IMG/VR virus record: IMGVR_UViG_3300037420_001739
Coordinates: 1-55,425 of that record
Length of the DNA stretch: 55,425 nt
Origin: a virus
Taxonomy: Duplodnaviria > Caudoviricetes
Direction: 5' to 3' (one strand)
In this document: positions 1 to 55,425 of the stretch, in pieces
Layout of the letters: every line of letters starts with the position of its first letter
Numbering within the stretch: the first letter of the stretch is position 1
Notes under the pieces: model-generated
Databases searched by the model: none
Told to the model about the DNA's origin: nothing
Seen by the model: only the letters and a program-made list of their open reading frames with translations
Position numbers and translations under genes: made by a program

Positions 1-152
1 ACAGTTTTCTTCTTTGGCATAACGGATCAATTTTGAATTAACATGAACTCTTTATAGATATCGTTGAATTGCTTTGCTGCATACTCCGCTAAAGAGCTAT
101 CACGGAAGCAAAGGCGGGAGCCGACAGACGAGTAGACGTAGTGGCAGTAGAC
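1..152. repeat. Terminal direct repeat (copy of 55274-55425); circular-genome assembly overlap
   Basis: 1-126 is identical to 55274-55399; the last 26 bp differ at 8 positions, all inside the DGR variable repeat. The gene stopping at 27 is followed by the start of the 54811-55293 gene in both copies. Confidence 0.95.
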
Positions 153-512
153 GCAAAACAGACGAAAGCCAGAACCCTGCATAAAGAACCAGGGATAATG
201 TTTTTCCTCACTATCGTCATCCCAATCAGGTATCCATCCTTCATTCAGAGCGGATGTAATTACAATCAATTTGCAGTAAGCATTTATAGAGCTGATATGC
301 TTATCCAGGAACTGGCTGTGTGATGAATGCAGCACGTCTGCAGGATCAATCCCTAAAACTGTACAGGCGTCTTCAAACGATTTTACTTTATCTGTGATGT
401 TCTCAGGAACAATTTTACCGAACAGCGATTCAAGCAATTGTTTGCCTTTATCATCAGCTTTTGTGAAGGCACTTAGCACTTCAGATCTGGAAGGTGTTTG
501 TAATTCTTGCAT
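27..512 (-). CDS. DGR target protein 1 (remote target, ~161 aa, unknown function)
   Basis: Likely start MQELQ at 512, just after the polymerase stop. Paralogous to 6696-7082 and 7092-7550 (VKSFEDAC..LG, ALNEGWxPDW, YPWF, GFRL..VGSRLCF). Contains the VR at 108-175. Confidence 0.9.
   Translation of the reverse strand: MQELQTPSRSEVLSAFTKADDKGKQLLESLFGKIVPENITDKVKSFEDACTVLGIDPADVLHSSHSQFLDKHISSINAYCKLIVITSALNEGWIPDWDDDSEEKHYPWFFMQGSGFRLFCVYCHYVYSSVGSRLCFRDSSLAEYAAKQFNDIYKEFMLIQN
108..175 (-). repeat. DGR variable repeat VR1
   Basis: 68-bp ungapped match to the TR at 6515-6582 with 15 mismatches, all at TR adenines (coding strand). Confidence 0.95.
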
Positions 513-522
513 TGTTATAGTT

Positions 523-2481
523 TTAATCTTTTTTATAGTAAAGTGTTTCGTAACTCTCTGCTTTGAGCGGTAGTCCTTTCGCCCAGGGAATTGGAGTTCC
601 CATGATTCTGTCAACTTCTTTTGTGGATCCTTTGCCTTCCGGCATTTCCATCACAACTTCATCATGCACATGCATCACTATTTTATAACCGGTTCTGTGC
701 AGTCTTAAAATCGCATCCGCTAGTACATCCCTTGCAACTGCCTGTACAATGTTCTCGACAAGCTTACCGCCGTAGGTCTGTTGTAAACTCCATTGCTTTG
801 TTGTTTGATCCATTCCTTCGTAGTACAGTGACATACCTCCAAACTTGTTTGCTCTAAGCTGTGGTTTCAAATAAGAAAGCCTTCTTTTGCTGGGAAGTTC
901 AATGAAGAGAATTCCTTTTTCCTTAATGAATCGTATGCCGTGTGAAATGGATGTTGGACCGTCAGTCATTGCGTTTAGTGCAGCATCTTCAACAGTGTTC
1001 CAGTAAGCAACGATCTTTTTATTCGCCTGGCGCCACATGGCAACAAGCTTTGGAAGTTCCTCTTCCGGAATGCGTTTTTCTTTTGGTGTTTTATTCCCGA
1101 TCTCAATTCGTATGATAGCAGCAGGTCCGCCCTGGTAACCAAGTGCCAGCTCTGACATTTTTCCTTTTTGCCTGAGATCACTTCCTTTCGTTACGGATTC
1201 AATCGGCACTTTGAACATTTGCGATGCAGAGGCTTCATAGATCTTTCCATGCGTGTTAAATACATCGAGTCTCCATTTTTCACCCGATAACCAGGCGATC
1301 ACTCTTGCTTCAATGGCTGCAAAGTCAGCAACGATAAAACGGTGACCTGGTGAAGCAACAAAGGCCGTGCGTACAAGCTGAGACAGCGTATCAGGAACAG
1401 AATCGAATAACAGTTCGAGCGAATCAAGATCACCGGCTCTCACCAACTGCCTTGCGATATCAAGGTCCTGCATCTCATTACGCGGAAGGTTTTGCACCTG
1501 TACCAATCTTCCTGCCCACCTGCCTGTCCTGTTAGCGCCATAGTATTGCAACAGTCCTCGAACACGGTTGTCGGGACAAATCGCTTTTGTCATGGCAACA
1601 TATTTCTTCACCGAGGTTTTGGACATTTCCTGTCGCAGCTCCAAAACTCTTTTTACGGTAGGATCAGTAATTGCGTCAATGGATTCCGCTATCGATGCTT
1701 TATTTAAACTCGGCGCATCTACCCCTTCATTCAGCAACCAATCTTTTAACTGCGCAACACTATTCGGGTTAGAAAGCCCTGTTATCTCGACAGCTTCCTG
1801 CGTTAATAGTTGCTGGTGCTGGTAATCGAGTTTAATAGCGTTGTGAACAAATTCAGGATCTACAAGGATGCCAGTATCGTTAATTGTTTGATCAATATGC
1901 CAAAGAATTTTTTCAGTTGTCGGAGGTTCAAAGAATGCGATCTTACCGCGAATAGCCTGTTCCACTTCAACATCTTTTACGCAGTATGCTTTGAACTGGT
2001 TCCATTTTTCAGGATTGTGCTGCGGCAGGTTCCTGGTTCTTCCGCCATTTACTTTTGTAGGCTTGCAGGGAAGAGAGAAATATTTGATCAGCGCTTTACC
2101 TGCTGCATCTTTTTGCGCTTGCAGTTTGAGGATCTTCGCCACAGCTTCCAGAGACAACGGGAGTCCAAGCATGGTAGATTTTGCCATGGTGCACTCCCAT
2201 TGATCAACAGGAAGAGACAGTTTGAAGTGTTTGCGAATACAAACACGTTCGAAATTGGCGTTGTGGGCTGTCTTTATTATACTCGGGTTAGTAAGTGCGT
2301 AAAGAATATGCGAAGGCAGTTGTTCGCCTTGTGCCAGGTCAACGATTTCAACAGGGTCGTTATTGAGAGAATAAGCAAACATCAGGATCTCGAAATCCGG
2401 TGCTTCCACGTAGCGGTATACACCCGACTTTGTAAGGTCAATTGATGAATAAGTTTCGATATCGATTCCTAGTGTTTGCAT
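523..2481 (-). CDS. polA: Phage family A DNA polymerase (3'-5' exonuclease plus polymerase domain)
   Basis: ExoI DIETYS, ExoII HNANFER, ExoIII YCVKD, motif A DFAAIEAR, motif B RQKGKMSELALGY, motif C HVHDE. Confidence 0.95.
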   Translation of the reverse strand: MQTLGIDIETYSSIDLTKSGVYRYVEAPDFEILMFAYSLNNDPVEIVDLAQGEQLPSHILYALTNPSIIKTAHNANFERVCIRKHFKLSLPVDQWECTMAKSTMLGLPLSLEAVAKILKLQAQKDAAGKALIKYFSLPCKPTKVNGGRTRNLPQHNPEKWNQFKAYCVKDVEVEQAIRGKIAFFEPPTTEKILWHIDQTINDTGILVDPEFVHNAIKLDYQHQQLLTQEAVEITGLSNPNSVAQLKDWLLNEGVDAPSLNKASIAESIDAITDPTVKRVLELRQEMSKTSVKKYVAMTKAICPDNRVRGLLQYYGANRTGRWAGRLVQVQNLPRNEMQDLDIARQLVRAGDLDSLELLFDSVPDTLSQLVRTAFVASPGHRFIVADFAAIEARVIAWLSGEKWRLDVFNTHGKIYEASASQMFKVPIESVTKGSDLRQKGKMSELALGYQGGPAAIIRIEIGNKTPKEKRIPEEELPKLVAMWRQANKKIVAYWNTVEDAALNAMTDGPTSISHGIRFIKEKGILFIELPSKRRLSYLKPQLRANKFGGMSLYYEGMDQTTKQWSLQQTYGGKLVENIVQAVARDVLADAILRLHRTGYKIVMHVHDEVVMEMPEGKGSTKEVDRIMGTPIPWAKGLPLKAESYETLYYKKD

Positions 2482-2494
2482 TGAATAAGTTGTT

Positions 2495-2539
2495 TGCCCC
2501 TGTAAAGGATTCGAACCTTTACAAGCACCATTCAGGGAA
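2495..2539 (-). other. tRNA-like minihelix (T-loop hairpin plus acceptor-like stem) upstream of polA
   Basis: Minus strand TCCCTG-AATGGTGCT-TGTAAAGG-TTCGAAT-CCTTTACA-GGGGCA; canonical TTCGAAT T-loop, no D or anticodon arm. Confidence 0.5.
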
Positions 2540-2806
2540 TTAAACCAATACGCCTCCTATCACCTCAATGCTTGCATTACAAGTGGTGTATTGCGGTTCG
2601 TCATTGACAAAATAACCGTGTCCACTTGCAGCCAGTTTCAATACTGGTGGCTGCGTTTTGTTCATGTTTTGCTGTACCAGTCCAATCAAGTGCGGAAGAG
2701 CCGCATCATATTCCGTTTTTGAAGGCCCGGTTAAAGTTGCGCTCTGATCTTCCAAAGCCTTAACGATCTTGTCTGGATTTCCGATAAAATATGCTGACCA
2801 TGACAT
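2540..2806 (-). CDS. Hypothetical protein
   Basis: ATG-started ORF in the co-oriented operon. Confidence 0.7.
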   Translation of the reverse strand: MSWSAYFIGNPDKIVKALEDQSATLTGPSKTEYDAALPHLIGLVQQNMNKTQPPVLKLAASGHGYFVNDEPQYTTCNASIEVIGGVLV

Positions 2807-2844
2807 AATATTTGCTCTGTTACCTATACACAGAAAGGTTTTAT

Positions 2845-3030
2845 TTATCTTTCTCCGGCTTCTTTTTTAAGTGCATCCAGGTTATCAATAATGTACCTTC
2901 TTACTTCATCATGATTACAACCTTCGTTGTATAACCAAAGCAGGTATTTGGCAGGCACATCGACCATAGCTTTGCCTCTGTATTTGCCAAACGGCATTGG
3001 TGAATTATCAGTGAGCGTTTGAGTAGTCAT
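2845..3030 (-). CDS. DUF3820-like small protein
   Basis: MPFGKYRGK...VPAKYLLWL signature. Confidence 0.8.
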   Translation of the reverse strand: MTTQTLTDNSPMPFGKYRGKAMVDVPAKYLLWLYNEGCNHDEVRRYIIDNLDALKKEAGER

Positions 3031-3031
3031 G

Positions 3032-3247
3032 TTAATAAGAATAAGGTTGATAGCCTAGCGTTGCTTGAATGAAAGTGTCAGCTTTCAGGTGCTTCTTTTC
3101 ATCACTATTGCACGTGCAACATTTAGAACACTCCTGACAGTTGTCGCATACTTCAGTCTTATGATGCCCGTATCGCTGACCGCAACCGGGACAAGAGATT
3201 TGTTCCTTTGGAACTCCATATTGTTTATCTATATCGTGTTTGGACAT
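3032..3247 (-). CDS. Small Cys-rich putative zinc-binding protein
   Basis: CPGC, CDNC, CSKCCTC motifs. Confidence 0.7.
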   Translation of the reverse strand: MSKHDIDKQYGVPKEQISCPGCGQRYGHHKTEVCDNCQECSKCCTCNSDEKKHLKADTFIQATLGYQPYSY

Positions 3248-3307
3248 AAAAGGAGTTTTAAAAAGGGAGCAGAGTAGAAACTCACTCCCGTATTATGAGA
3301 ACATTGT

Positions 3308-3862
3308 TTAAATCAGATCATCATCTTTCTCGGCAACCGCTTCGAAATCATCTTCTGCTCTGCTGCGTCCTCCGAGAGGTTCACCGTCAGCAAGCTTCTG
3401 AATATTGTTCAGGCCTGCACCGATGCCTTTGTTTCCGTTTTTGTTGAACGGATAAAGATTGATGGATGCACGAACGTAACAGCCGCTGTACAGATCCGCT
3501 TGATCCAGAATAGGATTCATATCCTTGTCGACAAGACCAGGCTTTTGTTTACACTTCACGTTAATGAAGTAGTGACCTTCATACGTTTCATCACCTTCTT
3601 TCTCTGTGTCGCCATCGCGAAGAGGAAGTTTCAGGTTGGCAGTCTTGCCGCCGAATACTTTTGTTTTCCCGTTCTCAATAGCGTTTTTCTCAGCGGCTTT
3701 GATCTTGTTAATCGTCACCTTGTCCGATTTCGGGATCAATAGAGCGCAGGAATAAAACTTCTGTCCGCCATCTTCCATTGATGTAGGTTCGAACAGGTGT
3801 GCGTAACTCAGTCTGCATTTGCCGGTTACGACTTTGGTTGATTGTTCTTTTACTTCAGCCAT
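3308..3862 (-). CDS. Single-stranded DNA-binding protein (DUF2815/gp2.5-like)
   Basis: RLSYAHLFEP, LRDGD, YSGCY, GLNNIQKLADGEPLGG and an acidic C-terminal tail; usual position upstream of polA. Confidence 0.9.
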   Translation of the reverse strand: MAEVKEQSTKVVTGKCRLSYAHLFEPTSMEDGGQKFYSCALLIPKSDKVTINKIKAAEKNAIENGKTKVFGGKTANLKLPLRDGDTEKEGDETYEGHYFINVKCKQKPGLVDKDMNPILDQADLYSGCYVRASINLYPFNKNGNKGIGAGLNNIQKLADGEPLGGRSRAEDDFEAVAEKDDDLI

Positions 3863-3888
3863 TTTTCTAATTTTTAAATGTTTACGAT

Positions 3889-5070
3889 TTATATTTCTGT
3901 TTCGACGTAAGCTTCTTCAAAGTCCTTGCGTGCAGCGTCCACACTATTCAATTCCTCACGCTTATCACTAAGCGGCGCAAGTGTTGGTTTGCCTTGTGGT
4001 TTGATAATTAGATCGGACAACACGAGAGAAAATTCTTTCTTGCCGATCGCTTTCTCCATTGCGGTAATACCAAGCAATTCACGTTTGTAAATGAGGTCTT
4101 CAGCAAAACCTTTTTCAACCAGGCGTTGAGCGACTGCAGTATCATCGGAATAAGTCCTGTTGCTTCTGCCTTCCACCAGCTTAAAGCCTGGCCACTTCTT
4201 ACCATTCAACACGGACTCACTCAATGCGTATTCATTCACACTTTTTAGCCAGCTGGTGAAGTTTGCAGACCTTGCAAGAATGTCCGCGATCTCTTCATCC
4301 GTTAATAATTCAGGAGTAGCAAAATCGTGACGTGCGATCTCGAGATTGTAATCAGCATTTGCCTTGCAAACTGCTTTTGCTTTACAGAACTGGCAGTGTG
4401 TACCTGGTTCAAATTCACCTTCACCAGCAAAGGCGAGAGCTGCTTTAGGTTTTAATTCTAATTCTGCCCAGGTGAGTAGATCATCAACTGATATTTCAAA
4501 CGTTGAGAAGTTATCGATACGTGGTTGAAAGATCGTCATGCGAACAGTATCGATATCGTAAGCGAAGATGAATTCCTTCAAAGCGCCTAATGCATATAGC
4601 ATCATTTGCTTATTGTTTTCTGCTGATACAAGCACGCCCTTGCCGTACTTCAGATCAATGATCTCCATCGTACCGTCAGCAATGATTACGCAGTCACCAG
4701 TACCAAAACCTTCAGGCACATACTCGGTAAGGTTTAACTTATGTTCGAGGTAGATCACTGCATCCCTGGTATGTGACTGTGCTTCGTAAAAGCGTTCCAG
4801 GACAAACACAGAATAAGATTCTGCATGTTCCTGCATTGCTGTGTCGAACAATTCATTCGCTTCGATCTTTTTCAGGTCCCGCTGGTAAACCTGTTTACTG
4901 ATCCGCTTTAGTTTATGTTTCAGGATTAGTTCACCAAGCGAGTGCGCAAGTGTGCCTTCCTCTGCAACCTTTCCCGCTTTGTCGGGGAACTGTTGTTCGA
5001 GTCTTGCCGAAGGCGTACACGATAACCAGCGATGCGCACCCGAAGGTGAAAGAATAGCGTGTGCACTCAT
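3889..5070 (-). CDS. DUF2800 / Cas4-like PD-(D/E)XK exonuclease
   Basis: HAILSPSGAHRWLSC, GFGTGD, IIDLKYGKG, QMMLYALG, HCQFCKAKAVC. Confidence 0.9.
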   Translation of the reverse strand: MSAHAILSPSGAHRWLSCTPSARLEQQFPDKAGKVAEEGTLAHSLGELILKHKLKRISKQVYQRDLKKIEANELFDTAMQEHAESYSVFVLERFYEAQSHTRDAVIYLEHKLNLTEYVPEGFGTGDCVIIADGTMEIIDLKYGKGVLVSAENNKQMMLYALGALKEFIFAYDIDTVRMTIFQPRIDNFSTFEISVDDLLTWAELELKPKAALAFAGEGEFEPGTHCQFCKAKAVCKANADYNLEIARHDFATPELLTDEEIADILARSANFTSWLKSVNEYALSESVLNGKKWPGFKLVEGRSNRTYSDDTAVAQRLVEKGFAEDLIYKRELLGITAMEKAIGKKEFSLVLSDLIIKPQGKPTLAPLSDKREELNSVDAARKDFEEAYVETEI

Positions 5071-5071
5071 G

Positions 5072-5452
5072 TTAAGCAGCTTTAATTTTATCGTATACTT
5101 CTTTGAATTGGTCCGGCTTAAACTCGCTGAGTTTTTTCACACCGTATTCGTCGAGAATTGCTTTCACCTTTTCCTGTTTACCCGCGTCTTTCTTTTCCAG
5201 GTATAGCTGGCGGATATCAGTAAAAGAAATCTCCTGAGCCGTTTCCTGTGCTGTTGCTTCCGGTGCCGCAGCTTGTGCAGGAGGTGTTTCTTTTACCTCT
5301 TCTTTTACAGGCTCTGTTTTTTGTGCTTTAGATGCCTTCGCAGGGGAAGCAGTCATTTCTTTAACGGGTGCCTGCTGGCCACCGGAAAAGCCTTTCAATA
5401 ATTCGATCACGGCCGGATCGAGAGTGATCGTGTGTCTAACTAAGATTTCCAT
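5072..5452 (-). CDS. Conserved phage protein usually preceding DUF2800 (Ala/Pro/Glu-rich linker, helical C-terminus)
   Basis: C-terminal VKAILDEYGVKKLSEFKP pattern and gene context; its start overlaps the RT stop. Confidence 0.75.
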   Translation of the reverse strand: MEILVRHTITLDPAVIELLKGFSGGQQAPVKEMTASPAKASKAQKTEPVKEEVKETPPAQAAAPEATAQETAQEISFTDIRQLYLEKKDAGKQEKVKAILDEYGVKKLSEFKPDQFKEVYDKIKAA

Positions 5453-6414
5453 GATTCTGATTTTTGATTTATGATTTTGTTTAAAAGGTTTTTACTGTTG
5501 CAGTGCTTCGCCCAGCCATAGTAGGAAACAACGGACTGCATTCTCGGCGCTTTAGCTACCATGCGGGCAAAACGTTTCTTAATGCTTTTACGCAGCAGTG
5601 TGTGCGTGTGATAAAACTTATAGCCTACGAAGTCGATACCTCTTGCATGAACCGGAAACACCTGGTAGTTTTCTTTTACAGTTAGTTTTAACCTGGTTGA
5701 TAAATAGATTCTGATCTCGGTAAGCAATTCATGCAGATGTTCTTTGTTATCGGAAAGGATCACGATATCATCTGCGTATCTGAAGTAATAACGGACTTGC
5801 ATTGTTTCTTTGATCCAGTGATCAAACCAGGTGAGGTAATAGTTAGCAAGGAACTGAGACAGATAATTTCCTATCGGTAATCCTTCTGCGCTATCGATCA
5901 CTTCATCCAGTAACCAAAGAAGATCTTCGTCTTTGAATTTTCTGCGAAGCAGGTTTTTAAGGATAGTGTGATCAACAGAAGGATAGAACTTTTTGATATC
6001 AAGCTTCAAACAATATTTCGTTGCTGCTTCATCGTTCAAAGCCTTTCTAAGATTTCTTGCAGCCTTGTGGATGCCTCTTTTTTTAATACAACTGTAAGTA
6101 TCAGCTGTGAATGTTTTAACGAACACCGGTTCGATGATATTCATCACGGCATGATGCAGGATGCGATCAGGGTAATAAGGAAGACGGAAGATCTCTCGCT
6201 CTTTCGGCTCGTAAATTTTAAACGTTGTGTACGGAGAGGTCTTGTAGGTTTTATTCTTTAGCGACTCATGAAGCGCTAGTAAATTCTCCTGCCAATTGCT
6301 TCTGTGTTGAATTACTCCGTACTGGCCAGACTTGCGCTTTGATGCTTTCAAGTCTGCCAGTTGGAGATTTTCCAGTGTGATAATCCGTCCGTATATATTG
6401 CTGATCCGTTTCAT
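5440..6414 (-). CDS. DGR reverse transcriptase
   Basis: DRILHHA, LKLDIKKFYPS, GLPIGNYLSQ (DGR-type GxxxSQ), RYADD, GIDFVGY. Likely start MKRISNIY at 6414 (ORF extends to 6426). Adjacent to the TR. Confidence 0.96.
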   Translation of the reverse strand: MKRISNIYGRIITLENLQLADLKASKRKSGQYGVIQHRSNWQENLLALHESLKNKTYKTSPYTTFKIYEPKEREIFRLPYYPDRILHHAVMNIIEPVFVKTFTADTYSCIKKRGIHKAARNLRKALNDEAATKYCLKLDIKKFYPSVDHTILKNLLRRKFKDEDLLWLLDEVIDSAEGLPIGNYLSQFLANYYLTWFDHWIKETMQVRYYFRYADDIVILSDNKEHLHELLTEIRIYLSTRLKLTVKENYQVFPVHARGIDFVGYKFYHTHTLLRKSIKKRFARMVAKAPRMQSVVSYYGWAKHCNSKNLLNKIINQKSESWKS

Positions 6415-6514
6415 TCTTTGCTTCAATTGAGTCGCGTTCCTTTGCAGTACCGGCGCCTCGTTTCTTATGTTTATTTTTTACCTTGTTGGTAGGGTCTGTA
6501 CTTTCAAAAATTTT

Positions 6515-6582
6515 GCAATTGCGGGAGCTGACATTCGAGTTGTTGTAGTTGTAGTTGACGTTATTCAGACGAAAGCCAGAAC
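6515..6582 (-). ncRNA. DGR template repeat (TR)
   Basis: Non-coding; reads TCT GGC TTT CGT CTG AAT AAC GTC AAC TAC AAC TAC AAC AAC TCG AAT GTC AGC TCC CGC AAT TGC. It has 19 adenines, and three VRs differ from it only at A. Confidence 0.95.
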
Positions 6583-6695
6583 TAAAGAGGCTCGAACTTC
6601 GCTACGTGTTAGTACACAACCTTAATATGATTCCATCCACGGTTCGGTTGTTTTGAACCAGATGATAAAGCGTCTTATCAGGCGTTTGATCTTTC

Positions 6696-7082
6696 TCACA
6701 ACAGCATGAACTCTTTGTATAACTTTTTTATCTGTGGTTGTTTCACTGCCCACTCAGCTAACTCCCTACTCCGGAAGCAAAGGCGGGAGCCGACATTCGA
6801 GCAGTCGTAGCCGTAGCTGACGCAAAACAGACGAAAGCCAGAACGGTTATCGCTATCTTTATTCAAATCCCACCAGCCGTAATATTTTGGTTGATTCGTG
6901 TCCTGCCAATTTGGTTTCCAGTCCCCGTTCAAAGCCTGGACAATGATCATCAGTTTTCCTATTGCGATGAGTGCTTTTGCATGCTGCTTTGGAAAGCCAA
7001 CAACTTTAGGAGTTGCCTTCGCAGGATCCAGTTTGAGCGCCTTACATGCGGCCTCGAATGTTTTGATTTTTGGTTGTGACAT
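6696..7082 (-). CDS. DGR target protein 2 (128 aa)
   Basis: Paralog of targets 1 and 3; contains the VR at 6777-6844. Confidence 0.92.
   Translation of the reverse strand: MSQPKIKTFEAACKALKLDPAKATPKVVGFPKQHAKALIAIGKLMIIVQALNGDWKPNWQDTNQPKYYGWWDLNKDSDNRSGFRLFCVSYGYDCSNVGSRLCFRSRELAEWAVKQPQIKKLYKEFMLL
6777..6844 (-). repeat. DGR variable repeat VR2
   Basis: 68-bp match to the TR with 13 mismatches, all at TR adenines. Confidence 0.95.
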
Positions 7083-7091
7083 TGTAGATGA

Positions 7092-7550
7092 TTATGCAGT
7101 GAAGAATTGTTTATACAGGTCGAAGAATTGTGCAGCTGCGTATTCCGCTACTTCCCTTTTTTGGAAGCAAAGGCGGGAGCCGACATTCGAGTGGCCGTAG
7201 AGGTAGCGGACGTCAACCAGACGAAAGCCAGGTTTATTCATGTAAAACCAAGGGTAATACTTAGGTTCGTTAGAATTATTCCAATCCGGTGTCCATCCTT
7301 CGTTCAATGCCTTTATGATCACTTTTAGTTTACGATAGGCAATTTCATCTTCACTCATTTCATCATACCCAATTATTTCTGAACTGATGCCTAACACTTC
7401 ACACGCATCACCGTAGGTTTTAACGCGATCAGTAATTTTTTGTTGAAAGAATTTTTCACCGAATGTATCGTGAAGCATAGCCTTGAATTCTGATGAAGCA
7501 GTAGAGTAAAGCTTCAAGGCATTCTTTTCGTCAATCTGTAAATTTTTCAT
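7092..7550 (-). CDS. DGR target protein 3 (152 aa)
   Basis: Paralog of targets 1 and 2; contains the VR at 7167-7231. Confidence 0.92.
   Translation of the reverse strand: MKNLQIDEKNALKLYSTASSEFKAMLHDTFGEKFFQQKITDRVKTYGDACEVLGISSEIIGYDEMSEDEIAYRKLKVIIKALNEGWTPDWNNSNEPKYYPWFYMNKPGFRLVDVRYLYGHSNVGSRLCFQKREVAEYAAAQFFDLYKQFFTA
7167..7231 (-). repeat. DGR variable repeat VR3
   Basis: 65-bp match to the TR with 13 mismatches, all at TR adenines. Confidence 0.95.
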
Positions 7551-7594
7551 CTTGTATATTTGTACTATCGCTTGAATAAATTTTGTTTAGGTGA

Positions 7595-7628
7595 AAAAGC
7601 CCGGTTTCCTCCACGTTGCCGGGCTTTT
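7595..7628. terminator. Likely bidirectional intrinsic terminator upstream of the DGR cassette
   Basis: AAAAGCCCGG-N14-CCGGGCTTTT, with T tracts on both strands. Confidence 0.65.
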
Positions 7629-7758
7629 AATTTTACTCTCCTTCACTTTCCGTTTCTTCTTCTGTGCTTTCTGTTGGTACCGATGGATCGATGTCATCCG
7701 GACGATTGAAATGTTTGTTCATGTTTCTTGTTTTTGAATTATGAATAAAAAAGGATCT

Positions 7759-8049
7759 CTATTTTTCGATGAGCATCTGGCTCAGTTCAGAAACCTCCTT
7801 CAACCTTCTCTCATTAGCACTGTAGTAAACGAACCTTCCTTCCCTGGTTGTTTTTACAAATCCCTGCTTTCTCAGGATGGCCAGATGCGAAGAGGCTACT
7901 GATTGTTCCAGGCCTAAATCTTTATACAGTTGGGTAACACAAACCTTCCCATGTCTGAGCAAGTATCCATAGATCTCCCTACGGAGCTTGTGGTTGATGG
8001 CTCTGAGCACTTGTGAGGCTTCCTTGATTTGGGTTATCTGTATTTGCAT
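7759..8049 (-). CDS. ArsR/SmtB-family HTH transcriptional regulator
   Basis: LRAINHKLRREI, CVTQLY..LGLEQSVASSHLAILRKQGFVKTTREGRFVYY; likely start MQIQ at 8049. Confidence 0.9.
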   Translation of the reverse strand: MQIQITQIKEASQVLRAINHKLRREIYGYLLRHGKVCVTQLYKDLGLEQSVASSHLAILRKQGFVKTTREGRFVYYSANERRLKEVSELSQMLIEK

Positions 8050-8297
8050 AAAATGTTTTTTTAAAAGAGGCCAACGTGGAAACATCGGCCGTTGATTTGG
8101 TTAGGACATTTCACATCCTATCTAACGATTGCTAGTATGAAAAAGAACTTGATTTCAATTGATGCCGGAAGTAGAAACAACCGGCCGATATGTTTAACAA
8201 CAATTCGAGAGCGATTCAACCAGGCTAACGGCTTCCTCACCTATTGCTTTCACTAATTCTTTCCTTGCATCCCGTGCCTGATCTTTTAATTCAGTAA

Positions 8298-8489
8298 TCA
8301 ACTTTTTGAAACCTCCCACGTTTCTACCGGATAATCCTTCTCGGATGGAATATCCGATTGCTGTATCATGGTCGGTTTGCGATAGTATTTTATAGAGTCG
8401 TTGATATTTCTCGTTGTTGGTTTCTTTTCCTTGTATGGAATAGCCCATGTTATCAGGTAAAGAATTCCTATGATCAGTATTATTTCCAT
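8298..8489 (-). CDS. Small membrane protein (overlaps alternative ORF 8194-8658)
   Basis: N-terminal hydrophobic helix; which of the two overlapping frames is used is uncertain. Confidence 0.45.
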   Translation of the reverse strand: MEIILIIGILYLITWAIPYKEKKPTTRNINDSIKYYRKPTMIQQSDIPSEKDYPVETWEVSKS

Positions 8490-8834
8490 ATAGCGATTGG
8501 TTTTGTTTCATTGTTACTGTCCTTTTTAGTATACCTCCTTTGCCTACTTCCCACCTGTAAATCTCATCACCGCATGGACTGAAATGAGCTACGATCATGA
8601 ACAATACCGTACTGAGTATAGTAAGTGCTACAGGTAGTAAAATCCATATTGGAGGCATAGTGTTTGGTTTTTAATAACCGAGATTTTTTTGCGGCCCTAC
8701 ATGGCCTTTTTTCATTACAGGATAATTACCACACTTGTCCTTTCTATAGAGTATTCCACAGTTACACGCCTTAGACGTTATCCCATAAGCAATAAGGCCC
8801 ACGATCAACATTCTTTTTATAAGAAATCGGATGA

Positions 8835-9038
8835 TCATTCGTAAACAGGGTAACGGGTGATTAATAATTCACAGCTTCTGATCAGGTGCGCATCACACAA
8901 AGCGTCCGTAAACGTGTACCGCATGGCGCGGGACATTTCCAGCAGCTTTTCACAGCTTTTCAATTGCTTCATCGTAACACAACTATTGATCGTGTTAAGG
9001 ATGAAATAGTACACTTCCGCAGCGTTGATCTTTTTCAT
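8835..9038 (-). CDS. Hypothetical protein
   Basis: ATGA overlap with the upstream gene. Confidence 0.65.
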   Translation of the reverse strand: MKKINAAEVYYFILNTINSCVTMKQLKSCEKLLEMSRAMRYTFTDALCDAHLIRSCELLITRYPVYE

Positions 9039-9349
9039 CGTTTACCAAGGATTTTATGTTTAACACAAGCCTTTATAATCTTCCTTCTGATCACTGCAGT
9101 CATACCCGCATTTACAATCCACTTGCCTTCTTTAGGACTATAGAACCAGGTATGCTGAACTTCACTCACATTAACTGCGTGCATGAATAAATGCCAGATG
9201 ATTATAGAGCATAGAAGAGCAGCAGCAATGAATATTAATTCTATTGAGAAGCGGATCAGCAAACCCTTTGCACACTTCTTTGCATCCTTAATGAAGGAAT
9301 GCTCAAACTGCACTGGCTCGAAGCTGTAAGGAATAGATGTTGTGCTCAT
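9035..9349 (-). CDS. Hypothetical membrane protein
   Basis: Likely start MSTTS at 9349 (ATGA coupling); one transmembrane segment. Confidence 0.65.
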   Translation of the reverse strand: MSTTSIPYSFEPVQFEHSFIKDAKKCAKGLLIRFSIELIFIAAALLCSIIIWHLFMHAVNVSEVQHTWFYSPKEGKWIVNAGMTAVIRRKIIKACVKHKILGKR

Positions 9350-9660
9350 GGTTGGACCTCCTTTTCGCCGGTTGCTTTGGCAATGAGGTTTTTTACTTGT
9401 TCTACAAATGGCAAGTCCAATCCGCAAACATCAAAATCCGTTTCTGTGTAGAGTTCTAGCAACTTGGTAAGGGATTCGAGCAATTCAGGTGCAGCAGCTA
9501 TTAGTCGGGCGTTCACTTTCCAAGCATACCTGCTTGCTTGGCGACCCGTGTAACCTTTGGAAGGCTCTTGACAAATAACCAGTTTGTCACTTACAACCCC
9601 TGGAAAATCTAATTCATCTTCAGGAGCGAACCACGGCCCTGGTGTGTGTTGTGTTTTCAT
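9346..9660 (-). CDS. Conserved phage early protein
   Basis: HTPGPW...NARLIAAAPELLE motif common in phage early regions. Confidence 0.8.
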   Translation of the reverse strand: MKTQHTPGPWFAPEDELDFPGVVSDKLVICQEPSKGYTGRQASRYAWKVNARLIAAAPELLESLTKLLELYTETDFDVCGLDLPFVEQVKNLIAKATGEKEVQP

Positions 9661-9911
9661 ACTACATCCCTCCTTTCTTTTTCCTCTTCCATCATTCTTT
9701 CAATTTCTTCATTCACATCCTGTACACGGGAAGAATGTTCAGCATATAGTTTACCGTTATGAAGGGTGTATTTATCTCCATGTTGATCGGTGCCGATATT
9801 GCCGTTCATTGTTACATGAAACCAAAAACCATTGCGGCTGTAGGAGATTACATTTCCGTTGCGCATTGCGGCGGAGCTTTGTGATTTGGTTTGAGAAGTG
9901 TAGTTTTGCAT
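9657..9911 (-). CDS. Hypothetical protein
   Basis: ATGA coupling with the downstream gene. Confidence 0.65.
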   Translation of the reverse strand: MQNYTSQTKSQSSAAMRNGNVISYSRNGFWFHVTMNGNIGTDQHGDKYTLHNGKLYAEHSSRVQDVNEEIERMMEEEKERRDVV

Positions 9912-9978
9912 CTGAGAAACTTTTTAAGTTTTTTAAGTGGTCAGTTTCGATTTCCAGTCAGAGCTGACCATTTTCTTT

Positions 9979-10161
9979 TTATTTCATCTTCGAATCAGCA
10001 TCCATAATTCTTTGCAGCTTCTTTTTCTTTCTGTCAGAGGGAGCACTTAACTGCTCCACCCTAGACAAAAAGTTTTTCAATTTTGGGAGATTAATATTCC
10101 CTTGATTGATAGTATTTAGAAGTAGACTGGCCTCACTTGATATCTGCTTTTCTATTTCCAC
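9979..10161 (-). CDS. Hypothetical protein
   Basis: Short ORF downstream of the cro-like gene. Confidence 0.5.
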   Translation of the reverse strand: MEIEKQISSEASLLLNTINQGNINLPKLKNFLSRVEQLSAPSDRKKKKLQRIMDADSKMK

Positions 10162-10243
10162 TTTTGCGAAATTTTTTGTTAACAGTTTCGGGTCTGATTA
10201 AAAGTTTTTATATTAGGATAGTAGATTTGTTGCATCTCGGACG

Positions 10244-10459
10244 TTAGGCGGCTACTCCATTCTTTTCCAGAATCTCTGAATCTTTCAATCCAGTAATCTT
10301 TCGAATTTCCACCAGTGCTGCAGCCTTTGTGAGTTCGTCATCGTTATCCTTGATATACCGCATGAGTGTTTGATCTGACACACCCAAGGCGATCGCAATT
10401 TCAAGTCGCCTCACCGGTTCGGCTTTGATTAGTGATAAGGCTTTTTGTGTGAGTTTCAT
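10244..10459 (-). CDS. Cro-like HTH regulator
   Basis: RLEIAIALGVSDQTLMRYI helix-turn-helix; divergent from the cI-like gene; likely start MKLT at 10459. Confidence 0.75.
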   Translation of the reverse strand: MKLTQKALSLIKAEPVRRLEIAIALGVSDQTLMRYIKDNDDELTKAAALVEIRKITGLKDSEILEKNGVAA

Positions 10460-10562
10460 TTGTTGAATATTATATTTGACTATCAAAAACAACAATGCGA
10501 ATATACGGTCAATGTTTACTAAAAGTCAATAGTCAACTTAGGCCTTAACAATCTTTTAACAC
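10460..10562. promoter_or_regulatory. Divergent lysis/lysogeny switch region
   Basis: Bacteroidota -7-like boxes TATATTTG (+, 10471) and TATATTCG (-, ~10498-10505); repeated TTGAC/GTCAA half-sites. Confidence 0.55.
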
Positions 10563-11075
10563 ATGTTAACTATGCCCACTGATGGCGCCATTCTCAAGGC
10601 CTTTATTGATCAATCCAGAATTCGACCTGTACGCATTTACACGGCGATGAAAATTAGTAAACAGGCATTTTATAAGCTATATAACAGTAAGGAGTTTGAG
10701 CTGGAGACAATTAGAAAAATAGAACAGGCGGTTGGTAAGCCCTGGGACGAAATAAGGTTGACTAATGTTGACGTCAACGTTTCCAATGAAACGGCCAAAC
10801 TGCCACTCGAAGACTTGGAAAAGAAGCAATCTTTAGAAAGAAGTATTGAAAATCTGACACGAACAGGAGAGATCAATGCTCACAACGAGACGATAAGAGC
10901 GGAGAATGAGAAAATGAGAATTGAAAATGATAAGATAACGGTTGAAAGTATCCGGCGTTTGGTTGATTTGTTGGAAGAAAAATACGGCAAACGTGTTGGG
11001 CCAACACTTCCGCCAGTAGGAACACCTGGAACCAAAAACCATAACCCTCGAAAACAAAAAAAGCCGGCCCAATAG
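10563..11075 (+). CDS. CI-like repressor (N-terminal HTH, coiled-coil C-terminus)
   Basis: IYTAMKISKQAFYKLY HTH-like segment; divergent from cro and near the integrase; no S24 peptidase motif visible. Confidence 0.6.
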   Translation: MLTMPTDGAILKAFIDQSRIRPVRIYTAMKISKQAFYKLYNSKEFELETIRKIEQAVGKPWDEIRLTNVDVNVSNETAKLPLEDLEKKQSLERSIENLTRTGEINAHNETIRAENEKMRIENDKITVESIRRLVDLLEEKYGKRVGPTLPPVGTPGTKNHNPRKQKKPAQ

Positions 11076-11107
11076 TGACCAGCTTTTTCTACTAACCCCA
11101 TAAGGAA

Positions 11108-11305
11108 TTAGTATTCACTTAAATTGAATAGCAAATCCATCACCTCGTCAGATACGAATTGAAACTTGTCTTCATGGCTCTGAATGGAGGGTGAAAACTT
11201 CGGACAGAATGAAAACATGCAATTCGATAAAAGACATCTGTTTTGATCTGGACATGCATCGCATAGTTGGACCTGCGCAATTTGCGTCTTATGGGACTGA
11301 TTCAT
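11108..11305 (-). CDS. Hypothetical Cys-rich protein
   Basis: ATG ORF with CxxC; no family recognised. Confidence 0.4.
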   Translation of the reverse strand: MNQSHKTQIAQVQLCDACPDQNRCLLSNCMFSFCPKFSPSIQSHEDKFQFVSDEVMDLLFNLSEY

Positions 11306-11621
11306 AGTGCTCTAAATTTGGTTCTGCCACCTGAATAATCCGTGTTTCGCCGATTAATCAGGACGTCGAAAATAGTACAGTTTACTAAAATGTTTAGTAA
11401 TTTTAAAGGAAATAGTTTTACACAGGGTTTTGAACAAAGTTGTTCACATTCTTCAAAAGTGTTCCAGTAAGTTTCATTCATGTGTTTTTAGGTTTAGAGG
11501 TTTCTGTTGAGGCAATCGTATTAGAAGGGCCGGCGAAAGTAAACGCAATTTCAATACATTAAGTGGTTTCACGTATACCCTTTCTCAACATACAACATTA
11601 ATTAACAATAGGTAAGTGTTT

Positions 11622-12824
11622 TTAATTAATCCCTTCGTCAAGTCTAGGCATTTTTGCTTTGATTAATTCCCTTGTAAGGTTTTTATGTTCACCAGTATAT
11701 GTAGCAGTAACCCTTTCATCTGAATGCCGAAAATGTTCCTTTGCGAGTGACAGAAGATTGTCAGCCCCTTCCCTCCTTTTAAGTCTTACTAAATCATCAG
11801 CAGAAAGTTTTTTTAGCGAGTATTGATCGACGTTTAGTTTCAATCCTTTCTTTACAATATTATTCCACCACAACGTTGTACTGTTGGAGTGCATCTTGTT
11901 TTTGCCGGGCATAAACATATTACCCTTACCTGCGAAGATGTAAAATTCAGGATCGTATTTTTCAAGCTTCATTTCCATTAATAGATCCATCACCCATTCA
12001 GGAATAGCAACATCACTTTCCACTCCGTTTTTTGTGATCTCTGCAGGCAATCTAAATACGCCTTGCAGTTTGTGCAACATATTAATTTTGATCTGTGTAA
12101 TTTCTTTTGGTCTGATGCCGCATCCATAAATCAGGGAGAGAAAACGAAAATAATTTCTGTGATATTCTTTGATGTGTGATACGATTGTGATTCGTTCATC
12201 TTGTGTTGGCGGCCGGTGCGCTACCTTCTTTAAAGTGTCTCTCGTTTTTATATCCCTGATCAAATTGGATTCCATTATATCCCACTCTACCAGTTCAGAA
12301 ACAAGTCCGGACAAAAAAGATCTGTAAGCATTGTAGCCATCGTTACCCAATTTGCGATCAGCAATCACCTGCTCCAGAATCAATTTAAAATCGATCTTCC
12401 TAAACTCCCTTATTGGCTTTGTGATTCCGATGTTATCGCACGCATTTTTAAGGTATTTGATTTTGGAAGAATAATCCTGCGATGTTTTGTATTTCCATGT
12501 TGGCTTCAATTTCAGTTCAGCAAAATCCAATGCATTGGAGAACTGCATTTGCTGTAATTCTTCAAGATCAATTTCCTTTTTTAGTTTTGAAGGATATGTA
12601 TTAGTAACAGGGTTCCATCCCCTTTCCAACCGTAGTTTAAGTGCAGTGATCATGGAGTTGGCAGAAAGGACCCGCTCTTTGTAATTGGAGATCGTATTTA
12701 AATCTGCTTTACGAGAGATTTGATGCCACTTACCGGCATAAAAAAACCGGAATCTCACGCGCCATGTTTTGTCCATGTCTGAAGATTCCGGATTCTTTGG
12801 ATAAATCGTTAGTTCTGACCACAT
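11622..12824 (-). CDS. int: Tyrosine integrase
   Basis: Catalytic R (GIRPKEI), K (TKNG), YSLKK box (Bacteroidota-type variant of HxxR), RHSD and TATY; adjacent to attP. Confidence 0.9.
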   Translation of the reverse strand: MWSELTIYPKNPESSDMDKTWRVRFRFFYAGKWHQISRKADLNTISNYKERVLSANSMITALKLRLERGWNPVTNTYPSKLKKEIDLEELQQMQFSNALDFAELKLKPTWKYKTSQDYSSKIKYLKNACDNIGITKPIREFRKIDFKLILEQVIADRKLGNDGYNAYRSFLSGLVSELVEWDIMESNLIRDIKTRDTLKKVAHRPPTQDERITIVSHIKEYHRNYFRFLSLIYGCGIRPKEITQIKINMLHKLQGVFRLPAEITKNGVESDVAIPEWVMDLLMEMKLEKYDPEFYIFAGKGNMFMPGKNKMHSNSTTLWWNNIVKKGLKLNVDQYSLKKLSADDLVRLKRREGADNLLSLAKEHFRHSDERVTATYTGEHKNLTRELIKAKMPRLDEGIN

Positions 12825-12838
12825 GATTTTGATAGTAT

Positions 12839-13053
12839 TTGTTACCTGAATTGTTACCTGAGAGTGCCAGCCCTCTTTTAAATACTATTCAATCAATGAG
12901 TTAAGAACTTTTCTGTTGCGAAGGGTGGGATTGCCCTACACTAATTTCAGCCTCGTCAAGTTATTTAATTGATTGATATTTAAATATTTAAAAAGAAGCT
13001 ATTTTTTTATTTTCGCATTCGAAACAAAAAATGTTACCTCATTTGTTACCTCA
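12839..13053. mobile_element. attP site
   Basis: Four TGTTACCT(G/C)A direct repeats (12840, 12852, 13032, 13044) flank two IHF-consensus boxes (12891-12903, 12966-12978) and a core at 12917-12932 reading AATCCCACCCTTCGCA on the minus strand, like a tRNA 3' end. Confidence 0.8.
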
Positions 13054-13134
13054 TGAAACACACGCCAGTAAAGGGTTTTAATGTTTCTACATAGTGAAAA
13101 CTGGATAAAAATAAGGCTTTTTTTCGCGAAGGAA

Positions 13135-13335
13135 TCAGTAGAAATAAATCTCTCCTTTTTCATCCCTTCCAATCCGGGAGAATACCAATAACTTAATAAT
13201 GGTAATAGCATAATAGGAAACCCGGTAAGTGATGATCTTGAGGAAATCGCTTTTGCCAAGTTCTGTATTGGGCTCAATAAACTTTTCCAGTTCTTTACAA
13301 CAAGGCGCTAAAGGATCTAATTGCAATCGTTCCAT
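13135..13335 (-). CDS. Hypothetical protein
   Basis: ATG ORF, 66 aa. Confidence 0.5.
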   Translation of the reverse strand: MERLQLDPLAPCCKELEKFIEPNTELGKSDFLKIITYRVSYYAITIIKLLVFSRIGRDEKGEIYFY

Positions 13336-13381
13336 GATACACAGCGTTTGAATAACGCATGCAAAAATTGTGCACGTACAT

Positions 13382-13630
13382 TCACTTCAATGCATGCAGG
13401 TATTGTTCAACAACACTAACAAAGAACTGCTCCATATAATCTTCTAAAAACATTGGAGCCTTACCATTGCTGCACCATTGCCAGCCGGTCGAGTATTTAG
13501 CGAGTATTCCGTAGCTATAGCCGTTAAGATTCAAATCCCAATAATTCAAAGCACCTGAGTGCGCAGAAAAACTGCCGGTAAATTCTATCCCTTCGTATTC
13601 AAAGCTTATAGGAATCTCAACGATGGCCAT
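13382..13630 (-). CDS. Hypothetical protein
   Basis: ATG ORF, 82 aa, with protein-like composition. Confidence 0.65.
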   Translation of the reverse strand: MAIVEIPISFEYEGIEFTGSFSAHSGALNYWDLNLNGYSYGILAKYSTGWQWCSNGKAPMFLEDYMEQFFVSVVEQYLHALK

Positions 13631-13928
13631 TCGCCAATTTAGGCGATAATTTGAAATATTCGCCTTTTAAGGCAAATGGATAAATTGAAAAGTGAATAAC
13701 ATCAAAGAAGCTGTTTCTAATCATTGAATAATAAGAGTTTACACCGCCTTGACAAAAAAAATTGCTGCACAATAATTGCATAATTAAATTCGTTCTACAT
13801 TTACGCTCTTTAACAAAAAAGCCCCCAGATGTACCAGATCTGAGGGCTAGGTTTAACCGGTTAAAGAGACCGGAACTACAAGCCTTTTCAAAGGCCCTTT
13901 TTACAGACACTAACCACAGTGTCAAATT

Positions 13929-14093
13929 TTAGCCATTACAACGCGAACAAGGGAAAGCCCAGACTTTCCCATCTTTACGGTAGATCTTCCTCCCTTTAAT
14001 TGTGATCCAGGGGGTGAAGACCGTACCGTCGGTGCAACGACAAGGTGGATTCGGATTTGTCCGTTCCATCATAGGTGTTGAACTTTCGTCCAT
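13929..14093 (-). CDS. Small putative zinc-ribbon protein (54 aa, not in the ORF track)
   Basis: Translates to MDESSTPMMERTNPNPPCRCTDGTVFTPWITIKGRKIYRKDGKVWAFPCSRCNG*. Confidence 0.55.
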   Translation of the reverse strand: MDESSTPMMERTNPNPPCRCTDGTVFTPWITIKGRKIYRKDGKVWAFPCSRCNG

Positions 14094-14449
14094 AATCGGA
14101 CTATCTGCCTAATGAGCAGACAGCATTTTTACCAGAGCAAGCGTAATAAATCCAGGGAATTCTACTGATGAAAATTTGTGGACAAATCCAAAGAGAGAGA
14201 TATTGCGTTATCGCAATGAATTGAATAATTTTGTGGCTGTCAAAGAACTTGAACTTACAGCCTTTGGTAAAATGCCTCGAAAACATTTTTTACTGAAGGC
14301 TTTCTTATTTGTATAAGTCGCTGAACAAAAATAAACTCTTAAAATCGTAATTTCTGCAATTTGTGCCAAGGATTTTAGTACACATATTGTGCATAACTAT
14401 GGCTTCATTTTTTCGATTCACTCAACTACTTTCGCCGCCTTTTTCTACG

Positions 14450-14476
14450 AAAAAAGCCTCCCGATTTGGAGAGGCT
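14450..14476 (-). terminator. Intrinsic terminator closing the candidate ncRNA
   Basis: AGCCTCTC-CAAATC-GGGAGGCT followed by a T tract on the minus strand. Confidence 0.7.
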
Positions 14477-14725
14477 GGAAAGACTTAATTAAGTTTCAAC
14501 GTTGAATTAAAAACGGACGTAGCTGCTGCATGTGGCATCCAATATTATTTAGCTACTCGCAGCGGATGCATAACTGCTTTGGCGATCCTGATTCGGCAGG
14601 ACCCTATTCACAATTCGGCGTGAACCCTATGCTTTCTTATTCAGAAAGCCGGCATCGTAATAAAAGGTTGTGCCAGTAGGAAAGGATCGAACTTTCATCT
14701 CCCTTTATTGATCTACTGAAAAGAA
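14477..14725 (-). ncRNA. Candidate structured non-coding RNA
   Basis: No long ORF; tRNA-like minihelix, three GAAT-loop hairpins and crossing complementary segments; bounded by a promoter and a terminator. Confidence 0.55.
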
Positions 14726-14731
14726 CTAACG

Positions 14732-14784
14732 TAAAGGTACAATTGCAGAATATTTCTTCAAAAAAGTTGTAGAATATTTTTACA
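14732..14784 (-). promoter_or_regulatory. Bacteroidota sigma-A-like promoter overlapped by two operator-like palindromes
   Basis: TTTG-19 nt-TACCTTTA; imperfect palindromes TGYAGAATATTTYTWCA at 14744-14760 and 14768-14784. Confidence 0.55.
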
Positions 14785-14804
14785 CGAAAATTGTAAATAA
14801 AAAT

Positions 14805-14827
14805 CCCCGATGTAGAAACATCAGGGG
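14805..14827 (-). terminator. Terminator at the end of the late/lysis operon
   Basis: CCCCTGATGT-TTCT-ACATCGGGG followed by ATTTTTATTT. Confidence 0.65.
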
Positions 14828-14895
14828 AAATCTTGCTTATGAGAAAATTGACTGCTTTACTGTTGCCGCAGATAAATATCCAGGCATTAGTTCCT

Positions 14896-15075
14896 TTAGC
14901 TTCTTACATCTGAAAGATCATCCCACTTCCAGAGTTGATTAATATTTTCAGTTTTTAGTTTGAATCCTAGAAATGTTTTTGGTTCCGGCTTGCCATGGTT
15001 AATGAGCTGCTGAAATTGTTGGTGATATTTAAAATCGTAGTGTTCCTTTCCAATCTTTTTACCTTTCTTGGCCAT
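14896..15075 (-). CDS. Hypothetical protein (59 aa, not in the ORF track)
   Basis: MAKKGKKIGKEHYDFKY...DDLSDVRS*, starting 5 nt after the upstream stop. Confidence 0.55.
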   Translation of the reverse strand: MAKKGKKIGKEHYDFKYHQQFQQLINHGKPEPKTFLGFKLKTENINQLWKWDDLSDVRS

Positions 15076-15080
15076 GGCTT

Positions 15081-15269
15081 TTACAAGTCAGAAAACCGTT
15101 GGTGAAATTGATAGGGTCCTTCCGATAGATCCTTCCGCTTCTTTTCTTTGATCATTTGCTTGGCCACATGAAAGGTGTCTCCGAATAATTCGAACAGCAG
15201 TTTATCATCTGCATTTTGCAGGATGTTTTTTAGTGAATCGATTTCTTCTTTACTGAATGCCATGGTCAA
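15081..15269 (-). CDS. Hypothetical protein
   Basis: Tightly packed in the operon. Confidence 0.6.
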   Translation of the reverse strand: MTMAFSKEEIDSLKNILQNADDKLLFELFGDTFHVAKQMIKEKKRKDLSEGPYQFHQRFSDL

Positions 15270-15273
15270 AAAT

Positions 15274-15981
15274 TTATGATACTACAGTTACCCATTCGCT
15301 CTTATCTTCTTTGTTGAACTTGCAGGTTACAGGCTGCGATAAATCCCAGTTGCCGTTCTTAATTTCTTCCTGCCAGGTATCGGTCCGATAGTCAGTATTG
15401 CGAAGGACTTTATCCGGATGATGCTCCAGCCAGTAATCGCGGCAATTCACATATGCGTTCACCCAGGCCTTTTCATCTCCCTCTTTAACCGGTGGAACTT
15501 CTTTAAAGTCATCGCGCAGCCATGAAGGAACACATCCCGAATGGATATAGCTGTCATAAATCACCGCCATGGAAAGAGGCAGTGTGAATTTGTTTTGAGT
15601 AAAAAAAGCGAATGCAGGGTTCCAATAAAACTTATCAAAGAATTCATCCTGCACTTCATGCATCACATAATCAGTACCTGCGTATTTTAAAAGCTGCTTG
15701 AACTGGATGTTATCAGCAAGCGGATGGTCATGCTTTCCAATAAACTGAAGATAATTTTCAAGCTCATGGCCATAGCGGGCATCTTTTCTATTGCAGTATG
15801 CCTGCACTAATGTTTTGAGATTTCCGTATTCTGTGGTTTGATGCTTGCCGTACGTAATCTGTGCAATTTTGCCCGGGCCATCATGAAGACAAACAAGAAT
15901 ATCATATTTGGGCTCTAACGAAGATGTTTCGAAGACCGAAACGATCTCCTGGATCTTCTTTTTGATATTGGGAGTAATCAT
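15274..15981 (-). CDS. Endolysin, GH46 chitosanase-like lysozyme fold
   Basis: IVSVFETSS (catalytic E), DGPG..ITYG..QTT, QDEFFDKFYWNPA, IYDSYIHSG; located in the lysis cassette. Confidence 0.8.
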   Translation of the reverse strand: MITPNIKKKIQEIVSVFETSSLEPKYDILVCLHDGPGKIAQITYGKHQTTEYGNLKTLVQAYCNRKDARYGHELENYLQFIGKHDHPLADNIQFKQLLKYAGTDYVMHEVQDEFFDKFYWNPAFAFFTQNKFTLPLSMAVIYDSYIHSGCVPSWLRDDFKEVPPVKEGDEKAWVNAYVNCRDYWLEHHPDKVLRNTDYRTDTWQEEIKNGNWDLSQPVTCKFNKEDKSEWVTVVS

Positions 15982-15993
15982 AGCAGATAGTCT

Positions 15994-16233
15994 TTATAGT
16001 TTTACAAGTAACGTATTATGCGGTCCCCGATACACTGGCAGCCAGTGCTCCTGCCCATTATAATCCCGGTACACAAACCAGTAGAAGGTTACCATTCGTG
16101 CATCGATCAACCTTTCTTTGGAAACAACCTTTACGAAATCGATTTCTATTGGTTTGTATTCAAAAGCATCTTTCGGTGTGCCGCATGAAACAAAAACACA
16201 GGCGATCACCAGGAGGATGAATAGGTTTTTCAT
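15994..16233 (-). CDS. Small lipoprotein (possible o-spanin)
   Basis: Signal peptide II ending VFVS-C; lysis cassette. Confidence 0.6.
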   Translation of the reverse strand: MKNLFILLVIACVFVSCGTPKDAFEYKPIEIDFVKVVSKERLIDARMVTFYWFVYRDYNGQEHWLPVYRGPHNTLLVKL

Positions 16234-16658
16234 AACAGATAGTTTGTGATGTTGAACAATAGGAATAGGATTATGCAGAGAAAGAATTTTACTTCACCTG
16301 GTCTGTCATGTGGAAAATGAGTATTCATCCAATTGTCTTGCTTTGCGGTTGTGCCGATGTAAAAGAAATCATCCCAGATTGACAGCCCGATAATTCCATC
16401 GAACAATATTTTGTAAACTGCTATAAATGGAATGATGATAAATGCACATTGAAGAACGTCCTTTGTAGCTCCATAAACCAGGGAAATCAAGAATGCTGCT
16501 ACCAGTGACGACAGCAGCATTCCTCTTGAATGAAACGGACGATGATATGGATTTCCCATTGGCACATACTCTCTCATAGCCTTTATGCAAGGCACTTGAA
16601 AGTGGGCGAACATTATCGCCCACACAGCAAAGAGTATTTGTGCTAATAGAAAATACAT
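16230..16658 (-). CDS. Multi-pass membrane protein
   Basis: About four hydrophobic segments. Confidence 0.7.
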   Translation of the reverse strand: MYFLLAQILFAVWAIMFAHFQVPCIKAMREYVPMGNPYHRPFHSRGMLLSSLVAAFLISLVYGATKDVLQCAFIIIPFIAVYKILFDGIIGLSIWDDFFYIGTTAKQDNWMNTHFPHDRPGEVKFFLCIILFLLFNITNYLL

Positions 16659-16682
16659 GGTGGTGGATGGTTGGCTTGTTAC

Positions 16683-17045
16683 TTAATAAACGTGCCCGAA
16701 AAAGCCGGTATTCGCATTCACGCCCAGAATGATCAATATCAAAAGGATAATGATCGCAACGATGTCATTTACTTTGAAAGGGATTCTTTCAGAGAAATTA
16801 AGCCATCCCCAAAATGCAGCGCCTGCGAAAAACAGTGTTGCAAATAATGTTTCGCTGCCTCCATGACCAGCTCTGTGAGCCTGTGCAAGCAGATTGTGAC
16901 CAATGCCATAAGAGCTACCGATCAAGATGAACATTAATACGATCCCGAATAGTCCGAATACTACTGTCAGGATCTTGGTCAAAACTGAATCATCGGCATC
17001 CCAATGAAAGACTCTCTGTAGGAAATTGAAAACTGATGTTAACAT
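16683..17045 (-). CDS. Multi-pass membrane protein
   Basis: Three hydrophobic segments. Confidence 0.7.
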   Translation of the reverse strand: MLTSVFNFLQRVFHWDADDSVLTKILTVVFGLFGIVLMFILIGSSYGIGHNLLAQAHRAGHGGSETLFATLFFAGAAFWGWLNFSERIPFKVNDIVAIIILLILIILGVNANTGFFGHVY

Positions 17046-17076
17046 AAAAAGTGTTTTTATAGTGAATAATTAATGA

Positions 17077-17781
17077 CTAGAACCGGATTATCGTACGGGT
17101 AATACCAAAAGAAATCATAGGGACAGGATTCGGAATTTTATCCGTGAATGAAACACCATAGCCTAACTGAACACCAATTGCCCATCTCTTTGGTTTTTCA
17201 TAAATGCGATATGCTTTAATGCCTGAAACTTTTGTATCAGGATTTGCAGTTGACACGTCCAGTTGAATTAAATGCTTGCGATTGAAAATTGATCCTTCAT
17301 TTACTTTCTTCCAAAGGACCGTCACCGTATCGAATGACTGCAGATGCATGTAAGAGCTGTCCCCTATCTGTACATGCGCTTTGTAATAAGGACTGGAAAA
17401 GTTCTGTGCTACATTTCTTTGCACCGGTGGACAATCCTTTTTAGCTGTATCGATCGGAAAATAATCTTCGACTGTTGGCTTTCCTTCCGGACGGATATCG
17501 CTCTGCCCTTCCGTTGTTGCGATAACGTATTCAATAACGTTTTTTGGTTTACTGTTATACACCTTGGCCAGACTATCTATCAGGTGCGCCCGGTCAGCTG
17601 CGAAATAAGAAGGATCTGCCTTCAAGGAAGCAACAATATCTCCTGCATCATTCACCCACTCCAAAGTGTCAACCTGTTCCGAGCCTTCTTGTAGTGAAGC
17701 AGGTGAATGATGCCAGGTAAATAAGATGACTGCTAGCAGCGCGCCTATTATGAGTGTTAATGTGGTTTTGCTGATATACAT
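17077..17781 (-). CDS. Spanin-like protein (possible unimolecular type)
   Basis: N-terminal transmembrane anchor; C-terminal KRWAIGVQLGYG..ISFGITRTIIRF beta-hairpin ending in F. Confidence 0.55.
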   Translation of the reverse strand: MYISKTTLTLIIGALLAVILFTWHHSPASLQEGSEQVDTLEWVNDAGDIVASLKADPSYFAADRAHLIDSLAKVYNSKPKNVIEYVIATTEGQSDIRPEGKPTVEDYFPIDTAKKDCPPVQRNVAQNFSSPYYKAHVQIGDSSYMHLQSFDTVTVLWKKVNEGSIFNRKHLIQLDVSTANPDTKVSGIKAYRIYEKPKRWAIGVQLGYGVSFTDKIPNPVPMISFGITRTIIRF

Positions 17782-17783
17782 TA

Positions 17784-18140
17784 CTAGCCCATTTTAAGAA
17801 TGTCAAATTTTTGTTGTAGCCATTGAATGGCCTTATCCAGACCAAACGACAGGAAAAAGCCGATGCCGATCGCAATAGGAAAACTAAGCGGCTTACCAAA
17901 GATGTCCGGAGAGAAACGAAAGAAAATAAACATCAGCGCGATCGTGGCCAATATCCTCAATAGGTTATCCCAAAGGAGAAATCCCCAACTGAACTTCACT
18001 GGTGTTCGTGTTGACGCAGGATCCCTTTTCCGTGAATGAGCGTATAGCGATAACAATATCGCAATGAAGGAAAAAAAGAACGCTGCCAAATAGTAAGGGA
18101 TAGACAGCTCTCCCAAAATGTATTGCTTAAACTCTTGCAT
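17784..18140 (-). CDS. Putative holin
   Basis: 118 aa with three transmembrane segments, at the start of the lysis cassette. Confidence 0.6.
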   Translation of the reverse strand: MQEFKQYILGELSIPYYLAAFFFSFIAILLSLYAHSRKRDPASTRTPVKFSWGFLLWDNLLRILATIALMFIFFRFSPDIFGKPLSFPIAIGIGFFLSFGLDKAIQWLQQKFDILKMG

Positions 18141-18150
18141 GGTGGATGCT

Positions 18151-18459
18151 TTATTTATGAATAAAAAATTTCTGAAGTAAATCGCTTATGGTCCATCCGG
18201 CCGCGAAGGATGCCCCGACCAAAAAATAAATAACACGGTCTTTCCATCGCTCCAGCTTTGCAACTCTTGCCTTGAGCTGTCGCACATCGCCAACCATGCC
18301 GTTGTCGTTTTTGTCGAATTCATTTCCGGATAGGATGTTGATTATCTTATCCACTTTGCCGTTTAGGTTGCGTAAATCGGCTTTCATTTGTAAGGATTCC
18401 GTTTGCTCCATTGGTGGCCTTGTTTTTGTACCACCTTGTTCGGTGGATTTGGTTATCAT
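18151..18459 (-). CDS. Coiled-coil protein with C-terminal transmembrane segment (XhlA-like, lysis-associated)
   Basis: LKARVAKLERWK coiled coil followed by a hydrophobic tail. Confidence 0.55.
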   Translation of the reverse strand: MITKSTEQGGTKTRPPMEQTESLQMKADLRNLNGKVDKIINILSGNEFDKNDNGMVGDVRQLKARVAKLERWKDRVIYFLVGASFAAGWTISDLLQKFFIHK

Positions 18460-18511
18460 TTTAGTTTTGGCCCTGCATAATCTTTTGGTGGAAGAGGTGC
18501 AGGGCTTTTGT

Positions 18512-21500
18512 TTAAAAAAACAATCTTGTGAACTTCAAAACCTTTTGCTTGATCTTAAAGAATAGTCTATCTGAAGGCGGTGGCGGCGGCGGTGGAAGAG
18601 CAGCGTTCGAATACTCAATGATGATCGGTTTTGCCGAGTAATTGAATGTCACGCTTCCGGTACTTGTAGATGTTGTCTTACTCATTACTGTACTGCCGTT
18701 ATCCTGGAACTGCCTTATGTTATAATTCCCTGCTGGTATATTCAAAGTGATCGTCCCTTTTCTTTCTGCGAAGGCTGTAGTATCATTTACGATAGAAGTA
18801 ATTTCTTCACTCCACAGCGCAATCTTGGTACTATCCGTTGTTGCGAATTTGTATGCGTGAAGCCACGGTGAACCTGTGGCAACGGAATCAGAATAAGTGT
18901 ACGCCGCTACAGTATTGTTATACTGGGCCATGTAGTCACCTTGCGGTGATCTTGTTATGGTATTGGCGTCGCCATCATTTAACTGACGTAATAACCGCAT
19001 GGTGCCGAATTGGGTAGTCGAGTTATTGGAAACGCTCTCCGGCCAATCCTGGAACAAAGGATAATAAGTTGCCCTATCCACCCCATCCACTTCCATGCAA
19101 AACATTCCTCTTACCATCCACATTGCGCCTACGATTTCCCTGGTGTAAGGCCCATAAGCGCCGGCATGAAGCGGTGATCCTACATTCTGATCCCATCCCC
19201 ATTCGGTGATGTATAATTTCGTGTGTGGAATTCTTCGTTGAATCAGGTTAACAAAATCCTGTACGTAGGAACGAATAGATTCCCATGGCAAGCCGCCATT
19301 ATTTCCGTAGCCATATTGTCCACCCGCCGAAGGGTAGATGTGTATATTGACTGCCGTAAAAGGAACATCGATTGTGCCATCGGGTAAATAACCTCTTACC
19401 CTTCTGGCCTCTTCGATTATTCCATAGAGTTGATCAGTAAACTGAGTGGCGAGCCCTCCACAAATAACATCGATTGTCGAATCAGCTTGTTTTGCTCCTG
19501 TATTGGGGAAGGATTTTTTAAAGCCATCATAGGCCATGTTCATCCCGTGGAAAATCGTTTTGCCATTCCAGAAGCCTAGCCAGTTTGTCCACCATCCGTT
19601 AGCTTCGTTAAATGGTTCCACTCCACTGTAAATGCCAGCACCTTTCAGTAGCCTTTGGGCGGGTGATTGTAAGGGATAGTTAGCAACAGCCGTATTCTTC
19701 CCGCCTCTACGGGCATAAACGTTCATGTTCTGCCCTGTTAGAAGGTGAGCAGAATCCAGGTCTCTTCGTGGAAGGTCGTTATCGCCAAAATAAATCGGGT
19801 TTACGCTTTCCTGCGATTTGTAGAAGGTGAGAACATCGCCAACGGAAATAGATAATCCACCCCCAACATTAAAATGTCTTGTTTGTTCCAGTAATGAACT
19901 GGAAAAATATTCTGGTGTTTGTGTGACATTGATTAGCGCCCCACCCTTATATACATACCAAAGCGTGATAAGATATTCGGTAGGTTGAGATACTGCAGAA
20001 ATGTTCATCCAGACTTCACCCCATGATCCATGATTAATAAAGTTGGTAACTGTTCCCCTGATGTACCGGTTCGGGAAGTTGTCGATAACATTCCAACTAT
20101 TTTTCTGTGGCGTCCACTGTCCTGTTATCGCTTTCCAGGTATAGATAGAAGGCTTCCACCTGTGCAGGATACCAAATGCCGAATCAGTAGAGTACCTGTC
20201 CGTTCCCAGTTCTGGCTCAAACCTGAATGAGTTGGATCCATCGGTTACCTCATATCCGTTTTCCCATGTACGCAGGTTCGTGATACCGAGAGATTCTATG
20301 GCGGCTATCTTAGCCGGGTTCATGTGATCATAAGAGTGATCAACAGCCCCAGACATTTGCCCAAGTGGCGCTTTCGCTTTTGGCGGTGCATTGGATGGGT
20401 TGATATAATGTCCCCATACTTCGATCTCAGAACCAAATTGATAGTTTGATGATGAAGAGCGGAAAATAATTTTAGCGATCGTACTTACGGTATCAGGAGA
20501 AGCATAGACGAAATGCTGATTGGCACCACCATGAAAAGTACCTAAGCTAACCTGTGTACTGTTGGTTTTCTCCATGATGATATCGACGGTACAGGTATCA
20601 GAGTTCGCAATGAACATTTTAACCCCTGTTACTCTTGCGCTCCAATCCCACAGGTCAAATACTACTTCGTGCGTGGTATAAATGATCGGTCGTGCTGGTG
20701 AGTAATTAACAAGGGTATCACCATTAACTAATTTATCTGCCCTATCCTGTTGGCTGTTATCCTGCCAGACATATTTCGTAGTGATTGGGATTTTTACACC
20801 TGGTAGTTCGGTAAGGTTTGGATCAGGTGGCGGTGTCGATTGATACTGGTAGAGCCACTCGTATACATTCTTACTCGTAACGTTGTTTACATTCGTTCGG
20901 AAGGCTGTATCAAACGCTATGATACCATCATGCCCAACACCGGGAAGCCTTGTTACAAAAGCCAGTGGTGAAGGCGTAAGTGAATTGTAAATTGTTATTA
21001 GCTGTACGGTTTTTAATGCACCATTGGTAGAGTTGAGTGTATCAGCACTTCCGTAAATAGCATGAAGTTTTACGCGATACCTCTTACCCATAGAGGCAGC
21101 CGAATCCTGTTCCGGTGGTTGGTTAAGAAACCCCGTGAACGAAGTAACATAACATGCGGCTATTCTCTGTGCTGCTTGTGGATTCCATGTACATCCGGAA
21201 ACGGCACCCTCGGCCCCGCCTGAATAACCGGAAACATAAATTCTTGAAGGATCAACCCTGTACGTACTTAATAATCCATTGATAAAGTAATTCCAGACAT
21301 CCTGGTGGTTGTATTGGCCGATGGTTGTATTAAGATCGTACTGAGGACAAGCCACAATAAATTTTACCGTCTTACCAGCTGAAACGCATTTAGGTACTTG
21401 CCCATGGTCGATCAGGTAAGGGAGCGATGCGCTTTTCAACAAAGCATCATTGCGGGTGCTGCTTCCTTCGCCGTGTCCATGAAGAAAAATAAGTATCGGA

Positions 21501-21661
21501 TATTTCTTATTTACCGAATCATTATAGTCATCGGGAAGAGAAACTAATCCTGGAACCGTTTGGTAAAAGAATGGACCATTTGAAAAGGTAGCTTGTTGTA
21601 ATGCCTGACCCTGTGAGAATAGGGTAACAAAAAGGCATAATATCGTAAGAAGCTTTTTCAT
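18512..21661 (-). CDS. Secreted multidomain hydrolase: alpha/beta-hydrolase, beta-sandwich and clan GH-A-like glycosidase
   Basis: Signal MKKLLTILCLFVTLFSQG-Q (TAATG coupling at 21661); FLHGHGE and GYSGG nucleophile elbow; FNEANG and YITEWGWD glutamate motifs; poly-Pro linker near the C-terminus. Confidence 0.75.
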   Translation of the reverse strand: MKKLLTILCLFVTLFSQGQALQQATFSNGPFFYQTVPGLVSLPDDYNDSVNKKYPILIFLHGHGEGSSTRNDALLKSASLPYLIDHGQVPKCVSAGKTVKFIVACPQYDLNTTIGQYNHQDVWNYFINGLLSTYRVDPSRIYVSGYSGGAEGAVSGCTWNPQAAQRIAACYVTSFTGFLNQPPEQDSAASMGKRYRVKLHAIYGSADTLNSTNGALKTVQLITIYNSLTPSPLAFVTRLPGVGHDGIIAFDTAFRTNVNNVTSKNVYEWLYQYQSTPPPDPNLTELPGVKIPITTKYVWQDNSQQDRADKLVNGDTLVNYSPARPIIYTTHEVVFDLWDWSARVTGVKMFIANSDTCTVDIIMEKTNSTQVSLGTFHGGANQHFVYASPDTVSTIAKIIFRSSSSNYQFGSEIEVWGHYINPSNAPPKAKAPLGQMSGAVDHSYDHMNPAKIAAIESLGITNLRTWENGYEVTDGSNSFRFEPELGTDRYSTDSAFGILHRWKPSIYTWKAITGQWTPQKNSWNVIDNFPNRYIRGTVTNFINHGSWGEVWMNISAVSQPTEYLITLWYVYKGGALINVTQTPEYFSSSLLEQTRHFNVGGGLSISVGDVLTFYKSQESVNPIYFGDNDLPRRDLDSAHLLTGQNMNVYARRGGKNTAVANYPLQSPAQRLLKGAGIYSGVEPFNEANGWWTNWLGFWNGKTIFHGMNMAYDGFKKSFPNTGAKQADSTIDVICGGLATQFTDQLYGIIEEARRVRGYLPDGTIDVPFTAVNIHIYPSAGGQYGYGNNGGLPWESIRSYVQDFVNLIQRRIPHTKLYITEWGWDQNVGSPLHAGAYGPYTREIVGAMWMVRGMFCMEVDGVDRATYYPLFQDWPESVSNNSTTQFGTMRLLRQLNDGDANTITRSPQGDYMAQYNNTVAAYTYSDSVATGSPWLHAYKFATTDSTKIALWSEEITSIVNDTTAFAERKGTITLNIPAGNYNIRQFQDNGSTVMSKTTSTSTGSVTFNYSAKPIIIEYSNAALPPPPPPPSDRLFFKIKQKVLKFTRLFF

Positions 21662-22329
21662 TAGTTCGATAGTATTTGAATGTAAAGAGAGGTAAGGTGA
21701 ACCCATGGGTTACCACTTACCCAGTGAGCAGTTATGTTGATTTCGCCGAGTGATGTAGTAGTAACCTGCAGAACATCCAAAGCAGGATCCTCGTAAGGAG
21801 AACCGGCACACGTACCTTGGTTGCCTGATGTATTTCTATTGGGTGAGGTTATCCCGTTAGCGGTGACATTGACGATCGCTGACCAGTAATAGAAGTCGTT
21901 GAAATGGAAATAAAGCTTAACCTGCCTGTTAGCGGGTAAGCCTGTTAGCTTGAATGTTCCACCATCATTGAATCTCCATCCCATTCCGGTCACATACTGT
22001 TTGCACCATACGTTATCAGAAGCCGGATCCAATCCACCATCGGGAGCAGTCGATGCTGACTGTAATGCACCCGTATTGACAACAAGGTTTACATTGCTTG
22101 CCGTTCCTGTTGTATCCTTCAGATTATTCCTGGTGAAAGGAAGTGTGAGCGGATAATTGACACTTTGGATTTTGGGATAAAGAAGTTCGTCGTGGTATTC
22201 ATTCAACAGATTCAAATGAATTGCCTGAACAACTGATGTCGGGATGCTGCTAACTTTCGGCATCAGTATTTTATATTGGGCCTGCGTAGTCAGAGAAAAG
22301 AAAAGTAATATCGTTAAGATGAACCTCAT
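21661..22329 (-). CDS. Secreted beta-rich protein
   Basis: Signal MRFILTILLFFSLTTQA-Q. Confidence 0.75.
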   Translation of the reverse strand: MRFILTILLFFSLTTQAQYKILMPKVSSIPTSVVQAIHLNLLNEYHDELLYPKIQSVNYPLTLPFTRNNLKDTTGTASNVNLVVNTGALQSASTAPDGGLDPASDNVWCKQYVTGMGWRFNDGGTFKLTGLPANRQVKLYFHFNDFYYWSAIVNVTANGITSPNRNTSGNQGTCAGSPYEDPALDVLQVTTTSLGEINITAHWVSGNPWVHLTSLYIQILSN

Positions 22330-22580
22330 TTTTTAGGTTGTTCTTTTTTGAATATTTGACCATGCTTAAACATCCACTCCACAAACTGATTTAATTCTTT
22401 TCCGGTAGCTGGCTTACCATTGATATTTACATTGCTTTCCATTAGTATGTTGGCAATGGTTTGCATATCCTGCACCGAAAAAACAAATACTGTGTCCATT
22501 GTTGGCTGAACAGAATCCTTCTTTTGCGCTGAAGAATTAAGAGCGAATCCGATTGAAAGCAGTGCGATAATTTTCTTCAT
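22326..22580 (-). CDS. Small secreted protein (possible fibre chaperone)
   Basis: Signal MKKIIALLSIGFALNSSA-Q. Confidence 0.7.
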   Translation of the reverse strand: MKKIIALLSIGFALNSSAQKKDSVQPTMDTVFVFSVQDMQTIANILMESNVNINGKPATGKELNQFVEWMFKHGQIFKKEQPKK

Positions 22581-22589
22581 GTTTTTTTA

Positions 22590-23678
22590 TTAAAAGGTGT
22601 ATGATATAGTGTAATTACCCATAAATCCATAGCCAGTAAGGTTATTTGCATTTCCCTTGTCAGCCCTTACTTTAATTCTGTATGTGCCAGCATTCAAAGT
22701 CTGTGTAATTGTGGCGGCAAGCGTTGTGGTGTTTGAACTGGATGCGATAATTGAACCCGTTGAACTAATGATATCAATAGCAGCATCCAGCGTGGCGCTA
22801 GTTCCACTTGTCCCGATGTATGACGGCGTTACTCCAATAGTCACACTTTGTGTAGATGGAATTTCTATTTTGTAGTAATCCGAATCGTTTACCCCGATAA
22901 ATCCATTGAATACCTGGTTTTTTCTTAAATACTTGGCCGTATTGAAGGTTGTTCCAGCATCCCCTAATCGTGCGCCACCAAGGGTAAGAAATGTAGATGT
23001 TCCAATAGCACCCGTATTGTATAATTGTCCCGATGATATAATTGCTATATCGTCCTGCTGACTTGAAAATTCATTGGCACCACGGGATAGGGTAACCATA
23101 TTTTTTGAGTACAAAGTCCCCGTTGAAGTCATCAGCGGAATCCATCCTGTCTCACCCGAACCTCCCCCATTGGAATTATAATGACTCAACCCTAATTGAT
23201 GACCAAGTTCGTGGGCGGCCACTCTTGCCCTATTGCTTCCCCCAAGGCCATCAAATACCCATGACGGTGTATCATCTGCCTTCGCCATAGAGCCGGTAAA
23301 AGAGACGCCGCCTACACAAATAGTTACTCCGCAGTACCACTGGTAAGAAGGGGTAATTATTATCCATGCCCTTCTGCCTGGCTTGGCGAGATTGTAAAGA
23401 GTGCTGTCGCGGGTAACAACGATATTAAATGGTTGGTAAATCTGTCTTCCGAATTCAACCACACTGTCCATTGCTGAAGTATTGCCGTTAATAGCACTTG
23501 CGGCAGCATTAATTGTGCTTCCACTCCATGACGCATTGTTGACGGTCGCACCAGTGAAGTCATACCATGCACAAACACCTCCATTAACGATCATGGTAGA
23601 ATCCTTCTGCCTCTGTGTTTGTCCCAAACAGGAAAGTGTGCTGATTGAAGCAATGAGTATGATAAAAAGTCTCTTCAT
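22590..23678 (-). CDS. Secreted metzincin metalloprotease with C-terminal PPC-like domain
   Basis: Signal MKRLFIILIASISTLSCLG-Q; HELGHQLGLSH, Met-turn WIPLM, DSDYYKI...LNAGTYRIKV. Confidence 0.85.
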   Translation of the reverse strand: MKRLFIILIASISTLSCLGQTQRQKDSTMIVNGGVCAWYDFTGATVNNASWSGSTINAAASAINGNTSAMDSVVEFGRQIYQPFNIVVTRDSTLYNLAKPGRRAWIIITPSYQWYCGVTICVGGVSFTGSMAKADDTPSWVFDGLGGSNRARVAAHELGHQLGLSHYNSNGGGSGETGWIPLMTSTGTLYSKNMVTLSRGANEFSSQQDDIAIISSGQLYNTGAIGTSTFLTLGGARLGDAGTTFNTAKYLRKNQVFNGFIGVNDSDYYKIEIPSTQSVTIGVTPSYIGTSGTSATLDAAIDIISSTGSIIASSSNTTTLAATITQTLNAGTYRIKVRADKGNANNLTGYGFMGNYTISYTF

Positions 23679-23684
23679 AAAAAA

Positions 23685-24128
23685 TTAATTATCCAGTAAG
23701 ATTGTTTTACCCCTGTCCCTGAATTTGGTGTAATAGCCTGCCCAAATAGCATCAGCGATGTTTGTCCAGTAGATCATATTTGATTTACCAGAGATAGCCG
23801 AAGTAATAGCCGCATACCGTGATGCTATCTCTCCTGCGGGCGCATTCTTAACACCGTTGTACATTGCCAGAACAATCTTTCCAGGTATTGAATCGATTGT
23901 TACATTGGTTGTCCATGATGCAGGATTGACGGTTCTTATCTTGTCCCTAATCCTTCTTACTTGGTAAGATGTGGCACTGTCCTCGTTAGTGTCTCCGTAT
24001 TTTCCTACAAGCCATGCCCAATCCTGCGCTTGCAGTTGAAGATTTCTTACCGATACCGTATCAATAGTTTGACAGTTGGCTTTCACCGAAAAAAGAAGAA
24101 TGATAGTTATTGCGCTGAGTGTTTTCAT
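23685..24128 (-). CDS. Secreted hypothetical protein
   Basis: Signal MKTLSAITIILLFSVKANC-Q; likely start at 24128. Confidence 0.7.
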   Translation of the reverse strand: MKTLSAITIILLFSVKANCQTIDTVSVRNLQLQAQDWAWLVGKYGDTNEDSATSYQVRRIRDKIRTVNPASWTTNVTIDSIPGKIVLAMYNGVKNAPAGEIASRYAAITSAISGKSNMIYWTNIADAIWAGYYTKFRDRGKTILLDN

Positions 24129-24138
24129 ACTTGTTTTT

Positions 24139-25107
24139 TTATGCTGCACGATATCTGAGTTTTGAACCTATATAAACTTTTGCTGTTCCACTGGTTGCCT
24201 TTGCCACCTTTATGCTTATTGTTGGCGATCCTGCCGAACCTGTTTTTATAAATCCTTTGATAGTAATTTGCCCATCACCGGCAACAAGTACACATGCTGC
24301 TGATGCTGTATTGAGAGCATTTGAGCCGATAGCCATACCGGTTGCTGCCGCACTGGTAGCCGTTCCTGTAAAAACACCTATCTGTCCGGATCCTGTTCCC
24401 GATTGCTGAACGCCGATAGTTATTCCTGCCGTAGAGGAAGAGTTGACATAAAGCACCGCTTCAAACTCGTATAGCGTTGCTGTACTCAAAGTCCCTGTAA
24501 CCAAACCAGTAACATCAGTCAGTGAAGTGTTGGTAGTTGTAAAATCAGATCCGGAAACTTTGGTAACTGTCCATCCACCTTCATTTGTTGATATAGATTG
24601 CTTTGCTGCTAAATCAGTTGTGAGGTTTGTAATCTGACTTTCATTTAATGTGATATCAGAGCCTACTAATTTGGATGCAGCTATTGAACCGGCAAGCATT
24701 GCATTGGTTACCTTACCACTTCCGATTGTGGTCGTTATTGCTGTGGTTCCGCTTCCTGTAATGTCCCCTGATAATGTAATAGTCTGATTGCTTATTAAAT
24801 AACTTCCAATAGGCTGATACGTCAAAGCAGCATCCGTGATAGTTAAATAAGCGCTGTTGTCATAAGTAACCGTTGTCCCACTCAGTTTTGCAAAACCTGT
24901 CCCACTTAACTGAGTTTGATATGTTGTGTTGTCGTAGCTTATAGTGGTGCCGCTAACCTTTACGAAGCCAGTTCCATTCAACAGACTACATCCGCCACCT
25001 ATTAATGTGTTGACCTCACCCCTAGTAAGGTTGGAATTATCTGTTAACCTTCTTTGACTAAAGCAAAGGGTTGGAAACAGCATGATGAATAATAGTTTTA
25101 AGACCAT
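24139..25107 (-). CDS. Fibre-like protein with signal peptide
   Basis: Signal MVLKLLFIMLFPTLCFS-Q; tandem LxGTGFxKxSGTTxxYDNxxY repeats; ITLSGDITGSGTTAITTTI and VTNAMLAGSIAASKL fibre-type motifs. Confidence 0.7.
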   Translation of the reverse strand: MVLKLLFIMLFPTLCFSQRRLTDNSNLTRGEVNTLIGGGCSLLNGTGFVKVSGTTISYDNTTYQTQLSGTGFAKLSGTTVTYDNSAYLTITDAALTYQPIGSYLISNQTITLSGDITGSGTTAITTTIGSGKVTNAMLAGSIAASKLVGSDITLNESQITNLTTDLAAKQSISTNEGGWTVTKVSGSDFTTTNTSLTDVTGLVTGTLSTATLYEFEAVLYVNSSSTAGITIGVQQSGTGSGQIGVFTGTATSAAATGMAIGSNALNTASAACVLVAGDGQITIKGFIKTGSAGSPTISIKVAKATSGTAKVYIGSKLRYRAA

Positions 25108-25108
25108 A

Positions 25109-28100
25109 TTATTGGTATTTGATTTTGTAAGTCGCATTCCAATTCACAGTCGTTGAGGCTTCACCCGTTACTCTTATCCTTAATGTGCCACTACTCGCAT
25201 CAACCGTCCATGTTGCTGTTGTGAATCCCCTTAGATAATCTGCCACTTCATCAACTACCTCGTCTACCGTCACCGTTCCAGATGTACTATGCCAGTGAAT
25301 TGTTTTTTTACCGGCCAATGATTTTGAATTATCCGATTTTGAAGCCACCATGTCAACAACCAAAGTGCCGCTTGCATCACTTGGACAGGTGTATGTCGTC
25401 AATGTGGTTGCTGTAGCGTTTGTCGTTTGTGTTGAAAGTGTAAGAGCGGCATCGTTAACATAAGCATTCCAATACAGGTAGCTGTTTACAAGAATCGCCG
25501 ATTCACCAGGTGCAATAGTGAACGATGAAACTAATGAGTTGGTGTAAATACTTTCACTGGTGTTCGCTGAAATGGTAAGCGTTGCCGTTCCCCTGTTTTT
25601 AATTAAGAAAACCTCGTTGCTGCTGCTTGCTCTTGTTGGAAGTGTAAATGTTTGTGGGCTGCTACCGTTAAATACAGCTTCGTTTTCTCCATTCAATGTA
25701 TAGCTGGTAGCAGAAGCATTGATGGTGGCAAAATATCCAGCCCATGTAGTTGCAGTAGATGATGGAGTTGGAATGTTTAAAACACCGGTACCAGCATTGT
25801 ATGTTGCGGCGCCAGATGTTCCAGTAGTGGTTAATGATAATGCAGGTACCTTTTCAATATTACCTGATGTTGTATTATAAACCGCCATTGAATAACCGCC
25901 AGATGAGTAGGTTGCGGGTGTTACAGGAATATTTACCGTTCCAGCATAAGTAACTTTAAACATTGCATGATCCCATGAACCCGTACCACGGTTTGCATAC
26001 GTTTTAGCCCGCACCACAAAATCGCCATAAGTATCAAAACCGGCTGCACTACCCTGAGAGAATAAATCAATAAAGTCAGTGCCATCATCAAACGTTGCAA
26101 AAAGATTTCCGCTACTCTTATAAAGATGAAAAGTATTTATGGGTGAAGCCGTACCTATCCCCAGTTTATTATTGGCAACGTCAAGTACATTGTTTGCTCC
26201 AAAATAAATCTTTCCTTTTGTTGCATTTGATGTAGAGAATAAATAAAGATTACCACCCGAAGCTGTTGAACCGTAAATAGTATCTACAATTCCATATCCA
26301 TCAATATTAAAATTGGCAGATGTCTGTTGAGAAGTACCGTTTTTTATGTAAGACGATGAAAGGTCTGGAATGTCGCCTGCAACAAGCGAATGATTATGCC
26401 ATTTGTTATCCGATGTTTGGTATTGTGCAAACTGACCGTTAGATGGAGATGAAACGTTTACGTCTGTAAGTCCTGCAAATGTTGACGAACCACCACCACC
26501 GCCACCGCTACCGAACCAGCTTGCCATTTGCACCACTTTACCAGTAGAAGAAATTCCAAAAGGTTTGTAAGTTGAAGTATCAGAGGATGAGGAAAGCTGC
26601 TTGAAAAAAATGTCTTTTGCGCTCAAAACAATCTGAGATAAAGAACTATCTGCATCCATGGTGAATAAAGCCGTATCGATACCGTAGGTTGTTCTGAAAA
26701 TATTTCCAAATGACGAATAGGCTACTTCATTTTTATTTGACGTATAAGGATTGATACCCTCATACTCAAAGGCCATTCCGCCGCTATAACCAACCTTTAA
26801 TTGACCCCAGTAGGTTCCTAATGTATTGCCGGAAAACTTAAATGGATAGTTATTATCAACAGCGATTGAATCAATTCTTTTGATGTACCCTGCCTGATCT
26901 ACCCCAACTAATCTGTCAGATGTTCCTGCAAATGCTCCCAGTGAATCCATCTTGAATTTGGGTAGTGCAATTTCAAAGGTCTGTACAGCATTGTAGATAG
27001 CCGGTTCAAAGACAGCTAATGAATCATTCATTCGGAATTTCATCCCAATATTCCTATCGTAATTATCTGCAAGCAGAGTAATTGCATCTGGAGCCCAGGT
27101 AACTTCCGCATCCTTCCCAAATCCAGCGTTAGCAACATAACTGTCAACCTGTAACCCAGCTGCACTATCGAATTTTAGTTCGAAGTAGTTATTCATTGCT
27201 GAATCCTGAAAATCAATCTTTCTTTTTTCAGCGTAAATCTTTCTGGTAGCATCGTCAATGTAGCCGTTAGTAGTGTAAAAGTTGGGCTGTGCAGCAAAGA
27301 AGTTTGATACGGCCTGAGTGGTTGGATATTTGGTATTGTTGATCGTACTGAAATCGGTTGCCTTATTCGATAAGGATTCGGCGCCAATAAGGGTAAGTAT
27401 CTGCGAAGGCGTTCGCCTTACAAATATTCTGCTGCTATCAATTAAGAAATCATTGTTCTGTGGGTTGTTATCAAGCATCACCGCTCCATCGGTATGATAA
27501 TAGGTATTAGCAATGGTATCCTTTATTATTACCTTTTTATTGATCGGTGAAGCATAGCCGCCATCTGAAAAGCTGCCACCTGCAACATCTCCTGGAACCC
27601 ATGCCGAACCGCTCCATTTAGGTACTTGTCCTGTTGTGGCACCATTTTGAGCCAATTGGTTTAGGTTCAGATTTCCGCCAAGCGTAGAAAGCAGTACGTT
27701 TCCAGGTACGATGTCAAAATTATACCTGCGGGTTGTCGTGCTATGATTAGGTGTAACAGATATCCTTGCGGATGTAGAGAACAGGCTATCGCTTTTGAAT
27801 GCGATGGTGCTATCATTATATTGAAAGGCTACTGTATCTGCTCCTCCTGCATTGGTTAATATGTGATGCTTAAAAACAGCATCGTAAAACATTGTGGTAT
27901 CAACTATTGTTGGAAACAAACTCCCGCTATTATTGGAGAAAAGGATTTTGTTGAGACTGGGAACGGAAGAAACGCCGCTGCCGCCAGCACCAACCGGATG
28001 AGCAACCCACTTCTTATCAATGACACTCCATACCCATGTAGTATCTCCTTTTTTATTCGAGATAATGAAAGTGTACGCAGATAAAGAAGCTGGAACGGGA

Positions 28101-28186
28101 AATGTATCTATTCCAATAGCTGTTTTGTATTGAGCGTTTGAAAGAAATGAAGCCAGTAAAAAAACAAATATGATGATCCGTTTCAT
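25109..28186 (-). CDS. Long fibre-like protein with signal peptide
   Basis: Signal MKRIIIFVFLLASFLSNA-Q; GQVPKWSGSAWVP, LTDVNVSSPSNGQ..KWHN, LGIGTASP and LTTTGTSGAATYNAGTGVLNIP fibre-type motifs. Confidence 0.7.
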   Translation of the reverse strand: MKRIIIFVFLLASFLSNAQYKTAIGIDTFPVPASLSAYTFIISNKKGDTTWVWSVIDKKWVAHPVGAGGSGVSSVPSLNKILFSNNSGSLFPTIVDTTMFYDAVFKHHILTNAGGADTVAFQYNDSTIAFKSDSLFSTSARISVTPNHSTTTRRYNFDIVPGNVLLSTLGGNLNLNQLAQNGATTGQVPKWSGSAWVPGDVAGGSFSDGGYASPINKKVIIKDTIANTYYHTDGAVMLDNNPQNNDFLIDSSRIFVRRTPSQILTLIGAESLSNKATDFSTINNTKYPTTQAVSNFFAAQPNFYTTNGYIDDATRKIYAEKRKIDFQDSAMNNYFELKFDSAAGLQVDSYVANAGFGKDAEVTWAPDAITLLADNYDRNIGMKFRMNDSLAVFEPAIYNAVQTFEIALPKFKMDSLGAFAGTSDRLVGVDQAGYIKRIDSIAVDNNYPFKFSGNTLGTYWGQLKVGYSGGMAFEYEGINPYTSNKNEVAYSSFGNIFRTTYGIDTALFTMDADSSLSQIVLSAKDIFFKQLSSSSDTSTYKPFGISSTGKVVQMASWFGSGGGGGGSSTFAGLTDVNVSSPSNGQFAQYQTSDNKWHNHSLVAGDIPDLSSSYIKNGTSQQTSANFNIDGYGIVDTIYGSTASGGNLYLFSTSNATKGKIYFGANNVLDVANNKLGIGTASPINTFHLYKSSGNLFATFDDGTDFIDLFSQGSAAGFDTYGDFVVRAKTYANRGTGSWDHAMFKVTYAGTVNIPVTPATYSSGGYSMAVYNTTSGNIEKVPALSLTTTGTSGAATYNAGTGVLNIPTPSSTATTWAGYFATINASATSYTLNGENEAVFNGSSPQTFTLPTRASSSNEVFLIKNRGTATLTISANTSESIYTNSLVSSFTIAPGESAILVNSYLYWNAYVNDAALTLSTQTTNATATTLTTYTCPSDASGTLVVDMVASKSDNSKSLAGKKTIHWHSTSGTVTVDEVVDEVADYLRGFTTATWTVDASSGTLRIRVTGEASTTVNWNATYKIKYQ

Positions 28187-28188
28187 AA

Positions 28189-29466
28189 TTAAACTTTGAT
28201 TGTCCAGTAAACACCTATGTTCACCGGCCTTGTTTCAGTTCCCTGTTTCGGGCTGATGTCAAATACATGGAGAAGGTCAAATTCCTGTCCTGTAGAATTC
28301 ACACTATCAACCGAAGAGGCGATCGTACCTGTCCCCGTCACTTTAACTCCCTTCACACCGGAAGAAATATTTAAAGATTCGTCCTGGAAGCCACCCGGAT
28401 TATTAAAAGGTCTCCCCGTATCGCCGGTTTTAATTCCACGCAAAAAACCGTTGGTTAAATCAGGAAGTTGGATGTATGTCGAATCAACATCCACCCAACA
28501 ACCTTTATATTTTTGAGGGTCGGAATCGTAGGTAGCTTTATCGATAAAGGAAGCGCCTAGACTTTGCGCCACTTCAAGAGCCCTTCTGTATTTTGCTTTT
28601 TCTATTTGCTGCCCGTTGCAATTGAGTTCATTCAGGCCGACTTTGTAAGAGGCCCGTGGATAGGCCACAAGCTCATTATACATTTTTGCAAAATCCTGAT
28701 TGATCACATAATAGCCATCGTCTGAGCGGTATAACCATAATACCTCACCCGCTCTCATGTAAAGAGCACCATAGGAAGTATTATTCATGTATATATTTTG
28801 CCCGGTCGATGTCTGAATTTTATGCTCCACCGTGTTGTTGATCATGGCCTCAATGACGATAATAGTATTATCCGGCACATCACCTACATCAGCCAGGGTT
28901 ATTGTAAGCTGGGTAGAACCGCCTCTTAACTGAAGCAGTTTATTGACATGATTCACTACATCATAGGTAATGTTCGTTGAGACCGAAACCGAACCAATGA
29001 TTAAAGGCTTCACATCATTTGAGGTGACAGGAGCGCCGCCAACCAGGGAATATAGCATTAGCTCGTAACGAGTCCCCTCCACTAAAACTTCACCAGTTTT
29101 TAAGAGCTTAAAGCCTCCCCCATTCAGAATTTGGTATTCGCTTGTTTTGTAAATAACTCCGTTGGGTGCACGAAGCTTGAAATTCTTTCCTGCCAGCTCT
29201 GGGATGGATGCTGTATCACTTCCGGCAGCACTTTCAGGAACATCATAAATGTAGGTATCGCCATTAATAACAGGGGTGAACGTTCCCGCACCAACACCGT
29301 TCACAATATCAACTAAGTCTTGAACAGTAAATTTCAGTGTCTTGTTCACGTCTGGCTTGAATAGCAGCATTTCATCCGAATTGGCCAGTGGGCCATAGGA
29401 CAAATAATCCGGCAATTCATGAACCGTCGTTGTTTGTATATCCTGATCGAGTGTAAGAGTGGGCAT
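28189..29466 (-). CDS. Tail fibre/collar-domain protein
   Basis: LPDLTNGFLRG..GGFQDE..ETRPVNIGVYWTIKV tail-collar-type C-terminus; no signal peptide. Confidence 0.75.
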   Translation of the reverse strand: MPTLTLDQDIQTTTVHELPDYLSYGPLANSDEMLLFKPDVNKTLKFTVQDLVDIVNGVGAGTFTPVINGDTYIYDVPESAAGSDTASIPELAGKNFKLRAPNGVIYKTSEYQILNGGGFKLLKTGEVLVEGTRYELMLYSLVGGAPVTSNDVKPLIIGSVSVSTNITYDVVNHVNKLLQLRGGSTQLTITLADVGDVPDNTIIVIEAMINNTVEHKIQTSTGQNIYMNNTSYGALYMRAGEVLWLYRSDDGYYVINQDFAKMYNELVAYPRASYKVGLNELNCNGQQIEKAKYRRALEVAQSLGASFIDKATYDSDPQKYKGCWVDVDSTYIQLPDLTNGFLRGIKTGDTGRPFNNPGGFQDESLNISSGVKGVKVTGTGTIASSVDSVNSTGQEFDLLHVFDISPKQGTETRPVNIGVYWTIKV

Positions 29467-29475
29467 TACCCTTGC

Positions 29476-29535
29476 AAACTATAACCTATCAAAATCAGGA
29501 TTCTTCTAAATACAGAAACTTGCTAATTAGTTACT
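29476..29535 (-). promoter_or_regulatory. Putative late promoter 2
   Basis: + strand AAACTATA at 29476 and inverted repeat AGAAACT-N7-TAGTTACT at 29514; same motif and 38-bp offset as 41629/41667. Confidence 0.6.
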
Positions 29536-29538
29536 AGA

Positions 29539-31098
29539 TTAAACCTTCTTGTAAATTTTGTCCGTATTATTGTCTATGTACAGTTGTGACATACCTGTTA
29601 CATCTGTGGTCTCCGGAAGGCTCATTCTGCCATTGAACAAAAGACCGCTTTTTAATGTTGTGGTGATCTGGCTAACATTTGCCTGTGTGGATGCTACATT
29701 GCTTTGAATGGCCTGAACGGTCCCCTGTGGCACGCCATCGGAAAGGGTCAGTGCATACTTATTTTCTTCTACAATGTTCCTGGATGTAGATACGATCCTG
29801 ATCTTCCTGTCGATTTCCAAATCATCATCCTTTACCCAAATCATGTCCCCAATGGAGAATTCAAGGTTGTTGTTCCTAACATAAATTGGATCAAGATTAA
29901 TTGAGAAGCTGAATCTCGGCACTGAATACTGCAGCAGGTAGTCGGCTGCAGCAGCGAAAAGCTTCTGTTCCGCCTCTGTAATATATGTCGCGGGTAGCTT
30001 TATATCGACAAAAACGTACTGATCCCCAATTTCAGGCCGCAATAAATTACTCGGAACGTCAATGGATGTTTCATCCTTGTTTTTTAACAGCGTAATCGTT
30101 TTAGTGCCGTTGTCCCATGCGCCAATCTCAAAAGTGTACCCCGCAAGCTGACCGGTGTTAAAAACCACCTTCGGAGATAGCCCCGGCAGCAGGTTGGCAA
30201 AAAGGTCGAAGTTTATGGTCGTATCGGTGAACTTGAAAAAATTGGTGGCGTCAACTCCGGTAACCTTTCCCGTTCTTTTCGGATATATGTCTTCAAAAAT
30301 AACCACCTGCTCGATGACGCCATATGTCGTTTCATTGTTGGATATTCTGTTAAATGGATAGTTTGATTTTAACCGCAGACTTCCGTAATCAGATGGAATG
30401 TTTTTGTCACCACCGTATGGAAATACCACTGTGATAAGCCTTGAATTATCAGCGGCTTGTCTTGTGATATCGTAAAGCCCCCTTCTCCTTCCATGCTTTA
30501 GGGTGATACTGGTGTCATTAATAACTTTGGCCACATAGATCTTTTTCCCTGTCACCCACCATTCAGTACCAAACGCCTCTGCTATCTTGGAAAGGGCCGA
30601 AAGGCAGTTGTCATTTGCAAAGGTGATTGTTTTGTAGTCTGTGGTCAATACATCAGGGGCAGACCAGTGATCATAGGTTAATCCCGGAGGACCAAAGTTG
30701 GTATTATCAGTGATCCATCTTTCCGTATTTAACAACAGAAGGTCGATAAAGGTTTGGGCCGTGCCGGTAACAGAAAATTCAGGTTCACGAAGTAGATTAT
30801 CTTCACCCAAAAAGAAATACTGGATCTTTTCAAGCTCTGAAGCGAAGCTTTTCAGCGTCAGGGTGTATTTGTAGTTGAATTTTGTTTCTTTCGTAACCGG
30901 TGGCGGATTTTCAGCCAGAATATACCGTTCTCCAAAAACGGTACACCAATCGCCGACCTTAAATTTCGCCTCGTGATCAAGCTCAAAACTCAACTGAATA
31001 TTATTATCGCCCATCACCGCCTTCACCTGAACGCTGTTGTCATCAGGCTTTACGGTGATATATTTGTCATTATACCTGTATATGTCGATTGAATGCAT
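29539..31098 (-). CDS. Tail tip / baseplate hub (Tal-like) protein
   Basis: Position after Dit; LSALSKIAEAFGTEWW, PYGGDKNIP, FEDIYPKRTG, FNTGQLAGYTFEI motifs typical of Bacteroidota siphovirus tail proteins. Confidence 0.8.
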   Translation of the reverse strand: MHSIDIYRYNDKYITVKPDDNSVQVKAVMGDNNIQLSFELDHEAKFKVGDWCTVFGERYILAENPPPVTKETKFNYKYTLTLKSFASELEKIQYFFLGEDNLLREPEFSVTGTAQTFIDLLLLNTERWITDNTNFGPPGLTYDHWSAPDVLTTDYKTITFANDNCLSALSKIAEAFGTEWWVTGKKIYVAKVINDTSITLKHGRRRGLYDITRQAADNSRLITVVFPYGGDKNIPSDYGSLRLKSNYPFNRISNNETTYGVIEQVVIFEDIYPKRTGKVTGVDATNFFKFTDTTINFDLFANLLPGLSPKVVFNTGQLAGYTFEIGAWDNGTKTITLLKNKDETSIDVPSNLLRPEIGDQYVFVDIKLPATYITEAEQKLFAAAADYLLQYSVPRFSFSINLDPIYVRNNNLEFSIGDMIWVKDDDLEIDRKIRIVSTSRNIVEENKYALTLSDGVPQGTVQAIQSNVASTQANVSQITTTLKSGLLFNGRMSLPETTDVTGMSQLYIDNNTDKIYKKV

Positions 31099-31099
31099 G

Positions 31100-31603
31100 C
31101 TAGGAGATTAAGAATTTACCATCTTCGGTTACTATGTAAACATTACCAGGATAAATTTTCGGTTCCGGCTCAACTACTACCATTGAAAATCGATGAATAA
31201 TGTCATATTGAGCGAGCGGGTTCCCGGGCCTCAGCTCATGCCTTCCAACCTGGCTGTAGTTGTTGGTTTCTTTGTAGAAAATGTAATAAGACCTATCGTT
31301 GTGAGCAGCAATCTCCAACCGCCTGAGGCCTGGCTTCTTCCAAAGGTTTATAAAAGCATCGTGGCGGTCAAAATATTGCTGCGTGCTGTTCGCAATGATA
31401 ACGAAGCTTAGCACACCTTCGTTTTGACCTAAAAAAATTCTTTGTAGATCAACATCAATACCATCGCTATCTCCCCAGTCGTGCGTTGTGGATTCTTTCT
31501 TTGGTGGATATTTCAAGAAGTCGGCGCTTCCTTCGCTAAGCAATATGCCGTAGGTAGTCCAAAGATCGATGCCGTCTATTCTCCAAAGTCCCGTTGGATT
31601 CAT
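31100..31603 (-). CDS. Distal tail protein (Dit-like)
   Basis: IDGIDLWTTYGI..HDWGDSDGIDVD; lies between the tape measure and tail tip genes. Confidence 0.7.
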   Translation of the reverse strand: MNPTGLWRIDGIDLWTTYGILLSEGSADFLKYPPKKESTTHDWGDSDGIDVDLQRIFLGQNEGVLSFVIIANSTQQYFDRHDAFINLWKKPGLRRLEIAAHNDRSYYIFYKETNNYSQVGRHELRPGNPLAQYDIIHRFSMVVVEPEPKIYPGNVYIVTEDGKFLIS

Positions 31604-31615
31604 GTTGTGTTTATT

Positions 31616-34600
31616 TTAAATGGTCCACTTTTTAGTCCCCGTAGTTACGTCAAACATCAGCTGGTACATTCGTTTAATCTCGGTAACAGTTGATGCGGTA
31701 TTGTTTTCAATATTGAGGTGAACATCGAGCGTTCTTTTTGCTATGGAAAGCTGCTCTATCGCCGTAATTCTCAACCCTCCCATCTGGCCAGCTAAAAGTT
31801 CCGCCGTCTGTTCGGTCATTGATTTGATGGCGCCCTTTAATGAATTGGTATCGGCAGTCGATGATTGCAGGTTAATGCCTGATATCTGCTCAAACTGCTG
31901 GACCTTGGCATCGAAATCGGCAATCGAAGAATTGAATAGATTCTTCAAGTTATCGATCTCGCTTGCTGTTAGCGTGTTCCCGCTTTCAGATGCTTTGGCA
32001 AATTCATCGAAGAAGGTTTTTAACGCCGGCTCCAGGTACTGAAACTTTAAAGAAGATATCATCGCCTGCCGCATGAGGTCTTCAAACGTTCCTGCGAAAT
32101 CTGCTGCACTGTGCAATCCATTTTTGAAGCCATCCGAAATGGAATCAACTATCGAACTGAATGTTGTTCCGGTAAATATTTCATCAAGCTTCTGCTGATT
32201 TTCTTCAAGAACAGCATTGATATCCTGCCCCTCTTGTTTTAATTTGAGCAGCTGCTCAAAAATTGCTTTTGCTTTATCAGTAAGCTGGCCCTTGTTAAAC
32301 AACTCTTCGATCTGATCAAATGTTTTGCCCGCAAGCGACTCAAATGCATCTTTAGCGGCGGATCCTTTTCCAAAAAGAAGTTTAAAGGGGTTGATCTCAA
32401 TTTTCTTTCCCTTAATAAATTGCTCATTCTGCAGTTGTGCAAAGAGCTGGTCGAATTCCTGTTGGTTGGCTGTCTTTTGCTGCTGGAGTTCTTTTTTTTG
32501 TGCCTCTAATCCGTCAAGCGTCAGTTTGTTATTTAATATCAGTTGTCTTTCCCGTTCCCGAAGAAGTTCCTGGTACTGAATCTCCCCGGTGATCAATTGA
32601 GCATTAAATTGATGCACCTGGTCTGTGGCCTCTTTTAATTTTCGGGTTACCTGTTTGGCAAGATTTACTATGACGGAAACAACTTTGAAAACTGCGTCAA
32701 CTATTCCTGTAATAGAGGTGAGCGATTTTAGAAGGTCGCCACTTCCTTTATTTTCATTGAATGTTTTCAGCGCTTTCGCAAGGTCGATAGACCCACTTAC
32801 TAAATTTGACATCGTTCCCAATGCGTTAGATAGCTCTTCGCTGAATGGCTGTACCGCACTGGCCAGCGTATCAAGATTTCCCTTTATGGTACCCGCTTTG
32901 TCTATAAACTCGTCGAGTTCAGCGTTGGAATCGCTGATAGAATTTTCCAGATCTTTCCATTCGTCAATTGCCGCTTTTATGGCATCCTTTGTTTTTTTGT
33001 CAAGGTTAGAGCTTTGCAACAATTTTTCAAGCGCCTCAATCTCTTCCTGGATTCTTTGTTTGGTGAACGATACGATATTTTGATGTAAGGCCCGGTACCC
33101 TTTTGTTTGGGCGGCAAGGCTTTGTCCTAACGCCTTGAGGTTTTCGTCTTTGGCTTCCTTGATAACCTGAAGCCTGTCCTCCAGCTCCTGACCGTTAAAA
33201 TCCTTCTTTAATTCAGCAACGTCTTTTTCATACTGCTTTTCGTAGTCCAATCTTTTTTGTGAGAAGGATGCCGTTTCAGTCAATAGTCGCTTTAAGTTTT
33301 CAAGTCTTTCCTTGAAAAGATCTTCCTCATTTTTTTTCTGGGCTTCCGACATGGCTTTGGTGATAGCCTCCATCCTGCCCGGGTTGATCAGATTAATATT
33401 TTTCTTCGCTTCTGCTTCCAAGAAAGACGTAAACGAGGTGAAGCCCTTGGTTTGCTCGGAGAAAATTTCCTGCGCTTTTTCAAGGCCAATATCCTTTACT
33501 GACTGCTGAAAGTCCTCGAATATTTTCTTTTGTGCTTCCAGGTCATTTTTAAATATCTCGGAACCCTGCTTAATCAATGCTGTATTGCCAATCTCCTTAT
33601 TTCGGGTATCATTTACGGCTGCAAAATCAAGGAGGCCGAATTTCTGAACATTGGTATTGTTCTTACGATTGAATTCATCCGTTTTCCGGTTGAATTCAAC
33701 GATCTTGTCAATTAGATTATCGTACTTCTCATTGATCTTGTCCAGTTCCGATTGTTCCTTTGTTAATCCTGATTGTTTGGCATCGCGTTGAAGAGCAGCC
33801 AACTGCTCCAAAATACTTTTCCGCTCATTGAGAATGGTATTTGTCTCACTCTCCAGTTTATTCGATTCAGCGATTTCATGTTTCGTGGCACCAGCGATTC
33901 TCTTTCGCTCATCTTCAAGTGAATTGATCTTTTTTTGATGCTCTTGGAATTCTTTTGAATTGGTGGAAAGTTCCTCCTGGGCTTTTTTTTCAGCGGCTAT
34001 CTCATCGTCGATAACTTTAAGGGTACGCTTTTTTGCTTCCTGAGTATTGCTTTCGGCTTTTACTTGTGTTTCACCAAGTTCTTTTGACACCTTCATCTGA
34101 CTCTCAAGATCTTCATTCGTAATTCTTAGTTTAGTCTCAAGACCAATAATTTCACCTTCCAATCCCAAATCGAAATTTTCTCCCTCCCCCTGTTTTTTGT
34201 TTAACTCGTCAATCCTTTTTTGCAGCCTTTGTTTTTCGGCAACAAATTTATTTTCGTTTTTAATACTTGCTTCAAGCGCATCTTTGTTAGCTTCTAACGC
34301 AAACTGCTTACGCAGAGAATTTAGATAGTTATCTACATTGGCAGCTAAATTCTGATAGGAAATAGTTTTTGCATCGATGCCTTTTACAATTTCTGGATCA
34401 ATTGCTTTAAGCTGATTATAAATATTTACTCTTTCCTGCTCTGATAAGTTGGCGTTTTTTAAAGCATCTATGTACGGACGAATCTTTGCTTCAGCGTCTG
34501 ATAACTTATCTCCAATTTTATCCTGAGCATCGGCAAGCAACTCAGATTTTGTTTTTACGTCTGATGCTGTTTTCCCGTATACCAGCAATGCTGTTACCAA

Positions 34601-35668
34601 TGCTGCTACTCCGGTAGCCACAAGCACATACGGATTTTTGAGAAGAGTCTTATTGAGAAGCGCTGAAACCTTTTCGCTGATAAGCATTGCCTGATATCGC
34701 AGTGTTTCAGCGACGGTATATCCATTAGCAGCGGCAGTGGCAAATTTTGTGGCGATTGTAGTCGCAAGAACTGCGGCTTTGTAGGTTCCGTACGTGGCAG
34801 CCAAAACCTTCAATATATCAAGAACGTCCTGATAATGTTCTACTAAAGAACTAGCAGCGCTGATAGTGTCTGCGAAAACACCTTCACCGCTTTTCCCGAT
34901 CTCGTTCAGCATCTTGGTCCATGCGTCAGACAGATTGGATAATTGGCCGGTAAGCGTTTTTGACTGTGCATCCATCAATCCTCCAAACTTGGAGCCCTCA
35001 GCAGTCATGTTTTTAAAAGCCTGTTCAATTTCTGGGAAACCTACTTTACCTGCAGTGATAAAATCACCTACCTGGTTAACATTCACTTTTAGCACCTTGG
35101 CCAATTCTTCATAAATGGGAATACCACGCTGCGCAAACTGCCTTACGTCCTGTGTAAGTGCAACGCCCTGCGTTTTGATCGTTCCGAATAAATAAGCGAT
35201 ATCACCCAACGGCGCACCAATGCCGGCAGAAACATCACCAAGTTCCCTCAAAGTATCAATTACATTATCTGATGAAATTCCAAACGCTAATAGTTGCTTG
35301 GTGGCGCCAGCCACTTGATCAAGCTCGAACGGGGTTGTTGCTGCAAATTCAGCTACCTGGTGCATCAGCTTATCGGACTTTTCTTTACTGCCCAACATGG
35401 TAGTAAAGGCTACTTCCAATTGCTGGAACTCTCCGCGAACACGAACAATGTCACCAATAAACTGGGATCCTGCCGTGAGAGATAAATAAGATCCAATGGC
35501 TACGGAAGCACTTCGGGCAAATCCTTCAATGGCGTCAGATTGCTCCCTTGCTGTTTGGGTAATTCCCTGCAAGCTGGCCTCCATTCGATTTAGTTGCGCC
35601 TGGAATTGCTGCATATTAATAACCGCATCGAACTCCAGAGCCCCGCCTTTTACGTTGACATTACCCAT
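31616..35668 (-). CDS. Tape measure protein
   Basis: 1350 aa, helical; FAATTPFEL..GATKQLLAFG and GIPIYEELA tape-measure domain. Confidence 0.95.
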   Translation of the reverse strand: MGNVNVKGGALEFDAVINMQQFQAQLNRMEASLQGITQTAREQSDAIEGFARSASVAIGSYLSLTAGSQFIGDIVRVRGEFQQLEVAFTTMLGSKEKSDKLMHQVAEFAATTPFELDQVAGATKQLLAFGISSDNVIDTLRELGDVSAGIGAPLGDIAYLFGTIKTQGVALTQDVRQFAQRGIPIYEELAKVLKVNVNQVGDFITAGKVGFPEIEQAFKNMTAEGSKFGGLMDAQSKTLTGQLSNLSDAWTKMLNEIGKSGEGVFADTISAASSLVEHYQDVLDILKVLAATYGTYKAAVLATTIATKFATAAANGYTVAETLRYQAMLISEKVSALLNKTLLKNPYVLVATGVAALVTALLVYGKTASDVKTKSELLADAQDKIGDKLSDAEAKIRPYIDALKNANLSEQERVNIYNQLKAIDPEIVKGIDAKTISYQNLAANVDNYLNSLRKQFALEANKDALEASIKNENKFVAEKQRLQKRIDELNKKQGEGENFDLGLEGEIIGLETKLRITNEDLESQMKVSKELGETQVKAESNTQEAKKRTLKVIDDEIAAEKKAQEELSTNSKEFQEHQKKINSLEDERKRIAGATKHEIAESNKLESETNTILNERKSILEQLAALQRDAKQSGLTKEQSELDKINEKYDNLIDKIVEFNRKTDEFNRKNNTNVQKFGLLDFAAVNDTRNKEIGNTALIKQGSEIFKNDLEAQKKIFEDFQQSVKDIGLEKAQEIFSEQTKGFTSFTSFLEAEAKKNINLINPGRMEAITKAMSEAQKKNEEDLFKERLENLKRLLTETASFSQKRLDYEKQYEKDVAELKKDFNGQELEDRLQVIKEAKDENLKALGQSLAAQTKGYRALHQNIVSFTKQRIQEEIEALEKLLQSSNLDKKTKDAIKAAIDEWKDLENSISDSNAELDEFIDKAGTIKGNLDTLASAVQPFSEELSNALGTMSNLVSGSIDLAKALKTFNENKGSGDLLKSLTSITGIVDAVFKVVSVIVNLAKQVTRKLKEATDQVHQFNAQLITGEIQYQELLRERERQLILNNKLTLDGLEAQKKELQQQKTANQQEFDQLFAQLQNEQFIKGKKIEINPFKLLFGKGSAAKDAFESLAGKTFDQIEELFNKGQLTDKAKAIFEQLLKLKQEGQDINAVLEENQQKLDEIFTGTTFSSIVDSISDGFKNGLHSAADFAGTFEDLMRQAMISSLKFQYLEPALKTFFDEFAKASESGNTLTASEIDNLKNLFNSSIADFDAKVQQFEQISGINLQSSTADTNSLKGAIKSMTEQTAELLAGQMGGLRITAIEQLSIAKRTLDVHLNIENNTASTVTEIKRMYQLMFDVTTGTKKWTI

Positions 35669-35721
35669 TTAATAAGTTTTTAATAAATATTTTAACTTTC
35701 AGCCCTTAATTTGGATAGCTT

Positions 35722-36198
35722 ATGAAAAAATTGATAGCACTATCGACCCTCTGTTTATTTGCTTGCGACAACAAGCCTGTCTCTTCTGAATACCTTAAAA
35801 AAGTAAAAGAGGATTCGGCAATACAGGCAAGGGAATCTGAGATTTACACCAACATCGCTACACAAAGGATTAATTCCCTACAATTGGCTCCGGTAAAAAT
35901 CACCTCTTCGGATGTGTATTCAAATGATTCGAGAAGATGGATCACAATTGAAGTTGTCAACGGCTCCAACACTCCTGTCGATGGCCTCAGAATCGGAGTT
36001 TATTATTACAATAACTTCAACGAATTATTGAATACCGCCCCTACAACGCTTGAAACACAAGAAAGGCTTAATCCGAACCAAAAGACCAAGCTGACATTCG
36101 ATATAAACACTGATGGGGTCACGAAGGCCAAGCTCTATATCGAAGAAATCCATTTCACAAACGATAGTACCTGGAATTTCAAAAACTATGTCAAATAA
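35722..36198 (+). CDS. Moron lipoprotein (FxLYD-like domain)
   Basis: Lipobox LFA-C; opposite strand inside the tail operon; VYYYNNFNELL. Confidence 0.75.
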   Translation: MKKLIALSTLCLFACDNKPVSSEYLKKVKEDSAIQARESEIYTNIATQRINSLQLAPVKITSSDVYSNDSRRWITIEVVNGSNTPVDGLRIGVYYYNNFNELLNTAPTTLETQERLNPNQKTKLTFDINTDGVTKAKLYIEEIHFTNDSTWNFKNYVK

Positions 36199-36412
36199 CT
36201 ATTTAAAAACATCTCCTACGATATCCCTGATTCCTCCAACCTCTTTAACCTTCACTTCTTCTTTCTCTTTTTTGGTTTCATAGACCGGTATGGTGGCCAG
36301 CAGCATGTTCATGTTGGCAAAGGACAATTCCCACAGGACATAGTCCATACTCCATCCGGAATAATATTTTATTACTCCTCCGATGATGTGCCAGGGGCTA
36401 TCTGACTCCCCC
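36199..36412 (-). CDS. Tail assembly chaperone frameshift extension (gpT-like)
   Basis: The -1 frame from the GGGGG run is open: GESDSPWHIIGGVIKYYSGWSMDYVLWELSFANMNMLLATIPVY...GDVFK*. Confidence 0.7.
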
Positions 36413-36911
36413 GAGTCTGCGGATTCATCTCCAGTAGGTTTAGGCCTCTTATGAAGATTATAGAACTCATAAAAGATTTTACGTCCATGGCTTTCAGAAC
36501 TTCCACCAAAACCCCCATGATCGATTGGGGTGTGAACTGCTCTGAGATCATGTTAACAAGGCTTTCTGGTGGTTCTGTTTTTTTATTATGGATGGCCAAG
36601 GCTATCACCCGGCAAAGCGTTTTTGAATGCTTTTGTATTGCCTGAAGATTTGCGTCAATCAAATTACCATGGCTATAAATCTCTTTTTCGATAGGTAATA
36701 ACAATTCCGACATCCTCAGCAGCGTTCCCATTTTTACGGGTCGAAGTGTCAGCACTTTTTCTTTCGGGTAAAACTTAGGAAGCAGCTTTTGCAATTTTCC
36801 ATGCAGCCAGCTTTGCGGATCAACTTCAACCGTTATTTCAACCGGCTTTTGCGTGATCACATTGCTGACCTTTTGCAGCGTTTCTAATGGGTCAATTTTC
36901 AGTTCATCCAT
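36372..36911 (-). CDS. Tail assembly chaperone (gpG-like)
   Basis: Lies between the major tail and tape measure genes. Confidence 0.8.
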   Translation of the reverse strand: MDELKIDPLETLQKVSNVITQKPVEITVEVDPQSWLHGKLQKLLPKFYPKEKVLTLRPVKMGTLLRMSELLLPIEKEIYSHGNLIDANLQAIQKHSKTLCRVIALAIHNKKTEPPESLVNMISEQFTPQSIMGVLVEVLKAMDVKSFMSSIIFIRGLNLLEMNPQTRGSQIAPGTSSEE

Positions 36912-36923
36912 ATTTTCCTTATT

Positions 36924-36958
36924 AAAAAAGCCTCAAGCCTGTGACGGCCTAAGGCTTT
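36924..36958 (-). terminator. Terminator after the major tail gene
   Basis: AAAGCCTTAGGCC-GTCACA-GGCTTGAGGCTTTTTT. Confidence 0.75.
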
Positions 36959-36981
36959 AAGTTTATTCGTAAGATTTAAGA

Positions 36982-37755
36982 TTAGTTTGCGTAATCGACA
37001 GCGATCCTTGGAACCGTTGTATCTGCCGGCTGAAGAACCGAGATAACCAGATCAATTTGCCCTAACTTATCTTTTGTGAATGCGAAATTGAATTTACCAG
37101 AAACACCACCACGTGCGATTTCGAAAAACGTTCCGCTCTTGTCAGTGATCTTACAAGACAGCTCAATATCTGGGAATTGAGCTGGAGCCTCCCACCTGGA
37201 ACGGGTAAGGCTGCTGTTTGACAATGTTGCCACGGGAATAGAAAATCCAGATCCTGTTCCACCAATGTTGGCAGCTGCTGCACTTAAAGAATCAGAAACA
37301 GTATAACCTTCACCACCATCAACAATGGTAACTGCAGTTACAGCGCCTCCTGAAACAGTGATGTTCGCTTTCGCACCTGTGCCGGTACCACCGGTTAATG
37401 CAACGTTGCTATAGGTACCGTTGGTGTACAGGGTACCACCAGTAATAGAACCTAAAGTGGCAACTGATTTATAAAGCTTCAGCGTACCGCCAAAGAATTT
37501 ATACATGGTCCTTGGGGATACATTGTAAGTGGACACGTTAAATGTGATCTTACCTGCAGTGGTCACAATGGTTTTAATGGCTGAATCAGATTCTTCGATT
37601 TCGATATCGGTAGTCTGATTGTCTTCCGTAGTAAGAACCGCTGTTCCTTTTGCGGTATCTCCAATCTGCTCGAAATTAGTTCCCAAGGCATCATTTGCAC
37701 CCTTAGGACTCAATTCAAACTTCTGAAGACCAAACTGATATTTTTGTGCTGCCAT
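36982..37755 (-). CDS. Major tail (tube) protein
   Basis: Position and composition; carries an inserted Gly/Thr-rich beta domain. Confidence 0.8.
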   Translation of the reverse strand: MAAQKYQFGLQKFELSPKGANDALGTNFEQIGDTAKGTAVLTTEDNQTTDIEIEESDSAIKTIVTTAGKITFNVSTYNVSPRTMYKFFGGTLKLYKSVATLGSITGGTLYTNGTYSNVALTGGTGTGAKANITVSGGAVTAVTIVDGGEGYTVSDSLSAAAANIGGTGSGFSIPVATLSNSSLTRSRWEAPAQFPDIELSCKITDKSGTFFEIARGGVSGKFNFAFTKDKLGQIDLVISVLQPADTTVPRIAVDYAN

Positions 37756-37762
37756 TTTGCTT

Positions 37763-38182
37763 TTAGTTTAAAATATTTATTGAATAAAAATCAAGTCGAA
37801 TGTTGATGTAATCACTCTGCCCTCCCTCATCTTCGAAAATATTCTGCTGTTGAAAATCGAAATTGTAACCAGGAAACCACTGATCTGTTACCAGGTCAAT
37901 TGCTGCCTTTGCTAACACGTTCAGTCTATCGTAATCGGCAATCAATTGCTGTACGCCATCGATCTTCTGTTGCTTTCTTGGAACGTGGATATTTATATTC
38001 GGAACACAGCCCTGGAGCTGCAGATTATTTACAGCCGGGCAGTTAATAACCACATCTTCTTTAATACTACCTGTTGGCCGTTCCCGTTTACAAATACTTC
38101 CAGTAAGCGATTGAGAACCTTTGAAAGAGCTATCGTTGAAATGTTTCCAGAGAATATCCTCAATGTCGAGTGTTGTTTTCAT
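37763..38182 (-). CDS. Tail terminator-like protein
   Basis: Synteny; EDVVIN..NINIHVP. Confidence 0.65.
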   Translation of the reverse strand: MKTTLDIEDILWKHFNDSSFKGSQSLTGSICKRERPTGSIKEDVVINCPAVNNLQLQGCVPNINIHVPRKQQKIDGVQQLIADYDRLNVLAKAAIDLVTDQWFPGYNFDFQQQNIFEDEGGQSDYINIRLDFYSINILN

Positions 38183-38622
38183 GCACTTATTTTTGACGAT
38201 ATCTCTTTAATTGCTATCCTCAAATCATTTTCCGCTATAAGGCTGCTGGCTGTCAATACATCTTTACCTCTCGACTCAACAGCTGCAGCATACTCCATTC
38301 CTGCTACCACTATTAAAACAAAGCCTCTTGAAAATTCTTCCTTGGCTTCGTTGATCGCATCTTTTGCCCTCTGCTTCCCCACGTTTTTACTTCCCGGAAA
38401 GCTTTGAGATAACTGAACTCCATTTTCCAAAATCACATAACCAATACTACTTCTTAGGTTTCCGGTCCTGTCTTTATAGTTTCCATTTTCCCTGGCGTTC
38501 TTGATAAATGTTTCTCCGATTCTTTTTAATCGAAGGATTATGGCTTGTCTGATTGCTTCCTTTTTACTATTTAACATTGCCTGGATATCAGACTTATTAA
38601 ACTTTGGTTCGAAGCGAATCAT
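38179..38622 (-). CDS. Neck/tail-completion protein (HK97 gp10-like)
   Basis: YKDRTGNLRSSIGY, VVAGMEYAAAVE. Confidence 0.8.
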   Translation of the reverse strand: MIRFEPKFNKSDIQAMLNSKKEAIRQAIILRLKRIGETFIKNARENGNYKDRTGNLRSSIGYVILENGVQLSQSFPGSKNVGKQRAKDAINEAKEEFSRGFVLIVVAGMEYAAAVESRGKDVLTASSLIAENDLRIAIKEISSKISA

Positions 38623-38936
38623 ATCCACACCCTCACATTTTTCTGCCCTCTTGAAAACTGTAAAACATTTCCTTTCGCAACATTTCGCATACCATCCAGA
38701 ACGATTACACTTGCTCCTAGTTCAACGTCTGGCGTTGATAATGGAGCGTAAATGATTCCAGAGTACACAAGCTGCTTTCCATCAGCCGCCGTTAGGAAAA
38801 GGCTTTTGGTGTTCGTCTCAAACCTTGCCTTAAAACTGGATGATGATGGACTGCCCGCTTGAAAATTTCCGTTACTATCCTGGGTACTGTCTGCTACTGT
38901 CGAAATTGTAACGGTATGCGGGTATTGTGTCACCAT
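38619..38936 (-). CDS. Head closure / head-tail adaptor
   Basis: Synteny, size and beta-rich composition. Confidence 0.65.
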   Translation of the reverse strand: MVTQYPHTVTISTVADSTQDSNGNFQAGSPSSSSFKARFETNTKSLFLTAADGKQLVYSGIIYAPLSTPDVELGASVIVLDGMRNVAKGNVLQFSRGQKNVRVWI

Positions 38937-39238
38937 CGGTTTGAAGCGTTTCTAACTATCGGCGTTCTCGGATTTGTAAGGCCTTCTTTTTGATAGAGGC
39001 GATCCAGTCTTTTTTCAATGGCACCACGATCAAAAGACTCAGAAAAACCACCCTCTGAAACATCGGGCCTTGAAAGGAGTCCTTCCAAAACGTCAATTGC
39101 AGCTTTATTAATTAAAGAACTGTTAGCAGTCGTATAGTTCTCCGAATCAGATGCATCTTGATCCAGCAAAGCCTTCACAAGAGTATTATCATCAACCGAT
39201 ACCTGGACAACTGCTATTAAAGCCTCTTTGTTTGTCAT
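38930..39238 (-). CDS. Head-tail connector
   Basis: Follows the major capsid gene; DVSEGGFSES motif. Confidence 0.7.
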   Translation of the reverse strand: MTNKEALIAVVQVSVDDNTLVKALLDQDASDSENYTTANSSLINKAAIDVLEGLLSRPDVSEGGFSESFDRGAIEKRLDRLYQKEGLTNPRTPIVRNASNRW

Positions 39239-39260
39239 TATGACAAAGAACTTTTATTGA

Positions 39261-40346
39261 TTAGTGGACAGCCACCAAAATGTAAATCTGATTGATTGCT
39301 TCGAAGGCTGGGCATGCGTTCAACTCACCGATGGTAAATTCACCGAACGGATTTGTTTGCGCATACTTGCTGATCAAAGCATTGTTGAACTTCGCATAAG
39401 TAACATGTTCAACCGGACGCATCTCTTCCATTGCAAGAGCATTCTTCACAGTTCCGAGCTTGCCAGCAGGAACAAATGTTACGTTCTCTGTTTTGAAAGG
39501 ATTGGTTGCGGTCTGGTTAACGCCATCTTTTTCAACTGCAACATATTCGTCCACCAATTCGATAACTGGGAACTTATTTGCCTGCATGAAAATGTTCACG
39601 TTATCCAAAGTCACCAGGATGTTACCTGATTGTTTGAAACCAAGGAAGTTTGAAAGCAAGCTTTTAACCTCTGTGATCTTTTGGAAATTAATGAACTGAG
39701 ATGGAGTCATCAGCATTTTCGAGTAAGCAATACCCTTACCGCGACCTGCGTTAACGATTGCAGGAATGTCAACGGATAAAGGTGTAGCTGAAGCGCTGTC
39801 CCATGATACTGCGCTGTTCCCAGTGCAATCGGAAGGAAGCAACAAATCCAGATCAGGTAGAACCAATCCGTCAGGATTGGTAGTTGATGAAATGCTAATC
39901 TTTCCTGTGGATATTGCCTGCAAAGCCATGTAATCGATACGCTTCATAAGGCCGTTACCCACGGCTTTAATATCATTGAAAAGAAAGTCCAGCAACTGTT
40001 GTTTTTTGGTCTGATCACTTACTGGCAAAGCTTGGAGTGTTAAGAAATTACGATAATCGCTTTCCTTCATTTTCCTACCAGTTTTAATAGCTGGAATTTC
40101 AGCGGACAGCGTGCTCATATCCGGCCGGCTTCTCCAAGGTGCGGGTGATTCGCGATCCACAACGGAAGCTGCGGATTCGATTCTTGATGCTCCGATCACT
40201 GACTTGTAGTCAAGTGTGGCCTGGGGAACATCCCAGTCAAAATAATTTTGGAACCAAGTAGGAGCGAACTTGTCCAAACTGTTGTCAATTACCATCTGCA
40301 TTCTGGTGGCATATTGACCGAAGATTGATTTAATAGTGTTTGCCAT
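39261..40346 (-). CDS. Major capsid protein (lambda gpE-like)
   Basis: 361 aa; AASVVDRESPAP, EIPAIK, RIDYMALQAISTGKI; follows the decoration gene. Confidence 0.85.
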   Translation of the reverse strand: MANTIKSIFGQYATRMQMVIDNSLDKFAPTWFQNYFDWDVPQATLDYKSVIGASRIESAASVVDRESPAPWRSRPDMSTLSAEIPAIKTGRKMKESDYRNFLTLQALPVSDQTKKQQLLDFLFNDIKAVGNGLMKRIDYMALQAISTGKISISSTTNPDGLVLPDLDLLLPSDCTGNSAVSWDSASATPLSVDIPAIVNAGRGKGIAYSKMLMTPSQFINFQKITEVKSLLSNFLGFKQSGNILVTLDNVNIFMQANKFPVIELVDEYVAVEKDGVNQTATNPFKTENVTFVPAGKLGTVKNALAMEEMRPVEHVTYAKFNNALISKYAQTNPFGEFTIGELNACPAFEAINQIYILVAVH

Positions 40347-40367
40347 TTTTTAGGTCTCCTACAGGTT

Positions 40368-40958
40368 TTAATATGATTGTGAGAAAATAATGTTTGATAA
40401 TGCGGTTTGTACGGCTGAAGGATAACCGGGTGTGTATCGCCTTGCGTATACAGTCCCACGAACAACAATAGAAACTGAATCGTCAGATCCTACCACTTTC
40501 GAACTGAATAACAAGCCTTTTACAGTGACATCAAGTACGGCTGCACTTGCACCTGTCGCAGACGATTTGAAGAGAACATCACCAGCCGAAAGGGTTACAG
40601 CAAGTGTGGTACCTACGGTCAGCACATCATAATTTGCATTTGATGTATCGATCGCTGTGATGGCATACGCCTTACCTCCTACAACCTGAGCCAGATAATC
40701 ACCAACGGCGAATGCGTGGCCTTTTTTCACCTGATAGGTGGTATCGGTGTTTGTTGCAGAGGAATACATTTGCGCAGTTTTCAGCAAGGTTGCGACCCTC
40801 GTGGCTTCATTGTAGCCGAATGGGGCGCCCTCTGGAATTGTGTAACCAGAAGTTAACCCTGTAGTGGAAAGGGTAAAACCTCCCTGTGCGTTTTCATACA
40901 CTTTTTGAAACACCACAACTCCATAGGAGACTGCGGTTTTTACAGGCTGTAAACTCAT
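40368..40958 (-). CDS. Head decoration protein
   Basis: Lies between scaffold and capsid; GGFTL..IPEGAP, VKKGHAFAVGD. Confidence 0.7.
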   Translation of the reverse strand: MSLQPVKTAVSYGVVVFQKVYENAQGGFTLSTTGLTSGYTIPEGAPFGYNEATRVATLLKTAQMYSSATNTDTTYQVKKGHAFAVGDYLAQVVGGKAYAITAIDTSNANYDVLTVGTTLAVTLSAGDVLFKSSATGASAAVLDVTVKGLLFSSKVVGSDDSVSIVVRGTVYARRYTPGYPSAVQTALSNIIFSQSY

Positions 40959-40964
40959 TTTGAA

Positions 40965-41600
40965 TTATTTTTTTGTGTCAGTAGTTTGTTTCCCCTTACT
41001 CGCCCATTCTTTAATATCGGCATCTACATTATCGGTTTTTACACCTGTCACTGGCGGTTTCGTAGCGGTGGCTAAGCCATTATTCACTAATTCCTGCTGG
41101 AACTCAGTATAATCACTTTCAACCTGCGAAATCCACCCATCGATGTCTTCTGATTTTTCAGGAAGCGATCTTCCTTTCCAATACGAAGCGGGGATGGCTT
41201 TCATTTTCTCGTTCCCTTTGATCGAATCAAGAATTGTGGTTTGAGTTTTATCTTTTTCAAGGCTGTTCACCTTGTTCAGAAGCTCTTTCAACAATTTGGC
41301 TGTTTCGTCTTCAGGTTTTGTCGGTTCTGAACCTTCGGTTGTTGATGAAGTTTGTTGCTGCTGTTGCTGTGCGGGTTTTCTGTCCTTGCTTTCCAAGGTC
41401 CTTAAACGATCATCGTCTTTTGCGACATCGGCAAATGGATAAATCTCGTTAAGTTCGTCCAGCTTGGCATCAATATCATTTTCATCAGTGATCTTTGGGC
41501 TAAGTTTATCCGCGATAGCGTTTATCCTTGCGTTTGACAGGTTTTTCACACCTAAAGTCGCGAGTTTGGCCTTTAGTTGTGCTACGATTTTTTCTTTCAT
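40965..41600 (-). CDS. Capsid scaffolding protein
   Basis: Charged, helical, low-complexity; first gene of the capsid operon. Confidence 0.7.
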   Translation of the reverse strand: MKEKIVAQLKAKLATLGVKNLSNARINAIADKLSPKITDENDIDAKLDELNEIYPFADVAKDDDRLRTLESKDRKPAQQQQQQTSSTTEGSEPTKPEDETAKLLKELLNKVNSLEKDKTQTTILDSIKGNEKMKAIPASYWKGRSLPEKSEDIDGWISQVESDYTEFQQELVNNGLATATKPPVTGVKTDNVDADIKEWASKGKQTTDTKK

Positions 41601-41628
41601 AAAATAGTAAGTAAGAGAACTGAGGGTA

Positions 41629-41688
41629 AAACTATATGCGGGAAAATTGTGCGGGAATTATGAAACAGAAACTATGCGTTTAGTTTCT
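41629..41688 (-). promoter_or_regulatory. Putative late promoter 1
   Basis: + strand AAACTATA at 41629 and inverted repeat AGAAACT-N7-TAGTTTCT at 41667-41688. Confidence 0.6.
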
Positions 41689-41708
41689 AAATTGAGTAGA
41701 TTTATTGA

Positions 41709-42233
41709 ATGAAAGAAGATGATCAAATAAAACCATCAGAAGCAATCTTTTTACCAATGGATGCAAAGGTTGAATACATACAATTTGGTAAGAACATTGC
41801 AAATGAATTGCGAATAGGTAATTGGCTTTTATATACCCCTGGGCCGGATAATGTCGAAATGCTTGGAGACAACGCTGACCTATTAAGTGCACTTCAGAAG
41901 GATGGTGTCCAGTTCGAGATAGGAAAGGTACAGGTAACCAGCTTGGAAGATGGAAAAGTAAATGGACTACCTAATAATTATTTTGCACCCATCCCATTAA
42001 CTCCCGAAATACTTGAAAAGTGTGGGTTTGAAATTGCTCTAATTCATTTGCCATTTGCAAAAGTGTTGGTTCCTAAATCTTTGCCATTACAGGATAAATT
42101 GCATGTTGCATTGGAGCAAAAAACAGGGCCGACTTTTTTGTATAGACCATCTAATTTAAAGGTTAAATATCTCCACCAGCTTCAAAACCTTTACTTCGCT
42201 TTGACAGGAACTGAACTCGAAATAAATCTTTAA
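41709..42233 (+). CDS. Conserved Bacteroidota phage hypothetical protein
   Basis: ELRIGNW, PIPLTPEILEKCGF, KYLHQLQNLYFALTGTEL. Confidence 0.8.
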   Translation: MKEDDQIKPSEAIFLPMDAKVEYIQFGKNIANELRIGNWLLYTPGPDNVEMLGDNADLLSALQKDGVQFEIGKVQVTSLEDGKVNGLPNNYFAPIPLTPEILEKCGFEIALIHLPFAKVLVPKSLPLQDKLHVALEQKTGPTFLYRPSNLKVKYLHQLQNLYFALTGTELEINL

Positions 42234-42433
42234 TGCTCCACCGCGACGAAGACTTCCAAGAATGGCAACTGGCAGAAGCTGCGAAAGAATACATCCCCCT
42301 GTATTTAAGAAACCCTGAAGACAGGGTTTGCTATGTCGAATACAGGGACGTTCCTACCAATTCTATAAAGCATGTCAAGTTCGTATACCTGAACGACCAG
42401 TGGGTGTATGCGGATAATTCGCAATTTTCATAA
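42233..42433 (+). CDS. Hypothetical protein
   Basis: TAATG coupling with the upstream gene. Confidence 0.7.
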   Translation: MLHRDEDFQEWQLAEAAKEYIPLYLRNPEDRVCYVEYRDVPTNSIKHVKFVYLNDQWVYADNSQFS

Positions 42434-42442
42434 CTTTATACC

Positions 42443-42616
42443 ATGGCGCTTCCTGACCACATACAGAAGATTGTTGATAAAATAATCGCAGGCGAAAAAT
42501 TGTCCCGGGAAGAAGAGCTTATTTACTTCACTGAGGTGATGGGGTACACAAAAGAGGAGGCCTTGCGTGAGTTTGCCAAAATTGAAAACAAAAAACCAGG
42601 TTTGATCATCGACTGA
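42443..42616 (+). CDS. Hypothetical protein (57 aa, not in the ORF track)
   Basis: MALPDHIQKIVDKIIAGEKLSPEEELIYFTEVMGYTKEEALREFAKIENKKPGLIID*. Confidence 0.6.
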   Translation: MALPDHIQKIVDKIIAGEKLSREEELIYFTEVMGYTKEEALREFAKIENKKPGLIID

Positions 42617-44375
42617 TCATCCAACCAAGTTCAAACATCATTTTTTCGATCACTTTATCCAGTTGCTCAAAATCCTTGTCTTCCCATTGAGAGAGAAATT
42701 TACCCTCCTTTCGCTTTTGTAGTTTCGACAGCTGTTGTTTAATTGTTTTCGAATCACTTCGCCTGGCAACAAACTGGCTATATGCACGTGCCCATATTTC
42801 TGCGGGATCAAGATAGTAATCCAACATTTCCTTACCGTAATCTGAAATGGGATAATTCTGCCCCTCAATTACCATAACGCCGGTTCTGTTCATTTCTAAA
42901 AAGTCCTTGATGTTTTGCGTGCTGTTGGCAGCTTCCATTACATCGAAAAGTGGTGATGTTGTTTTTACCGATGCAAATGACCCTGGTCTTCCGATTGCAT
43001 ACAAATCGAAATAGTGGCCCATTTCATGGATGATGCTTAATTCCGGGTGTGGTGATTGTTTTGAGACGTTGATAGCAACAGGTATCTGCTGCCCAATAGC
43101 GCTGAAAACAAATTGTGCGCTTTCGTTTTTCTTGTCAATTGGATAGAATGGAATATTTAAAAGGTTCCCATCGCCGTGTACTGAATCGATGGCGTTTAGC
43201 GCATGCTCTACTGAACCTCTGACATCACCAGATATTTTGGTGAATTGTGGACGAATGGCTTTACCAGATGGTTTTGTGTCGCTTAACGGTGTTGGATTAT
43301 CTTCTGAATTTCCTTTCCCGCGGCTGGATCGGTTTGGAAGGTATTGCTTGTTGTCAGTGTACCAGTACGGTTTAGACTTCCATCCATCTATTCTTTCTTG
43401 ATTATTCTTTACCCAGTTGTTGAATGCTGCCGGCGGCTTCTTAACCAATAAATGATCGGGGACATTTGGCTGCTCCCCTGCCAGGATCTGGTCTTCAATC
43501 TTGTTATATTCTTCATCCGATAACATTTCGGGTACCTGGAAGCATATACACTGCACATGCCATCCCTTAAACTTAAAATCCTTTGGATAAACACCTGCCA
43601 AATGATCGCAGATATCAAACTTTGGGTGGTTGTCTGAAGTTTTAACACGAATGCCGGTGACAAAAGGCAGCGTCTGCCATCTGGCAAAATCAGCACTGCG
43701 ATAAGAGATATTATTTTCACTCCTGGATAGCCGAAGCGCATTTTTATAAGACGACCGGTACACACCTTGCCCTGGTTTGTAGTTTCTGGCACTTTTGGAC
43801 AACACTAGCTTCCCTTCGTCATTCTGTACGCGTCGAAATAGCCTATCTGGATCGATCAGGTACTTCTTTAGCTCCGTTGCCATGGACGTGGCAGATTGTC
43901 CTTTGCTAATGGAAAGGCCCAATGCCTGTTCCATTTCTTTTTTGAAAGGGTTCAATGTATTCCAAACACGATCGCTCAGTTTCAGGCCCTTTTCTTTACG
44001 ATTTACAAATTCATTATAGGCCTGCTTATTTGGATCGTAAAGAATCTGACGTCCTTTGTCAGATGGTTTTTTGCCAGCCAATCGCTTATCGACTATGAGA
44101 TCATTTTTTTTATTGGAAAGCGCCCAGGATTGTTCTACGGATTTTAATATCTGCTGGTAAATGCTTTTATGCATTTGATCCATGGTAGCGTCAATCTGTT
44201 TATTCAGTAGAGGGTATAGACTCAGTGAAAACGGTTTATTTTTCGGTGTGGCTAATGATGCCGCAAATGAGATTTCAAGCATAGCCTCCTCATAGATCTG
44301 CTGTATTTGCCTGGCAAATCGTTTGATAGCTTTTCGATGCAGCTGTTCATATATGCTGGTAGGATCAGTGGGCAT
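42606..44375 (-). CDS. MuF/SPP1 gp7-like minor head protein with C-terminal zincin-like domain
   Basis: LSDRVW, YRSSYKNALRLSRSE, DICDHLAGVYPKDFKFKGWHVQCIC; C-terminal HEMGHYFD and EIWARAYSQF. Confidence 0.85.
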   Translation of the reverse strand: MPTDPTSIYEQLHRKAIKRFARQIQQIYEEAMLEISFAASLATPKNKPFSLSLYPLLNKQIDATMDQMHKSIYQQILKSVEQSWALSNKKNDLIVDKRLAGKKPSDKGRQILYDPNKQAYNEFVNRKEKGLKLSDRVWNTLNPFKKEMEQALGLSISKGQSATSMATELKKYLIDPDRLFRRVQNDEGKLVLSKSARNYKPGQGVYRSSYKNALRLSRSENNISYRSADFARWQTLPFVTGIRVKTSDNHPKFDICDHLAGVYPKDFKFKGWHVQCICFQVPEMLSDEEYNKIEDQILAGEQPNVPDHLLVKKPPAAFNNWVKNNQERIDGWKSKPYWYTDNKQYLPNRSSRGKGNSEDNPTPLSDTKPSGKAIRPQFTKISGDVRGSVEHALNAIDSVHGDGNLLNIPFYPIDKKNESAQFVFSAIGQQIPVAINVSKQSPHPELSIIHEMGHYFDLYAIGRPGSFASVKTTSPLFDVMEAANSTQNIKDFLEMNRTGVMVIEGQNYPISDYGKEMLDYYLDPAEIWARAYSQFVARRSDSKTIKQQLSKLQKRKEGKFLSQWEDKDFEQLDKVIEKMMFELGWMISR

Positions 44376-44599
44376 TATACCGCCTGCAGTTTTGACTTCA
44401 GTTTAAAATGTTCAGCAACTTTCCTAGCTATCCTACGCTCAGACATTGACGCATGCCCCAAAAGTGTTTTCATAGCATGATCAATTATAACCTGCACAGT
44501 TTCATGCGGGATGATATATCGATGCAGTCCATCGATAACGAGACCAGCTCTTCGCTCGAATTCCTTTCTTGCAACTTGTTCGAAAGTGTTCTTTATCAT
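44375..44599 (-). CDS. Hypothetical protein (paralog of 44596-44931)
   Basis: Shared C-terminus RIARKVAEHFKLK..LQAV. Confidence 0.7.
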   Translation of the reverse strand: MIKNTFEQVARKEFERRAGLVIDGLHRYIIPHETVQVIIDHAMKTLLGHASMSERRIARKVAEHFKLKSKLQAV

Positions 44600-44931
44600 A
44601 CAGCCTTCAACATTTTTTTAAGCTTGAAGTATTCTACAGTCTTCCTTGCCACCCTTTCTGGCTTCATGTCAGCATGCTTCACGAAGGTTTGTGTAACAAA
44701 GTCGAAAACCGCCTGCATCTTTTCGTCAGGTATAATCCATCCATCCCGACCTAAGATGTCGGCTACAGTCCAAACTCTAATTTCAAGTTGGCTTTTTGCG
44801 CGTTCAAACTTTGTTGGCGGCTCGGAGGCGGATTCTTGAATCTTCTTTTGCAAATACTTCCCCCTTTCCCACAACAAAAAGGCAAACAGGCCGGCAAGAA
44901 CAATAGTTCCTAAGATTGTCAGTAGTATCAT
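44596..44931 (-). CDS. Hypothetical protein with N-terminal transmembrane segment
   Basis: N-terminal hydrophobic helix; C-terminus RVARKTVEYFKLK..LKAV. Confidence 0.7.
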   Translation of the reverse strand: MILLTILGTIVLAGLFAFLLWERGKYLQKKIQESASEPPTKFERAKSQLEIRVWTVADILGRDGWIIPDEKMQAVFDFVTQTFVKHADMKPERVARKTVEYFKLKKMLKAV

Positions 44932-44943
44932 GATATTTCTTTT

Positions 44944-46407
44944 TTAAGCAGCGTTCATTGTTGAATCAAGTCCTCCAGCGCTATTGTTAAGATCATCAGC
45001 CTCCTTTTTTATCTGTTTCATTTCAGCATCAGGATCTGTGATGTATGGGTTAACCTTTACTGCAGACATCTTCGACATAATACCACCGGTTACAGCTACA
45101 GTAAGCGTTTGAATGATCTCGTCGATATTCTTTGGCAGGAAATACTCGAACACCGGAGTTACTTTCATTTTCAATGCTGATGATAATGGTTGCTTTTTGG
45201 TCCCATTGTCTCCTTCAACTTTTAATGTCCCAAGTTTTGTGAGTGCTGCCATCAGGAAATTTATCCGCCGTTGGATGCCCTCGCCAAAAGGACCTGCATT
45301 TTTTGCAGCTTTTAAGTGTGCTCCCATAAACATGAACTGAAGTGCAAAGCCAGATGTTTGCCCAATTCCTTTCAATGCTTCAAAAGATATATCCGGTGTA
45401 TCGGTGCAGGCGTGAATAAACTTCAGCAGGTTTTCGATCTCCATCTTTGTTGATTCCGGCGCATGGTCCCAGCTCAGGTAATACGCTTTTGAACCTATAG
45501 CGCCGACAAGAACCTTCCCATCATCGCCTTTCGATGCCATGCTTTGAAGGTCACCCTCTACGAATACTATTGGTGAATCGAAGTAGTCGTTAGTATTGGC
45601 ATGCCTTGATTGTTTGATCTCCAGTCTTTCAATCATTGGTTGAACACTATGCCACTCAGTAAACTCCCTTTGATAGATGATCATTGGAATTTTGCCTATG
45701 GGCCACGATTCGGGCGTGAATGTCCACCCACCTTCACCTTTCACACCTCTATATGTTACATCATCCGTGTAAATATCCAAGTGCTCTTCCTGTTTAGTTT
45801 GATCATCGCCTACTAAAAGAAAATAACCACGAGCGCCCGCAATCAGATCGCCGCCCTGGTCGAAAATTGGAATGATCACGTCCCCGAAGAAGGGAGACAA
45901 GAGTTTCATACGCAGCTTAAACTTAGCATCAATACCCTCTACATCACTCCAGTATTCGTCACTTGCATCATCGGTATACCATAACTCTGCGCAGATTGTT
46001 GCAGCCATCCACTTTTCCGCTTCATCCTGATGTTTGAAATCGAGTTTATTATCCTGCCATGTTTTTTGAAGCGCAGCAAGTAAAGCCTCTTGATCCGCTC
46101 CATCAGGGGTGGCGCTTAATTTGATCGGATTTGCACAAAGGAATGCAGCAGCTCTGGAAGCGATCATTTGCTGCAATGGTATTGGTATCCTGTTCACGGA
46201 TTCGGTGTTTATAGTCTCCCCCTTGTCGTTTTTGATCTCTTTGTCTGGGTAAGCCACTTTGTCAACCATAACCTTATGTTGATAGGGATCATATTGATCA
46301 AGGATTTGTTTCTGCGTTTCAACGCTGAGCGGCCTTAATCTCATTATCTGAGTGTATGCGTCTTCTGGGGCCGCTATAATAAGTGTGATCAGTTGCTGTT
46401 TTGTCAT
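44944..46407 (-). CDS. Portal protein (SPP1 gp6-like)
   Basis: Follows TerL; NRIPIPLQQMI, NTNDYFDSP, AYYLSWD, TDTPDISF, SGFAL. Confidence 0.9.
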   Translation of the reverse strand: MTKQQLITLIIAAPEDAYTQIMRLRPLSVETQKQILDQYDPYQHKVMVDKVAYPDKEIKNDKGETINTESVNRIPIPLQQMIASRAAAFLCANPIKLSATPDGADQEALLAALQKTWQDNKLDFKHQDEAEKWMAATICAELWYTDDASDEYWSDVEGIDAKFKLRMKLLSPFFGDVIIPIFDQGGDLIAGARGYFLLVGDDQTKQEEHLDIYTDDVTYRGVKGEGGWTFTPESWPIGKIPMIIYQREFTEWHSVQPMIERLEIKQSRHANTNDYFDSPIVFVEGDLQSMASKGDDGKVLVGAIGSKAYYLSWDHAPESTKMEIENLLKFIHACTDTPDISFEALKGIGQTSGFALQFMFMGAHLKAAKNAGPFGEGIQRRINFLMAALTKLGTLKVEGDNGTKKQPLSSALKMKVTPVFEYFLPKNIDEIIQTLTVAVTGGIMSKMSAVKVNPYITDPDAEMKQIKKEADDLNNSAGGLDSTMNAA

Positions 46408-47888
46408 CGTCTTAAAATTGAAGCTGCGTTAATACTATTGTTTTGGCCTGACGGCATTAAGTGTCTCTTTACGATGGCCACGATAATATCAATATACTCA
46501 TCATGGTCTCCATTAGGAAAGGCAGATATCTGATCTAAAAATTCGTCGTTCCATGCACCTTCATGAAGTATAACCTTCCCGGTCTCAATGATGGCAGACA
46601 CCGAATGCGCATTTGTTACTTTATCTTCTTTCGGCGGTTGCGATTCTAGTATATTCAGGTTGGTGGAGCGTTTTGCCATTTGAACAATGGATTTGCCTGA
46701 CGCCTTTGGCTCAATCCATATCCGAGACCGGCCATCATAGCCTTTTTGTTTTGTATAAGCTGGTACCCATTCCAATAGTTCTGGAAACTCCTTATAAACG
46801 CTGATTGCGTGCGTGATGAATACCTGGTTGTTTTCAACGTAGTACGGGATCATGCCGGTAGGGTCATTCATGCTATTGGCGGTGTACGCAGTATCGCCTT
46901 GAAAGTTTACAACCATTCCATCTGGCGCCCTATCTCTTCTGATTACTTGAAACCAATGCTTTTTCCAGATACCTCCGTCTTCAGGTGATGGGCGCTGTTG
47001 CATTTGGCCGGCATATCCATAGGATCCTAGTTCTGTTTTCTTTTTTACCAAAGTGCTGATCGAGAATCGTTTCGGATCAAACAACCCGTCAACATACTTT
47101 TCCTTTAGCAATTCAGGTTTGATATTATTGGAAACTTCTGCCGGTATGCAAATATGTTTGATGCGAAGCCCCTCCTTTTCCTTGGCAAGCAAATATCCTG
47201 TAGTGTCCTGCTGATGAAGCCTTTGCATGACAACGATGGTGACCGTCATTTCTGCGCTGACATCACGAGAACCAAGCGTTTCAGATACCCATTTGTTTGC
47301 CCGGTCCCTTTCGACCTTAGAATAGGCGATTTGTGGACTCATCGGATCGTCAATAATCTTTTGGTGTGCGTGGATACCTGTAATTGCTGATCCTGTTGAT
47401 GTCGTGTATCGCTCTCCTTTTAAGCCATTTTTAAAATGGGTTTTCCCGCCAGATGATTCTTCTACCAGATGAGGAAAAAGCCTTTTAAACTTATCGGACT
47501 TGTAGATGTTGTAACTCTTTTCTGCAATGTCTTCTGCCGGCGTTGAAGCGTACGATCCGCAAATGAAACGCTGAGTAGCATCAATAGTCCAACACCATAT
47601 CGGGTACATTTCGGAAATAATCGTTGATTTTGAGCTACCAGGAGGGACGTTGATCAGATAATAGTCGTATTCCTTTGGCTCTCTTCTCGCCACCCGCATT
47701 CCAATCTCCTGTAGTTCATTACACAGGTATTCGATATGCCAGTTCCATACAGGTTCTTCCGCAATGATTGTGTCCCAGAAGTATTTTACAAACTGGTAAA
47801 ACGACTTCTGAGTGATTGCTGACCACAGCGATTCGTAGGTCAGATTATCCTTTAACTTCTGTATCGTCGACGTGTCTTGCAAGTTCAA
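46404..47888 (-). CDS. terL: Terminase large subunit
   Basis: Walker A INVPPGSSKS, Walker B IIDDP, VMQRLH, nuclease DTAY, IEPKASG, FPNGDHDEYID; start appears to be non-ATG. Confidence 0.93.
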   Translation of the reverse strand: MNLQDTSTIQKLKDNLTYESLWSAITQKSFYQFVKYFWDTIIAEEPVWNWHIEYLCNELQEIGMRVARREPKEYDYYLINVPPGSSKSTIISEMYPIWCWTIDATQRFICGSYASTPAEDIAEKSYNIYKSDKFKRLFPHLVEESSGGKTHFKNGLKGERYTTSTGSAITGIHAHQKIIDDPMSPQIAYSKVERDRANKWVSETLGSRDVSAEMTVTIVVMQRLHQQDTTGYLLAKEKEGLRIKHICIPAEVSNNIKPELLKEKYVDGLFDPKRFSISTLVKKKTELGSYGYAGQMQQRPSPEDGGIWKKHWFQVIRRDRAPDGMVVNFQGDTAYTANSMNDPTGMIPYYVENNQVFITHAISVYKEFPELLEWVPAYTKQKGYDGRSRIWIEPKASGKSIVQMAKRSTNLNILESQPPKEDKVTNAHSVSAIIETGKVILHEGAWNDEFLDQISAFPNGDHDEYIDIIVAIVKRHLMPSGQNNSINAASILRR

Positions 47889-48432
47889 GTAATGTTTCTA
47901 GTGGCACATTTGAAAGGTTGATTTTAGCTCCTTTGTTCAGGCTCTCCCCATCGGTGGTATGATCGATCTTCTCGCCGTATTTCTTCGGCTTCAACTTAGA
48001 GGCTATCCATTTCCGAGCTTCAACCCTCAATTTGCTTCTGGATGTCCATTCTTTATTTTCAACGGTGTACTCCTGATCCCCCTTCGTAATTGTCATAAAG
48101 TCATTAGTCCCATCATCGGATATCTCAAGGATCTCTTCTGCCAGAAAATCCGCCTGCTCTTCCTTCGCGCGCGCGTATTGGTTAAGAAAGTCTTCGTTAC
48201 TCCTTAGCCACGTCATCACCGTAACTACGCTTGGCATGTCTTCGGGTGAGCATATTGTTTTGAGGGACTTTGAAGTAGTGGCAATTTCCGCGCAGATTCT
48301 GTCTGCGATTTCCTGAGTGAATGAACTGGGACGGCCGATCTTCTTTGGTTGCCGCTTCGCCTCCGGCAGCTTTTTCTTTAGGGCTTTTGCGGGTTGGCTC
48401 TTCTTGGATGTATTTTTCTTATTCGCTGCCAT
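47845..48432 (-). CDS. terS: Terminase small subunit
   Basis: GRPSSFTQEIADRIC, MPSVVTVMTWL, YARAKEEQAD, RKWIASKLKPKKYG. Confidence 0.9.
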   Translation of the reverse strand: MAANKKNTSKKSQPAKALKKKLPEAKRQPKKIGRPSSFTQEIADRICAEIATTSKSLKTICSPEDMPSVVTVMTWLRSNEDFLNQYARAKEEQADFLAEEILEISDDGTNDFMTITKGDQEYTVENKEWTSRSKLRVEARKWIASKLKPKKYGEKIDHTTDGESLNKGAKINLSNVPLETLLELARHVDDTEVKG

Positions 48433-48895
48433 TGGTTAGCTTTTCAATGATTGAATTCACGTTTTCTGCAAAATCTTCGTAGGATTTTTCCCACAAGACT
48501 ACCTCCCTGATGTATTCTGAAATCTTATTTTTTTTAACCTGCAGCAGGTTTGAAAGGCTTTTTGATAACCCTACACGGTCAAGTATAAGATCATCTGCTG
48601 GCTGCTGGAATAATTGCGGGGCATAGATGTGGAGAATTACGGCAACGAAAGTTCTTCTAACGTTGACTAAGCTGGATTTGTGAACGGGCCCTATGAATTC
48701 CTGCGGTCGGATATCCAGAACCTTGCAGTAATTGATGAAATACCCGGGTATTTTAGAGTAGTCCGTTTCGGTGGGCTCTATTTTCGGAAGATATTGAGAT
48801 ATCAGTTTGTGGGCTATCTCGGGTTCTTTTTGAATAAATAACTTCCCCAAATAAGCATAATGCTTTCTGGTGAAAGGCGCTGTGGCTGATAGCAT
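48419..48895 (-). CDS. Hypothetical helical protein (possible late transcription regulator)
   Basis: Immediately upstream of terS; HTH-like C-terminal half. Confidence 0.55.
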   Translation of the reverse strand: MLSATAPFTRKHYAYLGKLFIQKEPEIAHKLISQYLPKIEPTETDYSKIPGYFINYCKVLDIRPQEFIGPVHKSSLVNVRRTFVAVILHIYAPQLFQQPADDLILDRVGLSKSLSNLLQVKKNKISEYIREVVLWEKSYEDFAENVNSIIEKLTNGSE

Positions 48896-48967
48896 TTAGA
48901 TTTGAAGATGGTGGAATACGAAAATAACATCTGTAACCCGCCTCTTCTGAAGTAGTTGCCAACGTTT

Positions 48968-49285
48968 TTAGTAATCTAGCCCGAGGATGGCGTTTACTGC
49001 TTTGCGTTGAAACCATGAAAGCTTCAGATAACGGGAATACACTTCGTCCGGAGAAACCTTTGGTTCAAAATAGTTCGGGTCTGATATGAATTGTTGCAGG
49101 TCCTTAATGTGATAAGCCCTCGCTATTTTAACAAGGGTACCATGAGGAGGTTCTGCCCTGTCTTCTTCATATGATCCGAGAACAGACCTTTTTATGCCAA
49201 TGGCGCTGGCAGCTCCTTCCTGAGACCAGCCTTTCAGTTTACGTGCTTTCACAAGGTTCTGAGAGAATATTGATTTTTCTGACAT
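48968..49285 (-). CDS. XRE-family HTH regulator
   Basis: RKLKGWSQEGAASAIGIKRSVLGSYEEDRAEP. Confidence 0.9.
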   Translation of the reverse strand: MSEKSIFSQNLVKARKLKGWSQEGAASAIGIKRSVLGSYEEDRAEPPHGTLVKIARAYHIKDLQQFISDPNYFEPKVSPDEVYSRYLKLSWFQRKAVNAILGLDY

Positions 49286-49307
49286 AGTTCAGATTTTTAA
49301 AGTTTTA

Positions 49308-50714
49308 TCAGGCAACTTTCAATCCTGTATACTTTTCAATTCTTGCTTTTACAGCCTGCATTAATACTTCCTGGTTATTGTCTTTCAGGTCAATTGCCTT
49401 CAGCATATCCTCATCCATGGTGTTTTTTGAAATTAACCGGTTGTTGATCACGTTATGCTGTTGACCCTGACGGTCAAACCTGGTAACTCCCTGCTTGTAT
49501 AACTCAAGGCTCCAATTAGGAAGCGAGAACCACGCAAGGTTATGACCTCCGGCCTGAAGGTTCAAGCCGTGGCCAGCACTGGCAGGATGCGCCAGCATGA
49601 AAGGAACTGCACCTCGGTTCCAGTCGTAGATATCTGCGGATCCTTTCAACTCTCTCGGGTTGTATTTCCGAAGATGCTTTTTGATCCTCTCTAAATCGTG
49701 TTTGTAGGAATAAAACACGAAGAACGGTTTGCCGTTTGCCACATCAAGTAATTCATCCAGTTCATCGATCTTCTCGTTATGTACCTCGTAATAACTGCGG
49801 TCTGCGGTGTATACCGCACCGTTAGCAAACTGCAACAACTTGTTCGTTAGTGCTGCAGCATTCACAGCAGATATCTCCTCGAGGTCCTCCAAAGCAAGGA
49901 TCTGTTCCCGCTCAAAGTCATCGTACTGTTGCTGGATCCTGAAAGGAAGTTTTACATCGATATTCCGGTCGATCCGTTCAGGCAGCTGCAACCAATCTTC
50001 CGTCTTCATGCTTATGCAGATATCGCCAATCTTGTCATAGATCTCCTTTTCAAAAAAGTCATTACCCATCAGGTCATCACCATTACGCAGGTTATAGTCA
50101 TACACGATATTTCCGTTTCGGTTGCCCGCTGTAAAGTATCTTTCTCTAAAACCTGTGATAGTTTTACCTAATCGTTCGCCCTGGTCAAGCAAATAGATCT
50201 GCGGCCACAAATCCAACAAGCCGTTAGGAACCGGTGTTCCTGTAAGGATCACTACACGATCGATCTTTGGCCGGATCTGCCTCAACGCTTTGAATCTTGC
50301 TGCTTTAGGAGATTTGAATTTTGATGATTCATCGATCACCAGCGTGTCAAACGGGAACGCGCCCCCGTACTGCGCTACCAACCAAACTACATTTTCACAA
50401 TTGATTACGTAGATATCGGCTTTTGCTTTCAGTGCTTCCTTGCGTTGTTTCTCTGTGCCCAGGACTTTTGAAATTTTCAAATGCGTCAGGTGATCCCACT
50501 TCTGCGACTCAGTTGTCCAGACTTCATCAGCAACCCGCTTCGGTGCGATCACAAGCACTTTACTGATTTGGCACATGTTAAACATCAATTCATCAATAGC
50601 GGTGAGAACGGTAACGGTTTTGCCTAAGCCCATTTCCATAAGCAGGCCGCTGGCTCTATGTTCGATCACATGCTTTATTCCGTGTTCCTGGTATACGTGT
50701 GGTTCGAATTTCAT
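49308..50714 (-). CDS. SNF2-family helicase
   Basis: EMGLGKT, VIDESS, LTGTP, HPASAGHGLNLQ, RFDRQGQ. Confidence 0.92.
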   Translation of the reverse strand: MKFEPHVYQEHGIKHVIEHRASGLLMEMGLGKTVTVLTAIDELMFNMCQISKVLVIAPKRVADEVWTTESQKWDHLTHLKISKVLGTEKQRKEALKAKADIYVINCENVVWLVAQYGGAFPFDTLVIDESSKFKSPKAARFKALRQIRPKIDRVVILTGTPVPNGLLDLWPQIYLLDQGERLGKTITGFRERYFTAGNRNGNIVYDYNLRNGDDLMGNDFFEKEIYDKIGDICISMKTEDWLQLPERIDRNIDVKLPFRIQQQYDDFEREQILALEDLEEISAVNAAALTNKLLQFANGAVYTADRSYYEVHNEKIDELDELLDVANGKPFFVFYSYKHDLERIKKHLRKYNPRELKGSADIYDWNRGAVPFMLAHPASAGHGLNLQAGGHNLAWFSLPNWSLELYKQGVTRFDRQGQQHNVINNRLISKNTMDEDMLKAIDLKDNNQEVLMQAVKARIEKYTGLKVA

Positions 50715-50992
50715 TTTCTGATCTTGTTTAAAAATTCATCTAGTTTTTCATCTGTATCAAGTACATCAACTTCAAACCCTAATTTTTCGAATAACCTTTT
50801 TACAACTGCCTGTCGCACTCCTAGTTTTTTCCCGGTTGATTTCATCTCGGCCCAAAAGAACTTTCGACCTGGCATCAGTACCAATCTATCCGGCAAACCT
50901 CTGAACCACGGCGAAGCAATTTTAATTGCCAATCCGCCTGATTTCTCAACTTCCCTTTTGAGTCTTCGCTCTCTTCGTTTTTCATCTGCCAT
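50711..50992 (-). CDS. VRR-NUC nuclease
   Basis: GLPDRLVL..FFWAEMK...Q..LGFEV. Confidence 0.9.
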   Translation of the reverse strand: MADEKRRERRLKREVEKSGGLAIKIASPWFRGLPDRLVLMPGRKFFWAEMKSTGKKLGVRQAVVKRLFEKLGFEVDVLDTDEKLDEFLNKIRK

Positions 50993-51008
50993 GATTCAAA
51001 CTTTAGGG

Positions 51009-51240
51009 GTGTTCCACCGTTCCACTTCTTTTAAACACTTTACGCGTGTAGGCGTGCGTGAGCGTACACGCACCCGTTTTTCTCTCTATTCTCTCTGTTT
51101 TAATTTTATTATTATTTCTGTGGAACACTTGGAACACTTTTGTTTTTAATTGATTTTTAGTTTTTTAAGTGTGTCTAAGGCCGTACCGACGTTGGAACAC
51201 TTGGAACACTTATAAATTTTTAGGTGTTCCAGTGTTCCAC
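51009..51240. repeat. Iteron-like TGGAACAC repeats; putative replication origin
   Basis: TGGAACAC at 51121, 51130, 51193 and 51202; inverted GTGTTCCA at 51009, 51224 and ~51232; AT-rich spacers; directly downstream of the primase-helicase. Confidence 0.7.
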
Positions 51241-51245
51241 CTGTG

Positions 51246-53705
51246 TCACACCTCCGACACACTGTCTTTTTCAAAATCTTGCATGATTTCTTTCGGTATA
51301 TCAACACGCATATAACCTCTGCGCTGGGGGCCATAAACACCGTAGCGTTTGCGATCCAAAACCTCTTCCCATTCATCGAGATTGCGCATGATATTTCTTA
51401 TCACGTTAGCGCTTTTTTCGTCAATGCTGTCGTTCCTGCGAAGACCTATTTCCCAGATTTCCTGCACGCAAACACGGGTTCTATAAATCGTTCCCTCTGG
51501 CTGAAGTTCATCTTCAGTATGGATAAAAGCAATTCGATCATACTTGCTCATGTGGCTCCAATTCTCAGGAAGTTGACGATCTAAAAACTGATGAATTAAG
51601 CCGGTCCACGGATGTTCTTCAGTGTGCAGGCGCTGAACATATTTCGCCTGTTTTTCCAACTCTTCCGGCAGATAAAGCGACTCACGTTTTTTGTATAGGT
51701 AGTAAGCTTCCGCCCAAATTTGATCGACTTCGTCTTCGGTCAGATCACTGAACACGTTTTTAACAACTGGCTTCACGTCAATCTGCACCGGCCAGAATCT
51801 TCTATTACCGGTCTGTCCTTTCAGGAAATCGCTTTTATTTGTTGTTGCTACGAATACACATTGACGTGGGAAATTCTCAACCCTGCGTCCGTACGCTTGC
51901 CTGTAGCGATCTTCCTGCGCAGATATAAAACCTTTCACTCTCTCAACTTCTGCTTTCGCCATTCCCGCTAGTTCTCCAATCTCGATGAACCAAACACCGC
52001 GTATCTGTTCATAGGCTTCTTTGCCTTGCAGCATGTGCAGGTTGAATGTATCAGTGAACCATTGCCTTCCCAACGCTTTTAAAAGAGAGCTTTTGCGCTT
52101 TCCTTCCTCACCTACCAGCGTAAGAACATTGTCGAACTTTACGCCTGGTTGAAACACACGGGCTACTGCAGCAATTAATGTTTTACGAATGATGGCACGA
52201 GTGTATTCCGAATCCTCAGCACCCATATAGTCAACCAGCAGTGAATCAACCCGGTCCTCGCCGTCCCAATCCAAACCATTGAGGTAATTTCTTACCGGGT
52301 GATAGGTGTGTCTGGCGTAGATAACACTCATTGCTTTTTCCAACTTCGCAGTAGAGATGTCGTACGTCTTTTCGATGTGAGCTTCTATATTGTGATCATC
52401 GATATCAGTAATAAACCTTGATGAATTATCAACTTTACGCCATGGAAGATGTCTGCGGAAAACAGGCCGTTGTTCAAATTCATCGTAAGCAATATTGCTT
52501 TTGAATATCGGGTCGTTCTCCAGGATAAGAACAAGATTGTTGATCGTAGGATAATAATTTCCTTTTTTGTCAACGTCCATTTTACTTAACCAGGTATCAT
52601 CTACAACCTCGGGCATTTCAATTTCAATAGTGAAATCCTGCTGTGCTTCACTTATTTTCTCAGAACCGATTTGATGACGGACCTTTTCATCCTTAACAGC
52701 AAATTCCTGCATAGATAAAAACGAAGGCAGTTTATTACCTGGTGTTCCTTCCCTTACATCTTCGTCCTTTAAACCGAATTTGTGGATCCGGACAAGATCG
52801 AAAGCGTTACATAGTTTTCCAGATGTAGGATCCGTACCATGGTGTGAATAAGCGAATTTGTCATCGTAGGTAACAAGACCTGCTGAAGTGCTTCCTTCTT
52901 TGAATGTGTAGCGTCCTTCCACATCGCAGGATTCGTAAACGTCAGAGAGAAACAACTCAATCACTTCATGTATTGTATAGGTTCTGCAGAAAGCGCCAAT
53001 AACACCCGGCTTATCCAAAGGATCGCCCTGCTTTTTGATTGCCTGTCCGATCACTGATCCCTCGCGTTCACTCACCGGCCATTCGCTTGAATCTGTCCAA
53101 TCATGATACGTGTTCAATACTTCATCAGCATTCAGCCAATCGCCATCCTGGTAATGAAATTCAAACTCTCCATCCTTTGAAGTCGAAGGCCAATACATTA
53201 ACCTTGTTGGCTGGTAGGTTGTGTGATCAAATAACTCAATACCTAACTGCCCCGCGATCCTTCGTGCGATCGCCATATACTCATCGATCATCACTTCGCG
53301 ATCTAAGGGAATTATCAGACGATAACGCGGTGTTTTTATACTATGCTTGTGTGTCGAATACATTGCAGCAGCGCAGTCGTGGATCAGAATAAAATCATCC
53401 CACAGATCCTTCGTCGCAAAATCGACGTCGAGGGTAATCAGCTGGCGGTGCACGACCGATCCGTTTTTTCTCCTGCCTCCGCTAAGGTATCCACCCACAA
53501 AGCCGCCAATGTCCTTAATTTCATCCTGGCGATGCTTTTTACTGGCCAGGTATTCAGTGTACGTTTCAGCAGTTCGGTGCGTCTCAGATACCTTTTGGAC
53601 AAAATCCGTCCACGACATTTGCTTGTTTTTCCAGGACGTGTCTCTTCTATGCTTACCGATCGCTATATCGAAACTTCCGTCGTGCAGGATATTTACTTTG
53701 GACAT
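51246..53705 (-). CDS. Primase-helicase (N-terminal primase-like domain plus VirE/VapE SF3 helicase)
   Basis: ITLDVD, STHKH..PRYRLIIPL, HPVRNYL, AVARVFQPGVKFD, Walker A GEEGKRKS, TGNRRFWPV. Confidence 0.9.
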   Translation of the reverse strand: MSKVNILHDGSFDIAIGKHRRDTSWKNKQMSWTDFVQKVSETHRTAETYTEYLASKKHRQDEIKDIGGFVGGYLSGGRRKNGSVVHRQLITLDVDFATKDLWDDFILIHDCAAAMYSTHKHSIKTPRYRLIIPLDREVMIDEYMAIARRIAGQLGIELFDHTTYQPTRLMYWPSTSKDGEFEFHYQDGDWLNADEVLNTYHDWTDSSEWPVSEREGSVIGQAIKKQGDPLDKPGVIGAFCRTYTIHEVIELFLSDVYESCDVEGRYTFKEGSTSAGLVTYDDKFAYSHHGTDPTSGKLCNAFDLVRIHKFGLKDEDVREGTPGNKLPSFLSMQEFAVKDEKVRHQIGSEKISEAQQDFTIEIEMPEVVDDTWLSKMDVDKKGNYYPTINNLVLILENDPIFKSNIAYDEFEQRPVFRRHLPWRKVDNSSRFITDIDDHNIEAHIEKTYDISTAKLEKAMSVIYARHTYHPVRNYLNGLDWDGEDRVDSLLVDYMGAEDSEYTRAIIRKTLIAAVARVFQPGVKFDNVLTLVGEEGKRKSSLLKALGRQWFTDTFNLHMLQGKEAYEQIRGVWFIEIGELAGMAKAEVERVKGFISAQEDRYRQAYGRRVENFPRQCVFVATTNKSDFLKGQTGNRRFWPVQIDVKPVVKNVFSDLTEDEVDQIWAEAYYLYKKRESLYLPEELEKQAKYVQRLHTEEHPWTGLIHQFLDRQLPENWSHMSKYDRIAFIHTEDELQPEGTIYRTRVCVQEIWEIGLRRNDSIDEKSANVIRNIMRNLDEWEEVLDRKRYGVYGPQRRGYMRVDIPKEIMQDFEKDSVSEV

Positions 53706-53777
53706 ACTTTCTTTTATAAAATATTATCTTAAATCAGTTAATTTGGTACTAACGTTAACAGTTAAGCGCAAAAAAAT

Positions 53778-54668
53778 TTAATTGAAATACCTGAGCGCCT
53801 GTTCACCTATCCATCTTCCCATAGGTACGGGAACACCGTTGCCGATCATCTTATATGCATTTCGGGAAGTTGTTTCAAAATGATAATCATCAGGCACCCC
53901 TTGAAGTCTTGCATATTCCCGAACAGTGAAAGGTCTTACGCCGTGTTTCGCGTTTCTATCCTTTACGAGACGTGTACTTAAATCTTTAGAATAGTGAGCT
54001 ACGCAGGTAGGCGCCATTGCTCCCGGATCGTCAGGATCAACAATAATTGGCAGATCTCTATAACCTCCCTTTAGTCTTTTCTCAACGTAGTCAGGCAGGT
54101 CGTACTCAGGTTCTTTTTCCAGTATGTCTTTTAATCTCGGTTTGTTGTTGATCTCAGAAGGAGCTTGAATATGGAACGGCTTGCGTGTGCCGATTATGAT
54201 AAGACGTTTTCGTCTTTGCGGAAGCCATAGAGCAGCATCGACCGGACAAAAAACAGTAATATAATAATCCGGTAGTTTAGTGATCGCCTCCATTACCACC
54301 TTAAATTTTCTCATACCTGGTACATTCTCCGCTACAAACATTTCAGGTCGTTCTAATGCTAAGTGCCTGAATCCATGCAGATACAATTCATCTCCGGTCC
54401 TAGCTCCATGAATGTCAGCGATGGCAGAATATTTAGTGCAAGGCCAAGTAAAAATGTGAATATCGGAGCTCGGCTGATCCAGTACTGTAGCGGACGTGAT
54501 ATCTTTCGTAACGATGTCATGCTGAAAATAATTTCTATTCCGTTGCATGATCCTTGTACACTCAGGATCTATCTCAATAGATTGAATAATATTGACTCCT
54601 GCCTGAACAAAACCGATTTCCATAAGTCCGGCTCCTGAGAAATAACCTTTCGCTGTCGGAACGTACAT
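53778..54668 (-). CDS. C5 DNA cytosine methyltransferase
   Basis: YFSGAG, WPC, ENV, PQRRKR, REYARLQG, IGNGVP. Confidence 0.92.
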   Translation of the reverse strand: MYVPTAKGYFSGAGLMEIGFVQAGVNIIQSIEIDPECTRIMQRNRNYFQHDIVTKDITSATVLDQPSSDIHIFTWPCTKYSAIADIHGARTGDELYLHGFRHLALERPEMFVAENVPGMRKFKVVMEAITKLPDYYITVFCPVDAALWLPQRRKRLIIIGTRKPFHIQAPSEINNKPRLKDILEKEPEYDLPDYVEKRLKGGYRDLPIIVDPDDPGAMAPTCVAHYSKDLSTRLVKDRNAKHGVRPFTVREYARLQGVPDDYHFETTSRNAYKMIGNGVPVPMGRWIGEQALRYFN

Positions 54669-54810
54669 AGCTTCTTTAATTAGTTTTTTGTTGCAACAAA
54701 AAGAGTCCGAAACCGTCTGCCCCCATTAACACCAAAACCAATTAGCGTCTCCTTACAAGACGGATTTTTAGTTTTTAATTTGATTAATAGGCCGGTTCGG
54801 ACTTTGTGTC

Positions 54811-55293
54811 TCATACAGCTTTCAGCTTTCTCACTTTTAAACGATCAATAATTTCAAGCGGCGTAAGAAGTTGGTAAGCCTCTGACAAAGCTTCCATGAT
54901 CATATCATCCATGATACCAGGCGACCGGTATTCGATCGTTCCTATTTGCAGATCGAAGTCGGTTTTCTTCATTAGTACATCGTAATCGTACTTCAGTTCT
55001 TCTATCTCTTCATCCTTCTCTTTGAATTTATCGTCGAGGCCTGTTTTTAATTCCTCCATTTCATCTTTCGTTTCTTCACGTTCAGTTGCGATATTTCCTT
55101 CAATAGCTTCCAAAAACTCAAGAGCCTCTTCCTGGTTAATGTCTTCAATGATCGTATCTACTGAAAGGATCGAGCGCAGGTGCTTGATGTTTTCATCGAG
55201 TGAAAGAATTTTCTTTCCTAACGTCATGTGCGCAGCGAGTGTTTCAACTCCGGTTCTATACAAATTATCTTTTACAGTTTTCTTCTTTGGCAT
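54811..55293 (-). CDS. Acidic coiled-coil hypothetical protein
   Basis: 160 aa ATG ORF directly downstream of DGR target 1 in the circular map. Confidence 0.75.
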   Translation of the reverse strand: MPKKKTVKDNLYRTGVETLAAHMTLGKKILSLDENIKHLRSILSVDTIIEDINQEEALEFLEAIEGNIATEREETKDEMEELKTGLDDKFKEKDEEIEELKYDYDVLMKKTDFDLQIGTIEYRSPGIMDDMIMEALSEAYQLLTPLEIIDRLKVRKLKAV

Positions 55294-55425
55294 AACGGAT
55301 CAATTTTGAATTAACATGAACTCTTTATAGATATCGTTGAATTGCTTTGCTGCATACTCCGCTAAAGAGCTATCACGGAAGCAAAGGCGGGAGCCGACAT
55401 TCGAGTCGTGGTAGCCGTAGTAGAC
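55274..55425. repeat. Terminal repeat copy carrying an alternative VR1 allele
   Basis: The VR part (55381-55425) has 8 mismatches to the TR, all at adenines; it encodes VYYGYHDSNVGSRLC versus VYCHYVYSSVGSRLC at the left end. Confidence 0.93.

Follow-up and report, generated by a model that had tools for sequence, protein, structure and literature searches.

Two alleles of a remote variable repeat meet at the mismatched contig ends of a circularly assembling soil phage genome carrying a diversity-generating retroelement

Genome organization and the retroelement locus

The DNA analysed here, called the window below, is an entire assembly made of a single contig of 55,425 nt, and it represents the genome (about 55,273 nt) of a tailed phage, for which a tyrosine-integrase-like gene at 11622-12824 (phrog_1, 5.5e-23) suggests a temperate life style. 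Virion genes were recognized for a tape measure protein (31616-35668), a major head protein (39261-40346), a portal protein (44944-46407) and the large terminase (46404-47888). A 589-aa head-morphogenesis or minor head protein (42606-44375) also matches phrog_16625, annotated as 'Bxa ADP-ribosyl transferase' (2.7e-76), in two stretches, the best at residues 194-346 of the protein. There were no Rfam matches and no tRNA genes in the window, and a nucleotide search of deposited phages with positions 1-8000 gave no match.

The genes of interest lie on the minus strand in the order HTH regulator (8085-7759), target gene T3 (7092-7550, 152 aa), target gene T2 (6696-7082, 128 aa), template repeat (TR, 6515-6582), reverse transcriptase (RT, 5440-6426, 328 aa), a 126-aa ORF (5072-5452), a DUF2800 nuclease, an Enc34-type SSB, a family A DNA polymerase (PolA) and target gene T1 (27-512, 161 aa from an ATG; 27-614 from a TTG in the ORF list), which sits between the PolA gene and the junction of the contig ends. 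Together, two adjacent targets, the TR, the RT and one remote target form an intact diversity-generating retroelement (DGR) without Avd: no Avd-like gene was found among the scanned neighbouring ORFs using Pfam, PHROGs and NCBIfam, and the stretch from T2 to the TR contains no ORF. The 126-aa ORF directly after the RT has a low-complexity middle part rich in Ala, Pro, Glu and Lys and matches only PHROGs of unassigned function (phrog_408, 4.9e-13); because it adjoins the RT in none of the 121 related loci described below, it probably does not serve the DGR as an accessory gene.

The RT contains a YADD motif and matches RVT_1 (6e-21) and phrog_1423 (7e-124). Its best solved relative is 8ub7, a 328-aa reverse transcriptase (E 2.6e-49) that we take to be the BPP-1 enzyme, far ahead of group II intron RT (2.6e-18), and it does not reach the curated thresholds of the models for group II, retron and Drt enzymes. 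It matches 179 deposited phage records, including CrAssphage LMMB and Bordetella phages, and the closest deposited RTs, from crAss-like gut phages, share 49–58% identity over 95–98% of the protein. It also carries the stretch IGNYLSQ, presumably a DGR RT signature. The enzyme is thus placed in the DGR clade of reverse transcriptases.

The non-coding TR is located in the interval from the T2 stop to the RT start, 88 nt upstream of the RT ORF; read in the frame of the targets it gives S-G-F-R-L-N-N-V-N-Y-N-Y-N-N-S-N-V-S and is rich in AAC and AAT codons. A BLAST search of positions 1-400 against the window returned, besides the variable repeat of T1 itself, copies at 6515-6582, 6766-6844 and 7163-7231. 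The TR homologue in T1 (VR1, 108-175, minus strand; columns seen varying, 127-158) is about 6.3 kb from the TR, while VR2 (6777-6844) and VR3 (7167-7231) lie in the adjacent T2 and T3, and all VRs are near the 3' ends of their genes, ending about 27–30 codons ahead of the stops. When the 59-nt core was compared with the TR, all differences fell on TR adenines in VR1 as read at the left end of the contig (13 of 13), in VR2 (11 of 11), in VR3 (11 of 11) and in a fragment of a second VR1 allele at the right end (6 of 6 over the 39 nt present in the window), that is 41 of 41 across four VR copies. In the GC-rich 3' end, all VR copies share three differences at adenine sites, and these look like a fixed distinction of the IMH/IMH* kind rather than mutagenesis. 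These shared differences lie in 108-126, 6777-6795 and 7167-7185 versus TR 6515-6533, and the corresponding codons (G131, L134) are conserved in the target family. Stems predicted after the three VRs were no better than those of shuffled sequences (z -0.73, +0.65 and -0.58).

The target proteins

The three targets are paralogous, T2 and T3 showing 47–48% identity to T1 with 39 columns invariant in all three, and are filed under phrog_11581, whose function is unknown in PHROGs. A profile search with the family retrieved 5,196 clusters (50% identity) at E<=1e-3 and 3,938 at E<=1e-10, and among the best 150 of the 5,196 clusters the sole longer forms are tandem doublets of 229–353 aa. There was no relative in Pfam or NCBIfam, the sequence profile found nothing below E 0.1 in PDB, and 0 of 99 family members match the lectin-type Pfam families.

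Confident AlphaFold models were obtained, with a pLDDT of 90.2 and a pTM of 0.78 for T1, and with a pLDDT of 84.4 for T2, in which the VR part reaches 57–67. The T1 model consists of an N-terminal helical part, a beta hairpin (104-112 and 115-124), a loop and two C-terminal helices, and the variable codons are located at the end of the hairpin and in the loop. Foldseek of the target models against PDB gave 0 matches at E<=1e-3, and VIA-align against 48,161 chains gave a best Z of 3.7 for the T1 and T2 models. Neither model thus matched a solved fold, the C-type lectin fold included, although a missing match is no proof of a different fold; according to Roux et al. (PMC8144416), annotated VR regions are systematically C-type lectin folds. 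The seven BFVD matches at E<=1e-3 are all uncharacterised phage proteins, some of them crAss-like, and ESM Atlas returned hypothetical viral clusters only.

The cassette in related loci

With the alignment of the three paralogues, 313 relatives were found in IMG/VR and 41 in genomes, while the search of IMG/VR with the single T1 protein found none; 80 of the 313 were kept, giving together with the 41 a set of 121 loci. Relatives in genomes are almost all from Bacteroidota, such as Chryseobacterium, Pedobacter, Dyadobacter, Chitinophagaceae and others, which suggests that the host of the phage is probably a soil Bacteroidota bacterium. A literature search under the Bacteroidota genus names found nothing on DGRs.

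An RT N-terminus follows downstream on the same strand in 76 of the 121 loci, and of these 76, a TR/VR pair is present in 75 and is adenine-biased in 74, with 1,989 of 2,047 mismatches on TR adenines. Two VRs are present in 64 loci and three in nine, and in four loci a VR lies more than 2 kb away. These loci thus form a populous and coherent DGR lineage whose small targets stand in tandem. Each gene that neighbours the cassette of the window is kept in only 0–6 of the 121 loci: the DUF2800, SSB and PolA genes follow the RT in 5–6, and the HTH, 126-aa and 160-aa (54811-55293) neighbours in none. A PHROG scan of ten flanking ORFs from five other loci assigned functions to two, an HNH endonuclease and an FtsK/exonuclease-like protein. 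Judged from these unrelated surroundings, the target-target-TR-RT cassette seems to move as a module.

In seven of the 121 related loci, the contig ends at or in a VR, in a target gene or at most 155 nt past its stop: inside the target gene in L034, L099, L110 and L118, and 24, 39 and 155 nt after the stop in L082, L055 and L103, respectively. In L082, whose name marks it as a k127 assembly, and in L055 the ends lie 120 and 132 nt beyond the variable stretch. These ends agree with Benler et al. (2021, PMC8008677), who state that contig assemblies are broken by the variable repeats of DGRs, and VR heterogeneity probably often breaks the assemblies of this lineage.

The mismatched contig ends and the circular assembly

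Since the window is a whole one-contig assembly, its first and last stretches are truly the two ends of a contig. The initial annotation, made from the sequence alone, had pointed out that positions 1-126 and 55274-55399 are identical and that eight of the 26 following bases differ, and this was borne out by self-comparison of the window: the overlap has no mismatch over 126 nt, and in its continuation, 127-152 versus 55400-55425, the bases at 127, 128, 134, 136, 137, 142, 143 and 145 differ. On the coding (minus) strand all eight differences are TR adenine columns, again as had been proposed, although only 12 of the 26 columns are adenines (P=3.2e-4). The minus-strand translations of the two ends contain VYCHYVYSSVGSRLCF and VYYGYHDSNVGSRLCF, and the two C-terminal peptides, VYCHYVYSSVG... 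and VYYGYHDSNVG..., reproduce the reported ones. The left copy of the overlap (1-126) comprises the 3' end of T1 and the downstream spacer, the right copy (55274-55399) is the wrap-around of a circular assembly path, and the last 26 nt (55400-55425, minus strand) are the fragment of the second VR1 allele. Subtracting the 152-nt wrap-around leaves a unit of 55,273 nt. An identical overlap of this length, 126 nt, is k-1 for k=127, and metagenome assemblers commonly use 127 as their largest word size.

Several observations support the earlier proposal of a circular genome. The 160-aa ORF, to which no function is assigned and for which searches of Pfam, PHROGs and NCBIfam gave no family, starts inside the overlap on the minus strand, 6 nt beyond the T1 stop, so the gene order is continuous over the junction. 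In four public metagenome runs (X1, X2, X5 and X6, described in the next section), the contig extends upstream past window position 1 in every case, by 39,705 nt (X1), 41,642, 4,860 and 1,467 nt, and the junction is crossed by single-copy contigs. The X1 contig is 55,303 nt long, which is the 55,273-nt unit plus 30; assuming that the word size of the Logan assemblies is k=31, a closed cycle would leave just such an excess. Closure is based on the length arithmetic of X1, and such an assembly fits a circular molecule and circularly permuted or concatemeric DNA alike. Despite its integrase-like gene, the genome is assembled in X1 as a free closed circle.

That the contig ends do carry two versions of the repeat could also mean that there is a true second partial copy of the gene, the terminal redundancy of a linear genome reaching into VR1 and its copies being diversified separately. 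A physical direct terminal repeat should be identical throughout, but the overlap here has eight mismatches in the last 26 of its 152 nt. Moreover, the right-end copy stops within the VR and lacks homology to the VR 5' part, the X1 contig leaves no room for a further copy, and each run has one allele contig with the same flanks running upstream of position 1. No second VR1 copy was seen in the contigs of the four runs, an outcome that speaks against one of the findings that would have overturned the initial reading, a genuine second gene copy. We consider this explanation extremely unlikely. A consequence of the mismatched overlap is that, as we suppose, a completeness test relying on exact repeats would probably label this complete genome as linear or incomplete.

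Two VR1 alleles in public soil metagenomes

Window positions 1-8000 are contained in 11 soil or rhizosphere metagenome runs, which are stored as assembled contigs only, and four of the 11 were compared with positions 1-12000 of the 55,425 at a minimum likeness of 80%. These runs possibly include the window's own source and are therefore not fully independent of it, and Logan contigs retain the main variant only, minor variants being dropped. In X1, a contig of 55,303 nt (depth 15) covers 1-12000 with no difference, and in X2 a contig of 51,983 nt (depth 11.5) covers 1-10341, also with none; both carry the left-end allele of the window (allele a). In X5, a contig of 11,280 nt (depth 8.1) covering 1-6420 has 11 differences, and in X6 a contig of 2,362 nt (depth 6.5) covering 1-895 has the same 11, about 73% of this run having been read and parts of 5,575-9,480 lacking cover. 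The 11 sites comprise the eight of the window ends and three more, 154, 155 and 157, which fall just past where the window ends, so that X5 and X6 carry the right-end allele (allele b). The two alleles of one gene assumed by the initial annotation are thus found at the same place in natural populations. Each of the 11 differences falls in a TR adenine column (17 of the 59 columns are adenines, P=4.4e-8) and, by hand translation, allele b changes seven codons of allele a, from F-C-V-Y-C-H-Y-V-Y-S-S to Y-D-V-Y-Y-G-Y-H-D-S-N.

Outside these sites the genomes are the same. To the right of VR1 the X5 contig is identical to the window for 6,263 nt, and further X5 contigs covering 6396-6631 (the TR), 6610-11104 (VR2 and VR3) and 11132-11681 have no difference, so that, going by X5, 11 substitutions within 31 nt separate the allele a and allele b genomes and none occurs in the other about 11.6 kb compared; in X6 there is no difference beyond the 11 in 895 nt. 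The TR shows 0 differences in X1, X2 and X5, and VR2 and VR3 are unchanged wherever covered. Natural variation is thus confined to adenine columns of a VR while the TR is constant, the pattern that had been predicted from the sequence alone, here seen in contigs. The VR that differs is the remote VR1, and the TR-adjacent VR2 and VR3 are the same in the compared contigs. With two alleles and one changed target, this is an anecdote rather than a rate, documenting one event or few.

The X5 contigs break around the TR, at about 6396-6420 and 6610-6631, and polymorphism of the TR was considered as a cause and rejected, the TR contig having no difference; neighbouring contigs there overlap by just 22–25 nt at a depth of 4.4, X6 is similarly broken at many unrelated places, and these look like low-coverage breaks. 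In X6, one contig follows VR2 up to 6816 and then continues in a VR-like but different sequence. It was considered as a VR2 allele and rejected, as it differs at non-adenine columns too, and we read it as the target gene of another phage. On this reading, at least one further related phage or DGR target is present in the same soil community.

The other differences (1195-1270, 9107-9179 and insertions near 10114) belong to distinct 151-nt contigs of depth 2–3 that are 13–17% divergent, and we read them as other organisms. In those lying on 1163-1311 and 9075-9241 (X1 and X2), the changes are mostly at every third base. The existence of such relatives in the runs would suit the view that two long-diverged strains were co-assembled and that the VR difference is old standing variation, uninformative on recent DGR activity. 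The divergent contigs, however, are separate 151-nt records on 1163-1311 and 9075-9241 outside the allele b genome, and the allele b contigs have 0 differences outside 127-157 over about 11.6 kb (X5) and 895 nt (X6), which makes this view very unlikely.

An origin of allele b by gene conversion with its paralogue VR2 or VR3 as donor, three such VRs lying within 7.3 kb, or by sequencing or assembly error, appears practically negligible: allele b is unlike VR2 and VR3 at the variable columns, is read at a depth of 8.1 and 6.5 in two runs, and every change is on a TR adenine. As the same eight substitutions are read letter for letter in X5 and X6, they are not an error of the window assembly. Scans of viral and metagenome contig collections with VR1-flank patterns gave no further VR1 alleles, and a 66-nt stretch from the 3' end of T1 had no match in metagenome contigs, records near the window being possibly excluded from both.

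Interpretation of the mismatched ends

Taken together, we interpret the contig as the wrap-around assembly of a circularly assembling phage in which mutagenic retrohoming has recently acted on VR1, and we put the probability of this at about 0.9. By analogy with the Bordetella phage BPP-1, the RT would copy TR RNA into cDNA, placing random bases opposite adenines, and the mutagenized cDNA would replace the variable repeat of a target gene. Such a retrohoming event would have hit the remote VR1 recently, given that both alleles occur in otherwise identical genomes; the assembler would then have completed one turn with allele a, passed into the shared 126 nt again and ended 26 nt into allele b, the source read set presumably having contained both alleles. 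The initial annotation had considered retrohoming to be ongoing or recent; a recent event is supported, and its interpretation holds in essentials.

Where the two alleles met is less certain. A mixed population within the source sample is a plausible cause of the assembly break, and stays only plausible because the alleles were seen in different runs and Logan contigs keep the main variant. The alleles could be genuine products of the DGR and the break could nevertheless come from pooled reads, in a co-assembly of samples fixed for different VR1 alleles. Each compared run indeed has a single allele (a in X1 and X2, b in X5 and X6), the depth of the differing base equalling the total depth at every differing place, and the X1 circle closes through VR1 without a break; as minor variants are dropped from Logan contigs, however, one allele per run is also compatible with a mixture. 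Pooling of this kind is a possibility of some weight, which we hold to be the less probable course.

Comparison with known DGRs and meaning of the targets

Compared with the prototype of BPP-1 (mtd-avd-TR-brt), the present DGR has a related RT, with five Bordetella phage records among its 179 matches, an AAC-rich TR, adenine-only TR/VR differences and a VR near the target 3' end; its fixed TR/VR differences in the GC-rich 3' end are comparable to IMH versus IMH* as presented in PMC5758913. In contrast to BPP-1 with its single target, the element lacks avd and has three targets, the remote one at about 6.3 kb from the TR. These targets are proteins of 128–161 aa encoded in the early or replication region rather than a tail fibre, without a C-type lectin match, with about 27 residues after the VR and without a supported downstream hairpin. 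The target-TR-RT cassette without an accessory gene resembles the avd-less DGRs of architecture A of Wu et al. (2018, PMC5758913), where such cassettes are given as 75 of 372 DGRs, 29% of DGRs are stated to lack Avd, targets that are remote or multiple are reported, and the VR classes named are CLec1-3, Ig1-2 and UVR.

The DGR of Quimbyvirus, in the account of Benler et al. (PMC8008677), is likewise from a Bacteroidota phage and has a target that is remote from the structural genes and neighboured by genes for methyltransferases and nucleases. It differs in that its targets are C-type lectins, one of them structural, and its RT is frameshifted, whereas the three targets here are non-structural by position and belong to an unannotated family.

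The phenomenon itself is expected and known, as metagenomic DGR activity (PMC8144416), VRs that break assemblies (PMC8008677), and remote or multiple targets and avd-less cassettes (PMC5758913) are all described in these sources; Roux et al. (2021, PMC8144416) give SNVs in 70.1% of VR loci in metagenomes. The present case is unusually clean, with 11 adenine-templated substitutions between two natural populations and nothing else in about 11.6 kb, and the allele pair can be seen as a retrohoming event preserved in public sequences. The changed site is in a remote target, a class that, in the words of the large survey itself, its method could not detect (PMC8144416).

The larger question concerns the target family, which has thousands of clusters without annotation or recognised fold and here stands amid early and DNA-metabolism genes. 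This position, together with N-termini not resembling signal peptides, suggests that the targets may be non-structural, intracellular binders. A role in counter-defence or host takeover would be a guess in line with the discussion of Quimbyvirus in PMC8008677. We only tentatively entertain, and rather doubt, the full proposal that the DGR diversifies a scaffold other than the C-type lectin, used in early-expressed intracellular binders for anti-defence or takeover and not in receptor-binding parts of the virion. If it is true, targets of a new kind are being diversified by a widespread DGR lineage of Bacteroidota phages, and the copy found to change in nature is the remote one.

The crAss-like DGRs (CrAssphage LMMB, cr55_1 and cr115_1) provide the closest deposited RTs, at the 49–58% identity given above, and cr56_1, cr60_1 and cr109_1 encode distant relatives of the target proteins; these are phages of about 100 kb from the human or animal gut, unlike the soil phage here, and the target of the LMMB DGR is described as a tail-collar fibre protein (PMC7290462). 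A distant homologue of the targets is also found in the Bacteroides phage LoVEphage (L122, MW660583.1 33613-34197), where it is annotated as 'hypothetical protein, No HHsearch hits' and is surrounded by resolvase, methyltransferase, PAPS reductase and radical SAM genes with no RT nearby. In the crAss-like cr56_1 and cr60_1, the distant homologues (NC_055890.1 5085-5426 and NC_055891.1 14169-14510) lie tens of kb from the RT.

Follow-up and report, generated by a model that had tools for sequence, protein, structure and literature searches.

The window, by which we mean the whole 55,425-nt stretch of phage DNA that was analysed, carries a DGR on its minus strand, with one reverse transcriptase (RT) gene, one template repeat (TR) and three variable repeats (VRs) that each lie in one of three small paralogous genes. 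The RT gene (5440..6426, minus) is intact and encodes 328 aa, with YADD and IGNYLSQ in the translation. The TR (6515..6582, minus) is 68 nt long, contains 19 adenines and reads SGFRLNNVNYNYNNSNVSSRNC in the frame of the targets, and its last 18 nt (6515-6532, minus) make up an IMH*-like end. Between the TR and the RT start lies an 88-nt spacer (6427..6514, minus) which, from its position only and by analogy with BPP-1, is presumed to be the 3' part of the DGR RNA. Two of the targets stand in tandem beside the TR, the short paralog T2 (6696..7082, minus, 128 aa) and the long paralog T3 (7092..7550, minus, 152 aa), and the long paralog T1 (27..512, minus, 161 aa) is a remote target that follows the DNA polymerase gene (523-2481) directly. 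An earlier sequence-only reading had assigned the system to 5440-7550; this interval holds the RT, the TR, T2 and T3, but VR1 and its gene (27-512) lie outside it.

When each VR was compared with the TR, the mismatches fell almost entirely on template adenines. VR1 in T1 (108-175) has 15 mismatches and VR2 in T2 (6777-6844) has 13, all at adenines with 0 at other bases, and VR3 in T3 (7167-7234) has 13 at adenines and 3 at other bases. The earlier count of one RT, one 68-nt TR and three VRs with 15, 13 and 13 adenine mismatches was therefore correct, except that it had placed every mismatch on an adenine. The three further mismatches of VR3 occupy just the first 3 bases at its 5' edge, so the VR3 homology is really 65 nt long (7167-7231 for the adenine-only part). 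By a hypergeometric calculation, the probability that all mismatches would fall on adenines by chance is 9e-12 when there are 15 and 9e-10 when there are 13. Scanning both strands of the whole window recovered the TR and exactly three VRs, and a laxer 36-nt scan added only a partial copy at the end of the window. As the sequence-only reading had proposed, this is a genuine multi-target DGR, and the three small paralogs are its sole targets in the genome.

The diversity that can be generated is somewhat smaller than first stated. At three of the 19 adenines (that of AGC and the AA of the last AAT), all VRs carry the same substitution (G and CT, respectively). Because these fixed adenines sit in 22 nt common to the VRs, about 16 adenines in 9 codons vary, and each target can have 4^16 DNA variants, or ~2.7e9 protein variants, instead of the 4^19 calculated from all 19. 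The varying codons are seven AAY and two TAC, whose conversion to stop is impossible. The common 22-nt block, GTCGGCTCCCGCCTTTGCTTCC (minus strand; 104..125 for VR1, 6773-6794 for VR2 and 7163-7184 for VR3), differs from the TR at the three adenines and at its last 4 bases. Every synonymous site in it is identical across the three paralogs, and synonymous sites differ elsewhere in the genes, which makes the block a candidate for the homing signal (IMH) of the VRs. Each VR is followed by 25-27 codons, its end lying 75-81 nt upstream of the stop codon, and the regions downstream of the VRs, inspected for hairpins, folded no better than shuffles (z -0.47, +0.61 and -0.64).

The RT ORF matched Pfam RVT_1 (E 6e-21) and PHROG 1423 (reverse transcriptase, E 7e-124), and it scored under the cut-off for group II, retron and DRT models. 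It carries the catalytic YADD and, in motif 4, the GxxxSQ that is given for DGR-type RTs in PMC12386605. Its closest nucleotide relatives are the RTs of crAss-like phages, with 65-69% identity over 150-575 nt. A conserved ORF of ~100 aa (PHROG 19665) directly follows the RT in 59 of 65 related loci and is absent from this window, so this copy of the cassette is atypical. Among the cassette ORFs, here and in 6 relatives, none had a Pfam match to an Avd or HRDC accessory gene. It could be supposed, then, that the small proteins themselves substitute for Avd or act as replication regulators, and that the variable loop is a by-product. T2 has a pI of 9.6, and it occupies the position that avd has in BPP-1. 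However, family members are found in RT-less complete genomes and far from the RT (T1 and the LoVEphage homolog), and the strongly conserved non-stop AAY/TAC codons of the template argue for selected protein diversity. In addition, Avd/HRDC genes are not universal in DGRs, since the crAss-like RT relatives mostly lack Avd and most Zeta crAss-like DGRs lack both, according to the same paper (PMC12386605). We consider this explanation highly improbable. The specific proposal of T2 as a basic Avd-like protein was rejected, as short paralogs are mostly acidic (median pI 5.04, with pI >8 in 6 of 42).

The retroelement is working, that is, active or recently active, as shown by allele differences in VR1. 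Two VR1 alleles, compared from contigs, differ at 11 positions, all at template adenines, within 895 otherwise identical bases. The second allele is also visible in the window itself: the genome is circular, and its terminal overlap (55274..55425, minus) with positions 1-152 is identical for 126 nt and then shows the first 8 of the 11 differences. The same second allele was recovered from an independent rhizosphere run (X6), where all 11 sites are the only differences in 895 bases. The comparison between samples refers to VR1, as X6 has no contig over 5671-8100 and another run (X7) has gaps. Considering all of this, we are nearly certain that an active DGR acts on these three genes. In X7, contigs break at 7167 and restart at 7206, inside VR3, which is no more than a weak hint.

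All three targets belong to PHROG 11581, a profile of unknown function (E 1.8e-33 for T1, 2.2e-19 for T2 and 1.6e-30 for T3), and T1 is 46-47% identical to T2 and T3. Their sizes (161, 128 and 152 aa) agree with the 128-161 aa reported earlier, and so does the lack of a membrane segment or signal-like N-terminus (maximum 19-residue hydropathy 0.57-1.43). In 69 homologs, the hypervariable stretch corresponds to residues 112-122 and is flanked by conserved blocks. AlphaFold2 models had a pLDDT of 83.5 for T2 and 80.9 for T3, with low confidence in the VR (about 46-58). The minimal CLec-like fold that had been suggested was not recovered: Foldseek against the PDB with these two models, in which the VR is poorly predicted, returned no match at E <0.8 and listed no lectin. 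A PDB sequence-profile search with the targets gave 0 matches up to E 10, and the targets had no match in Pfam and NCBIfam, although the Pfam blank says little about the fold because Pfam also misses the lectin part of the LoVEphage collar fibre and of the cr56_1 tail protein. Foldseek against BFVD with the T3 model matched uncharacterised phage proteins only, some from crAss-like viruses, and the ESM Atlas matches were 'hypothetical protein' clusters only. The family itself is large, with about 5,000 (5,040) clusters at 50% identity, and is seen in prophages of soil, water and gut Bacteroidota. The scaffold also works without diversification, since a member is present in two complete phage genomes that have no RT.

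The phage is temperate, with an integrase at 11622-12824, siphovirus-like and from soil Bacteroidota, probably Chitinophagaceae. By annotation of the neighbouring genes, T1-T3 lie inside a long leftward early/replication operon in lytic orientation, in line with the sequence-only reading. General regulatory scans gave little: an Rfam search of 1-12000 matched no family, and scans with models ill-suited to Bacteroidota found 20 sigma-70 promoter sites against 21.3 in shuffles and 12 terminator sites against 10.2.

The association of the family with the retroelement holds well beyond this phage. When we carried out the family survey for RT/TR linkage that had been suggested, the RT was just downstream in 70 of 80 family loci in IMG/VR, and 68 of these 70 had A-biased TR/VR pairs. 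The RT loci represent 46 RT clusters at 95% identity, of which 39 have two tandem targets, four have three and three have one. Likewise, 52 of 79 loci in bacterial genomes have the RT, with adenine bias in 51 and at least two targets in 48. The recurrent order is long paralog, short paralog, template and RT, and this cassette is kept while the flanking genes change between loci. In seven other loci sampled, six of them with annotated flanks, the flanks include primase and methyltransferase genes, Mu-type transposase A/B, an exonuclease-FtsK fusion, an HNH endonuclease and an anti-repressor, and no tail genes were found in the flanks sampled. Members also occur in LoVEphage, BI-TP1, PV4-TP1 and BT-TP2, whose recorded hosts are Bacteroides or Phocaeicola strains, and homologs in named phages lie among small early genes or close to polymerase/primase genes.

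The system has in part been described already, as the second DGR target of LoVEphage (MW660583, 33613-34197) belongs to this family. It is a full-length homolog (hhalign 99.5%, E 1.4e-22, 149 columns; 28% identity by tblastn), and calling the present system undescribed was thus an overstatement. The LoVEphage target is diversified in the same way, with a VR of 113 nt and 19 mismatches, all at template adenines, and is non-structural, with methyltransferases, radical-SAM genes and an RtcB ligase as neighbours. It differs in being a single remote secondary target, whose TR and RT adjoin the tail collar fibre, the primary target. In contrast, here we find a dedicated cassette with two tandem paralogs by the TR and RT and a remote third, VRs of 68 nt and no tail target. 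Judging from the description by Benler et al. and from the two references that Dahlman 2025 cites for LoVEphage, presumably Benler 2021 and the LoVEphage paper, the LoVEphage target fits the Quimbyvirus target, described as lectin-containing and 'nested within defense-related genes' (Benler et al. 2021, PMC8008677). A second VR close to counter-defence genes is reported for four further prophage species (Dahlman et al. 2025).

These observations also bear on whether the targets are adhesins, that is, virion-associated or released proteins that dock on the tail or capsid and whose surface binding is tuned by the DGR as in BPP-1. Gene position may be compatible with a virion or released protein as well. 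With few exceptions, the phage DGR targets characterised so far are receptor-binding proteins (Roux 2021), a particle could be decorated by a small dimer whose variable loop is exposed, and in LoVEphage one template serves both the collar fibre and the family member, so the variable loop could serve a similar ligand class. However, the similarity of the family to that fibre is limited to the templated 38 residues. In the present genome, whole-window scans found no TR match in the tail genes, as stated before, and the structural module (~18.5-48.4 kb) has 0. Neither in this genome nor in relatives are the targets fused to tail genes or placed beside them, which again agrees with the sequence-only reading; the surrounding genes serve replication, transposition, methylation or regulation here and in 6 of the 7 relatives with annotated flanks, the exception being locus L073 with a minor-head-protein-like gene ~3 kb beyond the RT, and the early-gene setting of the named-phage homologs points the same way. 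No fibre/baseplate fusion was seen in the best 150 of 5,040 clusters, where the long forms were two-copy fusions only, or in a search for longer forms, which found no fusion to other domains and one longer protein, a tandem double. We therefore regard the adhesin explanation as decidedly improbable.

Another possibility is that the proteins work on the lysogen side, being expressed from the prophage and recognising proteins of superinfecting phages (anticipatory immunity or superinfection exclusion). The phage is temperate, and the cassette tends to be found near lysogeny or regulatory genes: an HTH gene is directly upstream in loci L007 and L008, and an integrase (L006) or an anti-repressor (L059) is near in others. 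The sensors diversified by DGRs in cellular conflict systems offer a precedent, and they are reportedly large multidomain proteins. What those systems (Dore et al. 2024, PMC10907252) have in common with ours is the idea that a DGR diversifies a protein for recognition inside the cell during conflict, and the case for DGR-based recognition proteins in immunity is argued by Belalov et al. 2023. In contrast to the conflict-system sensors, which are encoded by bacteria, the proteins here are phage-encoded, of 128-161 aa, with no effector domain and no detected match to C-type lectins. Moreover, an effector domain is neither fused nor adjacent, and the genes belong to a leftward early operon in lytic orientation and are not an isolated moron beside a repressor. 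Taken together, the lysogen-side explanation appears unlikely.

The long and the short paralog are predicted to pair. For the T3+T2 complex, the predicted ipSAE was 0.79 (0.78, 0.82 and 0.79 in separate runs) and the best of three controls gave 0.00; at least 85% of contacts were common to the runs, and partner pLDDT was at least 86. Of 80 solved complexes, 58 attained this ipSAE mark, as did 2 of 110 mismatched pairs; the benchmark is a rough one, since the alignments were custom. The predicted interface comprises the conserved P88, W90, 99-106 and 124-126 and part of each VR, and it includes several randomised residues, which is odd for a stable interface. Because a test of this kind can also be passed by paralogs or close cousins, the ipSAE value does not separate a heterodimer from a homodimer. 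Natural fusions are also found: in 16 of the best 150 representative clusters, a single chain has two copies of the family, detected in two (P0122 and P0123) by a regular expression for the C-terminal motif and in the rest by HMMER stretches, and P0123 is a long and a short paralog joined by a linker. From the complex prediction and these fusions, the long and short paralogs most likely pair into a dimer.

Overall, we slightly favour the explanation that an Avd-less, active DGR diversifies cytoplasmic paired binders from the early operon. In this mechanism, the RT would copy an RNA with the 68-nt template and place random nucleotides opposite adenines, and the cDNA would be swapped in for the homologous 65-68 nt of the three paralogous genes, with homing possibly guided by the GC-rich 22-nt end that is common to the VRs and absent from the template. 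The targets would form a dedicated family of small soluble early-operon proteins, distinct from virion receptor-binding proteins, and each would be a helical scaffold bearing one hypervariable loop. In the long/short dimer, two variable loops at or beside the interface could form a two-chain binder with combinatorial specificity. That T1-T3 are non-virion, cytoplasmic and dimeric binders seems reasonably probable to us. Their most likely use would be the binding of variable host or rival-phage proteins in the infected cell, for counter-defence or host takeover; a counter-defence role specifically, suggested by gene position and the general nature of DGR targets, is tentative and rather doubtful.

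Phage DGRs have been read almost entirely as host-range devices on tail fibres, and to our knowledge DGRs are the only natural targeted protein hypermutation outside vertebrate immunity. Here, the sole clients of a common cassette are small soluble early proteins. If intracellular binding is true, phages would possess a means of recognition that is both anticipatory and combinatorial, for use in the arms race within the cell. A further and unlikely extension would be a self-contained 'antibody-like' module in thousands of Bacteroidota phages, namely a cytoplasmic heterodimer of the long and short chains on a scaffold unrelated to the C-type lectin fold, with one loop in each chain continuously randomised by the DGR and ~10^18 combinatorial specificities for intracellular use against variable host defence or rival-phage proteins; if this reading is true, no non-lectin DGR scaffold and no two-chain DGR binder would have preceded it. 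In addition, a scaffold of 128-160 aa with one 9-codon variable loop and possible dimerization would be a compact chassis for the evolution of binders in vivo. The dedicated cassette, the paired paralogs and the scaffold with no detectable C-type lectin match are apparently unpublished, as the cassette and the pairing were not found described in the literature, in which the target clusters of Roux 2021 and the tables of Wu 2018 may well list the family.

Like the BPP-1 DGR (mtd-avd-TR-brt), the present system combines a template with an RT and adenine-specific mutagenic homing towards the 3' portion of a gene, and both have a GC-rich conserved VR end unlike the template end and an AAY-rich, stop-proof template. 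In BPP-1, Avd is present and the diversified protein is the trimeric tip of a tail fibre with a C-type lectin fold (PMC6199706); here the three targets are small and non-structural, there is no Avd, the template is shorter and 25-27 codons follow the VR. Some other diversified phage proteins were set aside as relatives. Hankyphage was considered, as two loci have Mu-type transposases upstream, and was rejected because its target, with 2,225 residues, is a different sort of protein, and the Bacuni phages and tentaclins have different target families. The crAss-like DGRs (e.g. cr56_1, NC_055890) contain the nearest RT relatives of our system at the nucleotide level and likewise have Bacteroidota hosts, but their target, as in cr56_1, is encoded beside a tail fibre gene and is a tail protein with a sulfatase/Mtd-like annotation. 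Distant members of the family are also carried by crAss-like genomes, among their small early genes.

This phage carries a genuine DGR variant that is active, widespread and unusual in what it diversifies. On the minus strand, which holds nearly all genes of the window, the order is T3 (7550-7092), T2 (7082-6696), the template repeat (TR, 6582-6515; 68 nt with 19 adenines), an 88-nt spacer and an intact reverse transcriptase (RT, 6426-5440; 328 aa), which carries YADD and IGNYLSQ and matches RVT_1. The third paralog, T1 (512-27, minus strand), follows immediately after the polymerase gene, and with its variable repeat it falls outside the interval 5440-7550 given in the sequence-only reading. 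When both strands of the whole window were scanned with the TR, exactly three other copies were found, none of them in the tail genes, in line with the sequence-only reading; a laxer 36-nt scan added only a partial copy at the record's end. VR1 (108-175, within T1) and VR2 (6777-6844) differ from the TR at 15 and 13 positions, respectively, all at template adenines, and VR3 (7167-7234) has 13 mismatches at adenines and three non-adenine mismatches. The latter are restricted to its first three bases, so the VR3 copy is 65 nt in effect; the anatomy described earlier (RT, 68-bp TR, three VRs) holds up, save for the third target's coordinates and the number of adenines that vary. The chance of every mismatch hitting the 19 adenines among 68 positions is 9e-12 for 15 mismatches and 9e-10 for 13. 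The cassette has no Avd gene, which is commonly absent from crAss-like RT relatives too, according to PMC12386605. A 208-nt gap (7551-7758) separates T3 from an ArsR-type wHTH gene (7759-8085). On the minus strand of this gap, at about 7597-7632, a GC stem precedes a T run, so the cassette may be transcribed as a separate unit.

Activity in nature is seen as adenine-restricted allelic variation. The window is an entire IMG/VR virus record of 55,425 bases, whose ends overlap by 152 nt (1-152 versus 55274-55425), and the genome is therefore circular with about 55,273 bp; the IMG/VR entry gives a linear topology. In the terminal overlap, the first 126 bases are the same as the record start and are followed by eight VR1 differences, each at a TR adenine, and VR1 polymorphism is probably the reason why the assembly broke here. 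Metagenome runs were compared with the window as contigs, not reads. A 2,362-nt contig from an independent rhizosphere run (X6) spans window positions 1-895 with 11 differences (127, 128, 134, 136, 137, 142, 143, 145, 154, 155 and 157), all 11 inside VR1 and all 11 at template-adenine positions, and the first eight are the allele of the terminal overlap. Thus, two VR1 alleles differ solely at DGR-mutated sites, and the surrounding DNA is otherwise identical. In another run (X7), contigs end at 7167 and resume at 7206, both within VR3, which is a weak hint of VR3 heterogeneity.

In DGRs of the BPP-1 type, reverse transcription makes adenine-specific errors and the cDNA homes to its target. By analogy, the template RNA here would be reverse-transcribed with such errors, and the cDNA would home to each VR via a 22-nt end common to all three, GTCGGCTCCCGCCTTTGCTTCC. 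This block is the same in the three target genes at every synonymous site, and outside it the paralogs (46-47% protein identity) differ in synonymous codons. Within it fall three TR adenines (one in AGC and two in the final AAT) that are swapped for the same bases (G and CT) in VR1-VR3. By its appearance, the block looks like a candidate initiation-of-mutagenic-homing (IMH) site, of which the TR has a variant form. According to Wu et al., the 3' boundary of mutagenesis sits just upstream of IMH-type sites and multiple targets of one DGR differ in their 5' boundaries, and the shorter VR3 homology fits such target-specific boundaries. Since these three adenines are substituted alike in every VR, about 16 adenines vary rather than the 19 first counted, in nine codons (seven AAY and two TAC), and each target has 4^16 DNA variants, not 4^19, and about 2.7e9 protein variants, with a stop codon impossible. 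Small hairpins can be drawn right after each VR, and their folding was no better than that of shuffled sequence.

The targets belong to a stand-alone family of small proteins. T1, T2 and T3 have 161, 128 and 152 aa, and no transmembrane stretch or signal-like start was seen, in agreement with the sequence-only reading. All three match PHROG 11581 (annotated as unknown function), and none matched Pfam or NCBIfam. A word-indexed search gave 354 homologs, and an exhaustive profile search gave 5,040 representative clusters at E<=1e-3, 3,270 at 1e-10 and 636 at 1e-30. An alignment of 69 homologs shows hypervariability at residues 112-122, where both TAC positions vary in the Y/C/F/S manner; strongly conserved blocks (ALNEGWxPDW, KYYPWF, GSRLCF and a C-terminal helix) lie on either side. 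In AlphaFold models (pLDDT 80.9 for T3 and 83.5 for T2), the scaffold is helical and the variable segment, modelled with low confidence, contains a short beta hairpin. Foldseek searches of both models matched no PDB chain, a PDB profile search was empty, and BFVD matches were only uncharacterised phage proteins; the scaffold thus could not be assigned to the C-type lectin fold, although such a fold may have escaped these searches because the variable part is poorly modelled.

The cassette recurs widely. IMG/VR held 497 stretches encoding relatives, and in the best 80 of these 497, an RT homolog (51-70% identical) lies 200-600 nt downstream on the same strand at 70 loci. Calling a TR/VR pair by at least five adenine mismatches and at most two others, we found a TR between the last target and the RT in 68 of the 70; in the two misses (L045 and L066), the gap is wider than the TR search space. 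The 70 loci form 46 RT clusters at 95% identity, with two tandem targets in 39, three in 4 and one in 3, and two-target tandems have a long copy first and then a short copy missing the first ~37 residues. In a separate collection of bacterial genomes, an RT was found in 52 of 79 loci, adenine bias in 51 of these 52 and at least two targets in 48; almost all are from Bacteroidota (Chitinophagaceae, Sphingobacteriales, Flavobacteriales, Cytophagales and Bacteroidales), with a few MAGs of other labels. In some cases, a locus lacking the RT is a remote copy on a contig that also carries a cassette (L104 with L093, L132 with L111). Ten IMG/VR loci lack an RT close by: for one it lies elsewhere in the record, and the records of seven are incomplete. 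The other two, L036 (299 kb, terminal repeats, jumbo size) and L062 (46 kb), are complete records with a family member and no RT homolog anywhere, so the scaffold exists undiversified as well; an accessory role of the targets in the retroelement itself is very improbable. In 59 of 65 related cassettes, the RT stop is overlapped or followed by a conserved ORF of about 100 aa (PHROG 19665, annotated as unknown function; for example, L007:8004-8306), and tblastn with one copy found this ORF in 46 of the 79 bacterial-genome loci. Neither Pfam nor NCBIfam matched it, and it is missing from the window and from the two relatives closest to the window (L005 and L006); it may be an accessory factor other than Avd.

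Since a long copy is typically paired in tandem with a short one, the complex of T3 and T2 was predicted, with its own alignment for each chain. The ipSAE was 0.79 (runs 0.78, 0.82 and 0.79) versus 0.00 for the best of three controls, with at least 85% of contacts in common between runs and partner pLDDT of at least 86; solved complexes reached this ipSAE mark in 58 of 80 cases and mismatched pairs in 2 of 110, figures that are rough here because custom alignments were used, and paralogs may score as homodimers too. The predicted interface is near-symmetric and comprises the long helix, the C-terminus, two conserved stretches (WxPDW and YYPWF) and portions of both variable segments (T3 112, 115 and 118-126; T2 82, 86, 89 and 93-100). 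Natural fusions give independent support for pairing. Single polypeptides with two matched copies (247-353 aa, including P0122-P0128) make up 16 of the best 150 representative clusters; two of them (P0122 and P0123) have two GSRLCF-like motifs by regex, and the count for the other 14 is from HMMER's two matched stretches alone. In P0123, a linker of 18 residues joins a long copy to a short one, and the sole longer homolog from the word-indexed search is such a two-copy protein. The model and the fusions together support a putative dimer of the long and short paralogs.

When named phage genomes were searched with T3, weak matches (27-31% identity) were obtained in LoVEphage, Phocaeicola phage PV4-TP1, Bacteroides phage BI-TP1, Dulem virus 41 and two crAss-like phages. 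Alignment to the family profile covers the full length of the LoVEphage protein (33613-34197; probability 99.5%, E 1.4e-22), which is a DGR target, with a 113-nt repeat whose 19 differences from the template near the RT (48292-49107) are all at adenines; the genes around it encode methyltransferases for cytosine and for adenine, radical-SAM proteins and the ligase RtcB. However, the LoVEphage RT and template adjoin a tail collar fibre, whereas the window has no tail target and its VRs are 68 nt. The small protein and the fibre have 38 templated residues in common (62% identity) and nothing else, and the family profile did not match the fibre (probability 1.1%), so the variable segment is a portable insert of differing length, carried in a scaffold of the family's own. 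By description, the LoVEphage protein fits the Quimbyvirus target of Benler et al. 2021 (PMC8008677). Dahlman et al. 2025 give two references for LoVEphage, presumably Benler 2021 and the paper on that phage itself, and describe a second repeat close to counter-defence genes in four prophage species. The idea and one family member are therefore already in print, and the earlier claim of an undescribed system is right only in part: in the literature searched, whose scope did not include the supplementary target clusters of Roux et al. 2021, we found no description of a family-dedicated cassette without a tail target in the genome, of the long/short tandem as the norm, predicted pairing or natural fusions, or of the family's size and spread well beyond the gut. 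Roux et al. 2021 class viral DGR targets mostly as tail proteins and regard uncharacterised VR domains as probable novel forms of lectin. Among named genomes, the nearest RT relatives are in crAss-like phages, but there the DGR acts on a tail protein with a sulfatase/Mtd-like annotation, unlike the non-structural targets here. Two crAss-like genomes of the Suoliviridae, cr109_1 (L090, 1871-2278) and cr56_1 (5091-5267), encode distant family members near their left end, where the surrounding genes are small and lack annotation, and the DGR of cr56_1 targets a tail protein.

The gene context of the targets is non-structural here and elsewhere. In the window, PHROG matches place tape measure, major head, portal and terminase genes at about 31.6-48.4 kb and a replication block of helicase (49308-50714), primase-helicase (51246-53705) and methyltransferase (53778-54668) genes, continued past the record junction by DNA polymerase (523-2481), a Gp2.5/Enc34-type ssDNA-binding protein (3308-3862) and a DUF2800 exonuclease (3889-5070). 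In relatives, conservation is limited to the cassette; the flanks of seven sampled loci vary (primase and methyltransferase, Mu-type transposase A and B, an exonuclease-FtsK fusion, HNH endonuclease, anti-repressor) and hold no tail genes, with a minor-head-like gene about 3 kb away in one. That the targets are virion or released adhesins is improbable. A tyrosine integrase is encoded at 11622-12824, and a role of the targets in lysogen immunity is unlikely, though less so than an adhesin. The proteins would be cytoplasmic and, given their orientation in an operon starting at a divergent HTH pair near 10.5 kb, probably expressed early, and they may bind partners in intracellular conflict; the initial reading of them as intracellular binders for counter-defence or host takeover is plausible. 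Metagenome runs containing the genome are from soil and rhizosphere, and the closest bacterial-genome homologs are from Agriterribacter, Niastella and other Chitinophagaceae. A 589-aa head-morphogenesis/minor-head protein (42606-44375, minus strand) has a further match, over residues 194-346 (E 3e-76), to a PHROG labelled Bxa ADP-ribosyl transferase. In four runs, the sole match of short high-depth contigs (depth up to 164) is the 39-nt intergenic stretch 3843-3881 between the ssDNA-binding and DUF2800 genes, with five differences and unrelated sequence on both sides, indicating a short element common to other, more abundant genomes.

What the first reader, a model, noticed from the sequence alone, without database searches (positions are those of the whole stretch)
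18512..28186. Seven consecutive late genes with Sec/Q-rule signal peptides, including tail-fibre-like proteins
Seen: every gene between the collar-domain fibre and the lysis cassette begins with a basic-hydrophobic leader ending just before Gln (SNA-Q, CFS-Q, ANC-Q, CLG-Q, SSA-Q, TQA-Q, SQG-Q). The genes are tightly coupled, and the two upstream ones carry typical phage fibre repeats. Known: Bacteroidota SPI substrates often start with Gln (pyroglutamate), and tailed virions assemble in the cytoplasm. Inference: this ~9.7-kb module is exported to the periplasm and either joins virions at lysis or is released as a fibre-plus-enzyme complex. This would be an unusual morphogenesis route.
Basis: partly seen in the sequence, partly recalled or inferred. 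Interest (0 to 1): 0.8.

Follow-up and report, generated by a model that had tools for sequence, protein, structure and literature searches.

The report
Sec-exported fibre-and-enzyme module in a phage
A soil Bacteroidota phage, like its close relatives, puts export signals on the variable fibre-like proteins and sugar-cutting enzymes encoded right after its tail genes, so they probably mature outside the cytoplasm where virions are built.

Summary
All seven minus-strand genes between the collar-domain fibre (28189-29466) and the lysis region carry a basic-hydrophobic leader ending just before Gln. No other gene in the 55-kb phage does. The genes are packed, with overlaps of up to 4 nt and gaps of up to 10 nt.

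The pattern holds across a clade. In 14 of 14 informative related viral contigs with a short tail hub plus a collar-fibre homologue, the next large gene has a leader followed by Gln. So do 3 contigs with a different adaptor. In 42 relatives with other (mostly long) hubs, 0 of 150 downstream ORFs do.

The exported proteins vary greatly between phages. They are enriched about 2-fold for the Bacteroidota periplasmic O-glycosylation motif, and none matches a T9SS sorting domain above cut-off. The first one has a conserved N-terminal domain of about 60 aa, often with a cysteine pair.

- g1 and g2 are fibre-like.
- g6 is CBM-like.
- g7 is a CE1-like esterase plus a GH-like enzyme.
- g4 is a zincin and is more probably a lipoprotein.

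Best reading: late Sec export, maturation in the periplasm, and release by the adjacent lysis cassette. Whether the fibres then dock on virions is unresolved (about 0.3). No paper describing this turned up in four full-text searches.

The parts
31100..31603 (-). Distal-tail (Dit-like) protein with no leader. Given as context for the tail-tip operon.
   Evidence: phrog_6305 'tail protein', E 4.6e-17. No leader.
29539..31098 (-). Short tail hub (Tal-like, 519 aa) with no leader. It lacks the long C-terminal fibre extension that distant relatives have.
   Evidence: phrog_19846, E 4.4e-106. Pfam Prophage_tail 47.6 bits, over cut-off. Homologues are 40-67% identical in metagenomes and in Chitinophagaceae genomes as named by their sources. 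Relatives with other hubs mostly carry hubs of 931-1991 aa.
28189..29466 (-). Collar-domain fibre or adaptor (425 aa) with no leader. It is the conserved partner gene that precedes the exported module.
   Evidence: phrog_327, E 2.9e-4. 16 homologues at 29-42% identity lie directly after the hub in related viral contigs. 8 of 15 aligned members hit Pfam Collar, but the window's copy does not.
25109..28186 (-). g1: exported fibre-like protein (1025 aa) with leader ...SNA|Q. It has a small N-terminal domain, mosaic fibre segments, a receptor-binding-type knob (~810-905) and an extra C-terminal domain (918-1025).
   Evidence: 1098 relatives at E<=1e-3 in 1.84 billion representatives. They match g1 domain by domain, which shows it is a mosaic. 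No Pfam, PHROG or PDB sequence hit. 13 O-glycosylation sequons against 5.4 expected.
24139..25137 (-). g2: exported short fibre with a C-terminal head. Leader ...CFS|Q. The likely start is ATG 25107.
   Evidence: A 72-aa fibre segment is 56% identical to the 1219-aa leader+Gln protein of L036. The nearest ESM-Atlas clusters are all viral, one of them carrying DUF5907/Mtd_N; this is a lead only.
23685..24149 (-). g3: small exported protein of unknown fold. Leader ...ANC|Q. The likely start is ATG 24128.
   Evidence: No family hit.
22590..23678 (-). g4: zincin-type metalloprotease (HELGH) plus a PPC-like beta domain. The leader reads either ...CLG|Q (SPI) or ..LS|C (lipoprotein). Lipoprotein is more likely.
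   Evidence: Pfam Peptidase_M10 23.4 bits (cut-off 24) and PPC 23.3 bits (cut-off 25.9). T9SS tail 18.3 bits against cut-off 23, and not at the C-terminal end. Homologues in L083 and L041 have lipoprotein-type leaders.
22326..22580 (-). g5: 84-aa lysine-rich exported protein. Leader ...SSA|Q.
   Evidence: Similar small leader+Gln proteins recur in L038, L054, L055 and L083, but the alignment is too weak to call a family.
21661..22329 (-). g6: exported beta-sandwich protein, probably carbohydrate-binding (malectin/CBM-like). Leader ...TQA|Q.
   Evidence: ESM-Atlas: the nearest clusters are mostly viral, and the structural neighbours are beta-sandwich appendages of GDSL esterases and malectin-like clusters; this is a lead only.
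18512..21706 (-). g7: exported enzyme with leader ...SQG|Q and likely start ATG 21661. It comprises a CE1/PHB-depolymerase-like esterase (~35-290, GYSGG), a beta-sandwich (~300-445), a GH-A-clan-like barrel with a C-terminal beta-sandwich, a poly-Pro linker and a basic tail.
   Evidence: NCBIfam esterase_phb E 1.2e-4, below cut-off. The A1 profile hits PDB esterases 4q82, 1jjf and 3wyd. The AF2 model has mean pLDDT 59. Foldseek hits CE1 esterases (TM by target 0.7) and GH39/GH30 enzymes. 31 homologues, 28 flagged leader+Gln. 12 sequons against 3.0 expected.
15274..18459 (-). Lysis region directly downstream. It holds small membrane proteins (18151-18459, 17784-18140, 16683-17045, 16230-16658), a signal-anchor protein (17077-17781), a lipoprotein (15994-16233) and a GH46-fold endolysin candidate (15274-15981).
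   Evidence: Pfam Glyco_hydro_46, E 1.5e-19. Leaders and anchors. The homologue of 17784-18140 sits after the exported module in L038. The only strong minus-strand terminator-like sites are at 14826-14805 and 14476-14455.

Best explanation
The window is a complete temperate siphovirus of a soil bacterium. The host is probably a member of the Chitinophagaceae. The seven genes form a variable, exported host-surface module that is a fixed part of the late operon in this phage lineage.

**Shown by the sequence**
- Each protein starts with a Sec-type leader.
- Six leaders fit signal peptidase I cleavage before Gln. This is the Bacteroidota Q-rule, after which the new N-terminus is cyclised to pyroglutamate.
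- g4 fits a lipoprotein better.
- The genes are translationally coupled to the tail genes upstream and run into the lysis genes downstream.
- None has a T9SS sorting domain above cut-off.

**Inferred**
- The proteins are made late in infection.
- They cross the inner membrane unfolded, then fold and trimerise in the periplasm.
- There they receive disulfides and probably O-glycans.
- With no route across the outer membrane, they accumulate in the periplasm until the lysis cassette encoded next door opens the envelope.
- After release they act on host-surface glycans. g1 and g2 act as fibre-like binders and g6 as a sugar-binding module. g7 acts as an esterase plus glycanase. g4 acts as a membrane-tethered protease.

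**My call on their final place**
- The enzymes and small proteins work free, as egress or receptor-destroying factors.
- The fibre g1 has a conserved N-terminal domain and has roughly even odds of docking onto virions once cytoplasm and periplasm mix at lysis.

The confidence given is for the export-and-release pathway, not for the final fate.
For: **Leaders**
- 7 of 7 consecutive genes are flagged, and none of the phage's other genes has a leader followed by Gln.
- The AF2 model of the g1 N-terminus gives a confident helix for residues 3-18 (pLDDT 81-90).

**Leaders kept in relatives**
- 28 of 31 g7 homologues are flagged. The three misses are one truncated protein, one with its start cut short and one with a later start.
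- 63 of 152 g1 relatives are flagged, 51 of them with Gln.

**Clade conservation**
- 16 related viral contigs have a collar-fibre homologue after a short hub.
- In all 14 that extend further, the next large gene is leader+Gln. In two of these a ~130-aa leaderless ORF lies between.
- Three contigs with a ~300-aa adaptor show the same arrangement.
- In the 25 short-hub loci, 39 of 163 downstream ORFs are leader+Gln, against 2 of 193 upstream.
- In the 42 other loci, 0 of 466 ORFs are leader+Gln.

**Signatures of life outside the cytoplasm**
- The sequon D-[ST]-[AILVMT] (motif as in the abstract of PMC8550257) occurs 34 times against 12.7 expected in the module.
- It occurs 41 times against 32.7 expected in the other minus-strand ORFs of the phage.
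- In relatives it occurs 176 times against 81.7 expected in leader+Gln proteins, and 204 against 205.8 in structural proteins. The reversed motif shows almost no difference.
- In the N-terminal domain, 7 of 17 sequences have exactly two Cys, 10 have none, and none has an odd number.

**No route across the outer membrane**
- No T9SS tail reaches cut-off in g1-g7.
- 0 of 34 relatives' leader+Gln proteins scanned matched a T9SS tail at E<=1e-3. These were 34 of the 39 found; five short or truncated ones were left out.
- By contrast, a g7-core homologue (P0009) and an esterase-domain homologue (P0030) do carry a T9SS type A tail above cut-off.
- The ~830-aa g7-core homologues lie in ordinary bacterial neighbourhoods.

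**Late expression**
- There is no room for promoters between the genes.
- No TAnnTTTG motif lies in front of any of the seven genes; the only minus-strand copy in the region is inside g1.
- There is no strong minus-strand terminator between 28186 and 14826.

**Glycan-targeting content**
- g7 has an esterase fold plus a GH fold.
- Relatives' modules carry a polysaccharide lyase, a GDSL esterase, a beta-helix, PKD/Ig domains and RCC1-like propellers.
Against: - No SignalP or other trained predictor was available. The leader calls rest on my own rule and on reading the sequences.
- Nothing shows that the proteins are made, cleaved, glycosylated or released.
- Timing of expression is inferred from gene packing only. 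An internal promoter cannot be excluded, and the sigma-70 scan is not informative for Bacteroidota.
- Sequon enrichment also exists, more weakly, in ordinary bacterial leader-bearing proteins (46 against 33.4 expected; leaderless 14 against 19.5). It marks an extracytoplasmic location, not glycosylation itself.
- The g7 model is poor (mean pLDDT 59; the catalytic barrel is mostly below 50), so the GH assignment is only at fold level.
- A free fibre-like binder released at lysis would compete with the virions for receptors. That fits a purely 'free factor' role badly.
- Five related contigs carry leaderless fibres at the same position (L041, L043, L044, L045, L099; four of these are near-duplicates). 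Export is therefore not obligatory for this kind of fibre.
Confidence: 0.7

Rival explanations
1. Periplasmic arm of virion morphogenesis. This is a more specific branch of the best explanation. The exported fibres g1 and g2, and perhaps the enzymes, are true virion parts. They mature in the periplasm. They dock onto finished but fibre-poor virions when the holin lets cytoplasm and periplasm mix, or just after lysis. The conserved N-terminal domain behind the leader would be the docking piece.
For: - Otherwise hypervariable first leader+Gln proteins share a ~60-aa N-terminal domain with a nearly invariant Trp (16 of 17). This is the pattern expected for an anchor to a conserved partner.
- The same kind of C-terminal knob ends both the leader-bearing fibre of L059 and the leaderless fibres at the same position in L041 and L043. 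It also ends ordinary leaderless fibres among the g1 relatives.
- The module stands where distant relatives carry a long fibre fused to the hub.
- The leader+Gln fibre co-occurs with the collar-fibre homologue in 14 of 14 informative loci.
- The mosaic turnover is typical of receptor-binding proteins.
- g2's nearest Atlas clusters are all viral.
Against: - I know of no precedent for a Sec-exported part of a tailed virion, and four literature searches found none.
- Only the first gene of each module has the conserved N-terminal domain.
- g7 starts its catalytic domain right after the leader. It has ordinary secreted bacterial homologues.
- The leaderless collar fibre could be the only receptor-binding protein the virion needs.
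- Co-occurrence across related contigs is not phylogenetically independent.
- The N-terminal domain shows no profile similarity to the collar fibre's own N-terminus.
Confidence: 0.3
2. Lysogenic-conversion cargo (morons, or auxiliary metabolic genes). The block is expressed from the prophage in healthy lysogens. It gives the host extra periplasmic or secreted adhesins and polysaccharide-degrading enzymes, or it modifies the cell surface against superinfection.
For: - The phage is temperate (integrase 11622-12824, phrog_1, E 5.5e-23).
- The block sits at the end of the late operon, where morons often sit.
- The g7 core has chromosomal homologues among other leader-bearing proteins.
- Porphyromonas prophages carry five Q-rule leader genes of unknown function that their authors read as host-modifying (PMC10367356, passages read).
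Against: - No intergenic space is longer than 10 nt inside the block.
- There is no Bacteroidota -7 motif before any of the seven genes and no terminator-like site that isolates the block.
- The block takes up 9.7 of 55.4 kb.
- A block of the same kind keeps the same position in at least 17 related contigs while its content changes completely. That looks like a required slot, not optional cargo.
- Without an outer-membrane route, fibre-like binders would sit idle in the periplasm of a living cell.
- There are no PADLOC defence hits.
Confidence: 0.13
3. The proteins are not exported. The hydrophobic N-termini are not working signal peptides, or the real starts lie behind them. The proteins would then be ordinary cytoplasmic tail fibres and tail-associated enzymes.
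For: - Gene callers behind the ESM Atlas started g6 at residue 23, just after the leader.
- Leaderless fibres with the same knob exist in sister phages.
- No trained predictor was run.
Against: - For g1, g3, g4, g5 and g7 there is no in-frame Met just after the leader. The Atlas start of g2 (residue 11) keeps its leader.
- Starts at the leaders give near-perfect coupling to the upstream stop codons.
- The leader is conserved in form across homologues that share no other N-terminal sequence.
- Sequon enrichment and paired cysteines fit export.
- Bacterial homologues of g7 with a T9SS tail must pass Sec with the same kind of leader.
Confidence: 0.04

Closest known systems
Bacteroidota Q-rule substrates of Sec / signal peptidase I (PMC5837995 and PMC10653852; I saw only the abstracts in the search listing)
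   Same: The leader architecture is the same, with Gln as the first mature residue. Cyclisation to pyroglutamate by the host's glutaminyl cyclase is expected.
   Different: Those are host proteins. Here the substrates are late phage genes, two of them built like tail fibres.
Q-rule leader genes of unknown function in Porphyromonas gingivalis 'Nixviridae' prophages (PMC10367356; passages read). That paper's supplementary tables were not available to me and may hold gene positions that bear on this comparison.
   Same: These are phage-encoded proteins predicted to use the host Sec/SPI pathway and to expose an N-terminal Gln. The hub of this phage is distantly related to tail proteins of P. gingivalis phages (27-28% identity).
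   Different: Five genes of unknown function, read as host-modifying. From what I read they are not described as fibre-like, contiguous or part of the tail operon. The one Porphyromonas phage region I inspected (L003) has no leader on the genes after its hub.
Receptor-binding modules of tailed phages, with a conserved N-terminal anchor and a swappable distal part; also tailspike depolymerases that occur free in lysates (recalled, not from a call)
   Same: The module sits at the end of the tail operon. Turnover is mosaic. The content is fibre repeats, knobs, esterase, lyase and glycanase. The first protein has a conserved N-terminal piece.
   Different: Known examples fold in the cytoplasm and carry no Sec leader. 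Here the anchor-like domain sits behind a cleavable leader.
Holin/endopeptidase-dependent release of the chitinolytic machinery of Serratia marcescens (PMC4259817; only the listing and abstract seen)
   Same: The logic is the same: degradative enzymes are let out of the cell by a lysis-type cassette encoded beside them.
   Different: That is a bacterial secretion system in living populations. Here the cassette is the phage's own lysis system and the cargo includes fibre-like proteins.
T9SS cargo proteins of Bacteroidota
   Same: Both have a Sec leader with Gln. Some g7-family members (P0009, P0030) are such cargo, with a type A tail above cut-off.
   Different: The phage proteins lack the C-terminal sorting domain. 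g7 and most of its close homologues end instead in a short basic tail.
Mycobacteriophage LysB, an esterase that completes lysis by attacking the outer envelope layer (recalled, not from a call)
   Same: An alpha/beta-hydrolase esterase is encoded next to the lysis genes and would act on an outer cell layer at the end of infection.
   Different: LysB has no Sec leader and acts on mycolyl-arabinogalactan. g7 is a multidomain carbohydrate esterase plus glycanase in a Gram-negative host.

Membership tests
Sec/SPI signal peptide obeying the Bacteroidota Q-rule | Basic n-region, uncharged hydrophobic h-region of about 8-15 residues, and small residues at -3/-1 | tested here: met
   7 of 7 by my own heuristic and by reading the sequences. 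No trained predictor (SignalP) was available.
Sec/SPI signal peptide obeying the Bacteroidota Q-rule | Gln as the first residue after the cleavage site | tested here: met
   A Gln follows a small-x-small site in all 7. For g4 a lipobox reading competes.
Sec/SPI signal peptide obeying the Bacteroidota Q-rule | Actual cleavage and pyroglutamate formation | not testable with these tools
   Needs N-terminal proteomics.
SPII lipoprotein | Lipobox with Cys at +1 after a small residue | tested here: inconclusive
   g4 has ..LS|C, and its homologues in L083 and L041 have ..FA|C and ..LS|C. The other six have no Cys preceded by a small residue.
T9SS cargo | C-terminal sorting domain (type A or B) at the very end of the protein | tested here: not met
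   The only hits are in g4. They score 17.9 bits (Pfam cut-off 27) and 18.3 bits (NCBIfam cut-off 23). They cover residues 274-343 (Pfam) and 293-343 (NCBIfam) of 362 and overlap the PPC domain. 0 of 34 leader+Gln proteins of relatives matched.
Phage tail fibre / receptor-binding protein | Sequence kinship with fibre proteins of viruses | tested here: met
   g1 has 1098 relatives, which include leaderless fibre-type proteins and repeat-rich fibres. g2 shares a fibre segment with L036 and has viral nearest clusters. However, there are no Pfam or PHROG hits and no match in 50,697 phage records.
Phage tail fibre / receptor-binding protein | Physical presence on the virion | not testable with these tools
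   Needs virion proteomics or cryo-EM.
Moron / lysogenic-conversion gene | Own promoter and terminator, and expression in the lysogen | tested here: not met
   Gaps between the genes are at most 10 nt. There is no TAnnTTTG before any of the seven genes and no isolating terminator. Expression itself is not testable here.
CE1 / PHB-depolymerase-like alpha/beta-hydrolase esterase (g7 N-domain) | Alpha/beta-hydrolase fold with a G-x-S-x-G nucleophile elbow | tested here: met
   GYSGG is in the sequence. The profile hits 4q82, 1jjf and 3wyd at E 2e-5 to 6e-5. Foldseek TM by target is 0.7. NCBIfam scores are far below the family cut-offs, so this is similarity of fold, not membership of those named families.
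Clan GH-A glycoside hydrolase (g7 core) | (beta/alpha)8 barrel with catalytic glutamates, plus a C-terminal beta-sandwich as in GH30/GH39 | tested here: inconclusive
   Foldseek hits GH39 and GH30 enzymes at E about 1e-7 with TM by target 0.32-0.41. They come from a model whose barrel region is mostly below pLDDT 50. Catalytic residues were not mapped.
Zincin metalloprotease (g4) | HExxH zinc site within an M10/M12-like fold | tested here: inconclusive
   HELGH is present. Peptidase_M10 scores 23.4 bits against a cut-off of 24, and Reprolysin_3 scores 21.9 against 22.4.

The most novel reading that the evidence does not exclude
Tail fibres of this clade of Chitinophagaceae siphoviruses are made by a split route. 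Capsid, tail, hub and collar fibre assemble in the cytoplasm. The variable receptor-binding fibres, and perhaps the depolymerase, are exported by Sec and capped with pyroglutamate. They are disulfide-bonded and O-glycosylated by the host's periplasmic machinery. They clip onto the virion through a conserved N-terminal domain only when the holin opens the inner membrane. That would be the first tailed phage with a periplasm-matured, host-glycosylated virion component. It would also explain how such phages can recruit secreted host enzymes directly as tail accessories.
Probability: 0.3. Interest if true: 0.92.

Novelty: new variant of a known kind. Interest (0 to 1): 0.74.

Why it matters
Tailed phages are taken to build every virion part in the cytoplasm. 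Their Sec-dependent proteins are known as lysis, exclusion or conversion factors. Here the most variable, fibre-like, glycan-targeting genes of the tail operon carry export signals, and this holds across a whole lineage of soil phages.

If the fibres join the virion, the result adds a new compartment and host-made modifications (pyroglutamate, disulfides, O-glycans) to phage morphogenesis. It would also change how receptor-binding proteins of Bacteroidota phages should be predicted and expressed.

If they stay free, the result defines a conserved phage 'secretome' that is released by lysis and tuned to the host surface. That is relevant to phage spread in soil biofilms and to how viral glycoside hydrolases in soil metagenomes are read.

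Either way it gives a simple marker for finding such modules: leader plus Gln directly after a collar-fibre homologue. Several are prophages recorded in isolate-derived viral contigs (L039, L047, L051, L064), which makes the question testable at the bench.

Tried and rejected
**Complex and structure predictions**
- Complex prediction of the collar fibre (A6) with g1 residues 19-112 (A5) gave no verdict: score 0.00, partner fold uncertain. It says nothing either way.
- The AF2 model of the first 150 residues of g1 has mean pLDDT 55. Only the leader helix and a three-stranded sheet are confident. It is too poor for a fold search, so none was run.
- Profile-profile comparison of the N-terminal domain alignment with the collar-fibre alignment gave no similarity (probability 0.2). 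My idea that the domain is a copy of the collar fibre's anchor is dropped.

**Searches for close relatives that found nothing**
- g1 in viral contigs
- the g7 alignment in viral contigs and in genome contigs
- the g1 C-terminal domain alignments in viral contigs and in genome contigs
- the collar fibre and the portal as single proteins in viral contigs
- g1, g2 and g6 against 50,697 phage records

**Distant hub relatives found with the single hub protein**
- 20 loci, mostly gut-type. Their downstream ORFs have no credible leader+Gln proteins.
- The Elizabethkingia and Porphyromonas phage regions L002 and L003 have none either.

**Sequence and family scans**
- PDB sequence searches with g7 and g1 gave nothing.
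- PADLOC gave nothing.
- The sigma-70 promoter scan found 42 sites against 43.9 expected and is not suited to Bacteroidota.
- The two-box Bacteroidota promoter pattern has 2 matches, both on the plus strand near 9.9-10.5 kb.

**Sequencing runs**
- No RNA holder is listed. The DNA is held by 11 soil and rhizosphere runs.

**Small proteins and g7 tails**
- Alignment of g5 with four small leader+Gln proteins of relatives is too weak to call a family.
- By eye, the ~830-aa g7 homologues (P0023-P0027) end in a T9SS-like tail, but NCBIfam does not confirm it. I therefore claim a T9SS tail only for P0009 and P0030.

- One alignment was too diverse for a scan.

**Contig linkage**
- Contig-length matching between hub homologues and g1/g7 homologues did not link them.
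- The one match is P0003 (a g7-like protein) and P0034 (a g1-like protein), which share a longest-contig length of 40316. This hints that they lie on one contig.

Full report
**What the window is**

The window is one complete IMG/VR virus record of 55,425 bases. CheckV estimates it as 100% complete. It encodes:
- an HK97-type major head protein, a portal and an integrase
- a Dit-like tail protein, a short tail hub and a fibre
- no tRNA

Hub homologues at 40-67% identity come from metagenomes and from genomes whose sources name them as Chitinophagaceae. The named genera are Danxiaibacter, Flavihumibacter, Flavitalea, Chitinophaga and Hanamia. More distant hub relatives are phages of Elizabethkingia, Riemerella, Porphyromonas and Bacteroides. 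The DNA of the finding is held by 11 soil and rhizosphere metagenome runs. The phage is therefore a temperate siphovirus of a soil Bacteroidota host, most likely a member of the Chitinophagaceae.

**The observation**

On the minus strand the late operon runs in this order:
- a 1350-aa ORF in the tape-measure position (31616-35668)
- the Dit-like protein (31100-31603)
- the hub (29539-31098)
- the collar-type fibre (28189-29466)
- seven ORFs (g1-g7, 28186 down to 18512)
- small membrane proteins, a lipoprotein and a GH46-fold endolysin candidate (18459 down to 15274)

I had no SignalP, so I wrote a simple rule-based detector. Applied to 81 ORFs of the window, it flags all seven. Apart from them it flags only lipoprotein-like or anchor-like N-termini, and none of those has a +1 Gln.

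For g2, g3 and g7 the likely start is an internal Met. This gives a normal leader and places the start codon 1 nt after, 10 nt after, or overlapping by 1 nt the upstream stop codon. All junctions inside the block lie between a 4-nt overlap and a 10-nt gap.

One correction: g4's leader also reads as a lipobox. Its two homologues in related phages have lipoprotein-type leaders. I therefore count six SPI/Gln substrates and one probable lipoprotein.

**The pattern is a clade feature, not a quirk of one genome**

Single-protein searches found no close relative in IMG/VR. A profile of 21 hub homologues (A4) then brought in 67 viral loci. I called ORFs in them and applied the same detector.

- Sixteen loci have a homologue of the collar fibre (29-42% identity, no leader) directly after a short hub of 512-630 aa.
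- Two of these end inside that gene. In all 14 others the next large gene carries a leader followed by Gln. In L040 and L050 a ~130-aa leaderless ORF lies between.
- Most are followed by one to three further leader+Gln genes before the lysis genes begin.
- Three more loci (L054, L059, L067) have a different ~300-aa adaptor and show the same arrangement.
- Five loci have another 441-aa adaptor followed by leaderless fibres (L041, L043, L044, L045, L099; the last four are near-duplicates).

Counted over the 25 short-hub loci, 39 of 163 ORFs downstream of the hub are leader+Gln, against 2 of 193 upstream. In the 42 other loci, most of which have hubs of 931-1991 aa with a fused fibre, 0 of 466 ORFs are leader+Gln. 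The 20 loci found earlier with the hub alone have no credible case. Neither do two annotated phage regions.

The content of the slot turns over almost completely. BLAST of g1-g7 against all ORFs of the 67 loci finds only short segment matches for g1, g2 and g7, and two homologues of g4.

**What the proteins are**

- **g1 (1025 aa)** is a mosaic of widespread fibre segments. An exhaustive profile-free search found 1098 relatives, most matching only one part of it. I screened 152 proteins: the 150 listed there plus two. Of these, 63 are flagged as leader-bearing and 51 have Gln. The rest include ordinary leaderless fibre-type proteins and free-standing ~135-aa copies of g1's last domain.
- **g2** is a short fibre with a compact C-terminal head. 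Its nearest ESM-Atlas clusters are all viral, which is a lead only.
- **g6** looks like a malectin/CBM-type beta-sandwich, also a lead only.
- **g7** has three parts:
  - A CE1/PHB-depolymerase-like esterase domain with a GYSGG elbow.
  - A beta-sandwich.
  - A core whose low-confidence model resembles GH39/GH30 enzymes.
- **g7 homologues**: 28 of its 31 homologues are flagged leader+Gln.
  - The ~830-aa core-only forms lie among ordinary bacterial genes such as kinases, regulators and peptidases.
  - One core homologue (P0009) and one esterase-domain homologue (P0030) carry a T9SS type A tail above cut-off.
- **g4** is a zincin-like protease with a PPC-type domain, just under the Pfam cut-offs.
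- **g3 and g5** have no recognisable family.
- **Relatives' modules**: in 34 leader+Gln proteins of relatives, Pfam finds a polysaccharide lyase, a GDSL esterase, a beta-helix, PKD/Ig-type domains and RCC1-like propellers. It finds no T9SS tail. These were 34 of the 39 found; five short or truncated ones were left out.

The slot therefore holds glycan-binding fibres and glycan- or protein-cutting enzymes. This is the usual repertoire of phage receptor-binding and depolymerase modules, and also of Bacteroidota secretomes.

**Independent signs that the proteins really leave the cytoplasm**

The Bacteroidota general O-glycosylation system acts outside the cytoplasm on the motif D-(S/T)-(A/I/L/V/M/T). 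I took the motif from the abstract of PMC8550257.

| Set | Observed | Expected from composition |
|---|---|---|
| g1-g7 of this phage | 34 | 12.7 |
| Other minus-strand ORFs of this phage | 41 | 32.7 |
| Leader+Gln proteins in 17 related loci | 176 | 81.7 |
| Structural proteins in the same loci | 204 | 205.8 |
| Leader-bearing proteins in bacterial loci | 46 | 33.4 |
| Leaderless proteins in bacterial loci | 14 | 19.5 |

- The reversed motif barely differs between the sets: 0.46 against 0.39 per 100 aa.
- The bacterial-loci sample is small, and its contrast is weaker but in the same direction.

Second, the first leader+Gln protein of each module shares a ~60-aa domain right after the cleavage site. 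In it, 7 of 17 sequences have exactly two cysteines, 10 have none and none has an odd number. This is what a disulfide formed in the periplasm would give.

Third, the AF2 model of g1's N-terminus gives a confident helix for residues 3-18.

**Timing and release**

- There is no room for promoters inside the block.
- The Bacteroidota -7 motif TAnnTTTG is rare in this genome (26 copies against about 53 expected). Its only minus-strand copy in the region lies inside g1, not before any gene.
- The only strong minus-strand terminator-like sites are at 14.8 and 14.5 kb, after the lysis region.
- In relatives the module is likewise sandwiched between the conserved collar fibre and conserved small membrane proteins of the lysis region.

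The simplest reading is co-transcription with tail and lysis genes late in infection. With no recognised T9SS tail and, g4 aside, no lipid anchor, the proteins should stay in the periplasm until the cassette next door opens the envelope. The logic resembles the holin/endopeptidase-dependent release of chitinases in Serratia (PMC4259817; only listing and abstract seen).

**The open question: free or on the virion**

Arguments for docking on virions:
- The conserved N-terminal domain sits in front of otherwise hypervariable fibres.
- The same kind of C-terminal knob is found on leader-bearing fibres and on leaderless fibres at the same genomic position in sister phages (L059 against L041 and L043).
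- The module stands where distant relatives have a hub-fused fibre.
- It co-occurs strictly with the collar fibre.

Arguments for free action:
- I know of no precedent for an exported virion part.
- Only one protein per module has the conserved domain.
- g7 starts its catalytic domain straight after the leader and has ordinary secreted bacterial homologues.
- The leaderless collar fibre may be all the virion needs.

My tests did not decide it. The complex prediction of collar fibre with the g1 N-terminal domain gave no verdict. The N-terminal domain shows no profile similarity to the collar fibre's own N-terminus.

I put about 0.7 on the export-and-release pathway. Within it I give roughly even odds that the fibre g1 docks on virions, and lower odds for the enzymes. 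Overall I put about 0.3 on a true periplasmic arm of virion assembly.

**Comparison with what is known**

The Q-rule itself is established (PMC5837995 and PMC10653852; abstracts seen in the listing). Phage genes that obey it have been noted once. Five genes of unknown function in Porphyromonas gingivalis prophages were read as host-modifying (PMC10367356; passages read; its supplementary tables were not available to me).

Four full-text searches found no paper describing Sec-leader-bearing tail-fibre-like proteins in a tailed phage. They combined signal peptide, tail fibre, virion, periplasm, prophage, Bacteroidetes, Flavobacterium phage and Chitinophaga. This covers only the held open-access library.

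I therefore rate the finding as a new variant of a known kind, namely phage-encoded Sec substrates. It would become categorically new if virion docking is shown.

**Limits**

- Leader calls rest on my own heuristic and on greedy ORF calling.
- Relatives are metagenomic or prophage contigs without expression data.
- Related loci are not phylogenetically independent.
- The g7 and N-terminal-domain models are of low confidence.
- The host assignment rests on names that sources gave to hub homologues.

Noticed in passing
window 18512-18580 (C-terminus of g7); proteins P0001-P0022, P0028, P0029 and P0031: g7 and most of its close homologues end in a Pro/Gly-rich linker followed by a 10-20-aa strongly basic, aromatic-rich tail. 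About 20 of the 31 do by eye. A few family members end instead in a T9SS-type tail (P0009). A similar poly-Pro plus basic tail ends the 524-aa leader+Gln enzyme of L055. It could be an unrecognised sorting, membrane-binding or docking signal.
   Followed up: partly
window 35722-36198 (+): A 158-aa lipoprotein-like ORF lies on the opposite strand, between the 1350-aa tape-measure-position ORF and the upstream tail genes. It has no Pfam or PADLOC hit. It is the best candidate in this genome for a classical moron or superinfection-exclusion lipoprotein.
   Followed up: partly
window 15274-15981 (-): The endolysin candidate has a GH46 (chitosanase-family) fold (Pfam E 1.5e-19). None of the usual lysozyme or amidase families was found. 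No PHROG family matches it.
   Followed up: partly
whole window: The Bacteroidota -7 promoter motif TAnnTTTG is depleted. There are 26 copies against about 53 expected, and all 100 shuffles had at least 26. Only 4 copies lie on the gene-coding minus strand.
   Followed up: no
L040:8019-8411 and L050:13100-13486: A ~130-aa leaderless protein sits between the collar fibre and the first exported fibre in two related contigs. By eye it carries a short stretch that resembles the conserved N-terminal domain of the exported fibres. This was not tested.
   Followed up: no
window 22590-23678; L083:18813-19616; L041:15173-15886: A zincin-like protease with a lipoprotein-type leader recurs near the end of the tail/lysis region. 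It also occurs in L041, whose fibres have no leader. It may belong to the lysis or egress machinery and not to the variable module.
   Followed up: partly
window 25112-25486 (last domain of g1); proteins P0057-P0070, P0093, P0094, P0157 and P0164: The last ~107 residues of g1 also exist as free-standing ~125-147-aa leaderless proteins in metagenomes (32-46% identity). No copy was found in IMG/VR or in GTDB species genomes with the patterns used.
   Followed up: partly
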